Source of the DNA: an uncultured Myxococcales bacterium
Lineage (GTDB): Bacteria; Myxococcota; B64-G9
DNA length: 64,000 nucleotides
Assembly: GCA_964633205.1 (NCBI GenBank)
Contig: CAZWFN010000016.1
Coordinates: 50 to 64,049, forward strand
Direction: 5' to 3'
Below the pieces are notes generated by a model that saw only the letters and a list, made by a program, of their open reading frames with translations, was not told the DNA's origin and made no database searches. A program made the position numbers and the translations under genes. Within the stretch, counting starts at the first letter, position 1; each line of letters begins with the position of its first letter. Of this stretch, positions 1 through 64,000 are shown one piece after another.

Positions 1-968
1 CCCTCAGCCGCCGTCTCCGGCTGCCGGCAGACCAACACCACGTCGCCGCCCTTGAACTCGGCCTCCTGCAGCCCGCGCATGGCCTCGCGGATCAGGGTGC
101 CGAAGGAGCGCAGCTCGGCCTGCTCGGTCGAGGCCACCGCGATGGACACGGTCAGCTTGAGCTGGGCCAGGCTGCCGCCCGGATCCACCTGGCCCACCTG
201 GGAGCGGATGCGATCGGCCACCACCGCCGCCCCGCGCAGGTCGGTGTGCGGCATGACCACCAGCACCTTCTCCTCGGCGAACAGCAGCGGGATGTCGATG
301 TCGCGGATGCAGGTGCCCACCTGGCGCCGCACGTGGGTGTACAGGTCGCGCCTTTGGTCGGGCTTGAGATAGCCCGAGACGCGCTGGAAGTTGTCGAAGG
401 CCAGCAGCAGGATGGCCAGCGGATAGGCGTAGCGCTTGGCCCGCTTGACCTCCAGCAAGATGATGTGCTTGAAGATGTCGAAGCGGTAGAAGCGGGTCAC
501 CGGGTCGATCAGGGCCTTCTGGGCCAGGGCCTGGCGCAGCTCGCCGTTCTCCTCCTGCAGATGACCCAGGCGCTGCTCCAGGGTGCGCAGCGCCAGCAGG
601 TGGCGGCCCAGGTTGGCCAGCTCGTAGCGGGCCACCGGATGGCGCAGCACGCCGTCGGCGTCCACCTCCTGGCGCGCCTTTTCGGGATCGGCCACGTCGC
701 TGCCGACCACCAGCACGAAGGCCACCCGGCCGATGACGAACTCGTGGACGTACTCGCACAGCTCGCGGGCCGAGTGGCCGCTGACGGCCCGATCGCAGAA
801 CACCAGCCCGGGGGGCTCGGCCTCGAGCTGGGCCAGCGCCTCGTGGCCGTCGGCCGCCTGGCGGGTGACGAAGTGCTGCTCGTCCAGCATGGCGGCCAGC
901 TGCCGCCGGCGCTGGGCGTCGCCGTCGATGATCAGGGCGCTCTGCTGGGCCGAGCGGGGCGCATCCAT
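1..968 (-). CDS. Response regulator (REC domain) fused to a degenerate GGDEF-like domain; C-terminus runs off the window
   Basis: Translated by hand from ATG at 968-966 (minus strand): MDAPRSAQQSALIIDGDAQRRRQLAAMLDEQ...VFCDRAVSG has REC-like features with an Asp acceptor. The downstream PVTRFYRFDIF...LAILLLAFDNFQ...LLFAEEKVLVV resembles a GGDEF domain in which the GG(D/E)EF signature reads FAEEK. This ORF is missing from the track because it has no stop inside the window. Confidence 0.6.
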   Translation of the reverse strand, partial: MDAPRSAQQSALIIDGDAQRRRQLAAMLDEQHFVTRQAADGHEALAQLEAEPPGLVFCDRAVSGHSARELCEYVHEFVIGRVAFVLVVGSDVADPEKARQEVDADGVLRHPVARYELANLGRHLLALRTLEQRLGHLQEENGELRQALAQKALIDPVTRFYRFDIFKHIILLEVKRAKRYAYPLAILLLAFDNFQRVSGYLKPDQRRDLYTHVRRQVGTCIRDIDIPLLFAEEKVLVVMPHTDLRGAAVVADRIRSQVGQVDPGGSLAQLKLTVSIAVASTEQAELRSFGTLIREAMRGLQEAEFKGGDVVLVCRQPETAAE

Positions 969-1152
969 GGCCAGAAGGTAGCACAGCGCGGCTCATCAGC
1001 CGCAACCAAAAAATCGCGCAGTACGGCTGAGAACCATTGCGGGAGGCGAAGATTCTCGCGGTGCGTAGTACAGGCCGCGATGCGACGCATGCCGCGGCCC
1101 GGCGCTGGCCTTCGGTTTGACGCCAGCCCGCTAGGGCTGTAAAACCGGGCCC

Positions 1153-2199
1153 ATGAAGGCGCCCGAGATCATCAAGCTGACGCAGACGTCTCAGGCCTCC
1201 GGCTGAGCGGCCAAGCTCGGGCCGGGGGACCTGGCCCAAGCCTTGTGTGGCCTGGACCTGACGCCGCATCCTGACCTGCTCGTCGGCCTGTCGGTGGCCG
1301 ACGATGCGGGGGTGCTGCGCCTGAACGACGAGCTGGCCCTGGTGCAGACGGTGGACTTCTTCACCCCCATCGTGGACGAGCCGGAGCTGTTCGGCCGCAT
1401 CGCGGTGGCCAACGCCCTGTCCGATGTCTACGCCATGGGCGGCCGGCCGGTCTGCGCCATGAACGTGGTCGGCTTCCCCCGCGAAAAATTGCCCATGGAG
1501 CTGCTGCAGCGCTGCCTGGCCGGCGGGCTGGACAAGCTGCGCCAGGCCGAGGTGGCCCTGGCCGGCGGCCACAGCGTGGACAACCCGGAGTTCCTCTACG
1601 GCCTGGCCGTCTCGGGTCTGGTCCACCCGCAGCGCATCCTGACCAAGGGCGGCGTGCGCGACGGCGACGCGCTGGTGCTGACCAAGCCGCTGGGCACCGG
1701 CATCGTCACCACCGCGCTCAAGGGCGGGCTGGCCGACCCGGAGGCGGTCGCCGCGGTCAGCGACTCGATGGAGGCGCTGAACCGTGCGGCGGCCGAGCGG
1801 ATGGCCGACTTCGCGGTCCACGCCTGCACCGACGTGACCGGATTCGGCCTGCTGGGTCACGCCGCCGAGATGGTGCTCGAGGCCGCGGTCGGGCTGGAGT
1901 TCGACGCCGGCCGGCTGCCCCTGTTTCCCGGAGTGGCGGAGTACGCCGCGATGGGCCTGCTGCCCGGCGGCCTGCACCGCAACCGGGCCCACATCGCCGA
2001 TCGGGTGGATGTGGCCGCCGCCGTGCCCGCCCACCTGGCCGATGCGGCCTTCGACCCGCAGACCTCGGGCGGGCTGCTGATCGCGCTGGCGGCCGACGAG
2101 GCCGGCGCCCTGGCCGCCGCCTTGGGCGACGACGGCATCGACGCCGCCGTGGTGGGCCGCGCCACCGCCGCCCTGGCCGGCCGGCTGGCGCTGCGCTGA
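1153..2199 (+). CDS. selD: Selenide, water dikinase (selenophosphate synthetase) SelD, with selenocysteine encoded by in-frame UGA at 1204-1206
   Basis: From ATG 1153: MKAPEIIKLTQTSQASG-U-AAKLGPGDLAQAL aligns with E. coli SelD LTQYSHGAGCGCKISP, placing the TGA at the Cys17 position. The rest (TVDFFTPIVDEPELFGRIAVANALSDVYAMGG...HACTDVTGFGLLGH...PQTSGGLL) matches SelD family. The ORF track starts at TTG 1243 only because it stops at the UGA. Confidence 0.85.
1207..1245 (+). promoter_or_regulatory. Candidate bacterial SECIS hairpin immediately 3' of the selD UGA
   Basis: GCUCGGGCC (1215-1223) can pair with GGCCCAAGC (1233-1241), 8 of 9 bp, enclosing a G-rich apical loop GGGGGACCU. It begins about 8 nt after the UGA, as a bSECIS should. 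Confidence 0.4.
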
Positions 2200-2330
2200 G
2201 CCGCTCTCGCCAGCGATTTGCACTGTCAAAACCGGATGATGCGCAAAGCGGCGGCGCTTGACAGGCCGCGAGCGGATGCCGCAGTATTCCCCTGTCCGGG
2301 CTGTGCTTTTCCCGCATTGGAGGTCTTGTC

Positions 2331-5300
2331 GTGGACGGGGCGCGCCATTCGATCGGGTTGGTGTGGGCGGGGGTGATCGCGCTGGCTGGCTGCGGTTCGG
2401 CCGGCGACCCATGCCGGGGCATCGACTGCGGGGCCCACGGCTCTTGCGCCGAGGTCGAAGGCGCGGCCGTGTGCAACTGCGACCCTGGCTACGTGGCCGA
2501 CGGGCTGGCCTGCATAGTCGATCCGTGTACCCAGTCGCCCTGCGTCTACGGCTCCTGCCGGCCGTCGGGCCGCAACGCGATCTGCGATTGCTACCCGGGC
2601 TATGCCGGCGCCCGTTGCGACAGCTGCGCACCGGGCTACCGGCTCGAGGGCATGGCCTGCATCGAGGGCTCGCCCTGCGATGACGACCCCTGCGTCTACG
2701 GCCGCTGCCACAGCGAGGGCGGCCTGCCGGTCTGCGACTGCTTTACCGGCTACGCCGGTGCGGTCTGCGATCGCTGCGCCGCGGGCTACCACCCGGTGGG
2801 CCTGGAGTGCGTGTCGGACAGCCCCTGCGATCCGGACCCCTGCGTCCACGGCAGCTGCTCGGTCGCCGGCGGCCGGGCCGTGTGCGACTGCGACGAGGGC
2901 TATGCCGGGCCCAGCTGCGACAGCTGTGCGCCCGGCTACCACGCCGAGGGCCTCGAATGCGTGCCCGACGTGGCCGGCCCCTGCGACCCCAACCCCTGCG
3001 CCGAGGCCCACCGCCACGTCTGCCAGGTGGAGGGCGACGGGTACGTCTGCCTGTGCGATCCGGGCTACCACGACCAGGGCGGGGTCTGCGTCGAGGACGC
3101 GGCCGACCCCTGCCAACCCAACCCCTGCCAGCAGGTGCACCGCACGGTCTGCCAGCCCGACGGCGGCGGCCACGTCTGCCTGTGCGACGCCGGTTACCAC
3201 GACCAGGACGGGGTCTGCGTGGCGGACAGCGCCTGCAGCCCCAACCCCTGCACCGAGCCCAACCGCGGCGTCTGCCAGCTCGACGGCGACGGCCACGTCT
3301 GCCTGTGCGATCCGGGCTACCACGACGAGGCCGGCGCCTGCGTCGCCGATCAGGTCTGCGACCCGGCGACCACCTGCTCCGGCCACGGCAGCTGCACCGG
3401 CGACGGGCTGGAGTGCGACTGCGATGCGGGCTGGGCCGGAGCGCACTGCGCCGGGTGCGCCGCCGGCTACCACCCGGATGGCGGCGACTGCGTGCCGGAC
3501 TCGGCCTGCGAGCCCAACCCCTGCCAGCAGGTGCACCGCACCCGCTGCGTCGAGGACGGCGACGGCCACGTCTGTCTGTGCGACGCGGGCTACCAGGACG
3601 TCGGCGGCCTGTGCGTCGGCGTTTGCGATACGGTGGTCGCATACCAGCCCGGCGCCGGCGAGGACATCAGCGCGCTCTACATCCGCGGCGGGTTCAACGA
3701 CTGGGCGCTGAGCGACCCCTTCACCGAGAACGGCGACGGCTCGTGGACCGCGGTGCTCAGCCTGCCGACCGGCGACTACGCCTACAAGCTCTACGAGGCC
3801 GGCGAGGACCGCTGGTTCGAGGATCCCGGCAATCCCTTCTTCATGTGGAACGCCGGTATCCGCAACTCACGGCTGCGGGTGCGCGACTGCGACCGGCCGC
3901 GGCTGCGGCTGGTCGACCAGCCCGCGGTGGATGCGGCGGCCGGCATAGTGGCCTTTCAGGTGGAGTACATCGACGGTGCCCAGGCGGCCGGCGCGGATGC
4001 GGCCAGCTGCAGCGCCGGCCGCAACGACGCGCCGCTGGCCGGGGCCTTCGACCCGGACAGCGGGGTGTTCAGCATCGACGATCAGGATCTGGCCGAGGGC
4101 AAGTACGCCTACCGCTTCCGGGCCTGCGACGCCGCCGGCCGTTGCGCCGAGCCGCTCTACGTGCCGGTCTGGGTGGAGAGCGAGGACTTCGCCTGGCGCG
4201 ACGCGGTGCTCTACTTCGCCATGACCGATCGCTTCGTCAACGGGGATATGGGCAACGACGATGCGGTGGGCGATCCGGTGGATTACAAGGCCGACTGGCA
4301 GGGCGGCGACTTCGCCGGCTTGTTGCAGAAGATCGAGAGCGGCTACTTCGAGGATCTGGGCGTCGATGCCATCTGGATCTCCTCGGTGACCCAGAACACG
4401 GGCGGTTACGGCCACGGCCTCGGCGGCGATCAGCACCAGTACTCGGCCTACCACTCCTACTGGCCCATCGCCACCGGCTGGCGCGAGGGGGTCGAGCTGC
4501 CGGGGGTGCAGCCGGTCGACCCCCACTTCGGCGATCTCGACGAGCTCAAGGCCGTGGTGCGCGCCGCCCACGCCCGCGGCATCCGGGTGCTGGTGGACTT
4601 CGTGGCCAACCACGTCCACGCCGACAGCCCGCTGTGGCAGGCGCACCAGGCCGACGACCCGCCCTGGTTCCACCTGCCGACCTATGTCTGCGGCTGGGAT
4701 CAACCGGTGATCTGCTGGTTCACCGACTACCTGCCGGACTTCGAGTACAAGACCCTGGCGGTGATGGACGCGGTGGTCGAGCACGCCATCTGGTTGATCC
4801 GCGAGACCGATGTCGACGGCTTCCGGCTCGACGCGGTCAAGCACATGATCGACGACTTCGCCCTGACCCTGCGCGGCCGCATCGAGCAGGCCATCACCAC
4901 CACCGGCGAGCGCTTCTACATGGTGGGCGAGACCTTCACCGGCGAGGGCGAGGGCGAGGCGGCGCTGATCCGCCACTACGTGCGCCCCGAGATGCTCGAC
5001 GGCCAGTTCGACTTCCCGCTGTACTGGTCGCTGGTGGCCACCTTCCTGCGCGAGGAGCGCGACTTCTTCGCCCTGGAGCAGATGCTCTCCGATTTCGAGG
5101 GCTTCTACGGCGGCTGGGCGGTGATGTCCAACTTTTTGGGCAACCACGACGTCTGCCGCGCCGTCTCGCACGCCAGCGGCGACATCGGCGACCTGTGGGG
5201 CAACGGTTCGCAGGAGCAGGGCTGGAACAACCCGCCGGCCGATCCGGCGGACGAGACGCCCTACCGCCGGCTGCGGCTGGCCTGGACATTCTTGATGACC

Positions 5301-5729
5301 GTGCCCGGCGTGCCGCTGATCTACTACGGCGACGAGTTCGGCCTGGCCGGCGCCGGCGATCCCGACAACCGCCGCATGATGCGCTTCGGCGCCGAGCTCA
5401 ACAGCCACCAGCAGGCCACCCTGGCCCACGTGCAGGCGCTGACCGCGGTGCGCCACGCCCACCCGGCGCTGCGCCGCGGCCAGCGCAGCCAGCTGTTCAA
5501 CGACGGCGCCTTCTGGGCCTACGCCATGGTATACGGCGCCGACCGGGTGGTGGTGGTGTTCAACCGCAACCCGGCGCCGGCCACCCGGGCGCTGTCGGTG
5601 GCCGCGGCCGGGCTGGGCGACGGCACGGTCATGCGCGACGTGCTGCACGACAGCCAGCAGACGGTCAGCGGCGGCGAGCTGTCGGTCACCCTCGACGGCC
5701 GCGACTCGGCCGTGTTCGTGGTGGAGTGA
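2331..5729 (+). CDS. Secreted lipoprotein: about 10 laminin/EGF-like Cys repeats, a CBM-like module and a GH13 alpha-amylase catalytic domain
   Basis: GTG start with GGAGG RBS. Signal peptide with lipobox (VIALAGC). Repeating CxCxxGYxGxxCDxCAxGY and PNPCxxxHRTxCxxDGxGHVCLCDxGYHD units. Then YIRGGFNDWA (CBM-like), DAIWISSVTQN, GFRLDAVKHM and FLGNHD motifs of glycoside hydrolase family 13. Confidence 0.8.
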   Translation: MDGARHSIGLVWAGVIALAGCGSAGDPCRGIDCGAHGSCAEVEGAAVCNCDPGYVADGLACIVDPCTQSPCVYGSCRPSGRNAICDCYPGYAGARCDSCAPGYRLEGMACIEGSPCDDDPCVYGRCHSEGGLPVCDCFTGYAGAVCDRCAAGYHPVGLECVSDSPCDPDPCVHGSCSVAGGRAVCDCDEGYAGPSCDSCAPGYHAEGLECVPDVAGPCDPNPCAEAHRHVCQVEGDGYVCLCDPGYHDQGGVCVEDAADPCQPNPCQQVHRTVCQPDGGGHVCLCDAGYHDQDGVCVADSACSPNPCTEPNRGVCQLDGDGHVCLCDPGYHDEAGACVADQVCDPATTCSGHGSCTGDGLECDCDAGWAGAHCAGCAAGYHPDGGDCVPDSACEPNPCQQVHRTRCVEDGDGHVCLCDAGYQDVGGLCVGVCDTVVAYQPGAGEDISALYIRGGFNDWALSDPFTENGDGSWTAVLSLPTGDYAYKLYEAGEDRWFEDPGNPFFMWNAGIRNSRLRVRDCDRPRLRLVDQPAVDAAAGIVAFQVEYIDGAQAAGADAASCSAGRNDAPLAGAFDPDSGVFSIDDQDLAEGKYAYRFRACDAAGRCAEPLYVPVWVESEDFAWRDAVLYFAMTDRFVNGDMGNDDAVGDPVDYKADWQGGDFAGLLQKIESGYFEDLGVDAIWISSVTQNTGGYGHGLGGDQHQYSAYHSYWPIATGWREGVELPGVQPVDPHFGDLDELKAVVRAAHARGIRVLVDFVANHVHADSPLWQAHQADDPPWFHLPTYVCGWDQPVICWFTDYLPDFEYKTLAVMDAVVEHAIWLIRETDVDGFRLDAVKHMIDDFALTLRGRIEQAITTTGERFYMVGETFTGEGEGEAALIRHYVRPEMLDGQFDFPLYWSLVATFLREERDFFALEQMLSDFEGFYGGWAVMSNFLGNHDVCRAVSHASGDIGDLWGNGSQEQGWNNPPADPADETPYRRLRLAWTFLMTVPGVPLIYYGDEFGLAGAGDPDNRRMMRFGAELNSHQQATLAHVQALTAVRHAHPALRRGQRSQLFNDGAFWAYAMVYGADRVVVVFNRNPAPATRALSVAAAGLGDGTVMRDVLHDSQQTVSGGELSVTLDGRDSAVFVVE

Positions 5730-5733
5730 GACC

Positions 5734-8649
5734 ATGCGCTGTAGCGACTCGCGTTGGTGGATTCCGGGGGCGGTGCTGGGCCTGGCGCTCGGCTGGGCGG
5801 CCTGTGGCGGCGGGGGGGATGGGCCGTGCGCCGGGGTCGATTGCTCGCTGCACGGCTCCTGCCGGGTGGAGGCGGGCCAGCCGCGCTGCGACTGCGATCC
5901 GGGCTACGTGGCCGACGGGCTGGTCTGCCACCCGGACTGGTGCCGCGACATCGTCTGCGACCACGGGGTCTGCGTGCAGGACGCCGAACGCGGCGGCTGC
6001 GACTGCCAGGCCGGCTGGGCCGGGCCGAGCTGCGATGGCTGCGCCGCGGGTTACCATCTGGACAACGGCGCCTGCCTGCCGGATGCCCCCTGCGACACCG
6101 ATCCCTGCATCCACGGGGTCTGCCGGGTGGTCGCCGGCGAGGAGGTGTGCGACTGCGACACCGGCTACGCCGGCGAGCGCTGCGACCGCTGCGCCGCGGG
6201 CTACCACGCCGAGGGGCTGGACTGCGTGCCCGACGAAGACAACCCCTGCGCGCCCAACCCCTGCGACGAGGCGCACCGCAGCCGGTGCACCCCGGACGGC
6301 ACCGGTGGCTATGACTGCGGCTGCGACGCCGGCTACCACGACGAAGGGGGGCAATGCGTGCCCGACGACGACAACCCCTGCCAGCCCAACCCCTGCGACC
6401 AGCCGCACCGCAGCCAGTGCACCCCGGACGGCGCCGGCGGCTACGACTGTGGCTGCGACCCCGGCTACCACGACCAGGGCGGCCAGTGCGTGCCCGACGG
6501 CGGCGACCCCTGCGATCCCAACCCCTGCGATGCGCCGCACCGCACGCTGTGTACGCCGGACGGTGACGGCGGCTACGCCTGCGCTTGCGACCCCGGCTAC
6601 CACGAGGTGGCGGGTGCCTGCCTGCCGGACTGCGACGCGGCCGCCGACCTGTGCGCCGCCGCCCAGCCGTCTTTCGGCACCCTGGTCTCGTCCAACGGCC
6701 ACTGCGCGGTGGGCTACGATCTGGCCGGGCGCCGGGCCGACAGCTTCCTCGAGCACCTGTACCGCAACTGGGACGAAGGGGTCTGGACGCGCGATCTGCT
6801 CTACGATACCTACCTCGGCCTGCGCGGCGGCGACCAGCAGCTGTGGTTGAATGCGGCCGCGCCGCTGCGGGTGGAGTACCAGGCGCAGAGCCATGTGATC
6901 CACACCGTCCACCGGCTGGGGGTCTTCCAGGTCGACACCTGGATCTACGCGCCCTTCGAGCTCGAGCGACCGGCGCTGGTGATCGTCGGCCGGGTGACCA
7001 ACACCGGCGATCGGACCGAGTCCGCCTCGCTGTTCAGCCTGCACAACTACCACGTCGGCAACACCACGGTGGAGCAGCCGGTCGAGCCGGACGCGGCCGA
7101 GGAGCGCCTCGTCTACCAGCCGGACAGCGGCGCCTACCTGGAGACCGGCCCGGGCGGGGCCCTGCTGCACCGGCCGCTGGATGCCACCAGCCACCACGGC
7201 TGCAGCCCGGGCAACCCCTGGCAGGCCTTGACGGCCGGGCAGGACCTGGCCGACACCGCCGACAGCGGCGTCGGCGACGATCGGGTGGCCGGCTTCCAGC
7301 GCGACTTCGAGCTGGCGCCGGGCGCCTCCGGCTGGCTGGGGGTGGTCACCGCCTTCGACCGTTTCGGCGACGGCGACACCCTGGCGGCCGAGCTCGAGGC
7401 GGCCTACGCCGGGCTCGACGGCCGGACCGCGCTGCAAGCCGCCCTGGACGCCTTCGAGGCCTGGCGCAATCCGCCGCCGGCCGGGCTCAGCCCGGCCGAG
7501 CGCTGGGTGTGGCGCCAGAGCGAGGCGGTGCTGCGCCAGGGCCAGGTACGCGAGACCAGCGACCTGTCCCACGGTCAGATCGTGGCCTCGCTGCCGCCGG
7601 GCAACTGGAACATCTGCTGGATGCGCGACATGGCCTACGCCATCGTGGCCCTGGCGCGCACCGGGCACCTGGTCGAGGCCCGCGCCGCGCTGGAGTTCGT
7701 GCTGCTGGCCGACTCCGGCCACTACCAGCAGGACTACGTGGGCGTGCCCTACCAGGTGACCATCACCCGTTACTTCGGCCGCGGTAAGGAGGAGACCGAT
7801 TTCAACGCCGACGGGCCCAACATCGAGTACGACGGCTTCGGGCTGTTTCTGTGGTCGCTGGGCGCCTACCTGGACGCCGGCGGCGACGGCGGCCTGGTCG
7901 ACGCGCACTGGGAGACCATCCGCGATCGCATCGCCGGGGCCCTGGTGGCGCTGATCGACCCGCAGACCGGCCTGATCGCGGCCGACTCGTCCATCTGGGA
8001 AGTGCACTGGAACGGCAACCAGAAGCGCTACAGCTACACCTCGCTGGCCGCCGCCCGCGGCCTGTGCGCCGCGGCCGAGCTGGCCGCGGCCCGCGGCGAG
8101 GACGCCCTGGCCGCCGACTGGCGCGCGGCGGCGATCTCCATCCGCGACGCCCTGGCCGCCCGGGTGGTGGATGCCGATCAGGTACTGGCCTCGTCCTACG
8201 AAGAGCTGCAGTCCGGCGCCGGCTACCACGACGTGGCCTCGGTGGAGGCCTTCGACTGGCGCCTGTTCGATCCGGCTGGCGCCGTCGCCGCCGCCACCCT
8301 GGATTCCTTCGACGCGCTGCTGCGGGTGGCCAGCGGCCGCGGGTTTTTCCGCAACGACGACGGCGGCTGGTACGACTCGCAGGAGTGGGTCTACGCCGAC
8401 CTGCGGGTGGCCATCGCCGCCCGGCGCGCCGGCCGGACCGAGACGGCCGATCGCCTGCTGGGCTGGATCGGCGCTCAGGCGCTGGCCAACCACGGCATGA
8501 TCGCCGAGCTGCACCATCCGCTCGATTCCAGCTACGAGGGCGAGATCCCCATGGTCGGCTACGGCGGCGGCGCCTACATCCTGGCGCTGCTCGATCGCGA
8601 GCAGCCCGCTTCCCCGGAGCCGGCCTGCGGCTCCTGGGAGGCGCGGTGA
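5734..8649 (+). CDS. Lipoprotein with EGF-like Cys repeats fused to a GH15 glucoamylase/glucodextranase-like (alpha/alpha)6 domain
   Basis: ATG with GGAG RBS. Lipobox LGWAAC. Repeats of the same type as the upstream gene. NWNICWMRDMAYAIVAL matches the GH15 WxRD-type motif. About 650 aa catalytic region. Confidence 0.7.
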   Translation: MRCSDSRWWIPGAVLGLALGWAACGGGGDGPCAGVDCSLHGSCRVEAGQPRCDCDPGYVADGLVCHPDWCRDIVCDHGVCVQDAERGGCDCQAGWAGPSCDGCAAGYHLDNGACLPDAPCDTDPCIHGVCRVVAGEEVCDCDTGYAGERCDRCAAGYHAEGLDCVPDEDNPCAPNPCDEAHRSRCTPDGTGGYDCGCDAGYHDEGGQCVPDDDNPCQPNPCDQPHRSQCTPDGAGGYDCGCDPGYHDQGGQCVPDGGDPCDPNPCDAPHRTLCTPDGDGGYACACDPGYHEVAGACLPDCDAAADLCAAAQPSFGTLVSSNGHCAVGYDLAGRRADSFLEHLYRNWDEGVWTRDLLYDTYLGLRGGDQQLWLNAAAPLRVEYQAQSHVIHTVHRLGVFQVDTWIYAPFELERPALVIVGRVTNTGDRTESASLFSLHNYHVGNTTVEQPVEPDAAEERLVYQPDSGAYLETGPGGALLHRPLDATSHHGCSPGNPWQALTAGQDLADTADSGVGDDRVAGFQRDFELAPGASGWLGVVTAFDRFGDGDTLAAELEAAYAGLDGRTALQAALDAFEAWRNPPPAGLSPAERWVWRQSEAVLRQGQVRETSDLSHGQIVASLPPGNWNICWMRDMAYAIVALARTGHLVEARAALEFVLLADSGHYQQDYVGVPYQVTITRYFGRGKEETDFNADGPNIEYDGFGLFLWSLGAYLDAGGDGGLVDAHWETIRDRIAGALVALIDPQTGLIAADSSIWEVHWNGNQKRYSYTSLAAARGLCAAAELAAARGEDALAADWRAAAISIRDALAARVVDADQVLASSYEELQSGAGYHDVASVEAFDWRLFDPAGAVAAATLDSFDALLRVASGRGFFRNDDGGWYDSQEWVYADLRVAIAARRAGRTETADRLLGWIGAQALANHGMIAELHHPLDSSYEGEIPMVGYGGGAYILALLDREQPASPEPACGSWEAR

Positions 8650-8734
8650 GCCGCGGCCGGACCGGTTCCTCGGCGGGGCTCGGGCCGATCGCCGCGCTGT
8701 TGTCGAACGAGGCGGCGTGCATCGGGGGAAGCGG

Positions 8735-9238
8735 ATGAAATGGTGCTCTCTTTGGCTGTGTCTGATGCTGGCGGCCTGCAGCGGCAACGGGGCCGGGCCG
8801 GATGCCGGCTTCGACCCGGACGCTGATCCCTATCCGCCGGACGCCTGGGATCCTGGCGATCCCGACAGCGACCCCTGCGCCGGCGACGGCGGGGCCGACG
8901 GCGGGGCCGACGGCTGTGTGGCCGGGCCGGTCGACTGTGCGCGCGACGACTGCGTGCACGGCGAGTGCATCGACGTGCCCGGCGGGGCCGATTGGTGCGA
9001 TTGCCACAGCGGCTACGCCGGCATGCTGTGCGACCGCTGCGCCGCCGGCTACGTGGCCGTCGGCCTGGAGTGCGTGCCGGCCGGCGGCTGCGCCGACAGC
9101 CCCTGCGTCCACGGCACCTGCCGGCCGCTGCAAGACGGCGATTTTCGCTGCGACTGCGATGCGGGTTACGCCGGCCGGCTGTGCGACCGCTGCGCCGAGG
9201 GCTACCATGTCGAGAACCTGCGCTGTGTGCCCGACTGA
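8735..9238 (+). CDS. Small lipoprotein made only of the EGF-like Cys-repeat module
   Basis: MKWCSLWLCLMLAACSG lipobox. Then CDCHSGYAGMLCDRCAAGY and CDCDAGYAGRLCDRCAEGY repeats paralogous to the N-termini of the two hydrolases. A GTG start at 8717 is an alternative. Confidence 0.6.
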   Translation: MKWCSLWLCLMLAACSGNGAGPDAGFDPDADPYPPDAWDPGDPDSDPCAGDGGADGGADGCVAGPVDCARDDCVHGECIDVPGGADWCDCHSGYAGMLCDRCAAGYVAVGLECVPAGGCADSPCVHGTCRPLQDGDFRCDCDAGYAGRLCDRCAEGYHVENLRCVPD

Positions 9239-9320
9239 ATCGGAGGGTTGAAAAAACCATGAGTCACAGGGCCACTGGGTTGGATCTGCGGCGCCGCACC
9301 TTGCGAGCGGGAGAGTATCG

Positions 9321-10805
9321 TTGAACGCGCACAAACGACGAGCGATGGGAGGCTGCGGCTCGGCCCTGGTGGTCGTGGGCCTGCTTGCGATGACCGCCGC
9401 GGCCCGGTCCGCGAATGCGGAGGGCGAAGAAGAAGCCCTTGATGCGGCGGCCGGCACGGCCGCAGCCGCGCCCGGCCCCCAATCCAACCCGGCGGCTGGC
9501 GACGAAGCGGGCTCCATCTGGGAGCACTTCCAGTTCGGCTCCTACGGCCGGGTGCCGGTGGGCTCCGACCTGCAGGGCGGCAGCGGGCGCCAGGTCCGCC
9601 TGGTGGCCCACCCGCCGCGGCTGCTGGAGGGGCCCTACGCCGAGGTCGATCTGGGCTACACCCACCGGGTGCGCTCCAGCGGCACCACCTTCCACACCCA
9701 GTTCACCCTGGCGCTGGGCGAGAAGCTGTTCCACTTCGACGGCGACTGGGCCGCCGAGCTGGCCGTGCGCAACCTCTACCTGGAGGTGCGCGACGTGCTG
9801 GTGCCGGGCCTGCGCCTGTGGGCCGGCTCGCGCATGTTCCGCGGCGACGACATCTACCTGCTCGACTTCTGGCCGCTGGACGAGCAGAACACCGTCGGCG
9901 GCGGGGCGGCCTACCGCTTCGGCGCCACCGAGCTGCAGCTGCACCTGGGGATGAACCGGCTCGACGACGCCTTCCAGACGCAGTTCGTGACGGTTCCAGG
10001 GGAGGACTTCGGCCAGCGCGAGGTGTTGTTCATGGATCGCCAGCGCACCGTGGTCAGCCTGCGCGGCGAGCACCGCTTCCAGCTGGCGCAAGCGCTGCAG
10101 CTCAAGGCGGTGGCCTATGCCGAGAGCCACACCCTGCCCGGCGGGACCCGCCGCAGCGACGACGGCCAGCACCAAGAGAAGCTGCCGGCCGATGTGGGCT
10201 TTCTGGGCGGGGTGGAGGCCAGCCTGTACGGCTGGGCCGAGGCCTCGCACGTCAACCTGTACCTGCGCTACGCCACCGGCCTGGCCGCCTACGACGAGCT
10301 GGGCGTTCCCTTCGGCGTCGACGCCGAGAAGAAGGCGGCCGGCGCCCGCGAGCTGCTGCTGGGCCTGGCCGCCAACCACGAGTTCGGCGACAGCGCCGGC
10401 CTGCTGGTCGGCGCCTACGGCCGCTACTTCATCGACGCCGATCCCAACGTCTACGACCGCGACGACGCCTGGGAGCTGGCCCTGGCGCTGCGGCCGGCCT
10501 GGTACATCACCGAGCACCTGCACCTGATCGGCGAGGCCAACCTGCAGTACCAGCGCCCCAACGGCCTGTCGCCCGAGACCATGGCCCACGAGACGCCCCT
10601 GGCCTTCCAGCTGGGCATCATGCCGGCCATCAGCCTGGGGCGCGGTTCCTACTCCCGGCCGCAGCTGCGCCTGATCTACGCGGTCACCTTGCTCAACCGG
10701 GCCGCGCGGCTGACCTACGCCGCCGAGGATGCCCTGCGCGGTCGCAGCGTGCAGCACTACCTGGGCCTGGGCGTGGAGTGGTGGTTCCACTCCTCGCGCT
10801 ACTGA
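9321..10805 (+). CDS. Outer-membrane beta-barrel porin, plausibly carbohydrate-selective
   Basis: Signal peptide (ALVVVGLLAMTAAARSANA). Alternating amphipathic strands. C-terminal aromatic end (...VEWWFHSSRY). Embedded in the glucan-hydrolase cluster. Start is TTG 9321 or ATG 9345. Confidence 0.5.
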   Translation: MNAHKRRAMGGCGSALVVVGLLAMTAAARSANAEGEEEALDAAAGTAAAAPGPQSNPAAGDEAGSIWEHFQFGSYGRVPVGSDLQGGSGRQVRLVAHPPRLLEGPYAEVDLGYTHRVRSSGTTFHTQFTLALGEKLFHFDGDWAAELAVRNLYLEVRDVLVPGLRLWAGSRMFRGDDIYLLDFWPLDEQNTVGGGAAYRFGATELQLHLGMNRLDDAFQTQFVTVPGEDFGQREVLFMDRQRTVVSLRGEHRFQLAQALQLKAVAYAESHTLPGGTRRSDDGQHQEKLPADVGFLGGVEASLYGWAEASHVNLYLRYATGLAAYDELGVPFGVDAEKKAAGARELLLGLAANHEFGDSAGLLVGAYGRYFIDADPNVYDRDDAWELALALRPAWYITEHLHLIGEANLQYQRPNGLSPETMAHETPLAFQLGIMPAISLGRGSYSRPQLRLIYAVTLLNRAARLTYAAEDALRGRSVQHYLGLGVEWWFHSSRY

Positions 10806-10818
10806 TGGGATGTGCCCC

Positions 10819-12912
10819 ATGAACGCGAGCGAGCGATTTTCGTTTTTCCCGCGCTGCTGCGCCGGCTTGCTGGCAGCGCTGGCGCTGTGGGCCGGCGGCT
10901 GCGTGTCGCCGCCGGAGCCCGGCAGCGGTGCCCTGAGCGACAACGTGGTCGACTGGCGCGACGAGATCATCTACCAGATCCTGGTCGACCGTTTCGCCAA
11001 CGGCGACGCCAGCAACGACGTCGGCGTGGCCGTCCACGACCCGTCGGCCTTCCACGGCGGTGACTGGCGGGGCATCCGGGACAAGCTCGATTACCTGGAG
11101 GCGCTCGGGGTGACCGCGCTGTGGATCTCGCCGGTGGTCAAGAACGTCGAGTCCGACGCCGGCTTTTCGTCCTACCACGGCTACTGGGCCCAGGACTTCG
11201 AGCGCACCAACCCCCACTTCGGCGATGCGACGGCGCTGCGCGAGTTGGTCGACGCCGCCCACGCGCGCGGCTTCAAGGTCATCCTGGACATCGTCACCAA
11301 CCACGTGGGCCAGGCCTTCTACTACGACATCAACAAGAACGGCCGGCCGGACGAGTTCTTCATCGGCCAGGGCGGCGAGATCATCCCCATCGGCCAGGCC
11401 GAGTCGCCCAGCGAGCTGACCCGCATCAGCGAGTGGGATCCGGACTTCGATCGCGACGGGGTGCAGGCCTGGACCTCGCTGGGGCCCTCGGGCCTGGCGC
11501 CGATCGAATTCGTCCACCAGCCGGCCATCAACCGGGTGCCGCCGCAGCCGGAGCTCTTCGCTCAGCCATGGGCCTACAACGCCAAGGGGCGGGTGACCGT
11601 CTGGAGCCACCCCGCCGTCTGCGGCTGCGCCGACTGGGGTTGTCCCTGGGACGACGCCTGCCGCCGCGAGCAGGAGATCCTGGGCGACTTCCCGGGCGGG
11701 CTGAAGGACCTGGCCACCGAGCGCCAGGACGTGCGCGACGCGCTGTTTCGCGTCTACGCGCGCTGGATCGACATCGGCGACTTCGACGGCTTCCGCATCG
11801 ACACGCTCAAGCACGTGGAGCACGACTTCTGGGCCGACTTCTGCCCGCGCATCCGGGCCCACGCCGCCGAGCGCGGCAAGCACAACTTCCTGCAGTTCGG
11901 CGAGGCCTTCGACGGCTCGGACGAGCTGTTGGGCGCCTATACCCAGGGCGCCGGCGTCGACAGCGTGTTCTACTTCAGCCAGTACTACACCGTGTTCCGC
12001 GGCGCCATGCTGGGCGACGGGGCGCGCACCTGCGAGATCGAGCGGCTGCACTGCCGGCGGCTGGGCTGTGTTGCCGACCCCTGCGGCGAGGGCGCTGCCA
12101 TCGAGGCGCTCTACTCGGACGCGCCCGAGGCCCAGGGCCCGGTGGGCGCCGACGGGCTGGGGCTGAACGCCCGCCAGCTGGTGGTCAACTTCCTGTCCAA
12201 CCACGACGTGGGCCGCTTCCTGTTCTTCATGCCCGATGCCTGGCCGCACTCCGAGAAGCGCCGCCTGCTGCTGCTCGGGCTGACCTACCTGCTGACCGTC
12301 GACGGCATCCCCTGTCTGTACTACGGCGTCGAGCAGGAGTTCGCCGGCGGCAACGACCCGGCCAACCGCGAGACCCTGTGGCGCCAGACCGAGTACACCC
12401 ATGCGGTGTGGAAGGACGGCCGCTGGCAGCAAGCCAACAAGACCTACGACGCCGACGGCGACGGCGCGGCCGATACCGTGTGGCGGCCCTTCGACACCGA
12501 AAATCCCGTCTTCCGTTTCATCCAGCGGCTCAACCGGCTGCGCAGCGAGCACGTGGCGCTCAGGCGCGGCGAGCTGGTGGTGCGTTGGAGCACCAGCGAC
12601 AGCGGCGGCCAAGACCACGGGCTGTTCGCCTTCGAGCGCGTGCATCCCGACGAGCGGTTGCTGGTGCTGCTCAACCTCGACGCCCGCCACCTGCCGGCCA
12701 GCCCCTCGGACCAGGCCCCGGCGGCGCGCTCCGCCCGCGACGGCGCCCTGATGCCCGTCGGCTTCGCCCCCGGCACCCGCCTGGTCGATCTGCTGCATCC
12801 CGACTACGCGGTGACGGTCGGCGACAGCGGCTGCACGGCCGCAGCCGGCCAGGGCTGCCTGGACGCCACCGTCCCGGCCCACGCCGCCCGCATCCTGGCG
12901 CCGGGCTCTTGA
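10819..12912 (+). CDS. GH13 alpha-amylase family lipoprotein
   Basis: MNASERFSFF... then lipobox WAGGC. DEIIYQILVDRFANGD, GGDWRGIRDKLDYLEALGVTALWISP, YHGYWAQDF, GFKVILDIVTNHVG, GFRIDTLKHV and FLSNHDVGRF are canonical GH13 regions. Confidence 0.8.
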   Translation: MNASERFSFFPRCCAGLLAALALWAGGCVSPPEPGSGALSDNVVDWRDEIIYQILVDRFANGDASNDVGVAVHDPSAFHGGDWRGIRDKLDYLEALGVTALWISPVVKNVESDAGFSSYHGYWAQDFERTNPHFGDATALRELVDAAHARGFKVILDIVTNHVGQAFYYDINKNGRPDEFFIGQGGEIIPIGQAESPSELTRISEWDPDFDRDGVQAWTSLGPSGLAPIEFVHQPAINRVPPQPELFAQPWAYNAKGRVTVWSHPAVCGCADWGCPWDDACRREQEILGDFPGGLKDLATERQDVRDALFRVYARWIDIGDFDGFRIDTLKHVEHDFWADFCPRIRAHAAERGKHNFLQFGEAFDGSDELLGAYTQGAGVDSVFYFSQYYTVFRGAMLGDGARTCEIERLHCRRLGCVADPCGEGAAIEALYSDAPEAQGPVGADGLGLNARQLVVNFLSNHDVGRFLFFMPDAWPHSEKRRLLLLGLTYLLTVDGIPCLYYGVEQEFAGGNDPANRETLWRQTEYTHAVWKDGRWQQANKTYDADGDGAADTVWRPFDTENPVFRFIQRLNRLRSEHVALRRGELVVRWSTSDSGGQDHGLFAFERVHPDERLLVLLNLDARHLPASPSDQAPAARSARDGALMPVGFAPGTRLVDLLHPDYAVTVGDSGCTAAAGQGCLDATVPAHAARILAPGS

Positions 12913-12955
12913 TGTGTCCGCTAAGCTTCTTCCTGGAGCGAGGAGGGCAGGGACC

Positions 12956-14395
12956 ATGAAGATGGCATTGTTGCTGGTGGGATTCACCGCCCCACTGGTG
13001 CTGGGCTGCGCTGGCGGCGGTAAGGACGATCGCGACGCCGGCCAGCCCTGGCCCGGATGCCCGGGCGGCGACGCCGCGGAAAGCCTGGCGGCCAAGGCGG
13101 CGGCTTTCGACCGGGTGGCGGCCGAGCGGCACCTGGGGCCGGATCGGTTGCTGCGCAATGTCTACTTGACCGCGGACCTGACGGGCGTTGCCAAATACCA
13201 GCACGTGGAGAACGTCATCCTGTGGAGCGGCATGTACCTGGCCTCCCAGGCCTTTCGCTATGCCGTCACCGGCGCTGCCGCCGCCCAGGACAACGCCCGC
13301 CGGGTGCTGCTCGGCCTGACCGATCTGACCCGGGTCACCGGCGTGACCGGCCTCTACGGGCGCTCGCTGGATCGGCCGGACGTGCGCTACAATTTCGACG
13401 GCCGGGGCAGCGCGGGCTGGACCGACTCGAACGCCGCGGACTACCCGGGCTGGGCCTTCCGCAACGACGTGTCCAAGGACGGCTACGCCGGTTTGATGTT
13501 CGGCTACGCGGCCGCCATGGAGCACTTCGACGATCCCCAGCTGCTGGCGCAGGTGCGCGCCCGGCTGCGCGAGGTGGCCGACCATCTGCTGGGCAACGGG
13601 CTGCAGATCGTGGACAGCGACGGTCAGGTGACCGAGCACGGCGCGTTGTACCACACCGCCTTCGACGACTACCCGGGCTTCAACGCCATGCTGGCCTCGT
13701 CCTGGATCAAGGTGGCCGCGTACGAGCTGCAGGACCAGGCGCTGGACGATTTCTACTACGGCTGTCTGATGGGGATGCGCGCCAGGGTGGATTGCCCGGA
13801 CATCGAGGAGATGGACTTCGGCACCTACATCGAGAGCATGGAGGACTACCTGTTCTTGTTCCAGCCCGACTGCAAGCAGAACTACGACAACTTCGACATG
13901 TGCTACCAGGCCATCTACCCGCTGCTGCGCCGCGAGCAGGATCCGCAGCTGCGCAGCCGGCTGCTCGATGTGCTCGAAAGCGAGATGTTCCACACCGCCG
14001 ATGCCCGCTACCAGAGCATGGCCGAGATCGGCTGGGCTTTTTTCACCTACGCCTACGTGGCCCTGTCCGGGGTCCGGGCGGGGCAGGACCCGGTCATCGA
14101 CCGGGCGGTGGAGCTGGCCGCCTGCAATCTGATCGCCTTCCCGGCCGAGAAGGTCGAGCGGCCCATCCCGGCCGGCACGCAGCCCGAAGTCTGCCGCACC
14201 CGGCTGGACGAGCCGGCCGCGGCCGAGCCCATCCCGCTGGCCGAGTACCGCTTCGACAATTACCTGTGGCGGCTGGACCCGTTTGAAATCCAGCAAGGCC
14301 ACCCGGGGGATGAACGCCAGCTCTACTCCCCCGAGGATTACCTGGTGGCCTACTGGCTCGGACGTCTGCATGGCATCCTGAGCGAAGACATGTAG
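12956..14395 (+). CDS. Hypothetical lipoprotein, no recognisable domain; last gene of the glucan locus
   Basis: GGAGG RBS. MKMALLLVGFTAPLVLGC lipobox. Coding-like composition, no family recognised. Confidence 0.55.
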   Translation: MKMALLLVGFTAPLVLGCAGGGKDDRDAGQPWPGCPGGDAAESLAAKAAAFDRVAAERHLGPDRLLRNVYLTADLTGVAKYQHVENVILWSGMYLASQAFRYAVTGAAAAQDNARRVLLGLTDLTRVTGVTGLYGRSLDRPDVRYNFDGRGSAGWTDSNAADYPGWAFRNDVSKDGYAGLMFGYAAAMEHFDDPQLLAQVRARLREVADHLLGNGLQIVDSDGQVTEHGALYHTAFDDYPGFNAMLASSWIKVAAYELQDQALDDFYYGCLMGMRARVDCPDIEEMDFGTYIESMEDYLFLFQPDCKQNYDNFDMCYQAIYPLLRREQDPQLRSRLLDVLESEMFHTADARYQSMAEIGWAFFTYAYVALSGVRAGQDPVIDRAVELAACNLIAFPAEKVERPIPAGTQPEVCRTRLDEPAAAEPIPLAEYRFDNYLWRLDPFEIQQGHPGDERQLYSPEDYLVAYWLGRLHGILSEDM

Positions 14396-16495
14396 TCAAA
14401 GATCCCCGGCGGAGCGGCTCGTCGCTGCTGTCTCGTTCTCGACCAGGGCGGCGATGGCGTTGACCGAGTCGAAGTCGTACTGGTTGAAGCCGGCGGCGGC
14501 GAAGTCCAGGCCGTAGCGCTCCTCGAGCTGGGCGGCCAGATCCACCACCTTGAGCGAGTCCAGCCGGCCGCTGAGGACCAGCGAGTCGTCGTCGCCGAAG
14601 CGCGGCTCGACCTCGACCCGGGCCAGCTGTTGGCGCACCATGGCGCGGATGCGTTGGCGCAAATCGTCGCCCGGGTCTTCGCCGGCCTGCTGCGGGGTCG
14701 AGCGGATGGCCGCCTCGATGTCCGCCAGGCTGCGCAGCTCGGCGGCGATGCGGGCCAGGGCCGTGACCGGGTCGGTTTTTCCGGGCGCTTCGGGCGCTTC
14801 GGATGCTGCGGGCCGGCTGCGGCCGTCCGTGGCCTCCGCCGCGGCTGCCGAGTCCGGATCGTCCGGCTCGCCGGCGCGCTGCGGATCGAAGCGCAGCGCG
14901 GCCGCCTCGCGGCTGGCCAGCGTGCGCCCGCGGCGGCCGTCGGCCAGCTCGCCGTCGGCGCCGGGCAGCGCGGCCAAAAACTGGCGCGCCGGCGCATTGC
15001 GCTCGGTGGCGGTGTACGGGATGACGATGGTCTCGGCGCCGGCCGCTGCGGCCAGCTCGCCGGCGCGGGCCAGCATGCGCTGCTCGACGCCGCGGCCCAG
15101 GGCGCGGCAGGACAGCAGCAGGGTCTCCAGCACCCAGGCGTCCGCTGCGGCGGCGGCGATCAGGACGCCGACCAGGCCGTAGTCGCCGAAGCGGTCGCGC
15201 ACCCGGGTGACCAGGCAATGCGTGCCGGGGGCGGCCAGCAGCTCGGCGACCTCGGCCTGGCTGCGCCGGATCCCGGCGCAGTGGAACTGGTTGGTGCGTT
15301 GGGTCAGCTGGGCGATGCGGGGCAGGTCCCCGGTCGCGGCCGGGTCGATGCGCACCTCGAGCTCGAGCCCGGCCAGGAAATCGGCCAGCGAGGCCGAGCG
15401 CGCGCGCAGCCGGCGGCGCGCCAGCTGGTGGCGGTAGAGTTCGGTGCGCCGGCCGTCCTCGGCGGTGCTGGGACCGCGGTCCAGCGCCCAGCTGGCGTCG
15501 AGGAATGCGGGGATGTCCGCGTCCGCCGCGGGCAGCTGCAAACACAGCACCTGCGGCAGGGCGGCGGTGACTTCGGCGCACTCGATGGGCGAGTCGTCGA
15601 TGAAGACGAAGGAGTCGAGGCCCAGCTCGAGCTCGTCGGCCAGGGCGATCAGGTTGCTGGACTTGGGCTGCCAGTTCACGCGCCAGGCGGTGATTCGATC
15701 GAGGCCCAGGCGCATGTCCGGGTGGTTCTCGAACACGGCCCGCACGTCGGCCTCGCTGTTCTTGCTGCACAGGCAGACCAGGAACCCGGCCGCCGCCCGT
15801 TCGGCCAGCAAGGACTGCAGCCGGGCGTGGCCCGGCTCGATGGTCACGCCCCGCGGCCCGTCCTCGGCGCACACGCCGCGCCACAGGGTGTTGTCGCAGT
15901 CCACCGCGATGACCTTGTAGGGCCGCTGCAGCAGGCTGAACAGCCGCCGCAGCAGCAGGGTTCCCAGGGCGGTGAACAGGCTGTCGCTGTAGGGGATGTG
16001 GGCCAGCGCATCGCGTCGCGGATCGTGGATGCGCGCGACCGGATAGGCCGCCAGCAGCGTGTCCGAGCGCACCGGGTGGACGCCCTCGATGGCGGCCAGG
16101 CGCCGGCAGAGCCCGTCCTCCAGCGCGGCGTAGTCACCGGCCCGCCGGCGGGCGCCGTCGGTCGGCGGGCAGAACAGCACCAGCAGGGGGGTGGCCCGCC
16201 GCCCGGCGCAGCTGGCCACCGCCGACAGGAACTCGTCCTGATCGCTGGCGCTCAGCGGCGGGCCGCGGCGCAGCCAGCCGCGGCGGCGGAACCAGTCCTC
16301 GAGCCGGATCAGCAGCGCGTTGGCGCCGCCGGTGTTGCGGCTCAGAGGGCTGGCCGGATCCAGCAGCTGTTGGAAGACCTGGTTGTAGGCGGCGATCTCG
16401 AGCTCGAGATCGAGTCCCAGCTGCTCGCTCCAGAAGGCGATGACCGGCCGGATCGGATCGGCGGTGAAGGTGGCGGACAGCACCAGGCGGCTCAT
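14396..16495 (-). CDS. FkbH-like HAD-superfamily IIIC phosphatase domain with an N-terminal extension (~190 aa) and a C-terminal acyl/peptidyl carrier protein domain
   Basis: KVIAVDCDNTLWRGV (HAD motif I, DxDxT) and FIDDSPIECAEV are typical of the FkbH-like domain. C-terminus LVLSGRLDSLKVVDLAAQLEERYGLDF carries the DSL phosphopantetheine-attachment motif. ATG at 16495. Confidence 0.8.
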   Translation of the reverse strand: MSRLVLSATFTADPIRPVIAFWSEQLGLDLELEIAAYNQVFQQLLDPASPLSRNTGGANALLIRLEDWFRRRGWLRRGPPLSASDQDEFLSAVASCAGRRATPLLVLFCPPTDGARRRAGDYAALEDGLCRRLAAIEGVHPVRSDTLLAAYPVARIHDPRRDALAHIPYSDSLFTALGTLLLRRLFSLLQRPYKVIAVDCDNTLWRGVCAEDGPRGVTIEPGHARLQSLLAERAAAGFLVCLCSKNSEADVRAVFENHPDMRLGLDRITAWRVNWQPKSSNLIALADELELGLDSFVFIDDSPIECAEVTAALPQVLCLQLPAADADIPAFLDASWALDRGPSTAEDGRRTELYRHQLARRRLRARSASLADFLAGLELEVRIDPAATGDLPRIAQLTQRTNQFHCAGIRRSQAEVAELLAAPGTHCLVTRVRDRFGDYGLVGVLIAAAAADAWVLETLLLSCRALGRGVEQRMLARAGELAAAAGAETIVIPYTATERNAPARQFLAALPGADGELADGRRGRTLASREAAALRFDPQRAGEPDDPDSAAAAEATDGRSRPAASEAPEAPGKTDPVTALARIAAELRSLADIEAAIRSTPQQAGEDPGDDLRQRIRAMVRQQLARVEVEPRFGDDDSLVLSGRLDSLKVVDLAAQLEERYGLDFAAAGFNQYDFDSVNAIAALVENETAATSRSAGDL

Positions 16496-16521
16496 GGCGG
16501 CGGCCTCCCGCGATCACGCTC

Positions 16522-17994
16522 TCACAGCCCGACCAGGCTGAGCAAGAGATCCAGGTTCAGGCGCAGATCGGTCGACTGGTAGGGCACGTAGAAGATCGAC
16601 AGCAGGCAGTAGAAGCCGAGCACGCCCGCCGGGGCGCACACCCGCCGCCGCAGCCAGTGGCTGCCCGCCAGCCGCTCCCGGCTGCGCAGCTGGCTGAGCC
16701 CGATGGCGCAGCCGAGCGCCAGCCCGTAGACCACGTAGACGTGCATGCGGCCCAGCGCCACCAGCGTGCCGTGGCGGGCCACCTCGGCCGGCAGGGCCAG
16801 GAAGTGGTAGAGGATGTTGCCCAGCCCGGCCGCGGCCAGCGTGGCGCAGAACAGGCGCAGCCGGGGATGGCCCTTGAAGAGGCGGAAATAGACCGGGTAG
16901 AAGAAGAACTCGACCAGCAGCTCCTTGAAGTAGTAGTAGTAGCGGTTCCAGAACTCGGCGATGCTGGTCGCCTGCAAGGGCTTGTAGGTGTTGCGCAGGG
17001 CCCGGAAGCCGGCCATGCGGCAGATGGCGATGACCGTGTGGCCCCAGATCGACAGCTCCAGCAAGGTGTGAAAAAAGTTGAACACCACCGCGGCCCAGGC
17101 GGCCGCCGGCGAGAGCGCCCGGCCGGCCGCGCAGGCGGCCAGGGCGCCGTCCATGTCGGCGATCGGCAGCCTTTTGGCCAGCAGGTTCATCGCCCCCAGC
17201 AGCCCGGTCAGCAGCAGCGCCCACCAGAGCAGCTTGAGGCCCTTGAGCTGGGTGACCGCCAGCTGCTCGGCGTCGCGGGCCTCGATCTGGCGCAGGTAGG
17301 CGGCGCCCTTGGGAAAGGGCGTCGGGGTGCCGCCGCCCCAGAAGGGCTGCCAGTGTCCCAGCTGCAGCAGGTGGCCGCCCGCGCCCGCGGCCGGGGCCCG
17401 GCGATCGAGCAGGGCGTAGCCGATGAACCACAGGTAGCTCAGCAGCGGCAGCACCGCGGCCCACAGCCCCAGGGCGACCGCCGGCGGCAAGTGCAGATCG
17501 GCGGCCGCCACCAGCAGGCCACCCGTAACGACCAGCAGCAGCAGCAGCGGCCGGCGCAGCAGCGGGGCGCGCGGATGGCGGCGGACCAGCCAGACCAGGG
17601 CCAGGCCGAACAGCAGCACCAGCCCCAGCCCGCCGATCTGCATGGCCGGCTGGGGCAGCACCAGGGGCTCGCCCAGCGCCTCGGCCCGGGCGGCCAGCAC
17701 GGGCCAGGCCACCCGCTCCAGGCGCAAGGTCCAGGCCAGGGTGCCCAGCAGCAGCCAAAGCCGGCGCTGCCGCGGCCAGAATGTCATCAAGGCCAGCGTG
17801 ACGGAGATCTGGGCAACCGCGTCGGGGGGCAGCAGCCTGGCGATCAGCAGACCCGAAAAGAGGATCAGCAGCACGGCCCGGCCGCCTGCGGACTGGGCGA
17901 ACAGGACCAGGCGCGGGTTGGCGTCGATGTCGACCAGCCGCCTGAAACGGGAGGGGCTCATCGGCTGGCATGGTAGCCAGCCGGCTTCGGGCAA
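16522..17994 (-). CDS. MBOAT family membrane-bound O-acyltransferase (DltB/AlgI-like)
   Basis: Multi-TM protein. FNFFHTLLELSIWGH (conserved His) and RNTYKPLQATSIAEFWNRYYYYFKELLVEFFFYP are MBOAT signatures. TTG start at 17994 or ATG at 17961. Confidence 0.8.
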   Translation of the reverse strand: MPEAGWLPCQPMSPSRFRRLVDIDANPRLVLFAQSAGGRAVLLILFSGLLIARLLPPDAVAQISVTLALMTFWPRQRRLWLLLGTLAWTLRLERVAWPVLAARAEALGEPLVLPQPAMQIGGLGLVLLFGLALVWLVRRHPRAPLLRRPLLLLLVVTGGLLVAAADLHLPPAVALGLWAAVLPLLSYLWFIGYALLDRRAPAAGAGGHLLQLGHWQPFWGGGTPTPFPKGAAYLRQIEARDAEQLAVTQLKGLKLLWWALLLTGLLGAMNLLAKRLPIADMDGALAACAAGRALSPAAAWAAVVFNFFHTLLELSIWGHTVIAICRMAGFRALRNTYKPLQATSIAEFWNRYYYYFKELLVEFFFYPVYFRLFKGHPRLRLFCATLAAAGLGNILYHFLALPAEVARHGTLVALGRMHVYVVYGLALGCAIGLSQLRSRERLAGSHWLRRRVCAPAGVLGFYCLLSIFYVPYQSTDLRLNLDLLLSLVGL

Positions 17995-18018
17995 GCAAGC
18001 GGCGAATGGGGGGATCGA

Positions 18019-18534
18019 TCAGAAGGGAGCGAAGCCGCCGGCGGCCCAGTAGTCCTGCTTCAGGCTGTCGTGCTGGCGCAGCAGCGCATCGTAGTGGCCG
18101 GCCTCCCAGCGCGCCAGGTGATCGTAGAAGCGGCGGATGTTCTCGTCGCCGGCCTTTTCGGCCTGCTCCCGGTAGTAGCGCTCGGAGTTGATCTCCAGCT
18201 GGATGCCGATCGACAGCGCGCTCATCTCGTAGTGCGCGTCGCCGATGCGCCCCTTGAGTCGGTCGGAGAAGATCGGGTTGGGCCCGGACAGATCGGCCGG
18301 CGTGCCCAGCTCGGCCTGGGGGTCGATTTCGCCGCGCTCGATGAGCGATTGGCGCTGGTGCTGCAAAAAGCGCAGGTGATCCAGCTCTTCGCCGGCCAGG
18401 CGTTGGAAGACCTGCTGGCCCTTGGGATCGGAGGTGGCCCGGGAGGCCATCTGGTAGAAGTGGTGGCCGTCGGTCTCGGTGCGCATGGCGTGCTCCAGCC
18501 CGGCGACGATCTCCTTGCGTGCTTCGGCGTCCAT
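18019..18534 (-). CDS. Rubrerythrin/ferritin-like diiron protein
   Basis: MDAEARKEIVAGLEHAMRTETDGHHFYQMAS...GEELDHLRFL...ERYYREQA: paired ExxH-type ferritin-like motifs. Confidence 0.7.
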   Translation of the reverse strand: MDAEARKEIVAGLEHAMRTETDGHHFYQMASRATSDPKGQQVFQRLAGEELDHLRFLQHQRQSLIERGEIDPQAELGTPADLSGPNPIFSDRLKGRIGDAHYEMSALSIGIQLEINSERYYREQAEKAGDENIRRFYDHLARWEAGHYDALLRQHDSLKQDYWAAGGFAPF

Positions 18535-18568
18535 CGCGAATGCTCCCGCCTCGGCTGGCCCTTGGGGC

Positions 18569-19072
18569 TCAGCCGGATTCCAGGTCGAACTCCTGGTAGT
18601 CGAAGTAGAAGCCCATGCCCTGTAGGTGGTCCAGCTCGGCCCGGACCAGTGCCAGGTGGCCCTGTTCGATCTCGACGAAGGGCTCGAACAGCTCGGCCTG
18701 CGCGGGCGGCAGCTCGGCCACCACCCGCTTGTAGAAATCTGAGGTCTGCTGCTCGACCTCCAGCGCACGGGTGGCCAGGTCGATCTCGTCCGGGCACTCC
18801 TTCTGCTCCAGCGGCTGCTTGAGCTTCATCACGCCGGCCTCGATCTTGACCCGCGGTGGTACCGCCGAGCGCAGCTTGGTCGGATTCACCCGCCCGTCGC
18901 GCTTCCACTCGTCGAGCATCTGCTGCAGGGTGTCCAGGTGCTGCTGCTCCTCGTCGGCCAGCACGGAGAAGACCCGGCGGCCCTTGGTGTCGCCGCAGTC
19001 GGCCGCGGCCTGCCGGTAGACGTCGCGCACCTTGGTCTCGTACTCCATGGCGGTTCGGATGGCTTGCTCCAT
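18569..19072 (-). CDS. Ferritin-like/rubrerythrin-family protein
   Basis: MEQAIRTAMEYETKVRDVYRQAA...EEQQHLDTLQ...EQQTSDFYKRV...EQGHLALV: two ferritin-like half-sites. Confidence 0.65.
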   Translation of the reverse strand: MEQAIRTAMEYETKVRDVYRQAAADCGDTKGRRVFSVLADEEQQHLDTLQQMLDEWKRDGRVNPTKLRSAVPPRVKIEAGVMKLKQPLEQKECPDEIDLATRALEVEQQTSDFYKRVVAELPPAQAELFEPFVEIEQGHLALVRAELDHLQGMGFYFDYQEFDLESG

Positions 19073-19143
19073 GTCCACGGCGGTGCTCCCTTCGTCAGCC
19101 GGCCGGCCCGGGGGATGCCCGGGCCGGCCGGAAAACCATTGGC

Positions 19144-19665
19144 TCAGGCTTCCTCTCCACCCGTGGTGGGAATGGCGACCTGGCGTTGGCTGAGCTCGCG
19201 ATCGAGCATCAGCACGCCGTGGCCGTGCTCGCCGACCAGCTCGAGGTTGTCCACGATGCGCGAGACGCTCGATTCCTCCTCGACCTGCTCGTCGACGAAC
19301 CATTCCAGGAAGGTCCGCGCCGGCCGATCCTTGGCCTCCTCGCTCAGGCCGACCAGCTCGTCGATCTTGCCGCTGATGAAGCGCTCGTGCTCCAACGCGT
19401 CCTTGAAGGCCTCCAGCGGCGTCTCCCAACGGGTCTTCTTGATTCCCAGCGGTTGCATGGTCACCGCGCCGCCGCGATCCAGGATGTGATCCATGAAGCG
19501 CTGGGCGTGGCCCATCTCCTCCACCGCCTGCGAGCGCATCCACTGGGCCATGCCGTCGAGGGAGCGTTCCTGGAACCAGGCGGACATGGCGAAGTAGAGG
19601 TAGGCCGATTCGGCCTCGTACTTGATCTGGTCGTTGAAGGCCTGCTTGACCTTGTCGTCGATCAT
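19144..19665 (-). CDS. Non-heme ferritin (Ftn family)
   Basis: MIDDKVKQAFNDQIKYEAESAYLYFAMSAWF...AVEEMGHAQRFMDHI...ALEHERFISGKIDEL is the bacterial ferritin pattern. Confidence 0.8.
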   Translation of the reverse strand: MIDDKVKQAFNDQIKYEAESAYLYFAMSAWFQERSLDGMAQWMRSQAVEEMGHAQRFMDHILDRGGAVTMQPLGIKKTRWETPLEAFKDALEHERFISGKIDELVGLSEEAKDRPARTFLEWFVDEQVEEESSVSRIVDNLELVGEHGHGVLMLDRELSQRQVAIPTTGGEEA

Positions 19666-19713
19666 CGCGTCTCTCCTTTCCGCCGACCGGGGTGGTTGGC
19701 GCGAGCGGGCGGT

Positions 19714-20229
19714 CTATCCGACCAGCTCGCGGACCGCCCGCAGGACGGCGTCGTAGTCCGGCTCGTGGCCGATATCGGGCACCAGCTGGACGTAGCGGAT
19801 CACGTCATCGGCGTCGATGACGAATACCGATCGGGCCAGCAACCGCAGCTCGGGGATCAGCATGCCGTAAGCGCTGCCGAATGCGGCCTGGCGGTGATCC
19901 GACAGCACGAGCAGCCGCTCGCTGCCGGTGGCGGCGCACCAGCGCTCCAAGGCGAACGGCAGGTCCATGCTGATGGCCAACAGCTGCAGCGCTTCGTCGA
20001 AAGCGGTGATCTTGTGATCGAATCGGCGGGCCTCGCGATCGCCGATCGGGGTGTCCAGCGATGGCAGCGACAGCAGCACCCGCGGCCGGCCCGCCAGCGT
20101 GCCGAGACGAAACGGACGGGCCTGCGGATCGAGCGCGGTGAAGTCGGGGGCCTTGTCGCCCACCTGCAGCTCGTCTCCGCCCAGGGCCAGCGTTCGACCC
20201 TGCTGGGTCACTGTGCGTTCGGTGCTCAC
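19714..20229 (-). CDS. tpx: Thiol peroxidase (Tpx)-family protein with Gly at the peroxidatic Cys position
   Basis: Aligns along its length with E. coli Tpx (KAPDFTA..., ISMDLPFALERWCAATG resolving-Cys region, EPDYDAVLRAV). SLDTPIGD replaces SIDTGVCA. Codons checked on the DNA at 20041-20055. Confidence 0.7.
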   Translation of the reverse strand: MSTERTVTQQGRTLALGGDELQVGDKAPDFTALDPQARPFRLGTLAGRPRVLLSLPSLDTPIGDREARRFDHKITAFDEALQLLAISMDLPFALERWCAATGSERLLVLSDHRQAAFGSAYGMLIPELRLLARSVFVIDADDVIRYVQLVPDIGHEPDYDAVLRAVRELVG

Positions 20230-20256
20230 CGCGCACCCCCCGATCGAAATCGCCGC

Positions 20257-20724
20257 TCAGTTCTCGGTCAATACCTGCTCGTCGTACTCCATCTCGAAGC
20301 GCAGCTTGTGCTTGGCCTCCTCCTGGGCCAGACCCTGCAGCAGCCCCTGCAACGCGGCATCCTCGGCCACGTTGGCCAGCTCGGTGTAGAGGCGGAACGA
20401 GGCCTTCTCCTTCTTCATGGCCAGGATCAGCGCATCCTGGTAGTCCATGTTGGGCGTCGGTTCGGCGTCGACCAGGTACTCGCCGATCTTCAGGTCCAGC
20501 ACCTTGCCCGCCGGCAAGCCGGTGGCGCCGCCCTGCTTGACGTTTTGCAGCTTGGCCTTGTGCCCTTGCTCCTCCTTGGCGAAGTCCTCGAACACCTTCT
20601 TCATCCAGGGCCGGTCGAGCTTGCTGGCCAGGTCGGTGTAGAAGGCGGCCGCCTTCTCCTCTTCGGAGATGGCGAAGTCGAGGATTTCATCCACCGAGTT
20701 GAACTGCTTCATCTTCTCCTCCAT
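20257..20724 (-). CDS. Ferritin-like (rubrerythrin/erythrin family) protein
   Basis: EEEKAAAFYTDLASK...FAKEEQGHKAKL...MKKEKASFRLYTELA...AQEEAKHKLRFE: two ExxH motifs. Confidence 0.65.
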   Translation of the reverse strand: MEEKMKQFNSVDEILDFAISEEEKAAAFYTDLASKLDRPWMKKVFEDFAKEEQGHKAKLQNVKQGGATGLPAGKVLDLKIGEYLVDAEPTPNMDYQDALILAMKKEKASFRLYTELANVAEDAALQGLLQGLAQEEAKHKLRFEMEYDEQVLTEN

Positions 20725-20754
20725 TGGTTCGGGTCGTTCGGGTTGATCGATCGC

Positions 20755-21957
20755 TCATGCGTTGGAACGCCAGGCGTGATCGATGCAGGCCGAGGGGGTG
20801 CCATCCGCCTCGACAAAGGGTGACAGATCGCGCAGGCGATCGACGATGCCGGGCATGTGCTCGAGCACCGTATCGATCTCCGGTTCCGTCGTGTAGCGGC
20901 TCAGGCTGAATCGGATCGAGCCGTGGGCCGCGGTGAAGGGCACGCCCATGGCCCGCAGCACGTGCGAGGGCTCCAACGAGCCCGAGGTGCAGGCCGAGCC
21001 GGACGAGGCGGCGATGCCCAGATCGTCGAGCATGATCAACACCGACTCGCCCTCGATGTACTCGAAGGAGATGTTCAGGGTATTGGGCAAGCGGTGCTTG
21101 CCGTTGATCACCGGCCCCTTGCAGTTTCGCTCCAGGCCTTGCTGCAGCTTGTCGCGCAATGCCCGCACCCGGCTGTTCTCCTCGCCGATCTGGCCGGCGG
21201 CCATCTCGGCGGCCTGGCCCAGCCCCACGATGGCGGCCGTGTTCTCGGTGCCGGCGCGGCGGCCGCCCTCCTGGTGGCCGCCGATGATCAGCGGCACCAG
21301 CTTGGTGCCCTTGCGCACGTAGAGCGCGCCGATGCCCTTGGGCGCGTGCAGCTTGTGGCCGGAGATGGTCAGCATGTCGACCGGGGTGTTGGCCATGTCG
21401 AGCGGCAGCTTGCCGGCCGCCTGCACCCCATCGGTGTGGAACAGCACGCCCTGGGCGCGGCACATGGCGGCGATGCGCTCAATGGGGAACAACACGCCGG
21501 TCTCGTTGTTGGCCCACATGATGGTCACCAGCGCGGTCTCCGGGGTCAGGTGCTGCTCGAAGAAATCCATGTCGAGCCCACCGTCGCGGTCGACCGGTAC
21601 CTCGGTCACCTTGTAGCCGCGCTTGGCCAGGTGCTGCAGCAGGCCGCGCACGGCCGGGTGCTCGACGCGGCTGGTGATGACCTGGCGCTTCTTGCCGGGC
21701 ATGGCTTCGAGCGCGCCGCGGATGGCCGTATTGTCGCCCTCGGAACCGCCGCTGGTGAACACGATCTCGTCGGGGCGCGCCCCCAGCAGCCCGGCCACCT
21801 GCTCGCGGGCGCGGGTCAGGTGCTTGCCCACCCGGCCGCCGAAGTGGTGGATGGAGGAGGGGTTGCCGTACAGCTCGGTCCAGAAGGGCTGCATGGCCTC
21901 GACCACCTCGGGCGCCACCATGGTGGTGGCGTTGTTGTCCAGGTAGATGTTTTTCAT
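20755..21957 (-). CDS. nifS: Cysteine desulfurase NifS
   Basis: MKNIYLDNNATT...FTSGGSEGDNTAIRG...ISGHKLHAPKGIGALYVRKG (PLP Lys)...SSGSACTSGSLEPSHVLRAMG (active Cys loop). ATG at 21957 overlaps nifU. Confidence 0.85.
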   Translation of the reverse strand: MKNIYLDNNATTMVAPEVVEAMQPFWTELYGNPSSIHHFGGRVGKHLTRAREQVAGLLGARPDEIVFTSGGSEGDNTAIRGALEAMPGKKRQVITSRVEHPAVRGLLQHLAKRGYKVTEVPVDRDGGLDMDFFEQHLTPETALVTIMWANNETGVLFPIERIAAMCRAQGVLFHTDGVQAAGKLPLDMANTPVDMLTISGHKLHAPKGIGALYVRKGTKLVPLIIGGHQEGGRRAGTENTAAIVGLGQAAEMAAGQIGEENSRVRALRDKLQQGLERNCKGPVINGKHRLPNTLNISFEYIEGESVLIMLDDLGIAASSGSACTSGSLEPSHVLRAMGVPFTAAHGSIRFSLSRYTTEPEIDTVLEHMPGIVDRLRDLSPFVEADGTPSACIDHAWRSNA

Positions 21958-22841
21958 GATGCCTCCTCCTCGAGCGCCTCCTGCTCGACCACCTCGAGGT
22001 TCTCGTCGACGAACTCGCGCAGCTTGGTCTGGACCACGGTGGACAGGGTGAAGTTGGCCACCTTGCACGAGGCGCAGGTGCCGCGCAGGCTGACGATGAC
22101 GTCGTCGCCGTCGAGATCGATCAGCTCGATGTCGCCGCCGTCCTTCTGCAGCTGGGGCCGGATCTCGCGATCGATGGTCTCCTGGATGAGCTGGATCTTC
22201 TGGATGTTGGTCAGCTTCTTGCGCTTGGGCTCGGCCGGCGGGGCCGCCTCCGCCTCCGCCTTCTCGGCCTTGACGGTCTCCAGGATCTCGGCGATCTGAT
22301 CCTGGCAGCCGCCGCAGCCGCCGCCGGCCTTGGTGTAGTTGGTCACCTCTTCGATGGTGGTCAGGCCGTTTTCGCGGATGGCGCGCTCGATCTCGATCCG
22401 GGTCACCCCGAAGCAGACGCAGACCACGTCGACGTCCTGCTTGGGTTGATCGGCCGGGACGCGACCTTCCTTCTTGGCCCGGTAGTCATCGATGGCGGCC
22501 AGCAGCGCGTCGCGGCCCATCACCGAGCAATGCATCTTCTGCTCCGGCAGGCCACCGAGGTAGTCGGCGATCTCCTTGTTGGTGATGCGGGCGGCCTCGT
22601 CCAGGGTCTTGCCCTTGACCAGCTCGGACAGAGCCGAGGAGGAGGCGATGGCCGAGGCGCAGCCGAAGGTCTGGAACTTCACCTCCTGGATGCGCTCCTG
22701 CGCGTCGACCTTGAGCATCAGCTTCAGCGCATCGCCGCAGGCCAGCGAGCCGACCAGCCCGGTGCCGTCCGGGTTTTCGATGGCACCCACGTTGCGTGGG
22801 TTGCGGAAGTGCTCCATCACCTTTTCGTTGTAGTCCCACAT
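21954..22841 (-). CDS. nifU: Full-length NifU Fe-S scaffold (IscU-like N-domain, central [2Fe-2S] domain, C-terminal Nfu domain)
   Basis: MWDYNEKVMEHFRNPRNVG...GSLACGDALKL...FGCASAIASS, central CGGC, C-terminal CASC. Confidence 0.85.
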   Translation of the reverse strand: MWDYNEKVMEHFRNPRNVGAIENPDGTGLVGSLACGDALKLMLKVDAQERIQEVKFQTFGCASAIASSSALSELVKGKTLDEAARITNKEIADYLGGLPEQKMHCSVMGRDALLAAIDDYRAKKEGRVPADQPKQDVDVVCVCFGVTRIEIERAIRENGLTTIEEVTNYTKAGGGCGGCQDQIAEILETVKAEKAEAEAAPPAEPKRKKLTNIQKIQLIQETIDREIRPQLQKDGGDIELIDLDGDDVIVSLRGTCASCKVANFTLSTVVQTKLREFVDENLEVVEQEALEEEAS

Positions 22842-23274
22842 GTCTGTCCAGCCTCCGTGGCGCCCCGAGCGAAGGGCGCGTCATCCAGGGCCCGCCTCGC
22901 CCGTGGCGTAGGATCTCGCCTGCCGCCGCCGCGCCCGTCCTGTCCGCTTTGGTCGCTGCTCATCCCGCATGCCCATTCAAGGCTCAACGAGCATGCCATT
23001 GCCGACCAAGCTTTCCAAGTACATCTTTGTCTTGCTACTACAGCGACTTGATCCCGATGGCGGCTGCGCCTCCTTCCTGCCGCCAGTCGCTGAAGCGCTT
23101 CCAGCCACCACCTCCCGTGGGGGCCAGCCCCACCGTTTCGAAAGCGCAATGTGGTATCGACAGGCGGCCTCGTCAACAGATCCGAAAGCCGACAGATTGA
23201 ATCTCGAATCTGGATTTCGGGTACATATTCTGCTAGTGCTCGCTGGATGGTGCCGCGAACGTCGGGGGCTGCTC

Positions 23275-24132
23275 ATGGATGAAAACCTGCTGCTGGCCTT
23301 CGGCCTGACGACCCTTGCCGGTCTGTCGACCGGCATCGGCAGCGCCCTGGCCTTCTTCACCCGCCGCACCAACACCCGCTTCCTCTCGGCCAGCCTGGGC
23401 TTTTCGGCCGGGGTGATGATCTACGTCTCCTTCGTCGAGATCCTGCCCAAGGCCATCGACGCCATCGCCGCCGAGCACCCCGCGGCCAGCGCCACCCGGC
23501 TGGGCACGGCCGGCTTTTTCGCCGGCATGCTGCTGATCGCGGTCATCGATCGCCTGATCCCCAGCTACGAGAATCCGCACGAGGCCCGGCAGGTCGAGCA
23601 GCTGCGCGAGTGCGCCGGGGATGGGGCCGCGGCGGCCGGCATGCCGGGGGCCATCGTCGAGGCCGGCCAGCAGGACGGCCGGCGCCTGCTGCGCATGGGC
23701 ATGTTGTCGGCGCTGGCCATCGCCATCCACAACTTCCCGGAAGGCCTGGCCACCTTTGCCGCCGTGCTGGACGATCCGGCCATCGGGCTGTCGATCGCGG
23801 TGGCCATCGCCATCCACAACATCCCCGAGGGCATCGCGGTGTCGGTGCCGATCTTCTACGCCACCGGCAGCCGCAAGAAGGCCTTCTGGCTGTCGTTTTT
23901 GTCCGGCCTGAGCGAGCCGCTGGGGGCGCTGATCGGCTTTCTTTTGCTGCAAGCCGTGTTCACCCCGATGGTGTTCGGCTTCGTGTTCGCCGGCGTGGGC
24001 GGGATCATGGTGTTCATCTCGATCGACGAGCTGTTCCCGGCCGCGCGCGAGTACGGCCACGGCCACCTGGCCATCTACGGCCTGGTGGTCGGCATGGCGG
24101 TGATGGCCGTCAGCCTGCTGCTGTTCTTGTAG
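23275..24132 (+). CDS. zupT: Zinc transporter ZupT (ZIP family)
   Basis: MDENLLLAFGLTTLAGLSTGIG...AIAIHNFPEGLA...AIAIHNIPEGIAVSVPI: ZIP-family HNxPEG motifs. Confidence 0.85.
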   Translation: MDENLLLAFGLTTLAGLSTGIGSALAFFTRRTNTRFLSASLGFSAGVMIYVSFVEILPKAIDAIAAEHPAASATRLGTAGFFAGMLLIAVIDRLIPSYENPHEARQVEQLRECAGDGAAAAGMPGAIVEAGQQDGRRLLRMGMLSALAIAIHNFPEGLATFAAVLDDPAIGLSIAVAIAIHNIPEGIAVSVPIFYATGSRKKAFWLSFLSGLSEPLGALIGFLLLQAVFTPMVFGFVFAGVGGIMVFISIDELFPAAREYGHGHLAIYGLVVGMAVMAVSLLLFL

Positions 24133-24176
24133 GCCAGCCGCGGACCGAAGCCCCCGCGGGAGCCAGGTGGCGCGAT

Positions 24177-24680
24177 TCAGGCGAAACGCTCGAAGCGGTC
24201 CTGGTCCACGTAGCAGACCGGGCACTTCAGCGGCGGCTGGGGCCGGGCGCACAAATAGCCGCAGACCCGGCAGCGCCACACCGGCAGCTTGCCGGCGGCG
24301 AAGGGGCCGCCCTCGGTGTCGGCTCTGTCCTTGTTCTGCGGCCGCTCGGCCGCATCGGTGGGGCGCCGTTCCGGGATGGAGCCGATCTTCTGCTCGCCCG
24401 CGACCACCGCCTGGCTGACGTACAGCGCGCAGTAGCAGGTGCCGTGGTCCTCCAGGTCCGGATCGCGGTAGTCGCAGGGACAGATGATGTCCAGGTCCCG
24501 CTGCCGCTCGCCGTCGAGGTCGCGGCAGGGGCAGCCGAAGTAGCCGTAGCGCTGCTGGTTGGTCTGCAGCCCCTCCATCAGGTCGAGCACCATCTCCTCG
24601 TCCGGGTTGAGGAAGTAGCCGCCCTCGCGCGCCTCTTTGGCGAAGCGCTGCATCAGCTCGCGGGCCTGTTCGCGGCTCAT
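24177..24680 (-). CDS. Ferredoxin:thioredoxin reductase catalytic-subunit-like domain fused to a C-terminal rubredoxin-type zinc/iron ribbon
   Basis: YFGCPCRDLDGERQRDLDIICPCDYRDPDLEDHGTCYCALY is the CPC-x16-CPC-xn-CxC FTR catalytic motif. C-terminal WRCRVCGY...CPVC is rubredoxin-like. Confidence 0.7.
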   Translation of the reverse strand: MSREQARELMQRFAKEAREGGYFLNPDEEMVLDLMEGLQTNQQRYGYFGCPCRDLDGERQRDLDIICPCDYRDPDLEDHGTCYCALYVSQAVVAGEQKIGSIPERRPTDAAERPQNKDRADTEGGPFAAGKLPVWRCRVCGYLCARPQPPLKCPVCYVDQDRFERFA

Positions 24681-24937
24681 AGCCCCAACAGCTCCCGCAT
24701 GCGGTCCTCGTCGTAGCCCACCACCACCTGGTCGCCGATGATCAGGGTGGGGTAGGAGCGCCGCGGGTTGACCTCGGCCACCGCGGCCCGGGCCTTTTCC
24801 TTCTCCTCGCCCTCGAGCTGATCCACGTCGGTGACCTCGGCCGGTACCTTGTTCTGTTCCAGAAAGCGCTTGGTGCGCCGGCACCAGCCGCAGGTGCTGA
24901 TGGCGTAGAGTTTGACTTGCTCGGCCATGACTTCCAC
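24677..24937 (-). CDS. Glutaredoxin/NrdH-like small thioredoxin-fold protein
   Basis: 86 aa. KLYAISTCGWCRRTKRFL (CxxC). TLIIGDQVVVGYD is the Grx-like motif. Overlaps the FTR-like gene by 4 nt. Confidence 0.6.
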   Translation of the reverse strand: MEVMAEQVKLYAISTCGWCRRTKRFLEQNKVPAEVTDVDQLEGEEKEKARAAVAEVNPRRSYPTLIIGDQVVVGYDEDRMRELLGL

Positions 24938-25082
24938 TCCCTGGTCTTCGGGTTCGATGGCGTCCCCCCGGCTGGACGCAGCAGCGGGGACCGCCCGGCA
25001 CGCCGTCCGGCTCGCCGTTCAGCTTAAGCATGCCCCTATGGTGCTGACAAGACCGGGGGTGCGGAATGATCCCTGCTTCGAT

Positions 25083-27926
25083 CTAATGGATTTCGCGGCT
25101 GAGCACAGTGCCCTTGTTGCCGACCGCCCACACCCGGGCCTCGTCGGGCTGCAGCCAGATGCCGTTGAGCCAGTTGCTGGTGCCGGTCTGCTCCAGCGCC
25201 CAGGCGTCGGCGCCATTCGGGGTGCGGCGCAGCACCGCGCCCCCGCTGCCGGCGATCCAGGCCTGGTTGACCGCCGTGCCCCGGCCGTGGATGGCCGTCA
25301 GCTTGCGATCGGCCACGGCGCCGATGGCGATCCGGGTCTGCTCCTCGTTCTGGTGATGCCAGATGCCGCCCCCGGCGCCCACCGCCCAGAAGTCGCTGTC
25401 GCGGGTGCCCCAGACGCTGTAGAGCGCACCGGCGCCCCAGCTGTCCACCCCGCCCCAGGCATCCGCAATGTGGGCGCAGACCAGGGCCTCGGCCTCGCCC
25501 GGCACGTCGAAGCCGACCGCCCGCACCGGTTCGTCGCCGGCGTTGCCCTCCCAGCCGAACACGGCCTGCCAGGCCGGCGACGGGCCGCCGGAGGGGCTGG
25601 CCGTATAGTCACTGCCGTCGTAGTACAAGCGCTGTCCGTCGTCGCCCACCAGGTAGACCGAGTCGCTCGCGGCCGCCCACACGCCGCGCAGGGGCTTGGT
25701 GGCGCCGGTTTCTAGTTGAGCCCAGCTGTCGTCGCTGCGGTGCAAGGCCAGACCGTCGTCCCGGCCACCCACCACCCAGACATCGCCGGCAGACAGCACC
25801 CACACGGCGTGCAGCGGGTCGGCGCCGTCCGGACTGCGCGGATACCATTCCCCCTGCGCCAGGTCGCGCTCCAGTACCACCCCGCCCTGGCCCACCGTCC
25901 AGAAGCTACCCGCCACCCCGTGGCAGGCGCGCAGGTCGGCCGTGGTCAGCGGATCGAACAGGTTGTACCAGTCGCTTCGGTCCCAATCGACCAGGCCGCC
26001 GGCCAGCCCGACCGCCAAGCCGCGCTCCGCGCTGTGGAAGAACACACCGTGCAGGCCGGGCAGCGGTTCGTCCTCGGGCAGCTCCCAGCCTTGTGCCCCG
26101 CGGTGGACCAGGATCTGGCGCTGCGGTTCGCCGTCGGTGTTGCCCACCGCCCAGACATCGTCGGGGCCGGTTCCGCCCAGCGCGTGCAGCGTATGCTCCA
26201 TGCCCTGCTCGGGCTGGCGATCGCGCGTCCACTCGCCCCGCTCCAGCCTACAGACCGTGCCGTCCGCGGCCGCGGCGAAGATGTCGTCCCGGCCGCCGCT
26301 GCCCCACAGCGCGTTGATGTCGCCGCAGCCGGCGGCGTCGAGCAGCTCGGCCCGGCCGGGCTCGAGCCGCAGCAGGTTGCAGCGCACGCTCGAGCCGGCC
26401 GGCGGCGGCTTGACCGCGATCCAGATCTCGCTCGGCTCGCCGCTCCAGATGGCCTGGAACCCATCGCACTCGGGCGGCAGCGCGCCGCTGTCCAAGGGCA
26501 GCGGCACCGGCCGCCAGACGCCGTCGCCCAGCCGGCGCAGCAGGGTGCCGTCCTGGCCCACCACCCAGACGTCGCCGGGGCCGAAGCCGAACACGTCGGT
26601 CAGCAACGCCTGGCTGCCGCTGTTCTCGCGCACCCAGCCGGTGCCGTCGTAGAACAGCACCGTGCCCTCCACCCCGACCGCCCAGACGTGGTGGTCGTCC
26701 GCGCCCCAGACGGCGGTCAGGGGCACCTCGGTCGGGGTGGGCTCGCGCCACCAGGTTCGGAACCCATCGTCCAGGTGGGCGTGCAGCACGCTGCCGGCGG
26801 CGCCGACCGCCCAGGCGTCGCCGCCGGGCGCGATCCAGACGTCGAGCAGATCGTTGCCCTGCGGCAGCGGGTTTTCCCAGCACCAGCCGTCCGGGCTGCA
26901 GATGCGCGCGGCGCAGCCGCTGTCGTCGGCGTCGGTCTGGCCGTCGCAGTCGTTGTCGATGCCGTCGGCACAGGTGTCGGGATCGGTCGCACTGTCCTCG
27001 CGGGCGGTCGGGTGGGCGCTGGCGTCATCGTCGTCGCAGTCGAGACCGCCGCAGGCCTGGTCGAGGTAGCCGTCGCCGTCATGGTCGTGACAGCCGCAGG
27101 CCGGATCCGCGCCGTCGGTCAGCCCGTCGCAGTCGTTGTCCAGCCCGTCGTCGCAGTTGTCCTTGGCCGGTTCCTCCGCCAGGCCGGGGTGGGCGGCGGC
27201 GCTCTGGTCGTTGCAGTCGTCGGCCAGCACGCCGAACTGGGGACAGGCCGCGTCCACGTGGCCGTCTTCGTCCGCGTCCCGCGGCAGACCCACACAGCCG
27301 CCCTGGTGGCAGGTGTCGTTCATGGTGCAGGCATCGCCGTCGTCGCAGTCGCTGCCGTCGGGCGCCGGGCTCCAGTCGAGCCGGTCGTTTGCCGGGGCGC
27401 AGGCCAGGCAAGGCAGATCCGGGTGGGCCGCGCCCGCGGCGTGGCACTGGCCGCCGATCAGGCAGTGGCCCTGGCGCACGGGGTGGTCGCAGCCGCCGGC
27501 CGGCTCCTGGCACTTGTCTTCGGTACACTCCAGCCCGTCGTCGCAGTCGACCGGCTGGCCGGGCCGGCAGGAGCCGGCCGCGCAGCTCTCGGCGCCGTTG
27601 CAGGCCAGCCCGTCGTCGCAATCGGCATCCGCGCTGCAGTCCGCACCCGCCGTGCTGCAGATGCCGTTGATGCATTTGCCCTGACGGCAGTCGTTGCCGG
27701 GCAGGCAGGGGTGGCCCGGATTGCCGTCCTGGCTCAAGAACAGCTCGCAGCCGGATGCGGCCACCACGAGCGCTGCGAACAGACCGAGCAGACCGAGCAG
27801 ACCGACCGGACCGTAGGAACGTGCCGGAACGACGGCTGCAAGTGCAGCGCGCGGTCCGGCCGGGCGGATGAATTGCGGCCGCCGGTCCCTTGCGGGCCGG
27901 CGCGGCGTCGTTGGTGCCGGGCTCAT
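25083..27926 (-). CDS. Large secreted lipoprotein: Cys/Asp-rich calcium-binding-like repeats plus BNR/Ycf48-like beta-propeller repeats
   Basis: Lipobox VVAASGC. DNDCDGLTDGADPAC, CDDGDACTMNDTC. Multiple VWAVG/WVVG-GxxGTVL propeller blades. Confidence 0.55.
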   Translation of the reverse strand: MSPAPTTPRRPARDRRPQFIRPAGPRAALAAVVPARSYGPVGLLGLLGLFAALVVAASGCELFLSQDGNPGHPCLPGNDCRQGKCINGICSTAGADCSADADCDDGLACNGAESCAAGSCRPGQPVDCDDGLECTEDKCQEPAGGCDHPVRQGHCLIGGQCHAAGAAHPDLPCLACAPANDRLDWSPAPDGSDCDDGDACTMNDTCHQGGCVGLPRDADEDGHVDAACPQFGVLADDCNDQSAAAHPGLAEEPAKDNCDDGLDNDCDGLTDGADPACGCHDHDGDGYLDQACGGLDCDDDDASAHPTAREDSATDPDTCADGIDNDCDGQTDADDSGCAARICSPDGWCWENPLPQGNDLLDVWIAPGGDAWAVGAAGSVLHAHLDDGFRTWWREPTPTEVPLTAVWGADDHHVWAVGVEGTVLFYDGTGWVRENSGSQALLTDVFGFGPGDVWVVGQDGTLLRRLGDGVWRPVPLPLDSGALPPECDGFQAIWSGEPSEIWIAVKPPPAGSSVRCNLLRLEPGRAELLDAAGCGDINALWGSGGRDDIFAAAADGTVCRLERGEWTRDRQPEQGMEHTLHALGGTGPDDVWAVGNTDGEPQRQILVHRGAQGWELPEDEPLPGLHGVFFHSAERGLAVGLAGGLVDWDRSDWYNLFDPLTTADLRACHGVAGSFWTVGQGGVVLERDLAQGEWYPRSPDGADPLHAVWVLSAGDVWVVGGRDDGLALHRSDDSWAQLETGATKPLRGVWAAASDSVYLVGDDGQRLYYDGSDYTASPSGGPSPAWQAVFGWEGNAGDEPVRAVGFDVPGEAEALVCAHIADAWGGVDSWGAGALYSVWGTRDSDFWAVGAGGGIWHHQNEEQTRIAIGAVADRKLTAIHGRGTAVNQAWIAGSGGAVLRRTPNGADAWALEQTGTSNWLNGIWLQPDEARVWAVGNKGTVLSREIH

Positions 27927-27927
27927 C

Positions 27928-28851
27928 TCACCAGCTCCCGCCTATGCCCAGCACCAGCCCCTCGCCCCCGGCCGCCGGGGCGACGCCCACCGCGGCCGGC
28001 GGGGCCTGGTCCGGGGCCAGCGCCCAGAGCACGGCGCCGGTGATCATCAGCGCGGCGCCGGCGCCGAAGCCGGCCCACATGACGCCGCTCCAGGTGCGGC
28101 TCTGGTCCCAGCCGTCGAGGTCGCCGCTCTCGTAGTCGCCGGCCGCCTCGCTGGCCATGCCGGCGCCCACGCCGCCCAGCGCGGCCAGCCCGAGCCCGCT
28201 CCAGAAGGTGATGTGGCCCCAGGTGGTCATGGCCGGGGTGGGCGCCGGGGCGGCGGAGGTGACGCTTCCGCCCGCATCGCCGCTGTCGTCCGCCGGCCGG
28301 TCCGCGGCGCCGGCGGTCGCTGCGGCCGCGGCCAGCTCGCTGCCGGCCAGCAGCTCGGCGGCGGCCGCGCCCAGCTCGTCCAGCAGGGCGGCCTGGCCGC
28401 CGCCGACCTTGTGGGCCACCGACCTGGCCACCTCGACCCGTTCCACGTCCATCAGCTTGAGGTTGAGCAGGTAGAGCGCGCCGAAGCGCGAGATGTTGCC
28501 CACCACCACCCAGCGCACGCCCAGCGCGCCGCCGATCTCGGAGATGCAGCCCAGCTCGTCGCAGCCCAGCATGGACTTTTGCTCCTCGAGCCGCAGCATG
28601 GTGGAGATGTCGTGCTTGCCGATCACCCGGTAGCGGCCCCTGCCGCGCAGCTCGGTGGCCAGCATGTCGCCCAGCGCGTCCATCTGCGCCTGCTCCACCC
28701 CGCCCTTGGAGGAGAACTCCATCACCGCGATGGGGATCTTGTCCGGCCGGGCCGCCTCGGCCGCCGCCGCGGTGGCGCCGCCCAGCAAGGCGGCGATCAA
28801 CAAACAGCCGGCTGTGAATGGTCTCCGTTCGATCGAGCACCCGATGCGCAT
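27928..28851 (-). CDS. Hypothetical lipoprotein with a C-terminal Ala/Gly-rich membrane segment
   Basis: ATG 28851 with GGGAGGA RBS. MRIGCSIERRPFTAGCLLIAALLGG signal. No family recognised. Confidence 0.45.
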   Translation of the reverse strand: MRIGCSIERRPFTAGCLLIAALLGGATAAAAEAARPDKIPIAVMEFSSKGGVEQAQMDALGDMLATELRGRGRYRVIGKHDISTMLRLEEQKSMLGCDELGCISEIGGALGVRWVVVGNISRFGALYLLNLKLMDVERVEVARSVAHKVGGGQAALLDELGAAAAELLAGSELAAAAATAGAADRPADDSGDAGGSVTSAAPAPTPAMTTWGHITFWSGLGLAALGGVGAGMASEAAGDYESGDLDGWDQSRTWSGVMWAGFGAGAALMITGAVLWALAPDQAPPAAVGVAPAAGGEGLVLGIGGSW

Positions 28852-28960
28852 GCGTCCTCCCGCGTGGAATTCCACCCCCGCCCCGACCCCATCGAGAATA
28901 GCCGTTCGCCCGCCGGCTGGCAATCGCGTCGCTGGCCACCGGGCCCGCCGCTGGAGTCGT

Positions 28961-30025
28961 TCACTCCTCCAGCACGGTCTCGATCCAGCCGCCGCCGATC
29001 AGGGTCTGGTCGCGGTAGCAGACCGCGGCCTGGCCGGGGGTGATGGCGCTCTGGGGCCGGTCGAAGGTGATGCGGGCGCGGCCGTCGGGCTCGAGCTGGT
29101 AGCGGGCCGGGGCGGGGCGGTGGCGCGAGCGGATCTGGACCTGGCAGCGGCCGCTGCGGCGGTCGGCGCAGGCCGGGTGCAGGCGGAAGCCGGCGGCGCG
29201 CAGGCCGTGGGCTGCGAGCCGGCGCGCGTCGCGGGTCAGCTCGATGCGCGCGCCGGCGGCGTCGATGGCGCGCACCCAGGCGCGGCTGCCCAGCGCCAGA
29301 CCCAGCCCGCGGCGCTGGCCCACGGTGTAGCGGTGGATGCCCGGGTGGCGGCCGATCTCGGCGCCGTGTTCGTCCACCACCGGCCCCGGCCGGGCCGCTG
29401 CGCCGAAGCGCTGCCGCAGCGCCTCGGGGAAGGTGCCGGCGTCGGCCGCCAGGCAGGCGTCCTGGCTCTCGGCCGCGGCCGCGGCCGGCAGCCCGCGGGC
29501 GGCGGCGGCGGCGCGCACCGCGGCCTTGGTGGTATCGCCGATCGGCAGCCGCAGCCGCTCGAGCTGCTCGGGCGCGAGGGCGAACAGGAAGTAGGACTGA
29601 TCCTTGACCGCGTCGCGGCCGCGCAGCAGCACCGCTCGGCCGCCGGCGCGGCCGATGCGGGCGTGGTGGCCGGTGGCCAGCCAGCGGGCGCCGCCGGCGT
29701 CGGCCGCGGCCAGCAAGCGGGCGAACTTCAGCCGCGGGTTGCACCAGGTGCAGGGGTTGGGCGTGCGGCCGGCCCGGTAGGCCTCCCAGCAGGGCCGCAG
29801 CACCTCCTGCTCGAAGGCCCGGCGCACGTCGAGCACCTGGTGGTCGATGCCGAGCGCCGCTGCCACCGCGGCCGCCTCTGCCATGGCCGCTCGGGCCGCG
29901 GGCCCGTCGTCGAGCAGCAGGCTGGCGCCGCTGACCCGCAGGCCCTGCTCGCACAGCAGGGCCGCGGCCAGGGCCGAGTCCACCCCGCCGCTCAGCGCCA
30001 CCAGCACCCCGCGTTCAGCCGTCAT
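28961..30025 (-). CDS. mnmA: tRNA-specific 2-thiouridylase MnmA
   Basis: VLVALSGGVDSALAAALL (PP-loop), NPCTWCNPRLKFARLL, KDQSYFLFAL, catalytic Cys region. Confidence 0.85.
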   Translation of the reverse strand: MTAERGVLVALSGGVDSALAAALLCEQGLRVSGASLLLDDGPAARAAMAEAAAVAAALGIDHQVLDVRRAFEQEVLRPCWEAYRAGRTPNPCTWCNPRLKFARLLAAADAGGARWLATGHHARIGRAGGRAVLLRGRDAVKDQSYFLFALAPEQLERLRLPIGDTTKAAVRAAAAARGLPAAAAAESQDACLAADAGTFPEALRQRFGAAARPGPVVDEHGAEIGRHPGIHRYTVGQRRGLGLALGSRAWVRAIDAAGARIELTRDARRLAAHGLRAAGFRLHPACADRRSGRCQVQIRSRHRPAPARYQLEPDGRARITFDRPQSAITPGQAAVCYRDQTLIGGGWIETVLEE

Positions 30026-30824
30026 CGTCCAGATCCAGCACCTCGTCGGCCGCGCCGGAGCGCAGCCCGGCCAGGTCGAGCGCGGCATAGGTGTAGCCGG
30101 CCCGGAGCAACGCCTCGCGCAGGACCCGGCGCTGCTGCAGCGCCCGGTCCAGCTGCGCGGCCTCGAGCTCCACCAGGCCCAGCGGCCCGTGGTCGCGCAC
30201 CCGCAGCGGGCCGAAGCCCAGCCCGGCCACGGCGGCCTCGGCCCGGGCCACCCGCGCCAGCCGGGCCGGCTCCAGCGGCTGCTGGTAGGGGATGCGGGTG
30301 GCCAGGCAGGCGGCCGCCGGCCGGTCCCAGTTGGCCAGCCCGGCGGCCCGGGCCAGCCGGCGCACCGCGGCCTTGTCCAGGCCCAGCTCCTCCAGCGGGG
30401 CGCGCACGCCCAGCGCGTCGCGGGCGGCCATGCCCGGCCGATACTGCCGGCGGTCGTCGGCGTTGCCGCCGTCGAGCACCAGCGCCAGGCCCTGCTCGCG
30501 GGCCAGCGCGCACAGGGCGCTGTAGCGCAGCTGCTTGCAGTGGTAGCAGCGATCCGGCGCGTTGCGCCGCACCCGCTCGTCGGCCAGCTCGTCCAGATCC
30601 GCGAACTGGAAGCGGGCGCCCAGCGCCCGCGCCAGGGCCGCGGCGGCAGCGGCCTCGTCCGGCGCCTGCAGCGGCGAGCGCACGGTCACGGCCAGGCAGC
30701 CATCGCCCAGCGCCTCCACCGCCGTGGCCAGCAGCAGGCTGGAATCCACCCCGCCCGAGAAGGCCACCAGGGCGCTGTCCCAGCGGCGCAGCCAGGCGAT
30801 CAGGCGCTGGTGTTCGTCGGGCAT
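30015..30824 (-). CDS. LarE-family PP-loop ATPase (ATP-dependent sulfur transferase, TIGR00268-like)
   Basis: ALVAFSGGVDSS, PDRCYHCK, VLDGGNADDRRQYRPG, AACLATRIPY align to LarE motifs VAFSGGIDS, PDSWYYAK, VLDGxNxDDxxDYRPG, ASCSVSSRFPY. Confidence 0.75.
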   Translation of the reverse strand: MPDEHQRLIAWLRRWDSALVAFSGGVDSSLLLATAVEALGDGCLAVTVRSPLQAPDEAAAAAALARALGARFQFADLDELADERVRRNAPDRCYHCKQLRYSALCALAREQGLALVLDGGNADDRRQYRPGMAARDALGVRAPLEELGLDKAAVRRLARAAGLANWDRPAAACLATRIPYQQPLEPARLARVARAEAAVAGLGFGPLRVRDHGPLGLVELEAAQLDRALQQRRVLREALLRAGYTYAALDLAGLRSGAADEVLDLDDDG

Positions 30825-30851
30825 GGGCGGCGTCGCCTCCCCGGCGCCGGT

Positions 30852-31789
30852 TCAGATCCCGGCGCCGCCCTCGAAGTGCTCGCGCCGGGCCCCGGCCTGG
30901 GTCACCCGGCTGCCGGCCGGCAGGTCCTGGGTCAGCCAGACGTTGCCGCCCACCACCGAGCCGGCGCCGAGGCGCACCCGGCCCAGGATGGTGGCGCCGG
31001 AGTAGATGATCACGTCGTCCTCGACGATGGGATGGCGGGCCACGCCCTTGATCGGCTGGCCGTGCTCGTCGAGCGGGAAGCTCTTGGCCCCCAGGGTCAC
31101 GCCCTGGTAGATGCGCACCCGGTCGCCGATGTGGCAGGTCTCGCCGATCACCACCCCGGTGCCGTGGTCGATGAAGAAGTGCTCGCCGATGTGGGCGCCG
31201 GGATGGATGTCGATGCCGGTCTGGCTGTGGGCGTGCTCGGTGACGATGCGCGGGATCAGCGGCACATCGAGGTGGTGGAGCTCGTGGGCCAGCCGGTAGT
31301 TGGTGATGGCCAGGATGCCCGGGTAGGCGAAGATGGCCTCGTCGTGGCTGCTGGCCGCCGGATCGCCCTCGTAGGCCGCGCGCACGTCGGTGGCCAGCAG
31401 GCGCTGTACGTCCGGCAGGCGGGCGACGAACTGCCGGGTCACCGCCCGGGCGTCCTTGTCGCAGCTGGGGCAATAGGTGGGATCCTCGTCGCAAACGAAA
31501 CACAGGCCGCGCTGGATCTGCTGCTCGAGCACCCGCAGCACCTCGTCGAGGTTGGCGCCGACGTGGAAGCGCATGGTCTCGTCGGTCAGGTCCGAGGTGC
31601 CGAAGTAGCCCGGAAACAGCACCGCCCGCAGCTGCTCGATCACCTGCTCCAGCACCTGGCGCGAAGGCAGGATGCGCCGGCAGTTGGCCGTGCGGCTGCG
31701 GCGGGTCAGGATGTCGCCGCTGGTGCACAGCCGCTCGACCACCTCGCTCAAGATGGGCTGGACCTCGGGTGACAGGGGCCTGGCGCCGG

Positions 31790-31793
<4 letters not shown>
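30852..31793 (-). CDS. cysE: Serine O-acetyltransferase CysE (long form)
   Basis: [49 protein letters not shown] hexapeptide repeats. GTG start overlaps the cysK stop (GTGA). Confidence 0.8.
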
Positions 31794-32743
<950 letters not shown>

Positions 32744-32813
32744 CCCCTTCCAGGCCGCGGGCGGTCGTCCCCGACCATGGTTCGTGGTACCCCGGGTCCC
32801 CGCCGAGCGCCGC

Positions 32814-33254
32814 TCAGATGTAGTACATCGGCGGCTCCTCGGTCTTGGCCCGCTGCCGGTCGGCCAGCTGCTGCAGGTCGAGCCCGGCCATGACCTGCTG
32901 CAGCGCCCGGCCCATCTCGATCCACACCCCGCGGGCCACGCAGTGCTGCTGGCGGTCGCAGGCGGCGTCGCCGGCGGTGCAGTCGACCAGGTCCAGCGGG
33001 CCCTCCAGCACCCGGATCACCTGCTCGACGTTGATGGTGGCCGGTTCCCGGGTCAGCTCGAAGCCGCCGCCGGCGCCGCGGGTGGCGCGCACCAGCCCGG
33101 CGGTCTTGAGCCCGGTCAGCAGGTTGTACAGGTACTTGCGCGACACGGCGGTGCAGCGGGCGATGGTGTCCATCATCACCGGCCCCTGGCCGTGGCGCAG
33201 GGCCAGCTCGATCATCACCCGCAGCCCGTAGCGGCCCTTGGTCGAGACCTTCAT
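32814..33254 (-). CDS. Rrf2-family transcriptional regulator (IscR/CymR-like) with three clustered Cys
   Basis: [18 protein letters not shown] w[17 protein letters not shown] gives Cys spacing C-x6-C-x5-C. Confidence 0.8.
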
Positions 33255-33484
33255 CCGCCGCGGGCCCGCTTCCAGATGGCCACCAGCGAGTCGGCGCCGA
33301 AGTGCAGCTGCACCAGCTCCCAGCCGGCGCGGCCGCGCTCGTTGAGCAGCTCGGCCACGCCGCCCATCTCGTCGTCGGGCACCTCGCGGGCGTCGCACTG
33401 GCCCGCGCCCTGGCCGCAAAAGTAGACCAGCTTGCTGAACTGCTGCGCCGGATGTCGGGTGATCGTGTACTCGAACTCGCTCAT
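33251..33484 (-). CDS. DUF4177-like small protein
   Basis: MSEFEYTI...LNERGRAGWELVQL...AIWKRARGG matches the DUF4177 pattern (WEYK...LNxxGxxGWELV...FKR). Overlaps the Rrf2 start. Confidence 0.5.
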   Translation of the reverse strand: MSEFEYTITRHPAQQFSKLVYFCGQGAGQCDAREVPDDEMGGVAELLNERGRAGWELVQLHFGADSLVAIWKRARGG

Positions 33485-33502
33485 CTTCGCCTCTCCTCGG
33501 GC

Positions 33503-33736
33503 TCAGCCGCCGCCGGCCAGCAGCACGAACTGCACGTCGTCGCCCGGCTGCAGCCGGGTCCCCGGGCCGCTGCGCCGGCCGTTGACCACCGCGCTGATGC
33601 GGCGCAGATCCTCTGCCGCGTAACCCAGCGAGTCCAGCAACTGCTCGACGGTGGTCTCAGCGGCGACCTCCAGCCGGCGGCTGTTCTCCGGCCAGGGGCG
33701 CCGAATGGGACCGAAGAAGCTGACGCTCAGCTCCAT
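33503..33736 (-). CDS. ThiS/MoaD-like ubiquitin-fold sulfur-carrier protein ending in Gly-Gly
   Basis: 77 aa, ...VNGRRSGPGTRLQPGDDVQFVLLAGGG with C-terminal GG. First gene of the cysK-cysE-larE-mnmA operon. Confidence 0.6.
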   Translation of the reverse strand: MELSVSFFGPIRRPWPENSRRLEVAAETTVEQLLDSLGYAAEDLRRISAVVNGRRSGPGTRLQPGDDVQFVLLAGGG

Positions 33737-33868
33737 CGAATCCTCCCTTGTCCACCAACTTACTTAACTACTAAACCCCCGGCAGTCAATCACCGCCGCA
33801 CCCGCCCGCCGCCCAGCAGGGCGCCGCCCCGAGTCACCAAACCGACAGACCCCCGCCAACTCAATCCC

Positions 33869-33928
33869 TTACACCTCCAGCGGGTGGGGAGGTGTAATTG
33901 TCGCCGCTGGGCAGGTGTAATTGTCGCC
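33869..33928. promoter_or_regulatory. Perfect 10-bp inverted repeat TTACACCTCC-N10-GGAGGTGTAA followed by a tandem direct repeat AGGTGTAATTGTCGCC x2, in an AT-rich 570-bp intergenic region upstream of the sulfur operon
   Basis: Read directly at 33869-33898 (palindrome) and 33890-33905 / 33913-33928 (direct repeats). Local AT content is far above the 70% GC background. Confidence 0.4.
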
Positions 33929-34306
33929 AGGCACTCTACTGGCCGGCCGCCCGGCAGCAAGCGAAGATCCAGCCGTCCCAATCCCAGCTCGACCCCGAGA
34001 AGAGCACCTCTTCAAGAAACGAAAAACGCAGGAAGCGAAGCGCAGGACTCCTCGAAAAGCGAGGACCCCAGAAGAAGAGAAGCTGATATTCCTGCGCAAA
34101 ATCAGACAACTAAACACACCCCCCCTTCCGGAGGGTGTCGATGAATCCGACATGACGTGACCCGTTCGCAATCAGGCATTCGGTCCATACTGTCTACGGA
34201 TTGATCCACATGGCCCGTTTCTCGACACCTTCTTCGGGCGAGGGAAATCCGGACTAGCCGAAGTCGTCTCGCTGCGCCCCCGGGCGGTCTTTGCGAAAAG
34301 GGCGGG

Positions 34307-35182
34307 CTACCAGTAGGGCTGCTCCGTCAGCGGCGGGCTGGCGCCGTAGGCCCAGGCGGCGGCCGCGGCCAGCGGCAGCAACACGGCGCCGGCGCTCACC
34401 AGGGCCGATTGCCAGGCCGCCAGTCGCTGGACGCGGCCGAGCCGGCCCACCAGGGCCAACCAGGGTGCCACGAACAGCAGCACCAGGCTGCCCGCGGGCA
34501 CATCGGCATACAAGGTGCCGTTGAGCCACAGGCCGGCCAGGGCGATGACCAGCGGCCCGATGGCACCGTGGGCCAGGCTGAGGCGGGGTTGCACCAGGGC
34601 GATGACCAGGGCGGCGCCGACCGCCGCTGCCAGCGCCCCGCCGAGTTGGCCCTGCGAGGCACTGCCCGACAGGGCCAGCACCAGGGCGCTGCCACCGGCC
34701 AGCACGGCCAGCAGCAGCGGCATGGCCGCGCCCGCCCGGCGCCGGGCCTGCGCTTCGAGCAGCGACCAGGCGCCGAACACCCCGATTGCGGCCGCCCCGA
34801 TCACCGCCAGCGCCTCCACGGTCGACCAGCTGCTGCGCCACAGGGGCAGCGCCAAGAGCGCGGGCAGCGCCAGCGACAAAGCCGCCCGCCAGCTCCAGCG
34901 CATCCAGGCCGGCGGTCGCTGCAGGGCCTCGACCAGGCCTCCCAGCACGGCGGCCGCGACCAACACGGCCAGCCAGTCGGAGGCCTGTAGCGGGGGCAAG
35001 GCGATGCCGATGATGGCGGTCTGAGACGCCAACCAGGCGCCGCCCAGCGCCAGCGGGCCAGCGGCCGCGGCGGCGGCATCGGGCTCGAGCGCCCGCTTCC
35101 AGGGACGCCAACCCAGCAGCAGGATCAGGCCGGCTGCGCCGGCTGGCAGCAGCAGGCCCCGGAAGATGACGGCGCTGAGCAC
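34307..35182 (-). CDS. Hypothetical polytopic membrane protein
   Basis: Hydrophobic Ala/Leu-rich 291-aa ORF with about 8 predicted TM stretches. Chosen over the overlapping Arg-rich frame 34254-35111. Confidence 0.35.
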   Translation of the reverse strand: MLSAVIFRGLLLPAGAAGLILLLGWRPWKRALEPDAAAAAAGPLALGGAWLASQTAIIGIALPPLQASDWLAVLVAAAVLGGLVEALQRPPAWMRWSWRAALSLALPALLALPLWRSSWSTVEALAVIGAAAIGVFGAWSLLEAQARRRAGAAMPLLLAVLAGGSALVLALSGSASQGQLGGALAAAVGAALVIALVQPRLSLAHGAIGPLVIALAGLWLNGTLYADVPAGSLVLLFVAPWLALVGRLGRVQRLAAWQSALVSAGAVLLPLAAAAAWAYGASPPLTEQPYW

Positions 35183-35186
35183 GGCC

Positions 35187-35753
35187 CTAGTCCTTCTTGC
35201 CTTCGACCAGGATCAGCAGCTCGACCTCGTCGCCCAGTGGCCCGACCATGAACTTCATGCCCCAGTCGGAGCGCTTCAGGGTGAAACGGGCCTCGAAGCC
35301 GACCAGATCGCCCTGGCTGCCGGTGTGGGTCGCCTGGGCGGTCACGCTGGCGGTGCGCCCGAGCAGGGTCAGCTCGCCGGTCACCTCGGCGCTGTTCTCG
35401 CCGGTGCGCTCGACCGCGGTCGAGCGGAAATTGATGGTGGGGAACTGCTTGGCGTTGAGGAAGTCGGGGCTGCGCAGATGCTGGTCGCGCTTGTCGAAGC
35501 CCGTGTTCACGCTGGCGGCTTGCACCGTGACCTGGATGCTGGAGTTCTCGGGCGCCTGGCGATCGAGGTCGATCGAACCCGAGAAGTCGTCGAAACGGCC
35601 GAACACGTAGCCAGCACCCTTGTGCTGGACCTTGAGGTGGATGGAAGAGTGGATCTTGTCCAGGGTGTATTTTTCGGCGGCCCGGGCCGGCTGGACCAGG
35701 CCAGCGGCTGCCAGGGCGAATCCGAACAGGATGGCAAAGGTCTTGGTCTTCAT
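35187..35753 (-). CDS. YceI-family periplasmic polyisoprenoid-binding protein
   Basis: MKTKTFAILFGFALAAAGLVQPARAAEKYTLDKIHSSIHLKVQH...FDKRDQHLRSPDFL is the YceI signature. Confidence 0.75.
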   Translation of the reverse strand: MKTKTFAILFGFALAAAGLVQPARAAEKYTLDKIHSSIHLKVQHKGAGYVFGRFDDFSGSIDLDRQAPENSSIQVTVQAASVNTGFDKRDQHLRSPDFLNAKQFPTINFRSTAVERTGENSAEVTGELTLLGRTASVTAQATHTGSQGDLVGFEARFTLKRSDWGMKFMVGPLGDEVELLILVEGKKD

Positions 35754-35912
35754 GGTCAGGCTCCCCTCGACGGCTCGTTTGGCGTCTTGTTCGTCTCCTG
35801 GGCCGTCTCCTGGGCTGGTGGTCGCGCCGGGTGCAAAAATCTTACAACCCGGCATTAAGTGCACGGAAACCAACAGATTGCGCGACCTGGCGGGACGGTG
35901 TACAGTGGCGGA

Positions 35913-37334
35913 ATGGATTCACCAGGCGCTGTCGGAGGCGGATTTGCCGGCTTGGTCACGGCGCTGCTGCTGGCGCTGGGGCTCGGCGCCAGCCGGACCG
36001 CCGAGGCCGGTGGCTACTATTTGCCCGACCGCGGCGTGCGGGCCTTCGCCCGCGGCGGGGCCTTCGTGGTGGGCGCCGACGACCTGTCGGCCCTGTGGTA
36101 CAACCCGGCCACCCTGGCCGGCCAGCCCGGCACCCGGCTGCATATGGACCTGGCCCTGATCGACTACCGCATGCACTTCGAGCGCTACAGCGTGCCCGAG
36201 GTGGGCGTGGCCTACGAGCCGGTGGACAATCGGGCGCCGCCGCTGCCCGATCCCTCCATCGCCATCTCGACCGATTTCGGTCTCGACGATTTCGTCATCG
36301 CCTTCGGCGCCTACGGGCCTTATACCGGGCTGAACCGCTACCCCGAGCAGGGCGCCCAGCGCTACGCCCTGATCCGGGCCGACAACCTGGGCTACGTGCT
36401 CGAGTTGGCCGCCGCCTGGGAGCCGCTGGCCGGCCTGCGGCTGGGGGCCGGGCTGGCCCTGTTCAGCCTGGAGATCAACAACACCCAGGCGGCCTCGGCC
36501 TTCCCGGGCCTGTTCGGCGGGCCGGAGGAGCGCGACCTGGACGGGTTGGTGCAGTTCGTGGCCGGCGATCACTTCCGGCCGGCCGCGGTGGCCGGGCTGT
36601 GGCTGCGCCCGGCCGCCTGGTTCGGCTCCGACCTGGGGCTGGAGCTCGGCCTGGCCTTCATGAGCGGCATCCATTTCACCGCCGAGGGCGTGCTGCGCTC
36701 GCGGCTGCCGGACCACTATTACTACGACCAGGTCTATCTGGACCCGGCCGAACCGAAGGTCGAGACCCGCTTCGACTTCCCCTGGGTGGTGCGCGCCGGG
36801 CTGCGCTACGTCGACGAGCAGGCCCGGTTCGACGTGGAGCTGGACTTCGTCTGGGAGGGCTGGTCCTGCTTCGAGAAGATCGTGGTCGAGACCGTGGAGC
36901 CGGCCTACTACCGCGACGTGCCCACCATCGGCGACTACCTGGTGCTGCCCTTGGTGCTCGACCGGCGCTTCCGCGACACCTGGAGCCTGCGGCTGGGCGG
37001 CTCCTGGTGGCCGCTGGACTGGCTGGTGCTGCGGCTGGGCGGCTACTTCGAGCGCGGCGCGGCGCCGGACGCCTACTACACCGTGGCCACCCCGGACGCG
37101 GACAAGTGGGCGCTGGCCTTCGGCGCCGGCGCGGTCTGGGGCGCGTTCGAGTTCGACCTGGGCTACATGCACGTGTTCCAGCTCGATCGCGACATCGCGG
37201 TGGCCGACAGCCGCTACACCCAGACCAATCCCTCCAACCCCGAGGGCAGCGTGACCATCGGCGGCGGGCGCTACTCCAGCGCCTACGACGTGTTCGGTCT
37301 CAGCCTGCTGGTGCGCATCGACAGCTGGTTCTGA
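35913..37334 (+). CDS. Outer-membrane beta-barrel transporter, FadL/TodX (OMPP1) family-like
   Basis: Signal peptide. GGYYLPDRGVRAFARGGAFVVGADDLSALWYNPA N-terminal hatch-like motif. C-terminal ...LLVRIDSWF. Confidence 0.6.
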   Translation: MDSPGAVGGGFAGLVTALLLALGLGASRTAEAGGYYLPDRGVRAFARGGAFVVGADDLSALWYNPATLAGQPGTRLHMDLALIDYRMHFERYSVPEVGVAYEPVDNRAPPLPDPSIAISTDFGLDDFVIAFGAYGPYTGLNRYPEQGAQRYALIRADNLGYVLELAAAWEPLAGLRLGAGLALFSLEINNTQAASAFPGLFGGPEERDLDGLVQFVAGDHFRPAAVAGLWLRPAAWFGSDLGLELGLAFMSGIHFTAEGVLRSRLPDHYYYDQVYLDPAEPKVETRFDFPWVVRAGLRYVDEQARFDVELDFVWEGWSCFEKIVVETVEPAYYRDVPTIGDYLVLPLVLDRRFRDTWSLRLGGSWWPLDWLVLRLGGYFERGAAPDAYYTVATPDADKWALAFGAGAVWGAFEFDLGYMHVFQLDRDIAVADSRYTQTNPSNPEGSVTIGGGRYSSAYDVFGLSLLVRIDSWF

Positions 37335-37341
37335 CCGCGGC

Positions 37342-37452
37342 GGATCCCCAACTCACTGCATGCCGTCTCTGCGTTCGATCAAGACATGGACCCCCGCCCG
37401 CAGGGCGGGGGGATCCCCAACTCACTGCATGCCGTCTCTGCGTTTGATCATC
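37342..37452. repeat. Two copies of a 40-bp direct repeat (GGATCCCCAACTCACTGCATGCCGTCTCTGCGTT[C/T]GATCA) 69 bp apart, flanking a GC hairpin CCCCGCCCGCAGGGCGGGG
   Basis: Read directly at 37342-37383 and 37411-37452. Sits between two convergent genes. The second copy supplies the last codons (GMQ) and the stop of the 37422-40544 ORF. Confidence 0.6.
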
Positions 37453-40400
37453 AGGTAGAGCTTCTCGATGCCGCGCTCCTCGTCGAGCAGGTAGTCGGCC
37501 ACCTCGCCGAGCATGGCGGCCAGGTCCGCCGGGGTCAGCGCTTCGCTGGCCAGCGGGTCGGCGCGGTGGATGGCGCCGATCAGGTAGAGCAGGTCTTCCA
37601 GCGGCGCGGGTTGGCCCGGGCCGGCCGGGGCGGTGGCGTTGGCCAGCAGCTCGGCGGCCACCCGCACCGGTGGGCCGTCGTCGGCCGGCACCCGAATGGC
37701 CAGCAGCTCGCCGACCAGCGCCAGCGCGCGGCTCACCCAGCGCAGCTGCGCCTTCGGCTCGAAGGCGCTGGGCAGCGGCGTGCAGGCGGCCCCCGGCGCC
37801 CAGCGCCAGCCCTGGCCGTCCGGGTCCAGCCGGGCCGCCAGGCTGTGGCCCAGCGGCACGGTCAGCGCGTCGACCTGCAGGTGCTGGATGCACCAGGCGG
37901 CCAGCCGCCGCGACTCGCGCACCCGCTGCGGATCGCCGCGGTCGAGCAGGTCGAGCGCCAGCCCGTCGATGCGTCCGGGCAGCGTCGGGTGGTCGAGCAG
38001 CAGGCGCCAGGCATCCAGCAGGCGCGGCAGGCTGCGGCCGGCCACCAGCTCGCGGAAGTCGGCGTCGATCGCCGCCAGCTCGGCCGACAGCGTGCCGGCA
38101 TCGACCTCGGCCCGGGCCCGCCGGCGCAGGAAGTCGAGCGCATTGAGCAGCAGCAGCCAGGCCTGCCGGTTGGCGAAGCGCCAGCGCTCGCCGTCGCGCT
38201 CGACCGCCAGGAAGCGGTCGGCGATCAGCTCGGCGGCGCGCTCCAGCGCGGCCTCGGCCTGCGCATCGTCGGCCAGCGCCCGGTCGACCAGCCGTAGCGC
38301 GTCGAGCAGCAGGTAGAGGCGGCTGATGGGCGCCACCGGGCTGGCGCCGTCGCCGCCGGGCACGCTGGTCGCGCCGTCGTGGCGCCGCAGGGCCGCATCC
38401 GGCTGCAGCAGGTGGCGGGTCAGCCGATCCAGCTCGCCGATCACCCAGTAGCCGTTGGGCGTCTCGCGGTCCTGCAGCGAGGCCAGCAGGTCGACCAGGG
38501 CGTCGACCACCTCGGTGGTCTCCAGGATCTCAAGCAGCATGGGCTCGAGCGGGCGCAGCCCGGCACAGGCCGGCGCGGCGTGGGGCACGTTGGCCGAGTA
38601 GTGCGGGTGCACCGCCGCCAGCAGGCCCTCCAGCACCTCGGTGCCCGAGGGCGCGTCCCCGCGATCCAGCTCCACCACCGCAGTCCACATCGGCCGCAGC
38701 CCGTCGAGCAGGCCGGTGAACTCCATGGCCATCAGGGCCTCGCCGTTGTAGCAGCGGATCTCGTGGCCCTCGCGCCCGACCGGGTTGCCCAGCACGTCGT
38801 GGTCGGCCACCATGAAGCGGTTGACCTCCTCGGTCGTCGGCGTGCTGTCCGAGAACTCGAGCACGGCGCTGGCCACGTACCACTCCACCTCGATCAGATC
38901 CGCGCTGGAGTCCAGGTAGAAGGCCAGCATGTCCGGGATGGGAAAGGGCTCCCAGCCGGCCACGCTGAACGAGTGCGGGATGCCGTGGGTGTCGTGGATC
39001 AGGTGCACCCCGCGCTGCAGGTTGGAGCGGTTGCGGTACGCATCGTCCGGGGCGGTGAAGTCGGTGGGCTGGCGCAGCTGCAGGTAGTGGTCGTAGGTGT
39101 CGTAGCCGTCGTAGCAGTCCCAGCCCGGCGGCACCAGCGAGCGGTAGCGGATCATCTCGGCCAGCCCAGGGCCGAGTTGGTGCCAGCGCGGATCGGCGAA
39201 GCTCTCCAGGATGCGCAGCAGATAGGCCCGCTCGGCCATCTGGATCAGGTGCGGCATCAGGTCGTCGAGCAGGCTGTTGTGGGCCCGCAGATCGGTGTCC
39301 GGGTAGCGCTCGACCACCGCGGCCACCGCCTCCAGCTCGTGGACCAGCCGCGCCAGCTGGGCCTCGTGGTGCTCGGCGATGGTCAGCAGCGTCTCGAGCA
39401 GCTGCGGCAGCCGGGGGGTGTCGGCCGCGGCCAGCCCGGCGTGGACCAGCGCCACCGCCGGCGAGCTGTCCGGGTCGTGGCCGGCGTAGACGCCCCGCTC
39501 GTCGGTCAGCGCGGCGGTGGGGCCCAGCAGCGCGGGCAGGGCGTCGGGCAGCTGCCACAGCAGGCCGTCGCGCAGCAGCGGCTCGAGCTGGGCCAGCGCC
39601 GCGGCCAGCGGGGTCTGGCCCAGCTCGGCGTAGCGGTAGACCAGCCGGCCGTCGACCCGGGTGCGCTCGCCGGCGGCGTCGAAGGGCGGCGGGGCGGCCA
39701 GCGGCTGGTCGGCGGCGTCGAGGTAGTCGCCGCTGTGCGGATCCACGTCGGCCAGCCCGTCCCGGTCCCCGTCGACGAAGGGCGGCGGGATGGCGCCGCT
39801 GGCCGGGTCGGGGGCCACCAGGGCGCGCCCGCGGGCGTCGACCCGCACCACCCACTGCGCCGCCTGGCCGCCGGCCGCATCGCGCAAGCGCGGATCGGCG
39901 CTGAGCAGCCAGTCGCGCAATGCGGCCCAAGCGCCGGCGGGCTCGACCGGTTCCGCGCGCCGCTCGGCCAGCCAGCCGCTCAGCGCGGCCAGCAGGGCGG
40001 ACAGCGTGTCGTCCTCGTCGCCGGGACAGAACTGGCTGTCCAGCCCGTCGTGCGCCAGGAACAGCGCGACCAGCTCGGCGATCAGGTCGGCCGCGTCCGG
40101 CCGTTGGCCCAGCCGCAGCAGCAGCGGCAGCAGGGCCTCGTCGGCGCCGTAGCCCGCCGGCCGGCGGGCATACCACACCGCCCGCTGCAGCGCCTCGTCG
40201 GCCGCCAGCTCCTGGCCCAGCACGCAGGCGGCCGGGCGCAGCACGGCCTGCATGCGACCGGCGTCGTACAGCGGCAGGGTCTCGATCAGAAAGGCCTGCA
40301 GCGCTCCGAGCAGCGGTTCGGGCATCAGGGCGTCGACCGCGCGGACGAAGCGTTCCCGCTCGCGGCCCAGCGCCTGGCCCTTGGCCGGCTGCAGCCGATC

Positions 40401-40544
40401 CAGGTCCTGCTGCAGGATGCGGTGGATCTCCTCGCCGAAGCTGCCCCGCGGCGCCGGACGGCGCTCGGTGTCCAGCTCGTACTGGCAAGCGGGCAGCGCC
40501 AAGGCGAAGCCCAACAACGAGCAAGCATGAACGATGCGCACCAT
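37422..40544 (-). CDS. Large (~1040 aa) hypothetical lipoprotein, no recognisable domain
   Basis: MVRIVHACSLLGFALALPAC lipobox. Long acidic/Leu-rich coding-like ORF. C-terminal residues run into the direct repeat. Confidence 0.5.
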   Translation of the reverse strand: MVRIVHACSLLGFALALPACQYELDTERRPAPRGSFGEEIHRILQQDLDRLQPAKGQALGRERERFVRAVDALMPEPLLGALQAFLIETLPLYDAGRMQAVLRPAACVLGQELAADEALQRAVWYARRPAGYGADEALLPLLLRLGQRPDAADLIAELVALFLAHDGLDSQFCPGDEDDTLSALLAALSGWLAERRAEPVEPAGAWAALRDWLLSADPRLRDAAGGQAAQWVVRVDARGRALVAPDPASGAIPPPFVDGDRDGLADVDPHSGDYLDAADQPLAAPPPFDAAGERTRVDGRLVYRYAELGQTPLAAALAQLEPLLRDGLLWQLPDALPALLGPTAALTDERGVYAGHDPDSSPAVALVHAGLAAADTPRLPQLLETLLTIAEHHEAQLARLVHELEAVAAVVERYPDTDLRAHNSLLDDLMPHLIQMAERAYLLRILESFADPRWHQLGPGLAEMIRYRSLVPPGWDCYDGYDTYDHYLQLRQPTDFTAPDDAYRNRSNLQRGVHLIHDTHGIPHSFSVAGWEPFPIPDMLAFYLDSSADLIEVEWYVASAVLEFSDSTPTTEEVNRFMVADHDVLGNPVGREGHEIRCYNGEALMAMEFTGLLDGLRPMWTAVVELDRGDAPSGTEVLEGLLAAVHPHYSANVPHAAPACAGLRPLEPMLLEILETTEVVDALVDLLASLQDRETPNGYWVIGELDRLTRHLLQPDAALRRHDGATSVPGGDGASPVAPISRLYLLLDALRLVDRALADDAQAEAALERAAELIADRFLAVERDGERWRFANRQAWLLLLNALDFLRRRARAEVDAGTLSAELAAIDADFRELVAGRSLPRLLDAWRLLLDHPTLPGRIDGLALDLLDRGDPQRVRESRRLAAWCIQHLQVDALTVPLGHSLAARLDPDGQGWRWAPGAACTPLPSAFEPKAQLRWVSRALALVGELLAIRVPADDGPPVRVAAELLANATAPAGPGQPAPLEDLLYLIGAIHRADPLASEALTPADLAAMLGEVADYLLDEERGIEKLYLMIKRRDGMQ

Positions 40545-40717
40545 GGTGTCGCTCCCCGGGGTCGATCCAGACCATGATAACCGATCGCTCGCCGGCAGCC
40601 CAGCCCCCTTGGCAGCGGCGGCGCGGTGGCCTGGACGGCTCCGTTGCAATCTTGAAAAGTTGCGGTTTTTGCAGGGGGCATGCTACCTTGGCGGCGGATT
40701 CGGGAGGGTGTGAGACC

Positions 40718-42223
40718 TTGGAGGCCGGTGACCGCTTCGGCGAGTACGTGATCATCAAGCGCCTGGCAGCGGGTGGCATGGCCGAGGTGTACCTGGCCCG
40801 CAGGTCCGGCGTCGGCGGCTTCACCAAGCCGCTGGCGATGAAGGTCATCCTGCCGCAGCACGCCCAGAACAAGGACTTCATCAAGATGTTCCTGGACGAG
40901 GCGCGGCTGTGCGTCCATCTCCAACACGCCAACATCGCCGAGGTGATCGATCTGGGCGAGGTCGAGGGCCAGTACTTCATCGCCATGGAGTTCGCCCATG
41001 GCATGGACCTGCAGCAGATCTCGCGCAAGACCCGCAAGAGCGGCCGGCTGCTGCCGCTGCCCTACGCCGCCAAGATCATCAGCCAGGTGGCCGAGGGGCT
41101 CTACTACGCCCACACCAAGTCCGACAAGCAGGGCCAGCCGCTGGGCATCGTCCACCGAGACATCAGCCCGCACAACGTGATCTTGACTTTCGACGGCCAG
41201 GCCAAGCTGATCGACTTCGGCATCGCCAAGGCCACGGTGACCTACAGGGAAGAAGAGGAGGGCGTGCTCAAGGGCAAGTTCTCCTACATGTCGCCGGAGC
41301 AGATCCGCGGCATGCCGATCGATCCGCGCTCGGACATCTTCGCCCTGGGCATCGTGTTGTGGGAGGTGTGCACCGGCGCCAGCCTGTACCGCGAGTCGTC
41401 GGAGCTGCTGACCATGGAGGCCATCCTGCGCAAGCCGGTGCCCAAGCCGCGCGAGCTGCGCGGCGACATGCCGGCCAACCTCGAGGCCATCATCCTCAAG
41501 GCGCTGGCCAAGCGCACCGTGGATCGCTTCCAGACCGCCTTCGACATGCACCAGGCGCTGGAGGGCTACCTCAACCACAGCGGCTGGAACGTGGGCACGC
41601 TGCACCTGTCCGAGTTCATGTGCAAGCTGTTCCCGGAGGACTACACCACCATCCGCGACCTGCTCGATCGGGAGCGACAAAAGGCCGAACAGGAAGGGGC
41701 ACAGCCCCGACAGGACTTCGTCGCCTGGGAGCCTTACGAGGAAGACGAGCCCAGCGGCGAGGTCGAGGTGGTGGCCGCTGGGGGCGGGGGCCCGGGCCAG
41801 CTGCCCCCGGCGCCCGGCGGGCCGCGTCCCACCCCGCCGCCGGTGGCGGCCGGGCGCTCCGGGCCGCCCTGGGCCCTGATCGCCATCATCGTGCTGCTGG
41901 TGCTGCTGCTCGGCGTGGGCCTGGGCATCTTGATCCTGCTGTCGGGCGACGACGAGGCGGGCGGCGGCGACCAGCCACCGCCGCCGGCGGCGCAGCAGGT
42001 GGTCAGCGGCAAGCTGCAGCTCGACTCCGAGCCCTCGGGCGCGGCGGTCGCCATCAACGGCAAGGCTTACGGCCGGACGCCGGTGACGGCGGAGGAGCTG
42101 CCGCTCGACGAGGAGCTGACCGTCCGGTTCGAAAAGCCCGGCTACGAGGGCTATACCATCCCGGTGCGGTTGTCCAAGGCGCGCGCCGAGGCCTCGTTCA
42201 CCGCCGACCTCAATCCGGAGTAG
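40718..42223 (+). CDS. Ser/Thr protein kinase with one TM segment and a C-terminal extracytoplasmic PEGA-like domain
   Basis: TTG start with GGGAGGG RBS. FGEYVIIKRLAAGGMAEVY, AMKVI, HRDISPHNVIL, DFGIAKA, SPEQ kinase subdomains. Pro-rich linker. TM WALIAIIVLLVLLLGVGLGILILL. Then ...KPGYEGYTIPV. Confidence 0.8.
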   Translation: MEAGDRFGEYVIIKRLAAGGMAEVYLARRSGVGGFTKPLAMKVILPQHAQNKDFIKMFLDEARLCVHLQHANIAEVIDLGEVEGQYFIAMEFAHGMDLQQISRKTRKSGRLLPLPYAAKIISQVAEGLYYAHTKSDKQGQPLGIVHRDISPHNVILTFDGQAKLIDFGIAKATVTYREEEEGVLKGKFSYMSPEQIRGMPIDPRSDIFALGIVLWEVCTGASLYRESSELLTMEAILRKPVPKPRELRGDMPANLEAIILKALAKRTVDRFQTAFDMHQALEGYLNHSGWNVGTLHLSEFMCKLFPEDYTTIRDLLDRERQKAEQEGAQPRQDFVAWEPYEEDEPSGEVEVVAAGGGGPGQLPPAPGGPRPTPPPVAAGRSGPPWALIAIIVLLVLLLGVGLGILILLSGDDEAGGGDQPPPPAAQQVVSGKLQLDSEPSGAAVAINGKAYGRTPVTAEELPLDEELTVRFEKPGYEGYTIPVRLSKARAEASFTADLNPE

Positions 42224-42251
42224 ACGACCGCGGCCCAGCCCCGGGCGGGCG

Positions 42252-45200
42252 TCACACCGGGTTGGTGGGCCCGTCGTCGTACTCGCCGTCGTCGGCCAGC
42301 CGCCCGTCCTCCGACACCGCCAGCAGGGCCCGCAGCCGATCGGTCAGCGCCAAAAAGATGCCGTGCAGCAGCTCGACCCGGTCCGAGACCAGGTCCATGA
42401 AGTCCAGCCGGTCGATGACCAGGGCCTGGCAGTCGGTGCAGCAGACGGCCGAGGCGGCGTGCGGCTTCTGGTCCAACAGGCTGACCCCGCCGAGGCTGGC
42501 CCGTTCGCACAACCGCAGCAGCTTTCGACTGCCCTTGACGATCTCGACCTCGCCCCCGGTGATGATGTAGAGCGCATCGCCCGGCTCGCCCTCGCGCAGC
42601 ACGGTCTCGCCGGCGGCGAAGAGCACCGGACGCGCGATGGCGGCCAGAGCGGTCAGATCGTCGAGGTTGTTCTCGTGGAAGATGTCGACCGATTCCAGGA
42701 ACAGCACCTTCTCCATCACGTCCATGGTCGAGACCCCTTCGAACATCACCGGAAAGCGGTCGGCGCAATCCGCGCCGTGCCGGCGGCGGGCGAAGATCGC
42801 CGTCGCCTTGAGCAGTAGATCCTTCGAGCGGCTCAGCTCCTCGAGCTCGCCGGCCACCCGGTCGGCGCCGATGGCGTCGTCAGGCCCCGGTCGCGTGGCC
42901 AGCAGGTCCCAGTGCCGCTCCAGCAGCGGCACCAGCCGTTCGCGGGTCTCGCGATCGAGCACGTTGTCGAGCAGCTCCAGGGCGTCGAGGAAGTCCTCGC
43001 GGTTGGAGGCGCGCAAGCGATGCAGGATGGACATCAGCGTGCGATGGGGATGGATCAAACCCAGCACGCGGAAGGCCACCTCCACGTTCTGCTCCAGCCG
43101 GTCGCGCAAGGCCCGCAGCAGCAGCTCGTCGGCCGGCAGGTGGCGGGCGATCTCGCGGTAGAGCGAGGCGTAGTAGCGGTAAGCGTCCAGCCGGCGATCG
43201 ACCGCCTGCAGGGCCCATTTGCGATCGAAGTGCACCTCGGGTGAGGTGCGGATGCCGCTCAGGGCCAGCGCGATGCGGTAGCGCAGGATGGCGTGGTCCT
43301 GGATGTTGGAGAACAGCAGCACCTCGCCGGCGCGCTGGGTGCCGATCATGCGGATCACCCGCGGCAGGCGCAGCCGCACCGTCAGCGGCCGGTCGCGGTC
43401 GTTGAGCCACTCCTCGAGCACGTCCAGCACCGCATCGCCGTATGCGGCCAGCGCGTCGCGGGCCTGGACCCGCACCTCGCGATCGCCGAGCAGCCCCAGC
43501 AGCCGCGGCACCAGCTCCGCGCGCTGGATCCGACCGGCGCTCATGGCCGCCAGCCGCCGCACGGATGGGTCGGGATCGGTCAGGTAGGTGTTCAGGTGCA
43601 GCGTGTAGCGGCTGTGGCCCAGTCGGCCGAGCAGCTTGGCGGTCTCGCGGCGCTGGCCGGGGGTGGCTTCGTGACCCTTGTCCAGCACTCCTTCCAGCAC
43701 GCCGATGGCCGGGTTGTCCGCGCCGAAGCCGCGCAGCCGCAGCAGGTGCTCGATGGCCGCGGCCACCAGCCCGGGATCGTCGGAGCGCAGGTAGGGCGCC
43801 AGAGCGCCGCTGGCGCGATCCGGGTCCAGCGCCACCATGGCCCCGAGGGCGGCCACCCGACAGCGCCGGGTGCCGGCGTTGATGATGCCCAGCAGGTCGA
43901 ACAAGAACTCCTTGTAGCCGCGTTTGGCGATGGCCTCGAGCACCGCGATGCGGATGCGCTCCGAGGGGTGTTCGAGCAGCCGGCGCAGGGGCTCTTGCAG
44001 CGGCACATTGGGGCTGTCGGCCAACAACTGCAGGGCGGTCAGCATCAGCTTCTCGTCGCCGCTGTCCAGCGCCCGCAGCAAGGCGCGGCGCGAGTTGGCG
44101 TCCTCGATCTGCAGCTCCACCCGCTCGCTGGCGCCCACCCGCAGCCGGTCGGTCAGCACGCTGACGTAGAGCGTGCGCAGCCGCAGCAGCATGGCCACCA
44201 TGACCAGGATCAGCGCCAGGATGATCAGCTGCCAGGCGGGCGGATCGAGCAGCGGCGCCAGCAGCAGCAGCAGCCCGCCGCCGACCGCGTAGCCCAGCTT
44301 GCGCAACAGCCCGTCGATCGCCCCGCGGGCCGAGGCCCGCAGGCCGGTGGGCACCGGGTTGTACATCAACTGCAAGGCGGCCTGGTTGATCGACATCGAG
44401 CCCGAGTTCTCGATGATCTTCAGCGCGTAGATCACCAAAAAGACCGGGAACACCATCGACACCACCGCGGTGGCGGCCATGCCGGCCGGCACGATCAGCA
44501 GGTAGTAGAATATGCCGATGCGGCGCAGGATCTGGTTGGCCAGCAGGAACAGAAAGATCACCGAGATAATGCCCACCCAGGTGTTCAGATCGCCGAACAG
44601 CACGGCCAACTGGTCCTCGCCCAGCAGCTCGCGGGCCGAGGTGCGAAACAGGTAGTCGACGAAGGAGGTCAGCACCATGCCCAGCATCATCAGCAGCCCG
44701 AAGGTGCGTGGATAGGCCTGGGTGAACACGTAGCGCAGCCCGGCGCGCAGGCTGGTCGACCGGTGGGCCGGCAGCGCGTCGGCCCGGCCCTGGTGCTTGG
44801 TCAGCACCCAGGCGGCCCCCAGGCTGACGATCAGGGCGCCGGCGGCGCACAGCAGCAGGTTGTCGGCGTGCAGGTGAGGGCCGAAATGGTGGACGAACAG
44901 GCCGCCGAAGATCGAGCCCGACATGCCGCCGCCGGACAGGACCCCGAAGACCCGCCTGCCTTCTTGGGGATCGAAGATGTCGCCGGCCACCGACCAGAAC
45001 TGGATGTTCAGCGCGGTGGCTGCCACCTCGGCGAACAGGTAGACGAAGGGGCTGACCGCCAGCACCTCGAAGCGCAGCAGGGCCCAGCAGGCGGTGTAGA
45101 CGCAGCCGGTGGCGGCCAGGCTGACCAGGCGCAGCCGGCGGCGGCGGGGGTCGGCCAGGATCTTGGAAGCGAACAGCACCACCACGGCCACCCCGATGGC

Positions 45201-45443
45201 CACCAGGATGTAGAGGTAGGGCAGGTGGCGCGGGTTGTGGCGGCTGAGGAACAGGGCGTTGGAGGCCGACTTGACCATCACCACGTGGGCCACGAAGAAG
45301 AAGTAAAACAGGGTGGCCCACAGGGTGCGGCCCGCCTCGGCGGAGCGGACGCCCGCGATCTTGGCGATCCAGTTCGACAAGCGGCTGTCTTCCCTCGGAA
45401 AAATGCTCGGCCGATGATATGGCAGCCGGCCGCCCGAGATCAA
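42252..45443 (-). CDS. Fusion protein: N-terminal TLC/MFS-type 12-TM transporter domain, central HEAT-like repeats, C-terminal cyclic-nucleotide-binding domain
   Basis: About 430 aa of polytopic membrane domain resembling ATP/ADP-translocase-like MFS. Repeating ...RxxAxxALGxL... HEAT/PBS-lyase-like units. C-terminal cNMP-binding beta-roll (GEPGDALYIITGGEVEI). Start is TTG, exact 5' end uncertain. Confidence 0.6.
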   Translation of the reverse strand: MISGGRLPYHRPSIFPREDSRLSNWIAKIAGVRSAEAGRTLWATLFYFFFVAHVVMVKSASNALFLSRHNPRHLPYLYILVAIGVAVVVLFASKILADPRRRRLRLVSLAATGCVYTACWALLRFEVLAVSPFVYLFAEVAATALNIQFWSVAGDIFDPQEGRRVFGVLSGGGMSGSIFGGLFVHHFGPHLHADNLLLCAAGALIVSLGAAWVLTKHQGRADALPAHRSTSLRAGLRYVFTQAYPRTFGLLMMLGMVLTSFVDYLFRTSARELLGEDQLAVLFGDLNTWVGIISVIFLFLLANQILRRIGIFYYLLIVPAGMAATAVVSMVFPVFLVIYALKIIENSGSMSINQAALQLMYNPVPTGLRASARGAIDGLLRKLGYAVGGGLLLLLAPLLDPPAWQLIILALILVMVAMLLRLRTLYVSVLTDRLRVGASERVELQIEDANSRRALLRALDSGDEKLMLTALQLLADSPNVPLQEPLRRLLEHPSERIRIAVLEAIAKRGYKEFLFDLLGIINAGTRRCRVAALGAMVALDPDRASGALAPYLRSDDPGLVAAAIEHLLRLRGFGADNPAIGVLEGVLDKGHEATPGQRRETAKLLGRLGHSRYTLHLNTYLTDPDPSVRRLAAMSAGRIQRAELVPRLLGLLGDREVRVQARDALAAYGDAVLDVLEEWLNDRDRPLTVRLRLPRVIRMIGTQRAGEVLLFSNIQDHAILRYRIALALSGIRTSPEVHFDRKWALQAVDRRLDAYRYYASLYREIARHLPADELLLRALRDRLEQNVEVAFRVLGLIHPHRTLMSILHRLRASNREDFLDALELLDNVLDRETRERLVPLLERHWDLLATRPGPDDAIGADRVAGELEELSRSKDLLLKATAIFARRRHGADCADRFPVMFEGVSTMDVMEKVLFLESVDIFHENNLDDLTALAAIARPVLFAAGETVLREGEPGDALYIITGGEVEIVKGSRKLLRLCERASLGGVSLLDQKPHAASAVCCTDCQALVIDRLDFMDLVSDRVELLHGIFLALTDRLRALLAVSEDGRLADDGEYDDGPTNPV

Positions 45444-45464
45444 TCGCCGCGGCGCAGGATCGGC

Positions 45465-46400
45465 TTAATCTATTCGGCCTTCGCGCTCCGGTGTGCCCTC
45501 GTCGAGGAAGGCGCGGAAGCGGTCCTTGAGCCTTTGTTCGACCTGCTGTACGCGCTGGCGGGTGATGCCGTAGGCGTCGCCGAGCTCCTGGAAGGTCTGC
45601 GGCTGCTCGGCCGCGATGCGGGCGTCCCAGATGGCCCGTTCGCGATCCTCCAGCGTCTCGCGGAAGTCCACCATGGCGTCGTGGATCTTGCGTTTCAGCT
45701 CGCGGTCGGCGACCTCTTCCTCGGGGCTGGCGCCGGCGGACTCGATCACGTCCAGCAGCGAGCGGCCGGTGACCGGGTGGGTGGCCTCGAGCGCGGCCTC
45801 GGGTCCGCTCATGCGCTTTTCCATTTCGCGCACGTCCTTTTCGGACACGTCGATGCGCTCGGCCAGCAGCCTGGAATCGGGCACGAAGCCCTCGCGCAGT
45901 AGATTCTCGCGCTCTTTGTTCAGGCGGAAGAACAGTTTGCGCTGGGCCTGGGTGGTGCCGATCTTGACCAGGCTGAAGTTCTCCAGGATGAACTTGAGGA
46001 TGTAGGCCCGGATCCAATACTGGGCGTAGGTCGGCAGGCGGACGCCCTTGTACGGGTCGAAGCGCTTGACCGCCTGCATCAGGCCGATGTTGCCCTCCTG
46101 GATCAGATCCAACAGGTTCTGGTAATACGAACGCAGCTCGAGGGAGATCTTGACCACCAGCCGCAGGTTGGCGGTCACCAGCTTGTAGGCGTACTGGGGA
46201 TCCTGGGTCTGCTCGTAGCGCACCGCCAGGTCGTGCTCCTCCTCGGCCGTGAGCAGATCGATGCGGCCGATCTCGTTGAGGTAGCGCTGCAAGGGATCGA
46301 GCTTGACCAGCTTGCCGGCATCTTTTTTGACGATGCCCTTGGCCGCCGCCGCCTTCCCCCCGTCCTTTTCGGGCACCTTTTTTTCCTGGTCGTCCGCCAT
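45465..46400 (-). CDS. RNA polymerase sigma-70 family factor, RpoH (sigma-32)-like
   Basis: QEGNIGLMQAVKRFDPYKGVRLPTYAQYWIRAYI (region 2). C-terminal region 4 HTH (LGDAYGITRQRVQQVEQR). Confidence 0.8.
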   Translation of the reverse strand: MADDQEKKVPEKDGGKAAAAKGIVKKDAGKLVKLDPLQRYLNEIGRIDLLTAEEEHDLAVRYEQTQDPQYAYKLVTANLRLVVKISLELRSYYQNLLDLIQEGNIGLMQAVKRFDPYKGVRLPTYAQYWIRAYILKFILENFSLVKIGTTQAQRKLFFRLNKERENLLREGFVPDSRLLAERIDVSEKDVREMEKRMSGPEAALEATHPVTGRSLLDVIESAGASPEEEVADRELKRKIHDAMVDFRETLEDRERAIWDARIAAEQPQTFQELGDAYGITRQRVQQVEQRLKDRFRAFLDEGTPEREGRID

Positions 46401-46577
46401 GGTCCGATCTCGTCTCGGCCCGCCTTCGGGCCCGTGGTGCTGGTGATTATACAGCGGGTGGGCCGGGAATCAACGATCGAGGCCACGGCGCGCCGATTGA
46501 CTTTCCGCGCCTGGCTGCATAGCATTGAACCGGCAACGATACGGAAGATACGGGAAGACCCGAACGGAGAGTGTTCT

Positions 46578-47129
46578 ATGCGCAGAATCTCGACGGCGAT
46601 TCTGGCGGTGGTGGTCGCCCAGGCCGCAGCCTCTTGTGGAGAGACGACCTGCGACCCGTGCCCGGTCAACGAGGACAGCGGCGAGAGCCTGTGCCTCAAG
46701 TGGGAGGGCACCTACCACGGCGAAATGGTCGGGCGCGGGGGCAGCTGCGCCGATTCCGCCGGGGATCAGGAGCTGCTTGATGGTTCGATTCGGCTCGACG
46801 TGTACGGCATCGGGCCCGGACCCGAGGGCGAGTCCACCCTGGTCTCGGTCGACATGACCGACGCCGAGGGCAACTGGACCACCTTCGACGGCTACATCTG
46901 CGACACCCAGGACGAGGAGCCCCCTTACAGCTACGCCTTCGACGTCTTGTACGAGGAGTCGGACGAGCAGCAGATGTTCTCGGTCAGCAACGTTCTTTCC
47001 GGCCTGCTGATCGAGGACGAGGCCGGCAACCCCTACCAGCTGAACGCCACCTACTCGGTCTCGTTCACCGATAGCGAAAATCCCGAAAACAGCTGCAGCA
47101 TGCGGGCCGACGTGACCACCGAACGCTGA
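46578..47129 (+). CDS. Small secreted hypothetical protein
   Basis: MRRISTAILAVVVAQAAASCG signal. Acidic, coding-like composition. Confidence 0.45.
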   Translation: MRRISTAILAVVVAQAAASCGETTCDPCPVNEDSGESLCLKWEGTYHGEMVGRGGSCADSAGDQELLDGSIRLDVYGIGPGPEGESTLVSVDMTDAEGNWTTFDGYICDTQDEEPPYSYAFDVLYEESDEQQMFSVSNVLSGLLIEDEAGNPYQLNATYSVSFTDSENPENSCSMRADVTTER

Positions 47130-47196
47130 GCCGAGGCGCGATGCCCTCATGAAGCCCTGAACGGTTACCGCGCAGCGGTGAACGGATCACATCGCG

Positions 47197-48156
47197 TCAG
47201 GGGATGTAGAGCCGCCCCTCGCGGGCCGCCGAGGCGCTCCGCATCAGCTGGCGGGCCGCTCGCTCGATGCGCATCAGGGCGCGGTCGTTGCGGCTCGGCT
47301 CGTGGTGGAACAGCAACAGCCGCTGCGCACCGGCGGCTTCGGCCACCCGGATGCCCTCGCGCCAGGTGGAGTGGCCCCAGCCCTGGCGGCCGTTGCGGTA
47401 CTCCTCGGGCGTATAGCAGGCGTCGTAGATCAGGATGTCGGCCCCCCGGCAGTGGTGCACCAGGCGTTGATCGAGCTTGTTGCCGTGCTCTGTGTCCGAG
47501 GCGTAGACGATCGAGCGGCCGCGGTAGTCGACGCGGTAGGACAGGGCGCGGCCCGGATGGTTGAGCAGCTCGGTGCGCACGGTCGCCGGGCCCACCCGCA
47601 GCCGCTGCTTGGGGCCGACGTCCTTGAACTTGAACCGTGCGCGCATGGCATCCAGCGGCACCGGAAAGTAGGGGCCGGCCATCTGGCCCGACAGGATGTC
47701 CTTGACGTTGCGGCCCTGGTGCGGCTGGCCGTGGATGACGAAGTGGTTGCTGGGGGCGAAGGCCGGGTAGAAGAACGGAAAGCCGTGGATGTGGTCCCAG
47801 TGGTAATGGGTGAAGTAAATGTGGGCCCGCACCTTGGCGGCCTCGCGCTGCAGCTTGGCTCCCAAGGGGCGGATGCCCGAGCCGGCGTCGAAGATCAGGA
47901 TCCGGTCCTCGACCCGAACCTCGAGACAGGGCGTGTTGCCGCCGTACTTGTTGGTCGCGGGCCGGGGTGCGGGCAATGATCCCCGGGTGCCCCAAAATCG
48001 CAGCGTAAAGGAACGATCCTGGTTTGCGGCCACGAGCGGCCCCCGCGTTTGACGCCGGCCCGGCTTGGCGCCGGTTCGGGCAATTCCATACCGGAACGCC
48101 CGACCGGCGGATCGGGCTGGCCCGGTGTCGGTGCCTCGATCCGATCGGTCGCTCAT
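47197..48156 (-). CDS. MBL-fold metallo-hydrolase
   Basis: HIYFTHYHWDHIHGFPFF (HxHxDH motif). 5' start uncertain, a GTG start is possible downstream. Confidence 0.7.
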   Translation of the reverse strand: MSDRSDRGTDTGPARSAGRAFRYGIARTGAKPGRRQTRGPLVAANQDRSFTLRFWGTRGSLPAPRPATNKYGGNTPCLEVRVEDRILIFDAGSGIRPLGAKLQREAAKVRAHIYFTHYHWDHIHGFPFFYPAFAPSNHFVIHGQPHQGRNVKDILSGQMAGPYFPVPLDAMRARFKFKDVGPKQRLRVGPATVRTELLNHPGRALSYRVDYRGRSIVYASDTEHGNKLDQRLVHHCRGADILIYDACYTPEEYRNGRQGWGHSTWREGIRVAEAAGAQRLLLFHHEPSRNDRALMRIERAARQLMRSASAAREGRLYIP

Positions 48157-48356
48157 GCGTCGCGCTTCGGGCGGCGCTGTGCCGATCGCATCTAATGTGC
48201 CCGATGGACGGGTACCAAGTCAACTTCGAGGCCTGCGCACTGGTGGGCCGCTGTTGACTTTGCGGGAGCGGCACTGCTATCTTGCCCTTGCTTCAAGCCG
48301 CCCCAAGATCCGCCCCCGGCGCCGGAGTCCGGACGGGCATCCGAAGGGAGGGAGGC

Positions 48357-48701
48357 ATGCCCAACAAGAGTGGCAATACCGCCGCCATGGTGATCAGCGG
48401 GGTGTTGATCCTGTTGGCCGTGGCCACGGTGGCCCTGCTGTCCAACTTCGCCGACGTGAGCTTCGGCTCCACCTGGCCGGTGCTGCTGATGGCCGTCAGC
48501 CTGGGCCTGCTGGCGTTTCGTTTCTGGGAGCTGGGCTTCGGCCTGTTCGGCTTCTTCTGCATCTGGCTGCTTTCGAATCTCGGGGTCATCCCGGCGTTTT
48601 CAAAGAGTTGGCCGTTCGCCCTGATCTGGATCGCGCTACTGGTGGTCATCGGTTTCCTGCGCGCGCGTTCCCAGAAGGGCCAGGCGGCCCGAGGAGGCTG
48701 A
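48357..48701 (+). CDS. Small integral membrane protein
   Basis: GGAGG RBS. Three hydrophobic helices. Confidence 0.45.
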   Translation: MPNKSGNTAAMVISGVLILLAVATVALLSNFADVSFGSTWPVLLMAVSLGLLAFRFWELGFGLFGFFCIWLLSNLGVIPAFSKSWPFALIWIALLVVIGFLRARSQKGQAARGG

Positions 48702-48702
48702 C

Positions 48703-49194
48703 ATGGGTTTCTGGGAGAAGGTCCTCCCCGGCTACAAGGGCTACAAGGGGCGCGAGGAAGGCCGCAACACCGACAAGCTGCTGCGCGAGCATCTGGCATC
48801 CAAGCTCAGGGAGGCGCGCGCCCATTTCGACGACTACAAGGTCGATCTGACCCGCCGCGGCAACCTGGGCCTGATGAACCCGGCCGAGAAGGTCACCCAG
48901 ACTCTGGGCCGGCTGATCGATCGCTTGCGCTACGCCAACTACGGCTTCAGCGGGCGCTGGATGGGGCAGAAGATCGATGTCGAGGAGCTGAACCAGGTCT
49001 ACGAGTTCGACAAGCAGCTGGCCACCCGGGTCGAGGAGATCGACAAGAGCATCCGGGCGCTGGACATGATCGAGGACGACGGCGAGACCACCTCGGCGCT
49101 CAAGAGCCTGGCGCACCTGATCCGCGAGGTGGACGAGGCGCTGAACGAGCGCGAGCAGATCCTGCGGACCTTTGGCGGCGAAGCCGTCGAGTGA
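48703..49194 (+). CDS. Hypothetical cytoplasmic protein (coiled-coil)
   Basis: Starts 1 nt after the preceding stop. No known domain. Confidence 0.45.
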   Translation: MGFWEKVLPGYKGYKGREEGRNTDKLLREHLASKLREARAHFDDYKVDLTRRGNLGLMNPAEKVTQTLGRLIDRLRYANYGFSGRWMGQKIDVEELNQVYEFDKQLATRVEEIDKSIRALDMIEDDGETTSALKSLAHLIREVDEALNEREQILRTFGGEAVE

Positions 49195-49234
49195 CCGCGG
49201 CGGCGGATCCAACGGCTGATCGGGAGGCAAACCC

Positions 49235-50437
49235 ATGGCAATCGAAGTCGTACAGAGCCTGGACGATACCGGCGAACTGATCGTCAGCCGATTTCCGGCC
49301 GACGGCGATGCGGACCTGAAGCTCGGTTCGCAGGTGATCGTGCGCGAGAGCCAGGCGGCGGTGTTCTTCCGCGGCGGCAAGGCGCTCGATACCTTCGGGC
49401 CCGGCCGGCACGTGCTGACCACGGCCAACCTGCCGCTGCTGGACAAGGTGATAAACCTGCCGTTCGGCGGCGACACGCCGTTCAAGGCCGAGGTCTACTT
49501 CGTCAATCTCAAGGTGTTCACCAACATCAAGTGGGGCACCCGCGAGCCGATCCTGTACCGCGACACCGACCTGGCCATGGTGCGGTTGCGGTCATTCGGC
49601 ATCCTGTCGTACCGGGTCGAGGAGCCGCAGCTGTTCATCAACAAGCTGGTCGGCACCCAGGGCACCTACTCGTCGTCCGAGATCGACGACTTCCTCAAGG
49701 GCGTGGTCATCGCTCGGCTGGCCGACTTTTTGGGCGAGAACCTCAAGAGCATCTTCGATCTGGCCCAGTACTACGACGAGATCGGTGGCGGCACCAAGGC
49801 CCGCGTCAAGGACGATTTCGCCAAGTACGGCATGGCGCTCGAGGATTTCCTGATCAACTCGATCAGCCCGCCCGAGGAGGTCCAGAAGAAGATCGACGAG
49901 CGTTCGGGCATGGCCGCCATGGGCAACCTGGACCAGTACATGAAGTACAAGGCGGCCCAGGCCATGCAGGATGCCGCCAACCAAGAGGGCGGCGGCGGCA
50001 TGGCCGGCGCCGGCATGGGCGCCGGGGTGGGCTTAGGCATGGGCATGATGATGCCCGGCATGATGGCCAACGCCATGCAGGGGGCCAACCTGCAGGGCCA
50101 GCCGGGCCAGCCTGGCCCGGGCGCCGCCGGACCGGCGACGGCTGCGGCCGGCGGGGCCGCCGCCGGCGCTGCGGCCGGCGGGGCGGCCGGTCAGATGGTG
50201 GCCTGCCCGAGCTGCAACCAGCCCAACCCGGCCGGATCCAAGTTCTGCTCCAACTGCGGCACCCAGATCCCGCAGCCCGGTGCCTGCCCCGAGTGCGGCG
50301 CGGCCAACCCGCCGGGCGCCAAGTTCTGCTCCAGCTGCGGCAACAAGATGGGCGGCGCTCCCCATTGCCCCGAATGCGGCAACGAGCTGCAGCCCGGGAC
50401 CAAGTTCTGCGCCAACTGCGGCCACAAGATGGGCTGA
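49235..50437 (+). CDS. SPFH (band-7)-like domain protein with a Gly/Met/Ala-rich linker and three C-terminal CxxC-x-CxxC zinc-ribbon repeats
   Basis: VVRESQAAVFFRGGKALDTFGPGRHVL... SPFH-like N-domain. CPSCNQPNPAGSKFCSNCG, CPECGAANPPGAKFCSSCG, CPECGNELQPGTKFCANCG. Confidence 0.7.
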   Translation: MAIEVVQSLDDTGELIVSRFPADGDADLKLGSQVIVRESQAAVFFRGGKALDTFGPGRHVLTTANLPLLDKVINLPFGGDTPFKAEVYFVNLKVFTNIKWGTREPILYRDTDLAMVRLRSFGILSYRVEEPQLFINKLVGTQGTYSSSEIDDFLKGVVIARLADFLGENLKSIFDLAQYYDEIGGGTKARVKDDFAKYGMALEDFLINSISPPEEVQKKIDERSGMAAMGNLDQYMKYKAAQAMQDAANQEGGGGMAGAGMGAGVGLGMGMMMPGMMANAMQGANLQGQPGQPGPGAAGPATAAAGGAAAGAAAGGAAGQMVACPSCNQPNPAGSKFCSNCGTQIPQPGACPECGAANPPGAKFCSSCGNKMGGAPHCPECGNELQPGTKFCANCGHKMG

Positions 50438-50452
50438 TCGGGGGGCTGCTGC

Positions 50453-51418
50453 TTACTCGATGGCGCAGGACTGGGGCAGCTCTCGGGGTGGGGTGTCGGT
50501 GTCGAGGAAGTCCTGGACCTTGAGCATGGCGGTGGTGCCGTCGCCGACCGCGGTGGCGATCTGGCGCACCGAGCGGGCGCGTACGTCGCCGACGGCCCAC
50601 ACCCGGGGATGCGAGGTGCGCATGTCGATGTCGGTCTTGATGAAGCCGCCGGCGTCGAGCTCGAGCTGGCCGCTGAACAGCTCGGTGTTGGGCTCGATGC
50701 CGATGAACACGAAGGCGCCGTCGAGCGCGATCTCGCTGGTCTCGTCGGTCTGGACATGGCGCAGCGTGAGCCCGGTCACCTTGTCCTCGCCCAGCACCTG
50801 GTCGACCACGTGGAACCAGCGGAAGTCGATGTTGTCGGCCGCCAGCGCCTTTTCCTGCATCACCTTCTCGGCCCGCAGCTTGTCGCGGCGGTGGATGACG
50901 GTGACCCGGCTGGCGATGCGCGACAGGTAGAGCGCTTCTTTGACCGCGGTGTCGCCGCCGCCGATCACCGCCACGTGCTGATCCTTGAAAAAGGCGCCGT
51001 CGCAGGTGGCGCAGTAGCTGACCCCGCGGCCCTTGAGCTTCTCCTCGCCGGGAACGCACAGCTCGCGGTGCTTGGCCCCGGTGGCCACGATCAGCGCCCG
51101 GCCGCAGTACTTGCCGTAGGCCCCTTCCAGCGTCACCCCGTCATCGGCCAGGCGGGCCTTCTCGATCTGGTCGAAGGTCACCTGCAGGCCGAAGCGCTCC
51201 ATCTGGGCCCGCATCCGCTCGGCCAGATCGGTCCCACTGACGGCCTCGGTCAGGCCGGGGTAGTTCTCCACCACGTCGGTGATGGCCATCTGGCCGCCGC
51301 CGCCCATGCCGTCGAGCACCAGCGTATCCAGCCGGGCGCGGCCGGCGTAGATGCCGGCGGCGAAGCCGCCGGCGCCTGAGCCGAGGATGAGCAGATCGTG
51401 GAGCTCGGTATCGGACAT
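50453..51418 (-). CDS. trxB: Thioredoxin reductase TrxB
   Basis: LILGSGAGG (FAD), VSYCATCDGAFF (redox-active CATC), VIGGGDTAVKEALYL (NADPH). Confidence 0.85.
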   Translation of the reverse strand: MSDTELHDLLILGSGAGGFAAGIYAGRARLDTLVLDGMGGGGQMAITDVVENYPGLTEAVSGTDLAERMRAQMERFGLQVTFDQIEKARLADDGVTLEGAYGKYCGRALIVATGAKHRELCVPGEEKLKGRGVSYCATCDGAFFKDQHVAVIGGGDTAVKEALYLSRIASRVTVIHRRDKLRAEKVMQEKALAADNIDFRWFHVVDQVLGEDKVTGLTLRHVQTDETSEIALDGAFVFIGIEPNTELFSGQLELDAGGFIKTDIDMRTSHPRVWAVGDVRARSVRQIATAVGDGTTAMLKVQDFLDTDTPPRELPQSCAIE

Positions 51419-51578
51419 GGCGCCTCCTGGTTCGCTGGCTGCAATCCCGCCATCTTGGTCCACACAGTAACCATTCGGCGCCGAAAGGCAAGCAGCTTCA
51501 CGGTGGTGGCATCGCGGCCGGGGGGGCGGTAGACTGGCCGGGTCGATCCGCTGGACCAGCAACGATCGAGGAGCGGTC

Positions 51579-53564
51579 ATGCGAGCTCGGTGTGCGATGG
51601 TGGTGGGGCTGTGCGTCGGTTTGGCAGCCGGGATGGCCGGGGCCCAGCCGGAGAAGTTCTCCCTGTCGATGTTCCATTTCAACGTCCAGTACGTGGCCGG
51701 TGGGCTGGAGGGCTACCCCAGCGGCGACGACGATCGCGAGGTCTACGACCTGGACGACGCCGAGGTCCAGGATCTGATCATCGTCGAGAGCTTCGAGCCG
51801 GTGCTGGATTTGTTTCTGGCCCATCCGGACTGGAAGGTCACCCTCGAGATGCAGGCCTACATGGTCGAGATCATGCTCGAACGCCACCCCGGCGTGCTGG
51901 CCAAGCTCAAGCAGCTGGTCGACGCCGGCCAGGCCGAGCTGGTCAGCTTCCACTGGTCGGACCAGCTCTTTCTGGCCTATCCGCGCCGCGACATGGCGGT
52001 ATCGCACCGGCTGATGGATCCCGTCTGGGAGCAGGCCGGGCTGTCGCCGGCGCCGGTGGTGTTCTGCCAGGAAGGCCAGTTCGGCGTCGGCATGCTGGCC
52101 TTCGGCGCCGCGCGCGGCCGGCAGGTGTTCGTGTTGCCCAAGAACCTGTTCCGCTATCAGCACCTGGGCGATTACGAGACCGCACCGCCGCTATATACCC
52201 GCGACGGGGTGGACGTGATCATTGGCTCGCGCTCCTTTGCCACCGACGCGGTGCAGGTGTCATGGAACTTCTTCGACGACGGCGAGCTGCTGGCCACCGG
52301 CGGTGCGGCCCCCTATATCGGCAAGGACTTCGTTGCCGACCCGGCGGCCGTGGCCGACTACGAGCAGGAGCTCGCGGCGCTGGCCGCCGACGGCTGGCGC
52401 ATCGCCACCATCGGCGAGTTCGTGGACTGGGCCAAGGCCAACGGCATGCAGCCGGAGCCGTTGCCGCCGGTGCTGGACGGCACCTGGCAGCCGCCGTCGA
52501 CCGACAGCATGCACCGCTGGATGGGGGCGGCGGGGCTGGTCGACTCGGCCTTCGGCGGCGAGCGCGACAACGCGGTGCTCAGCGGCAACGTGCGTGCCCG
52601 GCACCGCATCGTAGCCGCCGAGACCCTGGTGGCCCACCTGGAGCAGCAGGGCGCGCTCCAGCCCGGCAGCCGGGACGAGCAGCTGGCGGAGTGCTGGCGC
52701 GATGTGCTGCTGGCCCAGGTGTCGGACGCCTCGGGCATCAACCCTTTCGTCGGCGAGGTGCGCTACGGGCTGAACCACGCCGCCGCCGGCCAGGCCTGCG
52801 CCGAGGCCTTGCTCGAGGAGCTGGCGCCGCAGGTCGGCGGCCCGGTGGTGCTGATCGACACCAGCAGCGGCGAGGTGGGCGCGATCGACGACCGGCCCGG
52901 CGAATTGGCCAGCGAGGCCGACTCGCCGTTTTCGGAGGCCGCAGGCGAACGCATCGAGGCCGCCGGCCGGCCGGTGGCCACCCGCTGGGAGCAGGTGGGC
53001 GGACAGGAAGGTCGCTGGCGGCTGACGGTCACCATCGGCCCGCCCACCGAGCCCGGCCCCGGTGCCCCGCGGACCGCCACGGCCGTGTTTCCGCTGGCGC
53101 TGGATGGCTTCTATCTGACGCCGGGGCTGGTGGAGGACGATGCCGTGTTCACCCCGTTCTCGGCCTTCGACTTGCAGGAGGGCCGAATCGCCCTGCCGGT
53201 GGCCAACGGCCTGATCGGCCTGGATGAGCAGCGCTGGCTGATCAAGGAGACGCGCCACGTCCACCTGGCGGCCATTTTCGAGCCAGGCACGGGCGCGGTG
53301 CGTTTCGTGGATCAGACCCTGCCGCCGGACCGGGGAGTCGAGTGGATCTTCTGGGTGGTCGACGGTGACGAGCAGACCGCGGTCGAGCTGGCCGATCGGC
53401 TCAACCTGCACCCGCTGCTGTGGTGGGAGACGGGCGTCGAGAACGGCCGCGGCTGCAGCTGCGGCGGCTGGCCGCCGGCGGCCTGGCCGGCGGTCCTGCT
53501 GGGTCTGCTGGGTCTGCTGGGTCTGGCCCGGCGCCGGCGTCCGCCGACCGGGCTCAGTTCTTGA
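51579..53564 (+). CDS. Secreted GH57-like protein with a MYXO-CTERM sorting tail
   Basis: Signal peptide. SMFHFNVQYVAGG resembles the GH57 HxHxPYV motif (weak). C-terminus GRGCSCGGWPPAAWPAVLLGLLGLLGLARRRRP fits MYXO-CTERM. Confidence 0.5.
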   Translation: MRARCAMVVGLCVGLAAGMAGAQPEKFSLSMFHFNVQYVAGGLEGYPSGDDDREVYDLDDAEVQDLIIVESFEPVLDLFLAHPDWKVTLEMQAYMVEIMLERHPGVLAKLKQLVDAGQAELVSFHWSDQLFLAYPRRDMAVSHRLMDPVWEQAGLSPAPVVFCQEGQFGVGMLAFGAARGRQVFVLPKNLFRYQHLGDYETAPPLYTRDGVDVIIGSRSFATDAVQVSWNFFDDGELLATGGAAPYIGKDFVADPAAVADYEQELAALAADGWRIATIGEFVDWAKANGMQPEPLPPVLDGTWQPPSTDSMHRWMGAAGLVDSAFGGERDNAVLSGNVRARHRIVAAETLVAHLEQQGALQPGSRDEQLAECWRDVLLAQVSDASGINPFVGEVRYGLNHAAAGQACAEALLEELAPQVGGPVVLIDTSSGEVGAIDDRPGELASEADSPFSEAAGERIEAAGRPVATRWEQVGGQEGRWRLTVTIGPPTEPGPGAPRTATAVFPLALDGFYLTPGLVEDDAVFTPFSAFDLQEGRIALPVANGLIGLDEQRWLIKETRHVHLAAIFEPGTGAVRFVDQTLPPDRGVEWIFWVVDGDEQTAVELADRLNLHPLLWWETGVENGRGCSCGGWPPAAWPAVLLGLLGLLGLARRRRPPTGLSS

Positions 53565-54678
53565 AGCGCTGGAAGAAGCCCTTGCGCTTTTTGGCCACCT
53601 TGCGGCCGGTCATCTCGGCATACTCGCGCAGTACGTTCTCCTGGGCCTCGTCGAGCTGCTCGGGGATCAGCACCCGCAGGTGGACGATCAGATCGCCGCG
53701 GCCGTAGCCGCGCAGCCGCGGCACCCCGGCGCCGCGCACCACCAAGGTGTCGCCGGGCTGGGAGCCGCGGGGCACCTCCAGGGTCTTGCTGTCGTCGACC
53801 AGCTCCACCTCCACCTCGCAGCCCAGCGCCGCCTGGACGAAATCGATCTCGGCCTCGGTGTGCAGATCGTTGCCGTCGCGCACCAGCTTCTCGTGCGGGG
53901 CCACGTGCAAGAACACGAACAGGTCGCCCGGCGGTCCGCCGCGGCCGCCCGGCTCACCCTCGTTGGCCAGCCGCATGCGCATGCCGTCGTCGACACCCGG
54001 GGGCACGGTCACGGCCAGGGTGCGCTTCTTGGGCACCCGGCCCTCGCCGTTGCAGTCCTGGCAAGGCGACTCGATCACCTCGCCGGTGCCGCTGCAGATC
54101 GGGCAGGTGGTGGCCATGGTGAAGAAGCCTTGTGAGCGGACGATCTGGCCCGAACCACCGCAGTGCTTGCAGGACTGCCGCTCGCTGCCGGGCGCCGCCC
54201 CGCTGCCGCCGCAGGTCTCGCAGGCCACCGGGTGGGCGACCTCGATCTCCTTTTCGGTGCCCAGCACCGCCTCGGCGAACTCCAGCCGCAGGTCGTAGCG
54301 CAGGTCGGCGCCGCGCCGCGGCCCGCCGCGGCCGCGACCGCCGCGGCCGCCGAAGCCGAAACCGAACAGATCGCCGAAGATCGAGCCGAAGCTCGACAGG
54401 ATGTCCTCGACCGAGGAGAAGCCGGGCTGGTAGCCGGCGCCGCGCAGCCCATCGACGCCGAACTGGTCGTACAGCCGGCGCTTCTCCGGGTCCGCCAGCA
54501 CGCCGTAGGCCTCGGCGATCTCCTTGAAACGCTCCTCGGCCTCCTTGGACCCCTCATTGCGATCCGGGTGGTACTCTACCGCCAGCCGCCGGTAGGCGCG
54601 CTTGATCTCGACCGCGTCGGCGTTTTTCGAAACGCCCAGAACCCTGTAGTAATCCGTTCCGCTAACCGCCAAGCCCAA
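53554..54678 (-). CDS. dnaJ: Chaperone DnaJ
   Basis: DYYRVLGV...HPDRN J-domain. G/F-rich region. Four CxxCxGxG zinc-finger repeats. TTG start at 54678 or 54672. Confidence 0.85.
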   Translation of the reverse strand: MGLAVSGTDYYRVLGVSKNADAVEIKRAYRRLAVEYHPDRNEGSKEAEERFKEIAEAYGVLADPEKRRLYDQFGVDGLRGAGYQPGFSSVEDILSSFGSIFGDLFGFGFGGRGGRGRGGPRRGADLRYDLRLEFAEAVLGTEKEIEVAHPVACETCGGSGAAPGSERQSCKHCGGSGQIVRSQGFFTMATTCPICSGTGEVIESPCQDCNGEGRVPKKRTLAVTVPPGVDDGMRMRLANEGEPGGRGGPPGDLFVFLHVAPHEKLVRDGNDLHTEAEIDFVQAALGCEVEVELVDDSKTLEVPRGSQPGDTLVVRGAGVPRLRGYGRGDLIVHLRVLIPEQLDEAQENVLREYAEMTGRKVAKKRKGFFQRFKN

Positions 54679-54754
54679 CCTCGATTTCGTCTGTGAGCGT
54701 CTTCGCTGTGAAGCCCCGGGCGCTGCTGATCGGACGACCGGCGCCGGAATCCCG

Positions 54755-55351
54755 TCAGTCGCTGCGGGCCACGCCCACCCGCACGCCGGCCGGCCGCACC
54801 ACCCGTTCGCCGAGCCGGTAGCCGCTGCGGATCACGTCCAGCACCTGGCCTTCGCGCTCGGGCTCGACCTTCGCCGTGGCCATCGCCTCCATCAAGTTGG
54901 GATCGAAGGCCGCGCCCGCGGCTGCGATCGGCTCCAGCCCCAGGCCGGCCAGCCGCTCGTGGAGCTGGCGCAGCACCAGCTCGGCGCCCTGGTGCAGCGG
55001 GTCGTTGCGCCCCTGCTGGTCGCAGGCCAGCAGCAGCCGTTCGAGGTTGTCGACCACCTCGACGAAGGGCTCGGCCAGCCGGGCCTTCTCCACCGCCAGC
55101 CGGCGCTCCTGGTCGCGCTCCAACCGGGTGCGCACCAGGCTCATCTCCTCGCGCACCTGCTTGTGGGCCTGCTGCAGCTCGGTCAGCCGCTTGCCCTGCT
55201 CGGCCAGCTGCTCCTCGAGCTGCTCGACGTAGGTCGGCTTGGCGGGATCCACTTGCTCCGGCTCGGCCGCATCGTCACGTTCGTCCAACCACCACCGGCG
55301 ATCGTTGACCGTGAAGCTCGGTTTGCGCGCATCGTCATCGGTGCGGGCCAT
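54755..55351 (-). CDS. grpE: Nucleotide exchange factor GrpE
   Basis: Coiled-coil N-terminus. C-terminal GrpE core ...VLDVIRSGYRLGERVVRPAGVRV. Confidence 0.8.
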   Translation of the reverse strand: MARTDDDARKPSFTVNDRRWWLDERDDAAEPEQVDPAKPTYVEQLEEQLAEQGKRLTELQQAHKQVREEMSLVRTRLERDQERRLAVEKARLAEPFVEVVDNLERLLLACDQQGRNDPLHQGAELVLRQLHERLAGLGLEPIAAAGAAFDPNLMEAMATAKVEPEREGQVLDVIRSGYRLGERVVRPAGVRVGVARSD

Positions 55352-55453
55352 CTGTTCAATCGCCTCCAGTCATGAAAAGCCAGTTGCAATGTACACATGC
55401 GCGGGCGCGCGTCAAGCGCCGGGCGGTTTTTGTGGATCCCGGCGATTGACAGC

Positions 55454-55487
55454 CCGACCGGGCCTTGCCTATATCTACCACCAGCCA
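55454..55487 (+). promoter_or_regulatory. Sigma-70-like promoter TTGACA-N18-TATATC upstream of the S26 peptidase-like gene
   Basis: cgaTTGACAgcccgaccgggccttgccTATATCtacc read directly. A TTGACG-N17-TACATT element on the opposite strand faces grpE. Confidence 0.4.
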
Positions 55488-55541
55488 CGGCCGGTTTAGA
55501 GCCGGCTGCTGCTCGGATCCGCGACGGGAAGTGGGGCGCGC

Positions 55542-56483
55542 ATGGAAAGAGGACGATCGACGGCGGTGGCGGTGCTGCTCAACCTGCCGGCCCCCGGCCT
55601 GGGCCAACTCTACTGCGGCTGGCCCTGGACCGCGGTGCTTTTTTTCGCCTTGTCCTTCGCCCACTGGATCGTCTTCCTGCTGGCCTGGGTGGCGGCCCAC
55701 AGCAGCCTGGCGCCGGCCCTGACCGGCTGGATGGTCACCGCGGGTCTGGTCTGGATCGGCTCCATGGTCCACGCCGGCTGGGCCGCCCGGCGGGCCGGCG
55801 CCCGGTACGAGCTCAAGGCCTATAATCTCAAGAGCTTGTACGCCCTGGTGATCCTGCTGGCCTGGGCCGGACACTTCGGCCTGTTCAAGCTGGTGGGCGC
55901 CGAATGGTTGACCTCGCTGCCGCTGCGCTCCGACGGCATGACCCCGACCCTGCTGGCCGGCGACTGGCTGCGGGTCGATCGCCGCGCCGATTCGTTGGCC
56001 GCCATCGATCGCGGCGACGTGGTGGTGGCGCTCGACCCCTATGACGAGCAGACCTGGCGCGTGCTGCGGGTGGTGGGCCTGGCCGGCGAGACGGTGGAGC
56101 TGGGCCCGACCGGGGTGGTGATCGACGGCCGGCCGGCCGCGGCCGGCGCGCCCGGCGCGCTGGCCAGCTACGAGCACCGCGACCGCTCGAACCACTGGGT
56201 CGAGCAGGCCTATGTGCCGCTGACCGAGACGCTCGGCGGCCAGCGGGTGACCACCGCCCAGCACCCCGACCCGGCCCGGCGCCGCAGCGGCCGCTGGCAG
56301 GTGGCGGCGGGTGAGCTGCTGCTGCTGGGCGACAACCGCATCCGGGCGCTGGATGCGACCGCCTTCGGCCCGATCGACCGGGCGGCGCTGGTCGGCCGCG
56401 TCTTCCGGGTGTGGTTCTCGCGCGATCCGCAGACCGGCCGCCCGCGGCCCCAGCGCAATGGCCTGCCGATCCCGGCTAGATGA
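55542..56483 (+). CDS. Peptidase S26 (signal peptidase I-like) with an extended multi-TM N-terminus and divergent catalytic boxes
   Basis: SDGMTPTLLAGDWLRVD (box B, Ser nucleophile), RVVGLAGETVE (box D, but Leu where Lys is expected), GDNRIRALDATAFGPI (box E). Confidence 0.6.
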   Translation: MERGRSTAVAVLLNLPAPGLGQLYCGWPWTAVLFFALSFAHWIVFLLAWVAAHSSLAPALTGWMVTAGLVWIGSMVHAGWAARRAGARYELKAYNLKSLYALVILLAWAGHFGLFKLVGAEWLTSLPLRSDGMTPTLLAGDWLRVDRRADSLAAIDRGDVVVALDPYDEQTWRVLRVVGLAGETVELGPTGVVIDGRPAAAGAPGALASYEHRDRSNHWVEQAYVPLTETLGGQRVTTAQHPDPARRRSGRWQVAAGELLLLGDNRIRALDATAFGPIDRAALVGRVFRVWFSRDPQTGRPRPQRNGLPIPAR

Positions 56484-57168
56484 ACCGGCCCATCTTCTCC
56501 GAGGCCACGTAGACCAGGTAGCCGAGCGCACCCAGCGCCACCAGCAGCAACACCCACCACACCACCCGGCTGCGCTGCTTCTTGTCCTCTTCGTCGACCG
56601 CCGAGGAGGGTGCGATGGCGGCCAGGCGGGCCTGGGCCAGCGCCGCGATGCGCCCCTGCAGCTGGGCGGCGGCGGCGGCCCCGCCGGGCTGGCGGGCCAG
56701 GATGCGCGCCTGGCGGCTGGCGAAGTCGAGCCGATCGTGCTCGGCGCACAGATCCACGAAGCGCTGCAGCTGCTCCACATCGTCGGGCCGGGCTTCGATG
56801 GCGCTCCACAGCTCGGTCGCCCCGGGCGGGGGCTGGGGCAGGTTGGCCGGATCGAAGCGCAGGAAGTCGAGCCCGCAGCGGTGGCAGGACTGGCCGCCGG
56901 CCTGGGTGTGGCCGCACTTGGGGCACATGATCTCGTCGGCCCCGGCCGCCGCAGCCGCGGCGCTGGCCGCGGGGGCGGCGGCGCCGGAAGCCGGCGCCGG
57001 GCCGGCGCTGGCGGCCGCGCCCGGCAGGTTGTCGGCGTTGGCCACCAGGGTGATCCGGCCGCACTCGGCGCAGGCGAAGCGCAGGCCCTCGCGGTCGGTG
57101 CGGAAGCGCTCCAGGACCACGATCTCGCGGCAGGCGGGACACTGGATTTTGATCGGACGTTCGCTCAT
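56476..57168 (-). CDS. Double zinc-ribbon protein with a C-terminal TM anchor (anti-sigma-factor-like)
   Basis: MSERPIKIQCPACREIVVLERF...CAECG and CPKCGHTQAGGQSCHRCG. C-terminal WWVLLLVALGALGYLVYV. ATG overlaps the M50 protease stop (ATGA). Confidence 0.5.
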   Translation of the reverse strand: MSERPIKIQCPACREIVVLERFRTDREGLRFACAECGRITLVANADNLPGAAASAGPAPASGAAAPAASAAAAAAGADEIMCPKCGHTQAGGQSCHRCGLDFLRFDPANLPQPPPGATELWSAIEARPDDVEQLQRFVDLCAEHDRLDFASRQARILARQPGGAAAAAQLQGRIAALAQARLAAIAPSSAVDEEDKKQRSRVVWWVLLLVALGALGYLVYVASEKMGRFI

Positions 57169-58118
57169 AGCTGCACCTGGCTCATGAACACCGGCGAGAA
57201 GGTGATGACCAACAGGCCCAGGGCCGCCCAGCCGAGCGCCCGGCGGCGGCCGGACAGCGCCCGCTCGGCGCCGGCGACCGGCGGGTGGGCCCCGCCCACG
57301 AAGCGCAGGATGATGGTCCAGGCGATCCAGGGCATCATGCCCGCGCCGCGCAGCACCCAGTCGAGCAGCCCGCGCTGCTCGAGCCAGGCGATGGCCGGAT
57401 TGTACTTCAGGGCCAAGGAGCAGCCAAGCCCCACCAGGGCCAAGGTCAGCACGATGCGCTGCACCCAGCGGGCCACCCGCCGGTGGGCCCGGTCGCCCAG
57501 CAGGCCGTAGAGCACGTGGCCGCCGTCGAGCTGGCCGGCGGGCATCAGGTTGAGGCTGGTGATCAGCAGCCCCAGCCAGCCGGCCAGGGCCACCGGGTGC
57601 AGCATGACCTCGTCGCCCGGACCCAGCTCCGGGTGGGCCAGCTGCTTCAGGCCCAGGTAGAGCAGCGAGTTGCCCTCCAGCATGGTGCCCGGCGGCAGGC
57701 TGTCGAGCCGGGCCACCGCGGACAGCTCCAGGCCCAGCCAGCACACCGGGATGGCCACCAGCACCCCGGCCAGCGGGCCGGCGGCGCCGATGTCGATCAG
57801 CGCCTCGCTGCTGTCCGGCGGCTGGCGCATGCGGATGACCGCGCCCATGGTGCCGATGCCCACCAGGGGCAGCGGGATGAAGTAGGGCAGCGAGGCGTCC
57901 ACCCGGTGCAGCCGGGCGGCGGTGAAGTGGCCCATCTCGTGCACCAGCAGGATGCCCATGATGGCCGCCATGAACATCAGACCGTCGGCGATGGAGAAGA
58001 CCTGGCCGCCCAGATAGGAGCCGGCGTAGAAGGTGGTGGCGCAGGTGGCGAGGAACAACAGCCCGTGCAGCCACCAGCGTTGGCGCAGCGGCCCGGCTGC
58101 TGCATCAGGTTCCGGCAT
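57165..58118 (-). CDS. M50-family site-2 (intramembrane) zinc metalloprotease
   Basis: LLVHEMGHFTAARL (HExxH within a TM helix), LNLMPAGQLDGGHVLYGL (second zinc-ligand motif). Confidence 0.75.
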   Translation of the reverse strand: MPEPDAAAGPLRQRWWLHGLLFLATCATTFYAGSYLGGQVFSIADGLMFMAAIMGILLVHEMGHFTAARLHRVDASLPYFIPLPLVGIGTMGAVIRMRQPPDSSEALIDIGAAGPLAGVLVAIPVCWLGLELSAVARLDSLPPGTMLEGNSLLYLGLKQLAHPELGPGDEVMLHPVALAGWLGLLITSLNLMPAGQLDGGHVLYGLLGDRAHRRVARWVQRIVLTLALVGLGCSLALKYNPAIAWLEQRGLLDWVLRGAGMMPWIAWTIILRFVGGAHPPVAGAERALSGRRRALGWAALGLLVITFSPVFMSQVQL

Positions 58119-60189
58119 CGGCGGTTTCCGGCTCGGCCTCGATCTCCTCGATCTCCTCGTCGTCGATGGTCAGCAGGAACAGCTCCTGCTCGACCTCGCC
58201 GTCCGGGGCGAAGCCGGCCAGGCCGGTGGCGCCGGTGAAGGCCTTCAGCTCCAGCAGGGCCTGGCGGAAGGCCGGCCGATCGGGCGGCTTGGCCTGCTCG
58301 ATGATACGGCGTACCAGCGCGGCCGTATCGTGGGCGTAGGCCTCGACCCAGTTGGGCTCGCGATCGAAGGCCGCCTTGAAGGCGGCGACGAAGTGCCGGG
58401 TAGCCGGGCGCTCGCTTTGGCCGAAGAAGCCGTCGCAGAAGATGGCCCCCTGCACGTAACGCTCGGCCCAGTCGATCAGCTGCGGGTGGTTCCAGCCGTT
58501 GCCGCCCAGCAGATAGACCATGTCCAGCTTGTCGCGGCCCAGGCTCTTCTTGATGCGCTCGCGCTTCCAGTGGCTGTCGGTGTGCAGCACGATGTCCTCG
58601 AAGGCCAGGGCCGGGGCGATCATGGCCACCTTCTCGTGGTAGTCCGGCACGAAGATGGCGCCGAAGTCGACCTTGGGCGGGATGCTCTTGACCAGCTTTT
58701 CCAGGGCGCGCTTTCTGGCCAGGGGCTCGTCCTTGTACTTCTTGCGGATCTCGTTGCGCTGGTTGATGAAGTCCCAGCGGGCGTCGAGCCAGTAGCGCCC
58801 GACCATCTTCTTGATGAGGGGGGCGAAGTTATTCTCGTCGGGCTCGTAGCGCTCGGCCGCCCGGATCTCGCCCTTGCGCTTGCGCACCTCGTCCCAGAAG
58901 GCGTTGACGAAACCGACGCCGTACTTGTCGTTGGGATACAGCAGGGCGAAGCGGCGCACGCCCAGCTTCTCCATGGCGTGCTCGACCAGCAGCCTGGTCT
59001 GGGCGGCCAGGGTCAAAAAGGATCGAAACACCCGCGGGCCCACCGCGGTGATGTCGGCTCGCAGGCTCAGGGTGATGATGGGTACCTGCAGCTGCTCGGC
59101 GCGGACCGCGGCCGCGTAGGCCTCGGCCGAGAAGATCGGCCCTATGACCGCCACCACGTGCTCGTCGTAGACCAGCTCCTCGACGTGGCGGGCGGCCTGA
59201 TCCGGATCGCCGCCGCTGTCGCGGATGATCAGCACCGGGCCCGGCGCCTCGGACCCGCCGCTGTCCAGGATGCCGGCGCCGAGCTGTATGCCGGCCAGCG
59301 CCTTCTGGCCGTAAGCCCGGTACTTGCCGGTCAGCGGCAGCAGCACCCCGACCGCGGTGCGGTCGACCCGGCTGCGGTCCAGGATGCGCTTGAGCAGCGA
59401 GCCGGCGGCGGCCGCCCGCGGGTGCTCGGGCCAGGCGGCCACGAAGGACTCCAGCAGCTCCCGGGCGCGATCGAAGTCGTAGATGTGGAAGTAGATCTTG
59501 GCCAGCTTGAGCTGCAGCAGATCGAGCGGGAAGTCCTTCTCGCCGGCGTCCTCGAGCACCTCGAGGGCCTCGCGCACCTGGACGAAGGACAGCTGGTCGT
59601 CGATCAGCTGCACCAACCGGTGGCGCAGCGGCTGGCGCAGCTCGGGATCGGGGCGCAGCCGGTACACCACCGCGTACCAGCGAATGGCCTCGACCGGCTC
59701 GCCGCCGCGCTCGTAGGCGGCTGCCAGCATGGCGGCCACCTCGGCCTGGCGCTTCTGATCGGGCAGCTGATCGAAGACCGACTGCAGGGTGGGCAGGGCC
59801 TCCTCGGTGCGGCCCAGCTCGGCCAGCGACAGGCCGAGCTGCACCGCGGCCATCAGGTAGTGCGGGCTGTCCGGGTGCTCGGCCACCAGCCGCTGGAAGA
59901 CCTGCACCGCCTCCTGGTGGCGCCCGGCGTCGGCCAGCAGCTGGCCCACCTCGGCCAAGGCGCGATCGATCCGCTCGGCGGCGGGGAACTCCTTCAGGAA
60001 CTCATGGTACTTGCGGATGGCGGCGGCGGTCTGGCCGGCCGCGGCCAACTCGCGGGCGGCGGCCAGGTCGTCGCGTTCGGCCTTCTCGACCGGCACCTCG
60101 CGCCCGTCGCGGATCACGGTCGGCGGCGGGCAGCCGGCCAGGCCCAGGCCCAGCCCGACGACCAGACAAACGCTCGCAGCACCTCGCAT
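58105..60189 (-). CDS. Lipoprotein with N-terminal TPR repeats and a C-terminal type-1 periplasmic-binding-protein domain (LpoA-like architecture)
   Basis: Lipobox LGLAGC. TPR-like helical repeats. Then VGVLLPLTGKYRAYGQKALAGIQLG...VVAVIGPIFSAEA, typical of Leu/Ile/Val-binding-protein-type PBPs. Confidence 0.6.
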   Translation of the reverse strand: MRGAASVCLVVGLGLGLAGCPPPTVIRDGREVPVEKAERDDLAAARELAAAGQTAAAIRKYHEFLKEFPAAERIDRALAEVGQLLADAGRHQEAVQVFQRLVAEHPDSPHYLMAAVQLGLSLAELGRTEEALPTLQSVFDQLPDQKRQAEVAAMLAAAYERGGEPVEAIRWYAVVYRLRPDPELRQPLRHRLVQLIDDQLSFVQVREALEVLEDAGEKDFPLDLLQLKLAKIYFHIYDFDRARELLESFVAAWPEHPRAAAAGSLLKRILDRSRVDRTAVGVLLPLTGKYRAYGQKALAGIQLGAGILDSGGSEAPGPVLIIRDSGGDPDQAARHVEELVYDEHVVAVIGPIFSAEAYAAAVRAEQLQVPIITLSLRADITAVGPRVFRSFLTLAAQTRLLVEHAMEKLGVRRFALLYPNDKYGVGFVNAFWDEVRKRKGEIRAAERYEPDENNFAPLIKKMVGRYWLDARWDFINQRNEIRKKYKDEPLARKRALEKLVKSIPPKVDFGAIFVPDYHEKVAMIAPALAFEDIVLHTDSHWKRERIKKSLGRDKLDMVYLLGGNGWNHPQLIDWAERYVQGAIFCDGFFGQSERPATRHFVAAFKAAFDREPNWVEAYAHDTAALVRRIIEQAKPPDRPAFRQALLELKAFTGATGLAGFAPDGEVEQELFLLTIDDEEIEEIEAEPETADAGT

Positions 60190-60387
60190 CGACCACTCCC
60201 CGCCGGCTTCGCCCACCACTTGCTCCGGCCGGCCGAGATTACCAATGCCGGTCGCGGCCGGTCAAGGCACAGCAACGCGGGCCGAGGCAAAGGCAGCCAG
60301 CGGCCGTGGGAGCTGTTATACTCCGGCCCGAGACCCACAACGGCGGGCTCGGCCGGCGCTGGACCGGGCCCGCTGCGGAGCGCTGCG

Positions 60388-62097
60388 GTGGTGCCTGGCC
60401 CAGACGGCGAGACGACATCTCTTCTGAAACGGGAGTGGTTCTGGCTGGCCGTGCTGCTGGCGGTGGGCCTGGCGGTCAGGCTGGTCTTCCTGGCCGCCTG
60501 GGCGTCGACGCCGCTGTTCCACCATCCGGTGGGTGATGCGGCCCACTTCCACCGCACGGCCCTGGCTCTGATCGGGCAAGGGGCCGAGCCGGCGGTCTTT
60601 CTCTACCAGCCGCTGTATACCTTCTTCCTGGCCGCCTGCTACCTGGTGCTGGGCCCGGATCCCAGCCTGGTGCGCAGCCTGCAGCTGGTGATCGGCCTGG
60701 TCAACATCGGGCTGGTCTACGGGCTGGGCCGCGAGATCGGCGGCCGGGCGGTGGCCTGGCCGGCCGCGGCCTTGGCCGCCCTGTACGGGCCCTTGGTGTT
60801 TTTCGAGGGCCAGCTGCTGGCCCCGGCCATCGTGGTGCCGCTGCTGACCGGCTCGCTGTGGTGTCTGGTGCGGGCCGGGCGCCAGCGGCGGGCCTGGCTG
60901 CTGCTGCCGGCCGGGGTCCTGATGGGGCTGGTGTTGATGGGCCGGCCCAATCTGGGCGTTCTGCTGCCGGTGGCGGCGCTGTGGTGGTGGCGGCGCCGGC
61001 GCGGGCCCAAAAGCGCCATCGGCCTGGGTCTGGCCGCGCTCGGGCTGGTGCTGGGGCTGGCGCCGTCCTGGATCAACAACCTGCTGGCCGGCCACGGGCT
61101 GGTGCCGGTGTCCTCCGCGGCCGGCCTCAGCTTCTTCATCGGCAACAACCCGCAGGCCCCGGGGCGTTTTCACATTCCGTTGGCGATGCCGATCGACGAT
61201 ACCGGCCACGGGAGCTACCGCCGTAGCTGGCAGGAGCTGGCCGAGCGGGCCACCGGCCGCCAGCTGAGCCCGCCCCAGGTGTCGTCCTACTGGCTGGGCC
61301 GGGGTTTGGCCTTCTGGTCCGAGCAGCCCGGCCGGGCGCTGGCGCTGACCGTTCGCAAGGCATTGCTGGTGATCAACGGCGAGGAGATGCCCATCCACCA
61401 TCCCTACTGGGTCGGCCAGCGGGTGGCGCCCATCCTGGGCTGGTTGCCGGGCTTCGCGGTGGTCTTGCCCTTCGCCGTGCTGGGGCTGGTGCTGGGGGTG
61501 CGGCGCTGGCCGGGGGTGGCGCTGCTGGGCTGGTGCGCCGGGCTGGGTCTGTTGACCATGGTGGCCTTCTACGTGGCCGACCGCTACCGCATCGGGGTGC
61601 TGCCCATGCTGTGGGTGCTGGCAGCGGTGGGCATGGTGGCGCTGGTCCAGCGCGTCCGGGGGGCCGGGCTCAAGGCCGGCTGCTGGCCGCTGCTGGTGCT
61701 GGGCCTGGCCTTCGCCGCCACCCAGGTGCCGCTGCTCGATGCGGTGCACAAGGCGCGCGGCCTGGCCCAGACCTTCAACCGCATGGGGGCCATCGCCGCC
61801 GAGCAGCGGGACTACCCGGCCGCGCAGCGCTACTTCGCCCGCGCCATGCGCCTCGGCGGCCCGCGCCACGGCGCCCTGGCGGCGGCCAACCTGGGCCTGC
61901 TGATGGAGCGGCTGGGCCGGCCCGAGCGGGCGGAGGCGCTGTACCGGCGGGCGGCCGCCGGCGACCCGGGCTCGCCGCTCGGCCCGCGGCGGCTGGCCCG
62001 GCTGCTGCAGCGGCTGGGCCGCGCCGCCGAGGCCGCCGAATGGCGCCGCCGGGCGCGGGACCTGTCCCCCGAGGGGCACAGGCCCTCTCCTCCCTGA
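60388..62097 (+). CDS. GT-C fold glycosyltransferase (family 39 / ArnT-PMT-like) with C-terminal TPR repeats
   Basis: GTG start with GGAG RBS. About 11 TM helices with FHHPVGDAAHFHRTA loop motif. Soluble TPR-like tail. Only the 3' third of track ORF 58033-62097 is credible. Confidence 0.6.
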   Translation: MVPGPDGETTSLLKREWFWLAVLLAVGLAVRLVFLAAWASTPLFHHPVGDAAHFHRTALALIGQGAEPAVFLYQPLYTFFLAACYLVLGPDPSLVRSLQLVIGLVNIGLVYGLGREIGGRAVAWPAAALAALYGPLVFFEGQLLAPAIVVPLLTGSLWCLVRAGRQRRAWLLLPAGVLMGLVLMGRPNLGVLLPVAALWWWRRRRGPKSAIGLGLAALGLVLGLAPSWINNLLAGHGLVPVSSAAGLSFFIGNNPQAPGRFHIPLAMPIDDTGHGSYRRSWQELAERATGRQLSPPQVSSYWLGRGLAFWSEQPGRALALTVRKALLVINGEEMPIHHPYWVGQRVAPILGWLPGFAVVLPFAVLGLVLGVRRWPGVALLGWCAGLGLLTMVAFYVADRYRIGVLPMLWVLAAVGMVALVQRVRGAGLKAGCWPLLVLGLAFAATQVPLLDAVHKARGLAQTFNRMGAIAAEQRDYPAAQRYFARAMRLGGPRHGALAAANLGLLMERLGRPERAEALYRRAAAGDPGSPLGPRRLARLLQRLGRAAEAAEWRRRARDLSPEGHRPSPP

Positions 62098-62114
62098 CAA
62101 GCGACACGGCCGTG

Positions 62115-62801
62115 ATGCGCCAGCCCAACGCCCAGTACAACGTGGCCCGGCCCGGCAGCCTGCCGGAGCGCATCGCCACCTTCCAGCGCCGGCGCATGTA
62201 CCGCCGTTTTTTGGAGCGCTGCGCGCCGCGGCCGGAAGAGAGCCTGCTGGACGTGGGGGTGACCAGCGATTCGACCTACGCCGCCTCGAACTACCTGGAG
62301 GCCTGGACCCCGAACCCGGAGCGAATCACCGCGGTGGGGCTGGACGACGCCGGTTTTCTGGAGCAGCGCTACCCCGGGCTGCGCTTCGTGCGGGCCGACG
62401 GCCGCGCCTTGCCCTTCGCCGACAGCAGCTTCGACGTGGTCCACTCCAGCGCGGTCATCGAGCACGTCGGTGGTGCCGCCGAGCAGGGCCGGTTTCTGGC
62501 CGAGCTGTACCGGGTGGCGCGCCGGGCCTTGTTTCTGACCACGCCCAACCGCTGGTTTCCGGTGGAGTTCCACACCGTGCTGCCGCTGTTGCACTGGCTG
62601 CCCAAGCCGGCCTTCCGCCGGCTGCTGCTGCTGGCGGGCAAGCCCTTCTTCGCCGACGAGCGCAACCTCAACCTGCTGACCGCCGCCGAGCTGCGCCGGC
62701 TGTGCGACCGCATCGGCGCCCGCGGCTGGCGCGTCGAGCACCAGACCCTGGCCGGCTGGCCGGCCAACCTGCTGCTGTCGATCGACAAGACCGCGGCCTG
62801 A
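62115..62801 (+). CDS. Class I SAM-dependent methyltransferase
   Basis: LLDVGVTSD (motif I-like), FDVVHSSAVIEHV. Confidence 0.7.
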   Translation: MRQPNAQYNVARPGSLPERIATFQRRRMYRRFLERCAPRPEESLLDVGVTSDSTYAASNYLEAWTPNPERITAVGLDDAGFLEQRYPGLRFVRADGRALPFADSSFDVVHSSAVIEHVGGAAEQGRFLAELYRVARRALFLTTPNRWFPVEFHTVLPLLHWLPKPAFRRLLLLAGKPFFADERNLNLLTAAELRRLCDRIGARGWRVEHQTLAGWPANLLLSIDKTAA

Positions 62802-62825
62802 CCAGCGGACACCACCCGCCGCGGC

Positions 62826-63881
62826 TCAGTCCGGCTGCAGCGAGCAGCGGCTGGGCGGCCGGCGCCGGCAGACGGCGGCCGGGTCCAGCGGCCGGCCCTC
62901 GAGGCGGGCCTGCAGCCAGGCGATCTGCTCGGGCAGGCTCCAGGCGGCGGCCTCGGTGTGGCCGGCGCCGGCGCACTCCAGGTAGTCCAGCCGGTAGCCG
63001 GCGGCGCACAGCCGGTCGAAGTCGGCCCGCTCGCTGGCCGCGTCGACCAGGTCGTCGCGCTCGCCGAGCACGAACAGGGTCGGGGTGGCGCTGCGGAGCG
63101 GGAAAGGGGTGGTGGCGATGGAGTTGTGGCGCATGTAGCAGCCCCAGGGCTCCAGCGCGGCGAGATTGCCGCCGGCGGCGGCCGCCAGGATCTCGGGCTG
63201 GTAGACCTGGTCCACGCTCTCGATGCCGGCCAGCACCGCGTCCGGCCGGCAGGAGCCGTCCATGGCCGGCAGCAGGGCGCTGGCCAGCTCGGCCGGGGCT
63301 TCGTCGGTCAACAGCGCGTCCAGCGGGGCCTGGCCCTGGTGCCAGCGGTGCAGCGAGGCCAGCGAGGCGGCCAGCGCGGCGGTGGCCGGGTTGGTGTCGC
63401 TCAGGGCGTACTCGGCCAGGCCCACCAGATCGGTGGCCGGCACCAGCGCCAGCGCGGCCACGATGTCGAACTCGGGCGCGTACAGCGGCGCCAGCCGGTC
63501 GCAGGCGAACACGGCGTGGCCGCCCTGCGAGCCGCCCCACAGCACGGCCGCCGGGCCCGGCCGGGCCAGCTCGGCCAGCTCGTCGCGCAGCAGGGCGTCG
63601 GCGGCGCGCAGCATGTCCAGCGAGCCGATGGCGGTCTGCTCCAGGCCCAGGTAGGCGTGGGCCACCGGCGGCGGGGCCTGCGGGTCGGCGCCGGCGTCCA
63701 GGCCGATGTAGTCGGGGGCCACCGCGATCCAGCCGTGGGCCGCCAGCAGCAGCAGGGCCAGGCCGTCCTCGCCGGGCCGGCGCGAGGGGGCGCAGGCCGA
63801 GGTGAAGCCGGTGGTGCCGTGCAAAAACAGCACCCGCGGGTGGGCCGCGGCCGGCTGGCCGGCGTTCCAGGGCAGCGCCAC
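62826..63881 (-). CDS. Alpha/beta-hydrolase (esterase/lipase-like)
   Basis: VLWGGSQGGHAVF (GxSxG nucleophile elbow). The ORF may extend upstream toward the window edge. Confidence 0.55.
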   Translation of the reverse strand: MALPWNAGQPAAAHPRVLFLHGTTGFTSACAPSRRPGEDGLALLLLAAHGWIAVAPDYIGLDAGADPQAPPPVAHAYLGLEQTAIGSLDMLRAADALLRDELAELARPGPAAVLWGGSQGGHAVFACDRLAPLYAPEFDIVAALALVPATDLVGLAEYALSDTNPATAALAASLASLHRWHQGQAPLDALLTDEAPAELASALLPAMDGSCRPDAVLAGIESVDQVYQPEILAAAAGGNLAALEPWGCYMRHNSIATTPFPLRSATPTLFVLGERDDLVDAASERADFDRLCAAGYRLDYLECAGAGHTEAAAWSLPEQIAWLQARLEGRPLDPAAVCRRRPPSRCSLQPD

Positions 63882-64000
63882 CAGCCCGGTGGCCTCGACC
63901 GTCCGGCCCTTGTCCTGGGTGCTGTAGCGCAGCGAAAACAGCCGGCCGCCGAAGGGCAGCGGGGTGAACTCGGCGTAGCCCTCGGCCGCCAGCAGCGCGT

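Follow-up and report, generated by a model that had tools for sequence, protein, structure and literature searches.

Our analyses of the 64-kb stretch of DNA presented here, which is referred to in its entirety as the window, have identified a selD gene at positions 1153-2199 of the plus strand (348 codons followed by a stop codon) that very probably encodes a full-length SelD protein (selenide, water dikinase) in which selenocysteine (Sec) is the catalytic N-terminal residue, the selenocysteine being predicted from sequence at codon 18. The main value of this result lies in annotation, because moving the start of the gene to position 1153 and assigning Sec to codon 18 gives a model of a functional enzyme.

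The product of this gene is assigned by sequence to the SelD family (TIGR00476, with the Pfam domains AIRS and AIRS_C). In protein searches, for which the TGA codon was swapped for Cys in the query, the selD translation (MKAPEIIKLTQTSQASG*AAKLGPGDLAQAL) matches the NCBIfam selD equivalog TIGR00476 with a score of 372.4 bits (cutoff 125), the match extending over residues 8-316 of the protein and positions 1-310 of the 311 positions of the profile, and it scores 325.1 against NF002098 (cutoff 299). A structure search aligns the protein end to end (residues 6-345) with E. coli SelD (PDB 3U0O; E = 2.6e-74), and the GC3 of the selD frame is 0.95. The identity of this SelD to homologues outside its own species cluster is at most 63-71%, and the nearest named SelD, from a Myxococcales MAG, is 63% identical to it. 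This match, a weak PF11684 hit, and the MopE- and EGF-repeat proteins of the window suggest that the organism is probably myxobacterium-like; Anaeromyxobacter, which belongs to the same group, is listed among Sec users in PMC1794560.

In the list of open reading frames available for the window, selD is indeed started at TTG 1243, as an earlier note on this DNA had stated. The same note had claimed that reading from ATG 1153 restores the conserved N-terminus, and this claim is upheld by the alignment of the entire 1153-2199 translation, the stretch before the TGA included, to TIGR00476: the alignment begins at residue 8 with the first position of the profile, which indicates that the segment before the TGA is homologous, and the residues upstream of the TGA are conserved as protein. 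The frame is closed upstream by an in-frame TAG (1132-1134), and hence the ATG at 1153-1155 (plus strand), which is read from the sequence as the first start codon 3' of this TAG, is the earliest possible start. From the TGA at 1204-1206 onward the frame is open up to the true stop codon of the gene, a TGA at 2197-2199 (plus strand). The N-terminal sequence MKAPEIIKLTQ is identical in a contig of a 91%-related organism (L006), where the intergenic DNA immediately 5' of the gene differs. No clear Shine-Dalgarno sequence was seen before ATG 1153 on reading of the upstream sequence, and scans for promoter and terminator consensus sequences over positions 900-2400 gave nothing.

The in-frame UGA at 1204-1206 (plus strand), which is read here as a probable Sec codon (residue 18), is aligned to Cys17 of E. 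coli SelD (3U0O) and to the Cys of the Cys-type homologues, in agreement with the earlier proposal that it lies opposite the catalytic Cys17. The same alignment retains the catalytic Lys20 of the E. coli enzyme, which corresponds to Lys21 in the window (codon AAG, 1213-1215, plus strand), within the Gly-rich N-terminal loop. The motif reads ASG*AAKL in the window and GAGCAAKL in the full-length Cys-type homologues; the columns A19 and A20 are invariant in the DNA alignment (A2), and the AAK/GPGDL residues downstream of the UGA are conserved. The distribution of this codon was surveyed in the 80 closest GTDB species representatives, whose DNA was retrieved and read in frame upstream: the codon is TGA in 63 of these genomes, TGC in 10 and TGT in 6, with the contig being cut in one case. 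No gene of either type (63 Sec-type, 16 Cys-type) departs from L(-9), T(-8), and G(-1), and none of the Sec-type genes has a stop codon within the 12 codons before the TGA. An in-frame UGA opposite Cys, with conservation of the protein on both of its flanks, is the pattern that would be expected of a selenoprotein gene.

In other assemblies, the TGA at 1204-1206 is present in all seven contigs of the same or a 91%-related organism (L001-L007), which come from seven different samples. In five of these contigs, from five samples, the 108 nt at 1153-1260 (TGA included) are exactly the same as in the window. The two contigs of the 91%-identical relative, L006 and L007, which come from two further samples, retain the TGA as well. 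Over positions 1153-1251 no differences from this relative are found in 99 nt, whereas identity falls to 87.5% in the 5' intergenic region and to 93.7% in the rest of selD; the probability of observing 0 differences in 99 nt by chance is about 0.0015 or lower. The UGA at codon 18 of selD is conserved, far beyond what is expected by chance. Additionally, TGA terminates 30 of the 38 predicted genes of the window, selD among them, which indicates that the genetic code is not reassigned.

Downstream of the UGA, RNA folding recovers an 8-bp stem that is closed by a GGA loop. This confirms the stem-loop that had been noted at 1215-1241, an interval that comprises the upper stem together with two pairs of the lower stem. 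The upper stem-loop of this candidate bacterial SECIS element occupies positions 1219-1237 (plus strand), where 1219-1226 are paired with 1230-1237 and the loop GGA lies at 1227-1229, and all folds begun at the UGA or 3' of it contain this stem-loop. The hairpin starts 12 nt past the UGA and its apical loop 20 nt past the UGA (spacer 1207-1226). An extended SECIS region is predicted at 1207-1251 (plus strand), in which a lower stem would be formed by approximately 1207-1217 with 1239-1251 (MFE fold -27.9 kcal/mol). This lower stem is built partly of the rare codons CTC, CAA, TTG, and TGT, and across lineages it is less conserved than the upper stem.

The published consensus for the bSECIS element (PMC13188914, legend to Figure 2) specifies an apical loop of 3-9 nt, an upper stem of 4-16 bp, at least one G among the first two loop positions, a distance of 16-37 nt from the UGA to the loop, and a free energy of -7.5 kcal/mol or lower. 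As modeled by folding, the hairpin at 1219-1237 agrees with this consensus in every respect, having a loop of 3 nt (GGA), an upper stem of 8 bp, GG at the first two loop positions, a UGA-to-loop spacing of 20 nt, and a predicted free energy of -16.2 kcal/mol. Searches of Rfam, carried out at the gathering threshold for the whole window and permissively for 1100-1320, returned sub-threshold miRNA/sRNA noise and no match to a SECIS family; with no matching family in Rfam, this resource provides no independent model-based call for the hairpin.

Part of the pairing potential in this 71% GC sequence stems from the Gly-Pro-Gly-Asp-Leu codons themselves, and because such GC-rich codons pair easily on their own, three controls were run. 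The covariation analysis was based on a gapless alignment of 64 distinct Sec-type genes. Among these genes, 70.7% of the cells are paired, a proportion that drops to 50% or less on sliding of the 3' partner, and 51 double-change cells are observed versus 21.8 in shuffles. The covariation score is 0.269; shuffling gives 0.164, with none of 500 shuffles scoring as high, and sliding of the partner gives no more than 0.166. Examples of covarying stems are GGGCCGGG/CCTGGCCC, TCTCCAGA/TCTGGAGA, and AGTCCAAG/TTTGGACT. In the second control, the 17 codons 3' of the UGA were recoded synonymously according to the window's own codon usage, and only 0.6% of the 3000 variants thus obtained match or exceed the -16.2 kcal/mol of the hairpin; the rare codons in this 17-codon stretch are GGG (twice), CTC, CAA, TTG, and TGT. 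The third control compared the two types of selD genes, each gene being folded against its own synonymous recodings, and on this measure the folding of the Sec-type genes (mean z of -1.23, n = 62) is the better of the two, the Cys-type genes showing a mean z of -0.22 (n = 16; P = 0.006). A near-perfect hairpin in the same register is found in 39 of 62 Sec-type genes versus 0 of 16 Cys-type genes (P = 2e-6). The MFE of the whole region after the UGA is unexceptional (z of -1.1 to -1.7 versus dinucleotide shuffles and -0.66 versus synonymous recodings), and the stability signal is confined to the specific hairpin rather than extending over the whole region. The hairpin is under selection as RNA, as seen from its covariation and from its stability beyond the constraint imposed by the protein.

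Two other pairings in this region were rejected. An alternative fold, in which the UGA is enclosed in a long stem formed by 1191-1208 and 1215-1234, is thermodynamically favorable (z = -2.6); its pairing and covariation over the 64 Sec-type genes equal the shuffled expectation, and because of this lack of covariation it was rejected as a conserved structure. Such a fold would presumably be unwound by a ribosome that has the UGA in its A site. A second register, in which alignment columns 39-45 pair with columns 49-55 (1233-1239 with 1243-1249 in the window), covaries in other lineages; only 4 of its 7 positions are paired in the window, and hence it is not the element used here.

The arrangement of a UGA codon and a SECIS element in selD is well known and common, and the present results leave the current understanding of it unchanged. 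FdhA and SelD have the widest distribution among bacterial selenoproteins, and SelD is a selenoprotein in Anaeromyxobacter, Geobacter, Desulfovibrio, Moorella, Clostridium, and others, including many Deltaproteobacteria and Clostridia (Zhang et al., 2006; PMC1794560). Among prokaryotic SelD genes, 19% encode Sec; its position never varies, and the bSECIS element lies within the coding sequence (Mariotti et al., 2015; PMC4561486). The Sec-type SelD proteins of Haemophilus influenzae, Aquifex aeolicus, Moorella thermoacetica, Geobacter, and Anaeromyxobacter dehalogenans belong to the same family and likewise have a single Sec, at this position of the Gly-rich N-terminal loop; in their genes, as in the gene of the window, the SECIS element directly follows the UGA within the coding sequence. 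The crystallized construct of Aquifex SelD (2YYE/2ZOD) reads SSGCAAKVGPGDL in this region, where the window would read ASG-U-AAKLGPGDL. There is thus no difference in kind from the known Sec-type SelD, the gene in the window being from an uncultured 71% GC organism and its hairpin being unusually GC-rich and extended by a lower stem of rare codons. The Cys-type SelD of E. coli (3U0O) has the equivalent of the Lys20 residue and all of the AIRS and AIRS_C core motifs in common with the protein from the window; its residue 17 is Cys, a residue that is specified by TGC or TGT, whereas the window has UGA at this position, and the Cys-type selD genes lack the in-register hairpin (0 of 16) that is present in the window.

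The SECIS element of E. coli fdhF is the experimental prototype for SelB-dependent recoding. Both this element and the hairpin in the window are stem-loops of the coding sequence that directly follow the UGA and whose small apical loop opens with G, and the spacing of the window hairpin lies inside the consensus range of 16-37 nt (PMC13188914). The primary sequences of the two elements, however, are unrelated, and the loop in the window is only 3 nt long (GGA) and has no evident bulged U.

According to the mechanism that we propose, translation of selD would begin at ATG 1153, and when the ribosome reaches the UGA at 1204-1206, the hairpin at 1219-1237 with its GGA loop would be located just outside the ribosome, where it would act as a bacterial SECIS element. 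SelB carrying GTP and Sec-tRNA(Sec) would be tethered by this hairpin, and the UGA would be decoded as selenocysteine without termination. These SelB-tethering steps draw upon the established knowledge of bacterial Sec decoding, and SelB binding and actual Sec insertion at the selD UGA are proposed for the window by analogy. The resulting protein, with its ASG-U-AAK loop as the counterpart of the E. coli residues Cys17 and Lys20, would then make selenophosphate from selenide and ATP. As the selenium donor for the Sec residue of SelD comes from SelD itself, the synthesis of full-length SelD would depend upon the availability of selenium.

Neither tRNA-Sec nor a tRNA of any other kind was found in the 64-kb window, and selA, selB, selU, and formate dehydrogenase genes are absent from among its genes; an extra 10 kb of upstream sequence in L001 likewise contains no sel genes. 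The corrected selD marks the organism as a likely selenium user and predicts that selA, selB, and selC, along with further selenoproteins, are present elsewhere in the genome, and we infer that these three genes are located there. One relative, a Vicinamibacterales MAG (L027), carries a Sec-type selD with tRNA-Sec located about 230 nt upstream of the Sec codon. Two scans of the window for in-frame TGA codons in coding-like sequence gave no selenoprotein gene other than selD, the remaining candidates being adjacent genes in the same frame and noise. The peroxiredoxin, glutaredoxin, and pyridine-nucleotide disulfide oxidoreductase genes of the window are uninterrupted ORFs whose Pfam domains are matched end to end.

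The truncation of this gene by annotation pipelines, to which the earlier note had drawn attention, is widespread among its homologues. The 120 best database homologues comprise 59 full-length Cys forms, which read LTQTVKGAGCAAKLAPGDL, and 60 calls that are short at the N-terminus (median length 319 residues); one (P0094) has W at the site, presumably resulting from translation with table 4, and U is present in none. The public calls for the selD gene of the window and its near-identical relatives (P0001, P0002, and P0121) are 307-318 residues long, and since they begin after the Sec codon, they are without the catalytic loop.

These short calls are what would be expected if the TGA at 1204-1206 were a genuine stop codon, so that the gene would be either a pseudogene or a gene for an N-terminally truncated SelD that starts at TTG 1243. 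Such a reading, which is also favored by the SD-like, G-rich sequence GGGGGA (1224-1229) 13 nt 5' of TTG 1243 and by the absence of Sec machinery from the window, is nevertheless considered very improbable. A truncated SelD would be missing the Sec/Cys17-Lys20 loop. Studies of E. coli SelD mutants have established that the Cys17-Lys20 loop is needed for activity. The 17 codons 5' of the TGA, moreover, are conserved as protein in all 63 Sec-type genes and show 100% identity to a relative with which the intergenic DNA shares only 87.5%, and the retention of a single stop codon across several phyla, together with a covarying hairpin, is unlike what is seen in pseudogenes.

The UGA could also be read through without the insertion of Sec, either through a near-cognate tRNA for Trp or Cys or, under selenium scarcity, through Cys-tRNA(Sec), with the hairpin merely stimulating the process. 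A precedent for non-Sec read-through of UGA aided by a local stem-loop is provided by the SPS1-UGA genes of insects (PMC4561486). Against this, the hairpin fits the SelB-binding bSECIS model, with G-G opening a small apical loop and a spacing of 20 nt (PMC13188914), the same design is shared with genomes for which PMC1794560 lists a Sec-type SelD (e.g. relatives of Moorella and Clostridium), and in the L027 relative tRNA-Sec directly precedes the Sec-type selD; we therefore regard read-through without Sec as having very little likelihood. A related scenario, in which the organism would be without the canonical selA, selB, and selC genes and the UGA and hairpin would be decoded in some other way, such as by hairpin-stimulated non-Sec read-through, is likewise given slight credence. 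In a milder variant, SelD might be the sole selenoprotein of the organism, with the whole Sec system being kept only to make SelD. The explanation that the TGA results from a sequencing or assembly error, or from a reassigned code in which TGA specifies Trp or Gly, could appeal to the W of the P0094 homologue, but the exact agreement of five contigs, each from a different sample, over the TGA and its surrounding 108 nt, the presence of the TGA in L006 and L007, and the use of TGA to end 30 of the 38 genes in the window (selD itself included) render it extremely improbable, and it is effectively refuted. The decoding of the UGA as selenocysteine is hence retained as the preferred reading of selD.

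With regard to its surroundings, selD stands alone between a response-regulator/GGDEF gene upstream (3-968, opposite strand) and an alpha-amylase gene downstream. The earlier note had also placed mnmA at the selD locus, and this claim does not hold, the real mnmA being located 27 kb from selD at 28961-30088 on the minus strand. An ORF next to selD (2602-3711) was considered as mnmA and rejected, as it is in the wrong frame, has a GC content of 0.94 at codon position 2, and shows no Pfam match. Since mnmA is a near-universal housekeeping gene, it says nothing about the use of selenouridine, and a rhodanese/SelU-type gene (selU/ybbB/mnmH), which would mark the selenouridine trait, typically shares an operon with selD, and encodes the enzyme that works with SelD on the 2-thiouridine made by MnmA, was not found within the window. 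The region downstream of selD (2331-14395) is occupied by clustered genes for alpha-amylase, glucoamylase-like, and LamB porin proteins.

Two mutually exclusive hairpin registers are found 3' of the UGA codon among the Sec-type selD genes of alignment A2 (a gapless DNA alignment of 64 distinct genes), and covariation is observed in both of them. The first register spans A2 columns 25–43, corresponding to window positions 1219–1237, and has a loop, mostly GGA or GGT, that starts 20 nt past the UGA; the second spans columns 39–55 (window 1233–1249), with a loop, mostly GTT or GTG, starting 33 nt past the UGA. The selD gene of the window has the register with its loop 20 nt past the UGA, and examples of the 33-nt register are provided by Bacillus infantis, Photobacterium, Pyrinomonadaceae, and several Clostridia-like genomes. 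A perfect fit to neither register is seen in 23 of 62 Sec-type selD genes.

In the window gene, rare codons are clustered in the 17 codons that follow the UGA (1207–1257), viz. two GGG (16% of Gly codons), CTC (15%), CAA (9%), TTG (7%), and TGT (9%), each of which contributes to one of the two predicted SECIS stems, upper or lower. The SECIS stem competes with a thermodynamically strong alternative hairpin at 1191–1234, which holds the UGA within its 5' arm (−41.7 kcal/mol, z = −2.6, for the fold of 1190–1260 containing it). Covariation for the alternative hairpin is absent in other Sec-type selD genes, and it could have a role in translation initiation or mRNA stability only in this GC-rich lineage.

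The earlier note's statement that selD is often truncated by annotation pipelines is borne out by the best 120 database SelD homologues, 60 of which are N-terminally short calls that start just past the Sec codon, while U is recorded in none of the 120. One homologue, P0094, carries a W at the position of Sec (GAGWASKL), apparently through translation of the TGA under genetic code 4. Among 60 related loci that were scanned, a single tRNA-Sec was found within 3 kb of selD, namely a tRNA-SeC with anticodon TCA at positions 2609–2705 of contig L027 from a Vicinamibacterales MAG, with the Sec codon of a Sec-type selD following approximately 230 nt downstream.

The mnmA gene (tRNA 2-thiouridylase; 28961–30088, minus strand; PF03054, E = 1.2e-50), which had been placed at the selD locus, is indeed present in the window, but it lies 27 kb from selD, and no selU was found near it. 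Its minus-strand neighbours occupy 30852–32743 and 32814–33419, and the genes near it on this strand encode a hexapeptide-repeat transferase that may be a serine acetyltransferase, a PALP-family PLP-dependent enzyme that may be a cysteine synthase, and an Rrf2-family regulator.

A redox and iron-sulfur gene cluster at 18019–24937 encodes two rubrerythrin-like proteins, ferritin, an AhpC/TSA peroxiredoxin, NifU, a ZIP transporter, glutaredoxin, and a NifS-like cysteine desulfurase (20755–22068); reviews describe cysteine desulfurases as able to supply SelD with selenium (PMC9312934). Both the peroxiredoxin and the glutaredoxin have uninterrupted ORFs, and their end-to-end Pfam domain matches and lack of any in-frame TGA suggest that they are Cys rather than Sec forms.

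Immediately downstream, selD is adjoined by an alpha-glucan utilisation cluster (2331–14395, plus strand). It encodes two alpha-amylase-family proteins and a GH15-like protein, together with a LamB porin and one further, small protein. Matches to eukaryote-type EGF or laminin-EGF domains (PF00008 and PF00053), which are unusual on bacterial glycosidases, occur in three of these proteins. Elsewhere, a 1063-residue protein (42252–45443, minus strand) has an unusual architecture in which an MFS/TLC-type transporter region is joined with HEAT repeats and, at the C-terminus, a cyclic-nucleotide-binding domain.

Follow-up and report, generated by a model that had tools for sequence, protein, structure and literature searches.

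An FkbH-ACP fusion encoded beside an MBOAT-fold membrane protein looks like an unstudied cell-envelope acylation system with a swapped loading enzyme

To our knowledge, Dlt of Gram-positive bacteria is the one system in which MBOAT acylation dependent on a carrier protein has been worked out in detail. It bears on resistance to antimicrobial peptides and serves as a drug target. In the Dlt system (DltA, DltB, DltC, DltD and DltX), DltA is the adenylating loader, a dedicated carrier is encoded beside the MBOAT protein, DltB carries His336 in a W-H motif, and DltD (SGNH), DltX and a Tyr hexapeptide belong to the system (PMC11035591, PMC12148441). The PatA/PatB and AlgI/AlgJ/AlgX systems use an acyl-CoA donor, a C-terminal Tyr hexapeptide on the MBOAT protein and an SGNH partner (PMC12148441). 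FkbH/OzmB enzymes convert 1,3-bisphosphoglycerate (1,3-BPG) to glyceryl-S-enzyme and then to glyceryl-S-ACP (PMC9057759, PMC7489565), and the S-enzyme intermediate is described for OzmB (PMC9057759). In the aeruginosin family, the AerB loading module (FkbH-PCP) is proposed to load glycerate outside the PKS extender-unit pathways, and a trio of AerO, AerP and AerQ (A domain, PCP, MBOAT) is proposed to take part in biosynthesis (PMC10143770).

The window is the whole stretch of 64,000 nucleotides of DNA that was analysed. It encodes a LamB porin and a FadL-type outer-membrane protein; the host is therefore diderm, in contrast to the Gram-positive hosts of Dlt. The module consists of two genes on the minus strand, with the membrane protein upstream, the FkbH-ACP fusion downstream and 26 bp between them, and the coordinates confirm the spacing and common orientation read in an earlier note on this DNA. 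Oxidative-stress genes lie 57 bp upstream of the module and are co-oriented with it. The features of the module are as follows.

16522..17961, minus strand: gene for the membrane protein, modelled as MBOAT-fold and DltB-like, 479 aa, unannotated family
16921..16947, minus strand: motif N339-R340-Y341-Y342-Y343-Y344-F345-K346-E347 (FWNRYYYYFKE), in place of the canonical MBOAT FW(N/Q)RWH(I/M)SLS
16804..16806, minus strand: His386, invariant in the family
16496..16521, minus strand: intergenic spacer of 26 bp, with a Shine-Dalgarno sequence GGGAGG at 16504-16509, 8 nt ahead of the FkbH-ACP ATG
14396..16495, minus strand: gene for the FkbH-ACP fusion, 699 aa
15926..16495, minus strand: N-terminal alpha/beta domain, BF1531-type, residues 1-190, Foldseek match to 3slr
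15491..15916, minus strand: HAD-IIIC phosphatase core, residues 194-335, with DxDxT (D199, D201), K245 and D300-D301
14957..15388, minus strand: GNAT-fold subdomain of the FkbH domain, residues ~370-513, containing S462-C463-R464
14666..14956, minus strand: Ala/Pro/Asp/Glu-rich linker, residues 514-610, partly disordered by prediction
14405..14665, minus strand: carrier (ACP) domain, residues 611-697, phosphopantetheine Ser647 in GRLDSL

The AF2 model of FkbH-ACP (pLDDT 83.5) has four folded parts, the BF1531-type N-domain, HAD-IIIC, the GNAT-fold subdomain and the ACP, with a disordered linker ahead of the ACP that falls below pLDDT 50 at residues 544-571 and 601-610. TIGR01686 matched residues 194-513 with 288.3 bits (cut-off 146.65), TIGR01681 scored 51.3 bits (cut-off 35.75) and PF00550 matched residues 614-685 with 31.2 bits (cut-off 20.8). 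These results bear out the earlier identification of an FkbH-like HAD IIIC protein with a C-terminal carrier domain bearing a DSL motif. The residues D199, D201, K245 and D300-D301, aligned to 3slr, are invariant in an alignment of 37 homologues (A3), as are Ser647 in GRLDSL and S462-C463-R464. The codons of the HAD residues and of Ser647 were verified, and the carrier serine and HAD aspartates, whose loss the earlier note had named as a refutation, are present on realignment. Many GNAT structures matched the GNAT-fold subdomain at E 1e-5 to 1e-6 (Foldseek), and its invariant Cys463 is a candidate for the acyl-S-enzyme residue. The TIGR01686 domain with its intact HAD motifs is shared with FkbH/OzmB, and the invariant cysteine may correspond to the residue that holds the intermediate in OzmB; OzmB differs in being a 366-aa protein with a separate ACP, whereas the ACP here is fused and of a Dlt-like cassette type.

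The N-terminal ~190 aa, set down earlier as an extra domain of unknown function, proved to be an ordinary BF1531-type domain. Foldseek aligned FkbH-ACP to BF1531 of Bacteroides fragilis (PDB 3slr) over 362 columns of the 376-residue chain, spanning the N-domain and HAD, with a TM of 0.72 on the target, and phmmer matched the same protein at E 8e-21. The domain is conserved throughout A3 and is common in long FkbH-like proteins. By its description 3slr is an uncharacterized protein with a phosphatase domain, and its structure covers the N-terminal part of the architecture only. We know of no carrier or MBOAT link for BF1531.

Fold comparison gives the membrane protein an MBOAT fold, with DltB as the nearest structure. 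The link to DltB comes from fold comparison only: PF03062 did not match the window protein or two relatives even at E<=10 (a canonical MBOAT in locus L025 served as positive control at 119.8 bits), a PDB sequence search with the family profile returned nothing at E<=1, and a PDB search with the motif region alone returned no match at E<=10. The family of the membrane protein is distinct and comprises 983 clusters, with no name and no family model for any of them. Alignment of the family profile with canonical PF03062 MBOAT (hhalign) places Tyr342 at the position of the catalytic histidine, equivalent to DltB His336; this placement is of modest confidence on its own (probability 29.5%, E 5.7e-4), MAFFT gives the same column, and the codons of the motif and of His386 were verified. 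The residue at position 342 is Tyr in 69, Phe in 4, Asn in 2, Leu in 2, His in 1 and Ala in 1 of 79 family members by MAFFT columns. The same column check shows N339, R340, Y344, K346 and E347 to be invariant among the 79 members, a block at 307-328 is also strongly conserved, and the invariant His386 aligns with the histidine of an outgroup canonical MBOAT that lies downstream of its catalytic histidine. The earlier assignment to the DltB/AlgI/PatA family holds for the fold but not for the Pfam signature or the catalytic histidine, and the protein is a non-canonical relative of that family. Acyltransferase activity is not assured because the protein lacks the invariant MBOAT histidine and position 342 is not strictly conserved.

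The family profile of the membrane protein was used to fetch 79 genome loci (L005-L083). The usual arrangement is a compact cassette whose genes overlap or lie close together and encode an amino-acid adenylation enzyme resembling DltA, the MBOAT-like protein and a stand-alone ACP. Of these loci, 75 encode a cassette-type ACP, mostly <=25 bp from the MBOAT-like gene, and 69 an adenylation enzyme, the cassette enzymes scoring 308-337 bits with TIGR01733 and 255-272 bits with a DltA model. Four loci with full upstream flanks and no adenylation gene (L012, L026, L064, L067) hold no third loader type; the genes found there encode sensor kinases, ABC and MacB transporters, a peptidase, YidC and a sulfatase.

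A DltA-type adenylation gene is absent from the window and from L001-L004. The fused ACP of the window is 40-53% identical to 71 cassette ACPs, and those of L001-L004 reach 82-87 bits with the cassette-ACP HMM. Of 120 FkbH-family homologues, P0001 and P0002 are the only two that match the fused ACP of the window. By sequence, it is of the stand-alone cassette type and unlike the ACPs of other FkbH fusions. A weak NCBIfam match of the ACP to 'ACP_for_OlsHI' was dropped, being far under its cut-off, and OlsH/OlsI is a GH3-like ornithine-lipid pathway. A single neighbour-joining tree, with no support values, groups the membrane proteins of FkbH type in one clade that is nested among the adenylation-type cassettes. 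Because the fused ACP is cassette-type, the adenylation gene is missing and the FkbH clade is nested in this way, sequence comparison indicates that the loader was swapped in the window lineage, where the adenylation enzyme gave way to an FkbH unit joined to the ACP of the cassette itself. The earlier idea of a Dlt-like pair with an FkbH-type enzyme in the place of DltA is borne out on these grounds. The FkbH version occurs in only two lineages, window/L001/L002 and L003/L004/L084. The FkbH-ACP and membrane protein recur together in the latter at 46-50% identity and in a different neighbourhood, with nothing shared with the window beyond the pair, which answers the earlier question of conservation in other genomes. 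Searches of the open-access literature on FkbH with MBOAT, on Gram-negative carrier-dependent MBOATs and on A/ACP/MBOAT cassettes turned up no account of the family or the pairing, in agreement with the earlier remark that no FkbH-for-DltA swap was known.

We consider the pair to be, with somewhat better than even confidence, a self-contained unit that is Dlt-like in its working but built otherwise, in which glyceryl loading is followed by transfer at the membrane. From what is known of its family, the FkbH domain would take 1,3-BPG, and the HAD site would remove phosphate. The glyceryl group would be held on Cys463 and then moved to the phosphopantetheine arm on Ser647 of the protein's own carrier. 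Gene linkage and likeness to DltB suggest that the flexibly tethered glyceryl-S-ACP would dock at the cytoplasmic face of the MBOAT-fold protein and insert its arm, and that the membrane protein would acylate an acceptor within or beyond the inner membrane. Because no SGNH partner, DltX-like peptide or polysaccharide genes accompany the module, we favour direct transfer by this single enzyme to a common envelope component over a Dlt/Pat-type relay; the acceptor might be the head group of a membrane lipid, or a glycan that is periplasmic or linked to a lipid. The substrate of the FkbH domain, with glycerate as the group carried, is what we infer, and so are the donor at the membrane step and the acceptor. 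In most relatives the membrane protein and ACP depend on an amino-acid adenylation enzyme resembling DltA, and those cassettes would therefore aminoacylate; with the FkbH unit in place of this loader, the acyl group would be a neutral dihydroxy acid instead of an amino acid. Since the canonical catalytic histidine is a tyrosine here, the membrane protein must use a chemistry other than that of DltB, and Y344, K346, E347 and H386 are candidate residues for it. The dedicated carrier encoded beside the MBOAT is a feature in common with Dlt, with the carrier fused to its loader in the window.

A classical Dlt/Pat/Alg-type relay, in which the MBOAT-like protein would pass the acyl group through a tyrosine shuttle to an SGNH transferase whose gene lies outside the module, elsewhere in the genome, and so form a surface polysaccharide ester, is improbable. 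DltB is the closest structure to the membrane protein, an SGNH partner and an acyl-Tyr shuttle occur in the bacterial MBOAT systems studied so far (PMC12148441), and glycerate esters are found on an exopolysaccharide, gellan (PMC9104527). Against it, no SGNH/DltD-like gene is found among conserved neighbours (ORF clustering of 83 loci, flanks up to 10 kb) or in three annotated contexts (L164-L166), and an SGNH/DltD/AlgJ/AlgX-type partner is likewise lacking in the Pfam survey of the window; such a partner may be encoded farther off in the genome, beyond the window, where the earlier note had proposed to look for one. Neither a DltX-like partner nor a C-terminal Tyr shuttle motif was found within the window or among the conserved neighbours, and the spacers, at only 26 bp and 57 bp, are too short for a DltX-like ORF within the module. 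The C-terminus of the membrane-protein family has no invariant Tyr (alignment A1), and polysaccharide synthesis genes are absent near the module. A relay to a surface polysaccharide, which was one of the two kinds of acceptor predicted earlier (polysaccharide or lipid), is not indicated because the SGNH-type partner, DltX and the C-terminal Tyr motif were all not found. The PatA/PatB and AlgI/AlgJ/AlgX systems resemble the module in the MBOAT fold and trans-membrane acyl transfer and differ in their SGNH partner and C-terminal Tyr hexapeptide, neither of which was found here, and in the donor, which here would be a carrier protein.

It is similarly unlikely that the MBOAT-fold protein is a non-acyltransferase, such as a docking platform, channel, transporter or thioesterase-like release factor, with a free or exported small molecule as the product. 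The tyrosine at the catalytic-histidine position, replaced by Phe, Asn, Leu or Ala in some members, the undetectable Pfam MBOAT signal and the lack of linked acceptor-related genes would fit this explanation. The invariance of N339, R340, Y344, K346, E347 and H386 and the conserved 307-328 block argue against it, as conserved blocks around the active-site region indicate a conserved catalytic or binding site, and the loader and carrier to which the protein is obligately linked are just what a transferase would need.

It is very improbable that the adjacency is incidental and FkbH-ACP feeds glyceryl-ACP to a PKS, NRPS or tetronate pathway elsewhere: 35 of 80 metagenome loci with the best-matching FkbH-ACP relatives do hold NRPS A or C motifs and many FkbH-ACP homologues are fused to C or TE domains, but the window, L001-L004 and L084 have no A, C or KS motifs (the earlier note was right that PKS and NRPS genes are lacking nearby), the window Pfam survey found none of the dehydrogenase, O-methyltransferase or FabH-like companions that, with a PKS, mark the methoxymalonyl-ACP/tetronate pathways, the fused ACP is of the MBOAT-cassette type, unlike other FkbH fusions, and the pair is kept in two different contexts. 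AerB and AerO/AerP/AerQ likewise differ in lying within NRPS clusters with a peptide product, whereas here no NRPS is present and the FkbH-carrier is paired directly with the MBOAT-like protein.

Beyond the self-contained glyceryl-loading unit, we hold more tentatively, as a reading that could well prove wrong, that the family is an unrecognised MBOAT-fold branch which acylates a component of the diderm envelope in a carrier-dependent way, with interchangeable loaders but no canonical histidine, SGNH partner or Tyr shuttle peptide. As part of this reading, Y344, K346, E347 and H386 may be used instead of the histidine, conceivably with an enzyme-bound acyl-Tyr, and the loaders would be amino-acid adenylation enzymes in most lineages and FkbH with glycerate in the window lineage. 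If this reading is true, many uncultured Acidobacteriota, Gammaproteobacteria, Desulfobulbaceae and others would modify a lipid or glycan with aminoacyl or glyceroyl groups in a way not yet described. What the locus points to is a second family beside Dlt, related to it in structure and present in many uncultured diderm lineages, without the hallmark histidine and without the SGNH and DltX helpers. Its modularity has been put to the test in nature, where the loader was exchanged, and its mechanism would show whether an MBOAT fold can transfer an acyl group without the invariant histidine. The FkbH version offers a handy experimental handle, as a glyceroyl ester (+88 Da, neutral) should be easier to trace in lipids or glycans than an amino acid.

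A 493-aa gene convergent with FkbH-ACP (12914-14395) was considered as a module member and excluded because it has no family matches and no counterpart in L001, a relative of 94% identity. A promoter and terminator scan of 14000-18700 gave nothing over shuffle expectation. The membrane protein gene has an alternative TTG start at 17994, which gives a protein of 490 aa.

The module consists of two genes on the minus strand. At a window G+C content of ~70%, genes are recognisable by third-position GC (GC3), which is 0.93 for the ORF at 14396-16495 (-) and 0.95 for the ORF at 16522-17994 (-).

14396-16495, minus strand: FkbH-ACP, 699 aa, ATG start 8 nt past the Shine-Dalgarno sequence GGGAGG
16522-17994, minus strand: ORF of the MBOAT-like membrane protein, ATG at 17961, 479 aa

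The MBOAT-like gene most likely starts at the ATG at 17961; the resulting 479 aa agree with the length called for a metagenomic relative at 94% identity. A 26 bp spacer separates this gene from FkbH-ACP downstream. The adjacent same-strand genes described in the earlier note are real and not an artefact.

FkbH-ACP was read in that note as an FkbH-type HAD IIIC domain with a C-terminal carrier, and profile searches agree. The NCBIfam profile TIGR01686 (FkbH) matches residues 194-513 with 288.3 bits against a cut-off of 146.65, and the HAD-IIIC and PP-binding profiles both score above cut-off. A 37-sequence alignment, with codons checked, shows that the HAD residues D199, D201, K245 and D300-D301, the triplet S462-C463-R464 and the carrier residues G643, S647 and L648 are invariant. 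These results establish the predicted domain composition, with the HAD Asp residues and carrier Ser647 intact. Over 362 columns, which take in residues 1 to ~190 as well as the HAD core, the AlphaFold model (pLDDT 83.5) aligns with PDB 3slr, a structure of the N-terminal part of Bacteroides BF1531. Structure comparison of this model shows that residues ~370-513 resemble many GNAT acetyltransferases. Residues 514-610 are a linker, predicted to be disordered in part, by which the ACP is tethered. Because the 3slr match spans the N-domain and HAD core, the N-terminal ~190 aa, described earlier as an extra domain, are an ordinary part of long FkbH-like proteins. Thousands of homologues have this architecture; an ACP is present in many of them, and additional TE or C domains in some. 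FkbH and OzmB are described as converting 1,3-bisphosphoglycerate to glyceryl-S-enzyme and then to glyceryl-S-ACP (PMC9057759; PMC7489565).

The assignment of the membrane protein as an MBOAT holds for its modelled fold, which has DltB as the nearest structure, and fails for PF03062 membership and the catalytic His. There is no Pfam match even at E ≤ 10, the NCBIfam DltB signal is weak (E 3e-4, 20 bits versus a cut-off of 375), and all homologues are unnamed or 'hypothetical'. Searched exhaustively against 1.84 billion representatives, the family profile finds only 983 clusters at E ≤ 1e-3 (422 of these at E ≤ 1e-30) and stops there, which indicates a small family of its own. A canonical MBOAT (L025:1832-3283, plus strand; PF03062 119.8 bits) was aligned to the family profile for comparison. 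Its DFWQRWHISLS segment aligns with EFWNRYYYYFK of the family, and MAFFT places the two in the same columns. The DltB catalytic His is preceded by Trp (Trp335-His336; PMC11035591), and the alignment puts Tyr342 at its position. Across 79 family members position 342 is Y69/F4/N2/L2/H1/A1, and N339, R340, Y344, K346, E347 and H386 are invariant. The family alignment contains no invariant C-terminal Tyr, so the family lacks an acyl-shuttle hexapeptide of the type described for DltX and PatA (PMC12148441). The most conserved block, WGHxIIAxCRMAGFxALRNTYxPL (residues 307-328), is just N-terminal to the FWNR motif. A horizontal helix of DltB docks DltC (PMC11035591); by offset counting this helix falls in the region corresponding to the block, a correspondence that is only suggestive. 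The canonical L025 gene comes from a Desulfobulbaceae MAG and lies ~7 kb upstream of a His-less cassette, so both kinds of MBOAT coexist in one genome.

In a scan that took one genome per species, 317 genomes had a relative. The 80 loci fetched from this set, all from MAGs, belong to Acidobacteriota, Xanthomonadales and other Gammaproteobacteria, Desulfobulbaceae, Gemmatimonadota, Planctomycetota, Methylomirabilis and Polyangia. Clustering of all ORFs in these loci gave two conserved neighbours only, an ~80-aa ACP directly downstream and a ~520-aa protein directly upstream. The latter is an amino-acid adenylation enzyme, with 308-337 bits on TIGR01733 (one of the two tested passes the cut-off of 317.4) and 255-272 bits on a DltA model. 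Its sequences carry an FD(x)S motif in which the Asp presumably binds the α-amino group. HMMs detect the ACP in 75 and the adenylation enzyme in 69 of the 79 non-FkbH loci; of the ten loci without the enzyme, six are truncated at a contig end, and in the other four it is genuinely absent within 10 kb. No FkbH domain occurs in the loci of these adenylation-type (A-type) cassettes. Linkage of loader, carrier and membrane protein is obligate in the family.

A-type cassette examples:
L007:8420-11706
L164:6422-9697
L165:6332-9699
L166:6430-9713

The AMP-binding, MBOAT-like and small ACP genes overlap or are tightly spaced in three annotated contexts (L164-L166), which have unrelated surroundings without SGNH, glycosyltransferase or polysaccharide genes. 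A DltD/AlgJ/AlgX-like partner, which the earlier note proposed to look for beyond the window, did not emerge near the cassettes: these three contexts have no SGNH gene, and ORF clustering returned only the two cassette partners. The compact three-gene cassette (L005-L083) spans many diderm phyla and 300+ species-level MAG genomes. Its membrane protein and ~80-aa ACP carry no Pfam annotation, and the DltA-like/His-less MBOAT/ACP cassette appears uncharacterised so far. In 17 loci (L020:6720-8279, L026:11426-13075, L166:4770-6329 and 14 more) the cassette comes with a ~520-aa SAM-methyltransferase, in most cases right behind the ACP. The ends of this protein show weak similarity to the C-terminal subdomain of adenylation enzymes, and it may modify the carrier-bound amino acid.

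FkbH-ACP directly follows the MBOAT-like gene, and the adenylation enzyme is absent, in the window's relatives L001/L002 (94% identity) and L003/L004 (46-50%). The L003 neighbours are entirely unlike those of the window, and the pair alone is common to both. Together with one metagenome locus (L084), these loci confirm that the pair is conserved elsewhere. The window carrier domain shares 40-53% identity with 71 cassette ACPs; of the 120 best FkbH-family homologues, the only two that match it lie beside an MBOAT-like gene. A neighbour-joining tree without support values, with the canonical MBOAT as its root, groups the three FkbH-type membrane proteins in a single clade that falls among the A-type cassettes. 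A metagenome scan found 486 relatives of FkbH-ACP, and the 80 best loci include one MBOAT-like neighbour (L084, of the L003 lineage), NRPS A or C motifs in 35 and a KS motif in none. A, C and KS motifs are absent from the window and the pair loci, in line with the earlier view that no PKS or NRPS genes lie beside the pair. Read most simply, the adenylation enzyme gave way to an FkbH unit, whose family often occurs with NRPS genes and which became joined to the ACP that the cassette already had. The cassette-type ACP, missing adenylation enzyme and nested clade thus uphold an FkbH-type loader in place of the DltA ligase, and loader exchange is evident from these sequence comparisons. A ~440-aa protein often follows the FkbH-ACP gene in the wider family (L093:10180-11499 and 23 other loci of L085-L163). 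It reads as GT4-type glycosyltransferase-like, which hints at glycerate-containing glycoconjugates in those lineages.

The module resembles Dlt in its loader, carrier and MBOAT-fold membrane enzyme but differs from Dlt, Pat and Alg as defined in the His, SGNH partner, shuttle motif and PF03062, and so lies outside these systems. The acyl group would be glycerate, judging from the FkbH family. By analogy with DltC and DltB, the ACP would dock on the membrane protein and the acyl group would pass through it. The missing canonical His suggests altered catalysis. Transfer may be direct to a common envelope acceptor, given that the module has no linked SGNH partner, shuttle peptide or genes for substrate synthesis. 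AerB is a proposed precedent for an FkbH-carrier loading glycerate outside PKS extender-unit pathways, and AerO/P/Q is a proposed A/PCP/MBOAT trio (PMC10143770). Glycerate esters, as the L-isomer, occur on the bacterial polysaccharide gellan (PMC9104527). No description of the FkbH-carrier and MBOAT pair or of the His-less family was found in the open-access literature. More interest lies in the unannotated cassette family and the modularity of its loaders than in the FkbH fusion alone.

A dense oxidative-stress and iron cluster (18019-24937, minus strand) lies directly upstream of the module in the same orientation. Three rubrerythrin/ferritin-like genes, ferritin, Tpx, NifS and NifU (oxidative stress, Fe-S assembly; 18019-22841) are joined in it by glutaredoxin and a ferredoxin-thioredoxin-reductase β chain with a fused rubredoxin-like domain; the span also includes a ZIP transporter gene on the plus strand (22969-24132). 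The MBOAT-like start lies only 57 bp from the last rubrerythrin-like gene. On the 3′ side, the convergent 493-aa ORF (12914-14395, plus strand; GC3 0.90, a good coding signal) has no known family or Pfam/NCBIfam hit and is missing from the 94%-identical relative L001. It abuts an amylase gene stop, and its own stop touches that of FkbH-ACP (14395/14396). Beyond it, amylases and a LamB porin make up a maltodextrin cluster. This porin and a FadL-type protein in the window show the host to be diderm, and the closest relatives of the window DnaJ are from uncultured 'Deltaproteobacteria' and Myxococcales MAGs (52-66% identity to named hits). EGF-like domains are unusual in bacteria. In the region 2262-9238 (plus strand), multiple copies of them occur in two very large glycoside hydrolases, one of the α-amylase family (~1150 aa) and one GH15-like (971 aa), and in a 173-aa protein; a LamB-type porin and another amylase adjoin these. 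Proteins of 1075 aa (37422-40649, minus strand) and 661 aa (51579-53564, plus strand) have strong coding signals and no Pfam hit. A 947-aa Cys/Asp-rich repeat protein (25083-27926, minus strand) has a MopE-like metal-binding motif and repeats resembling the β-propeller type.
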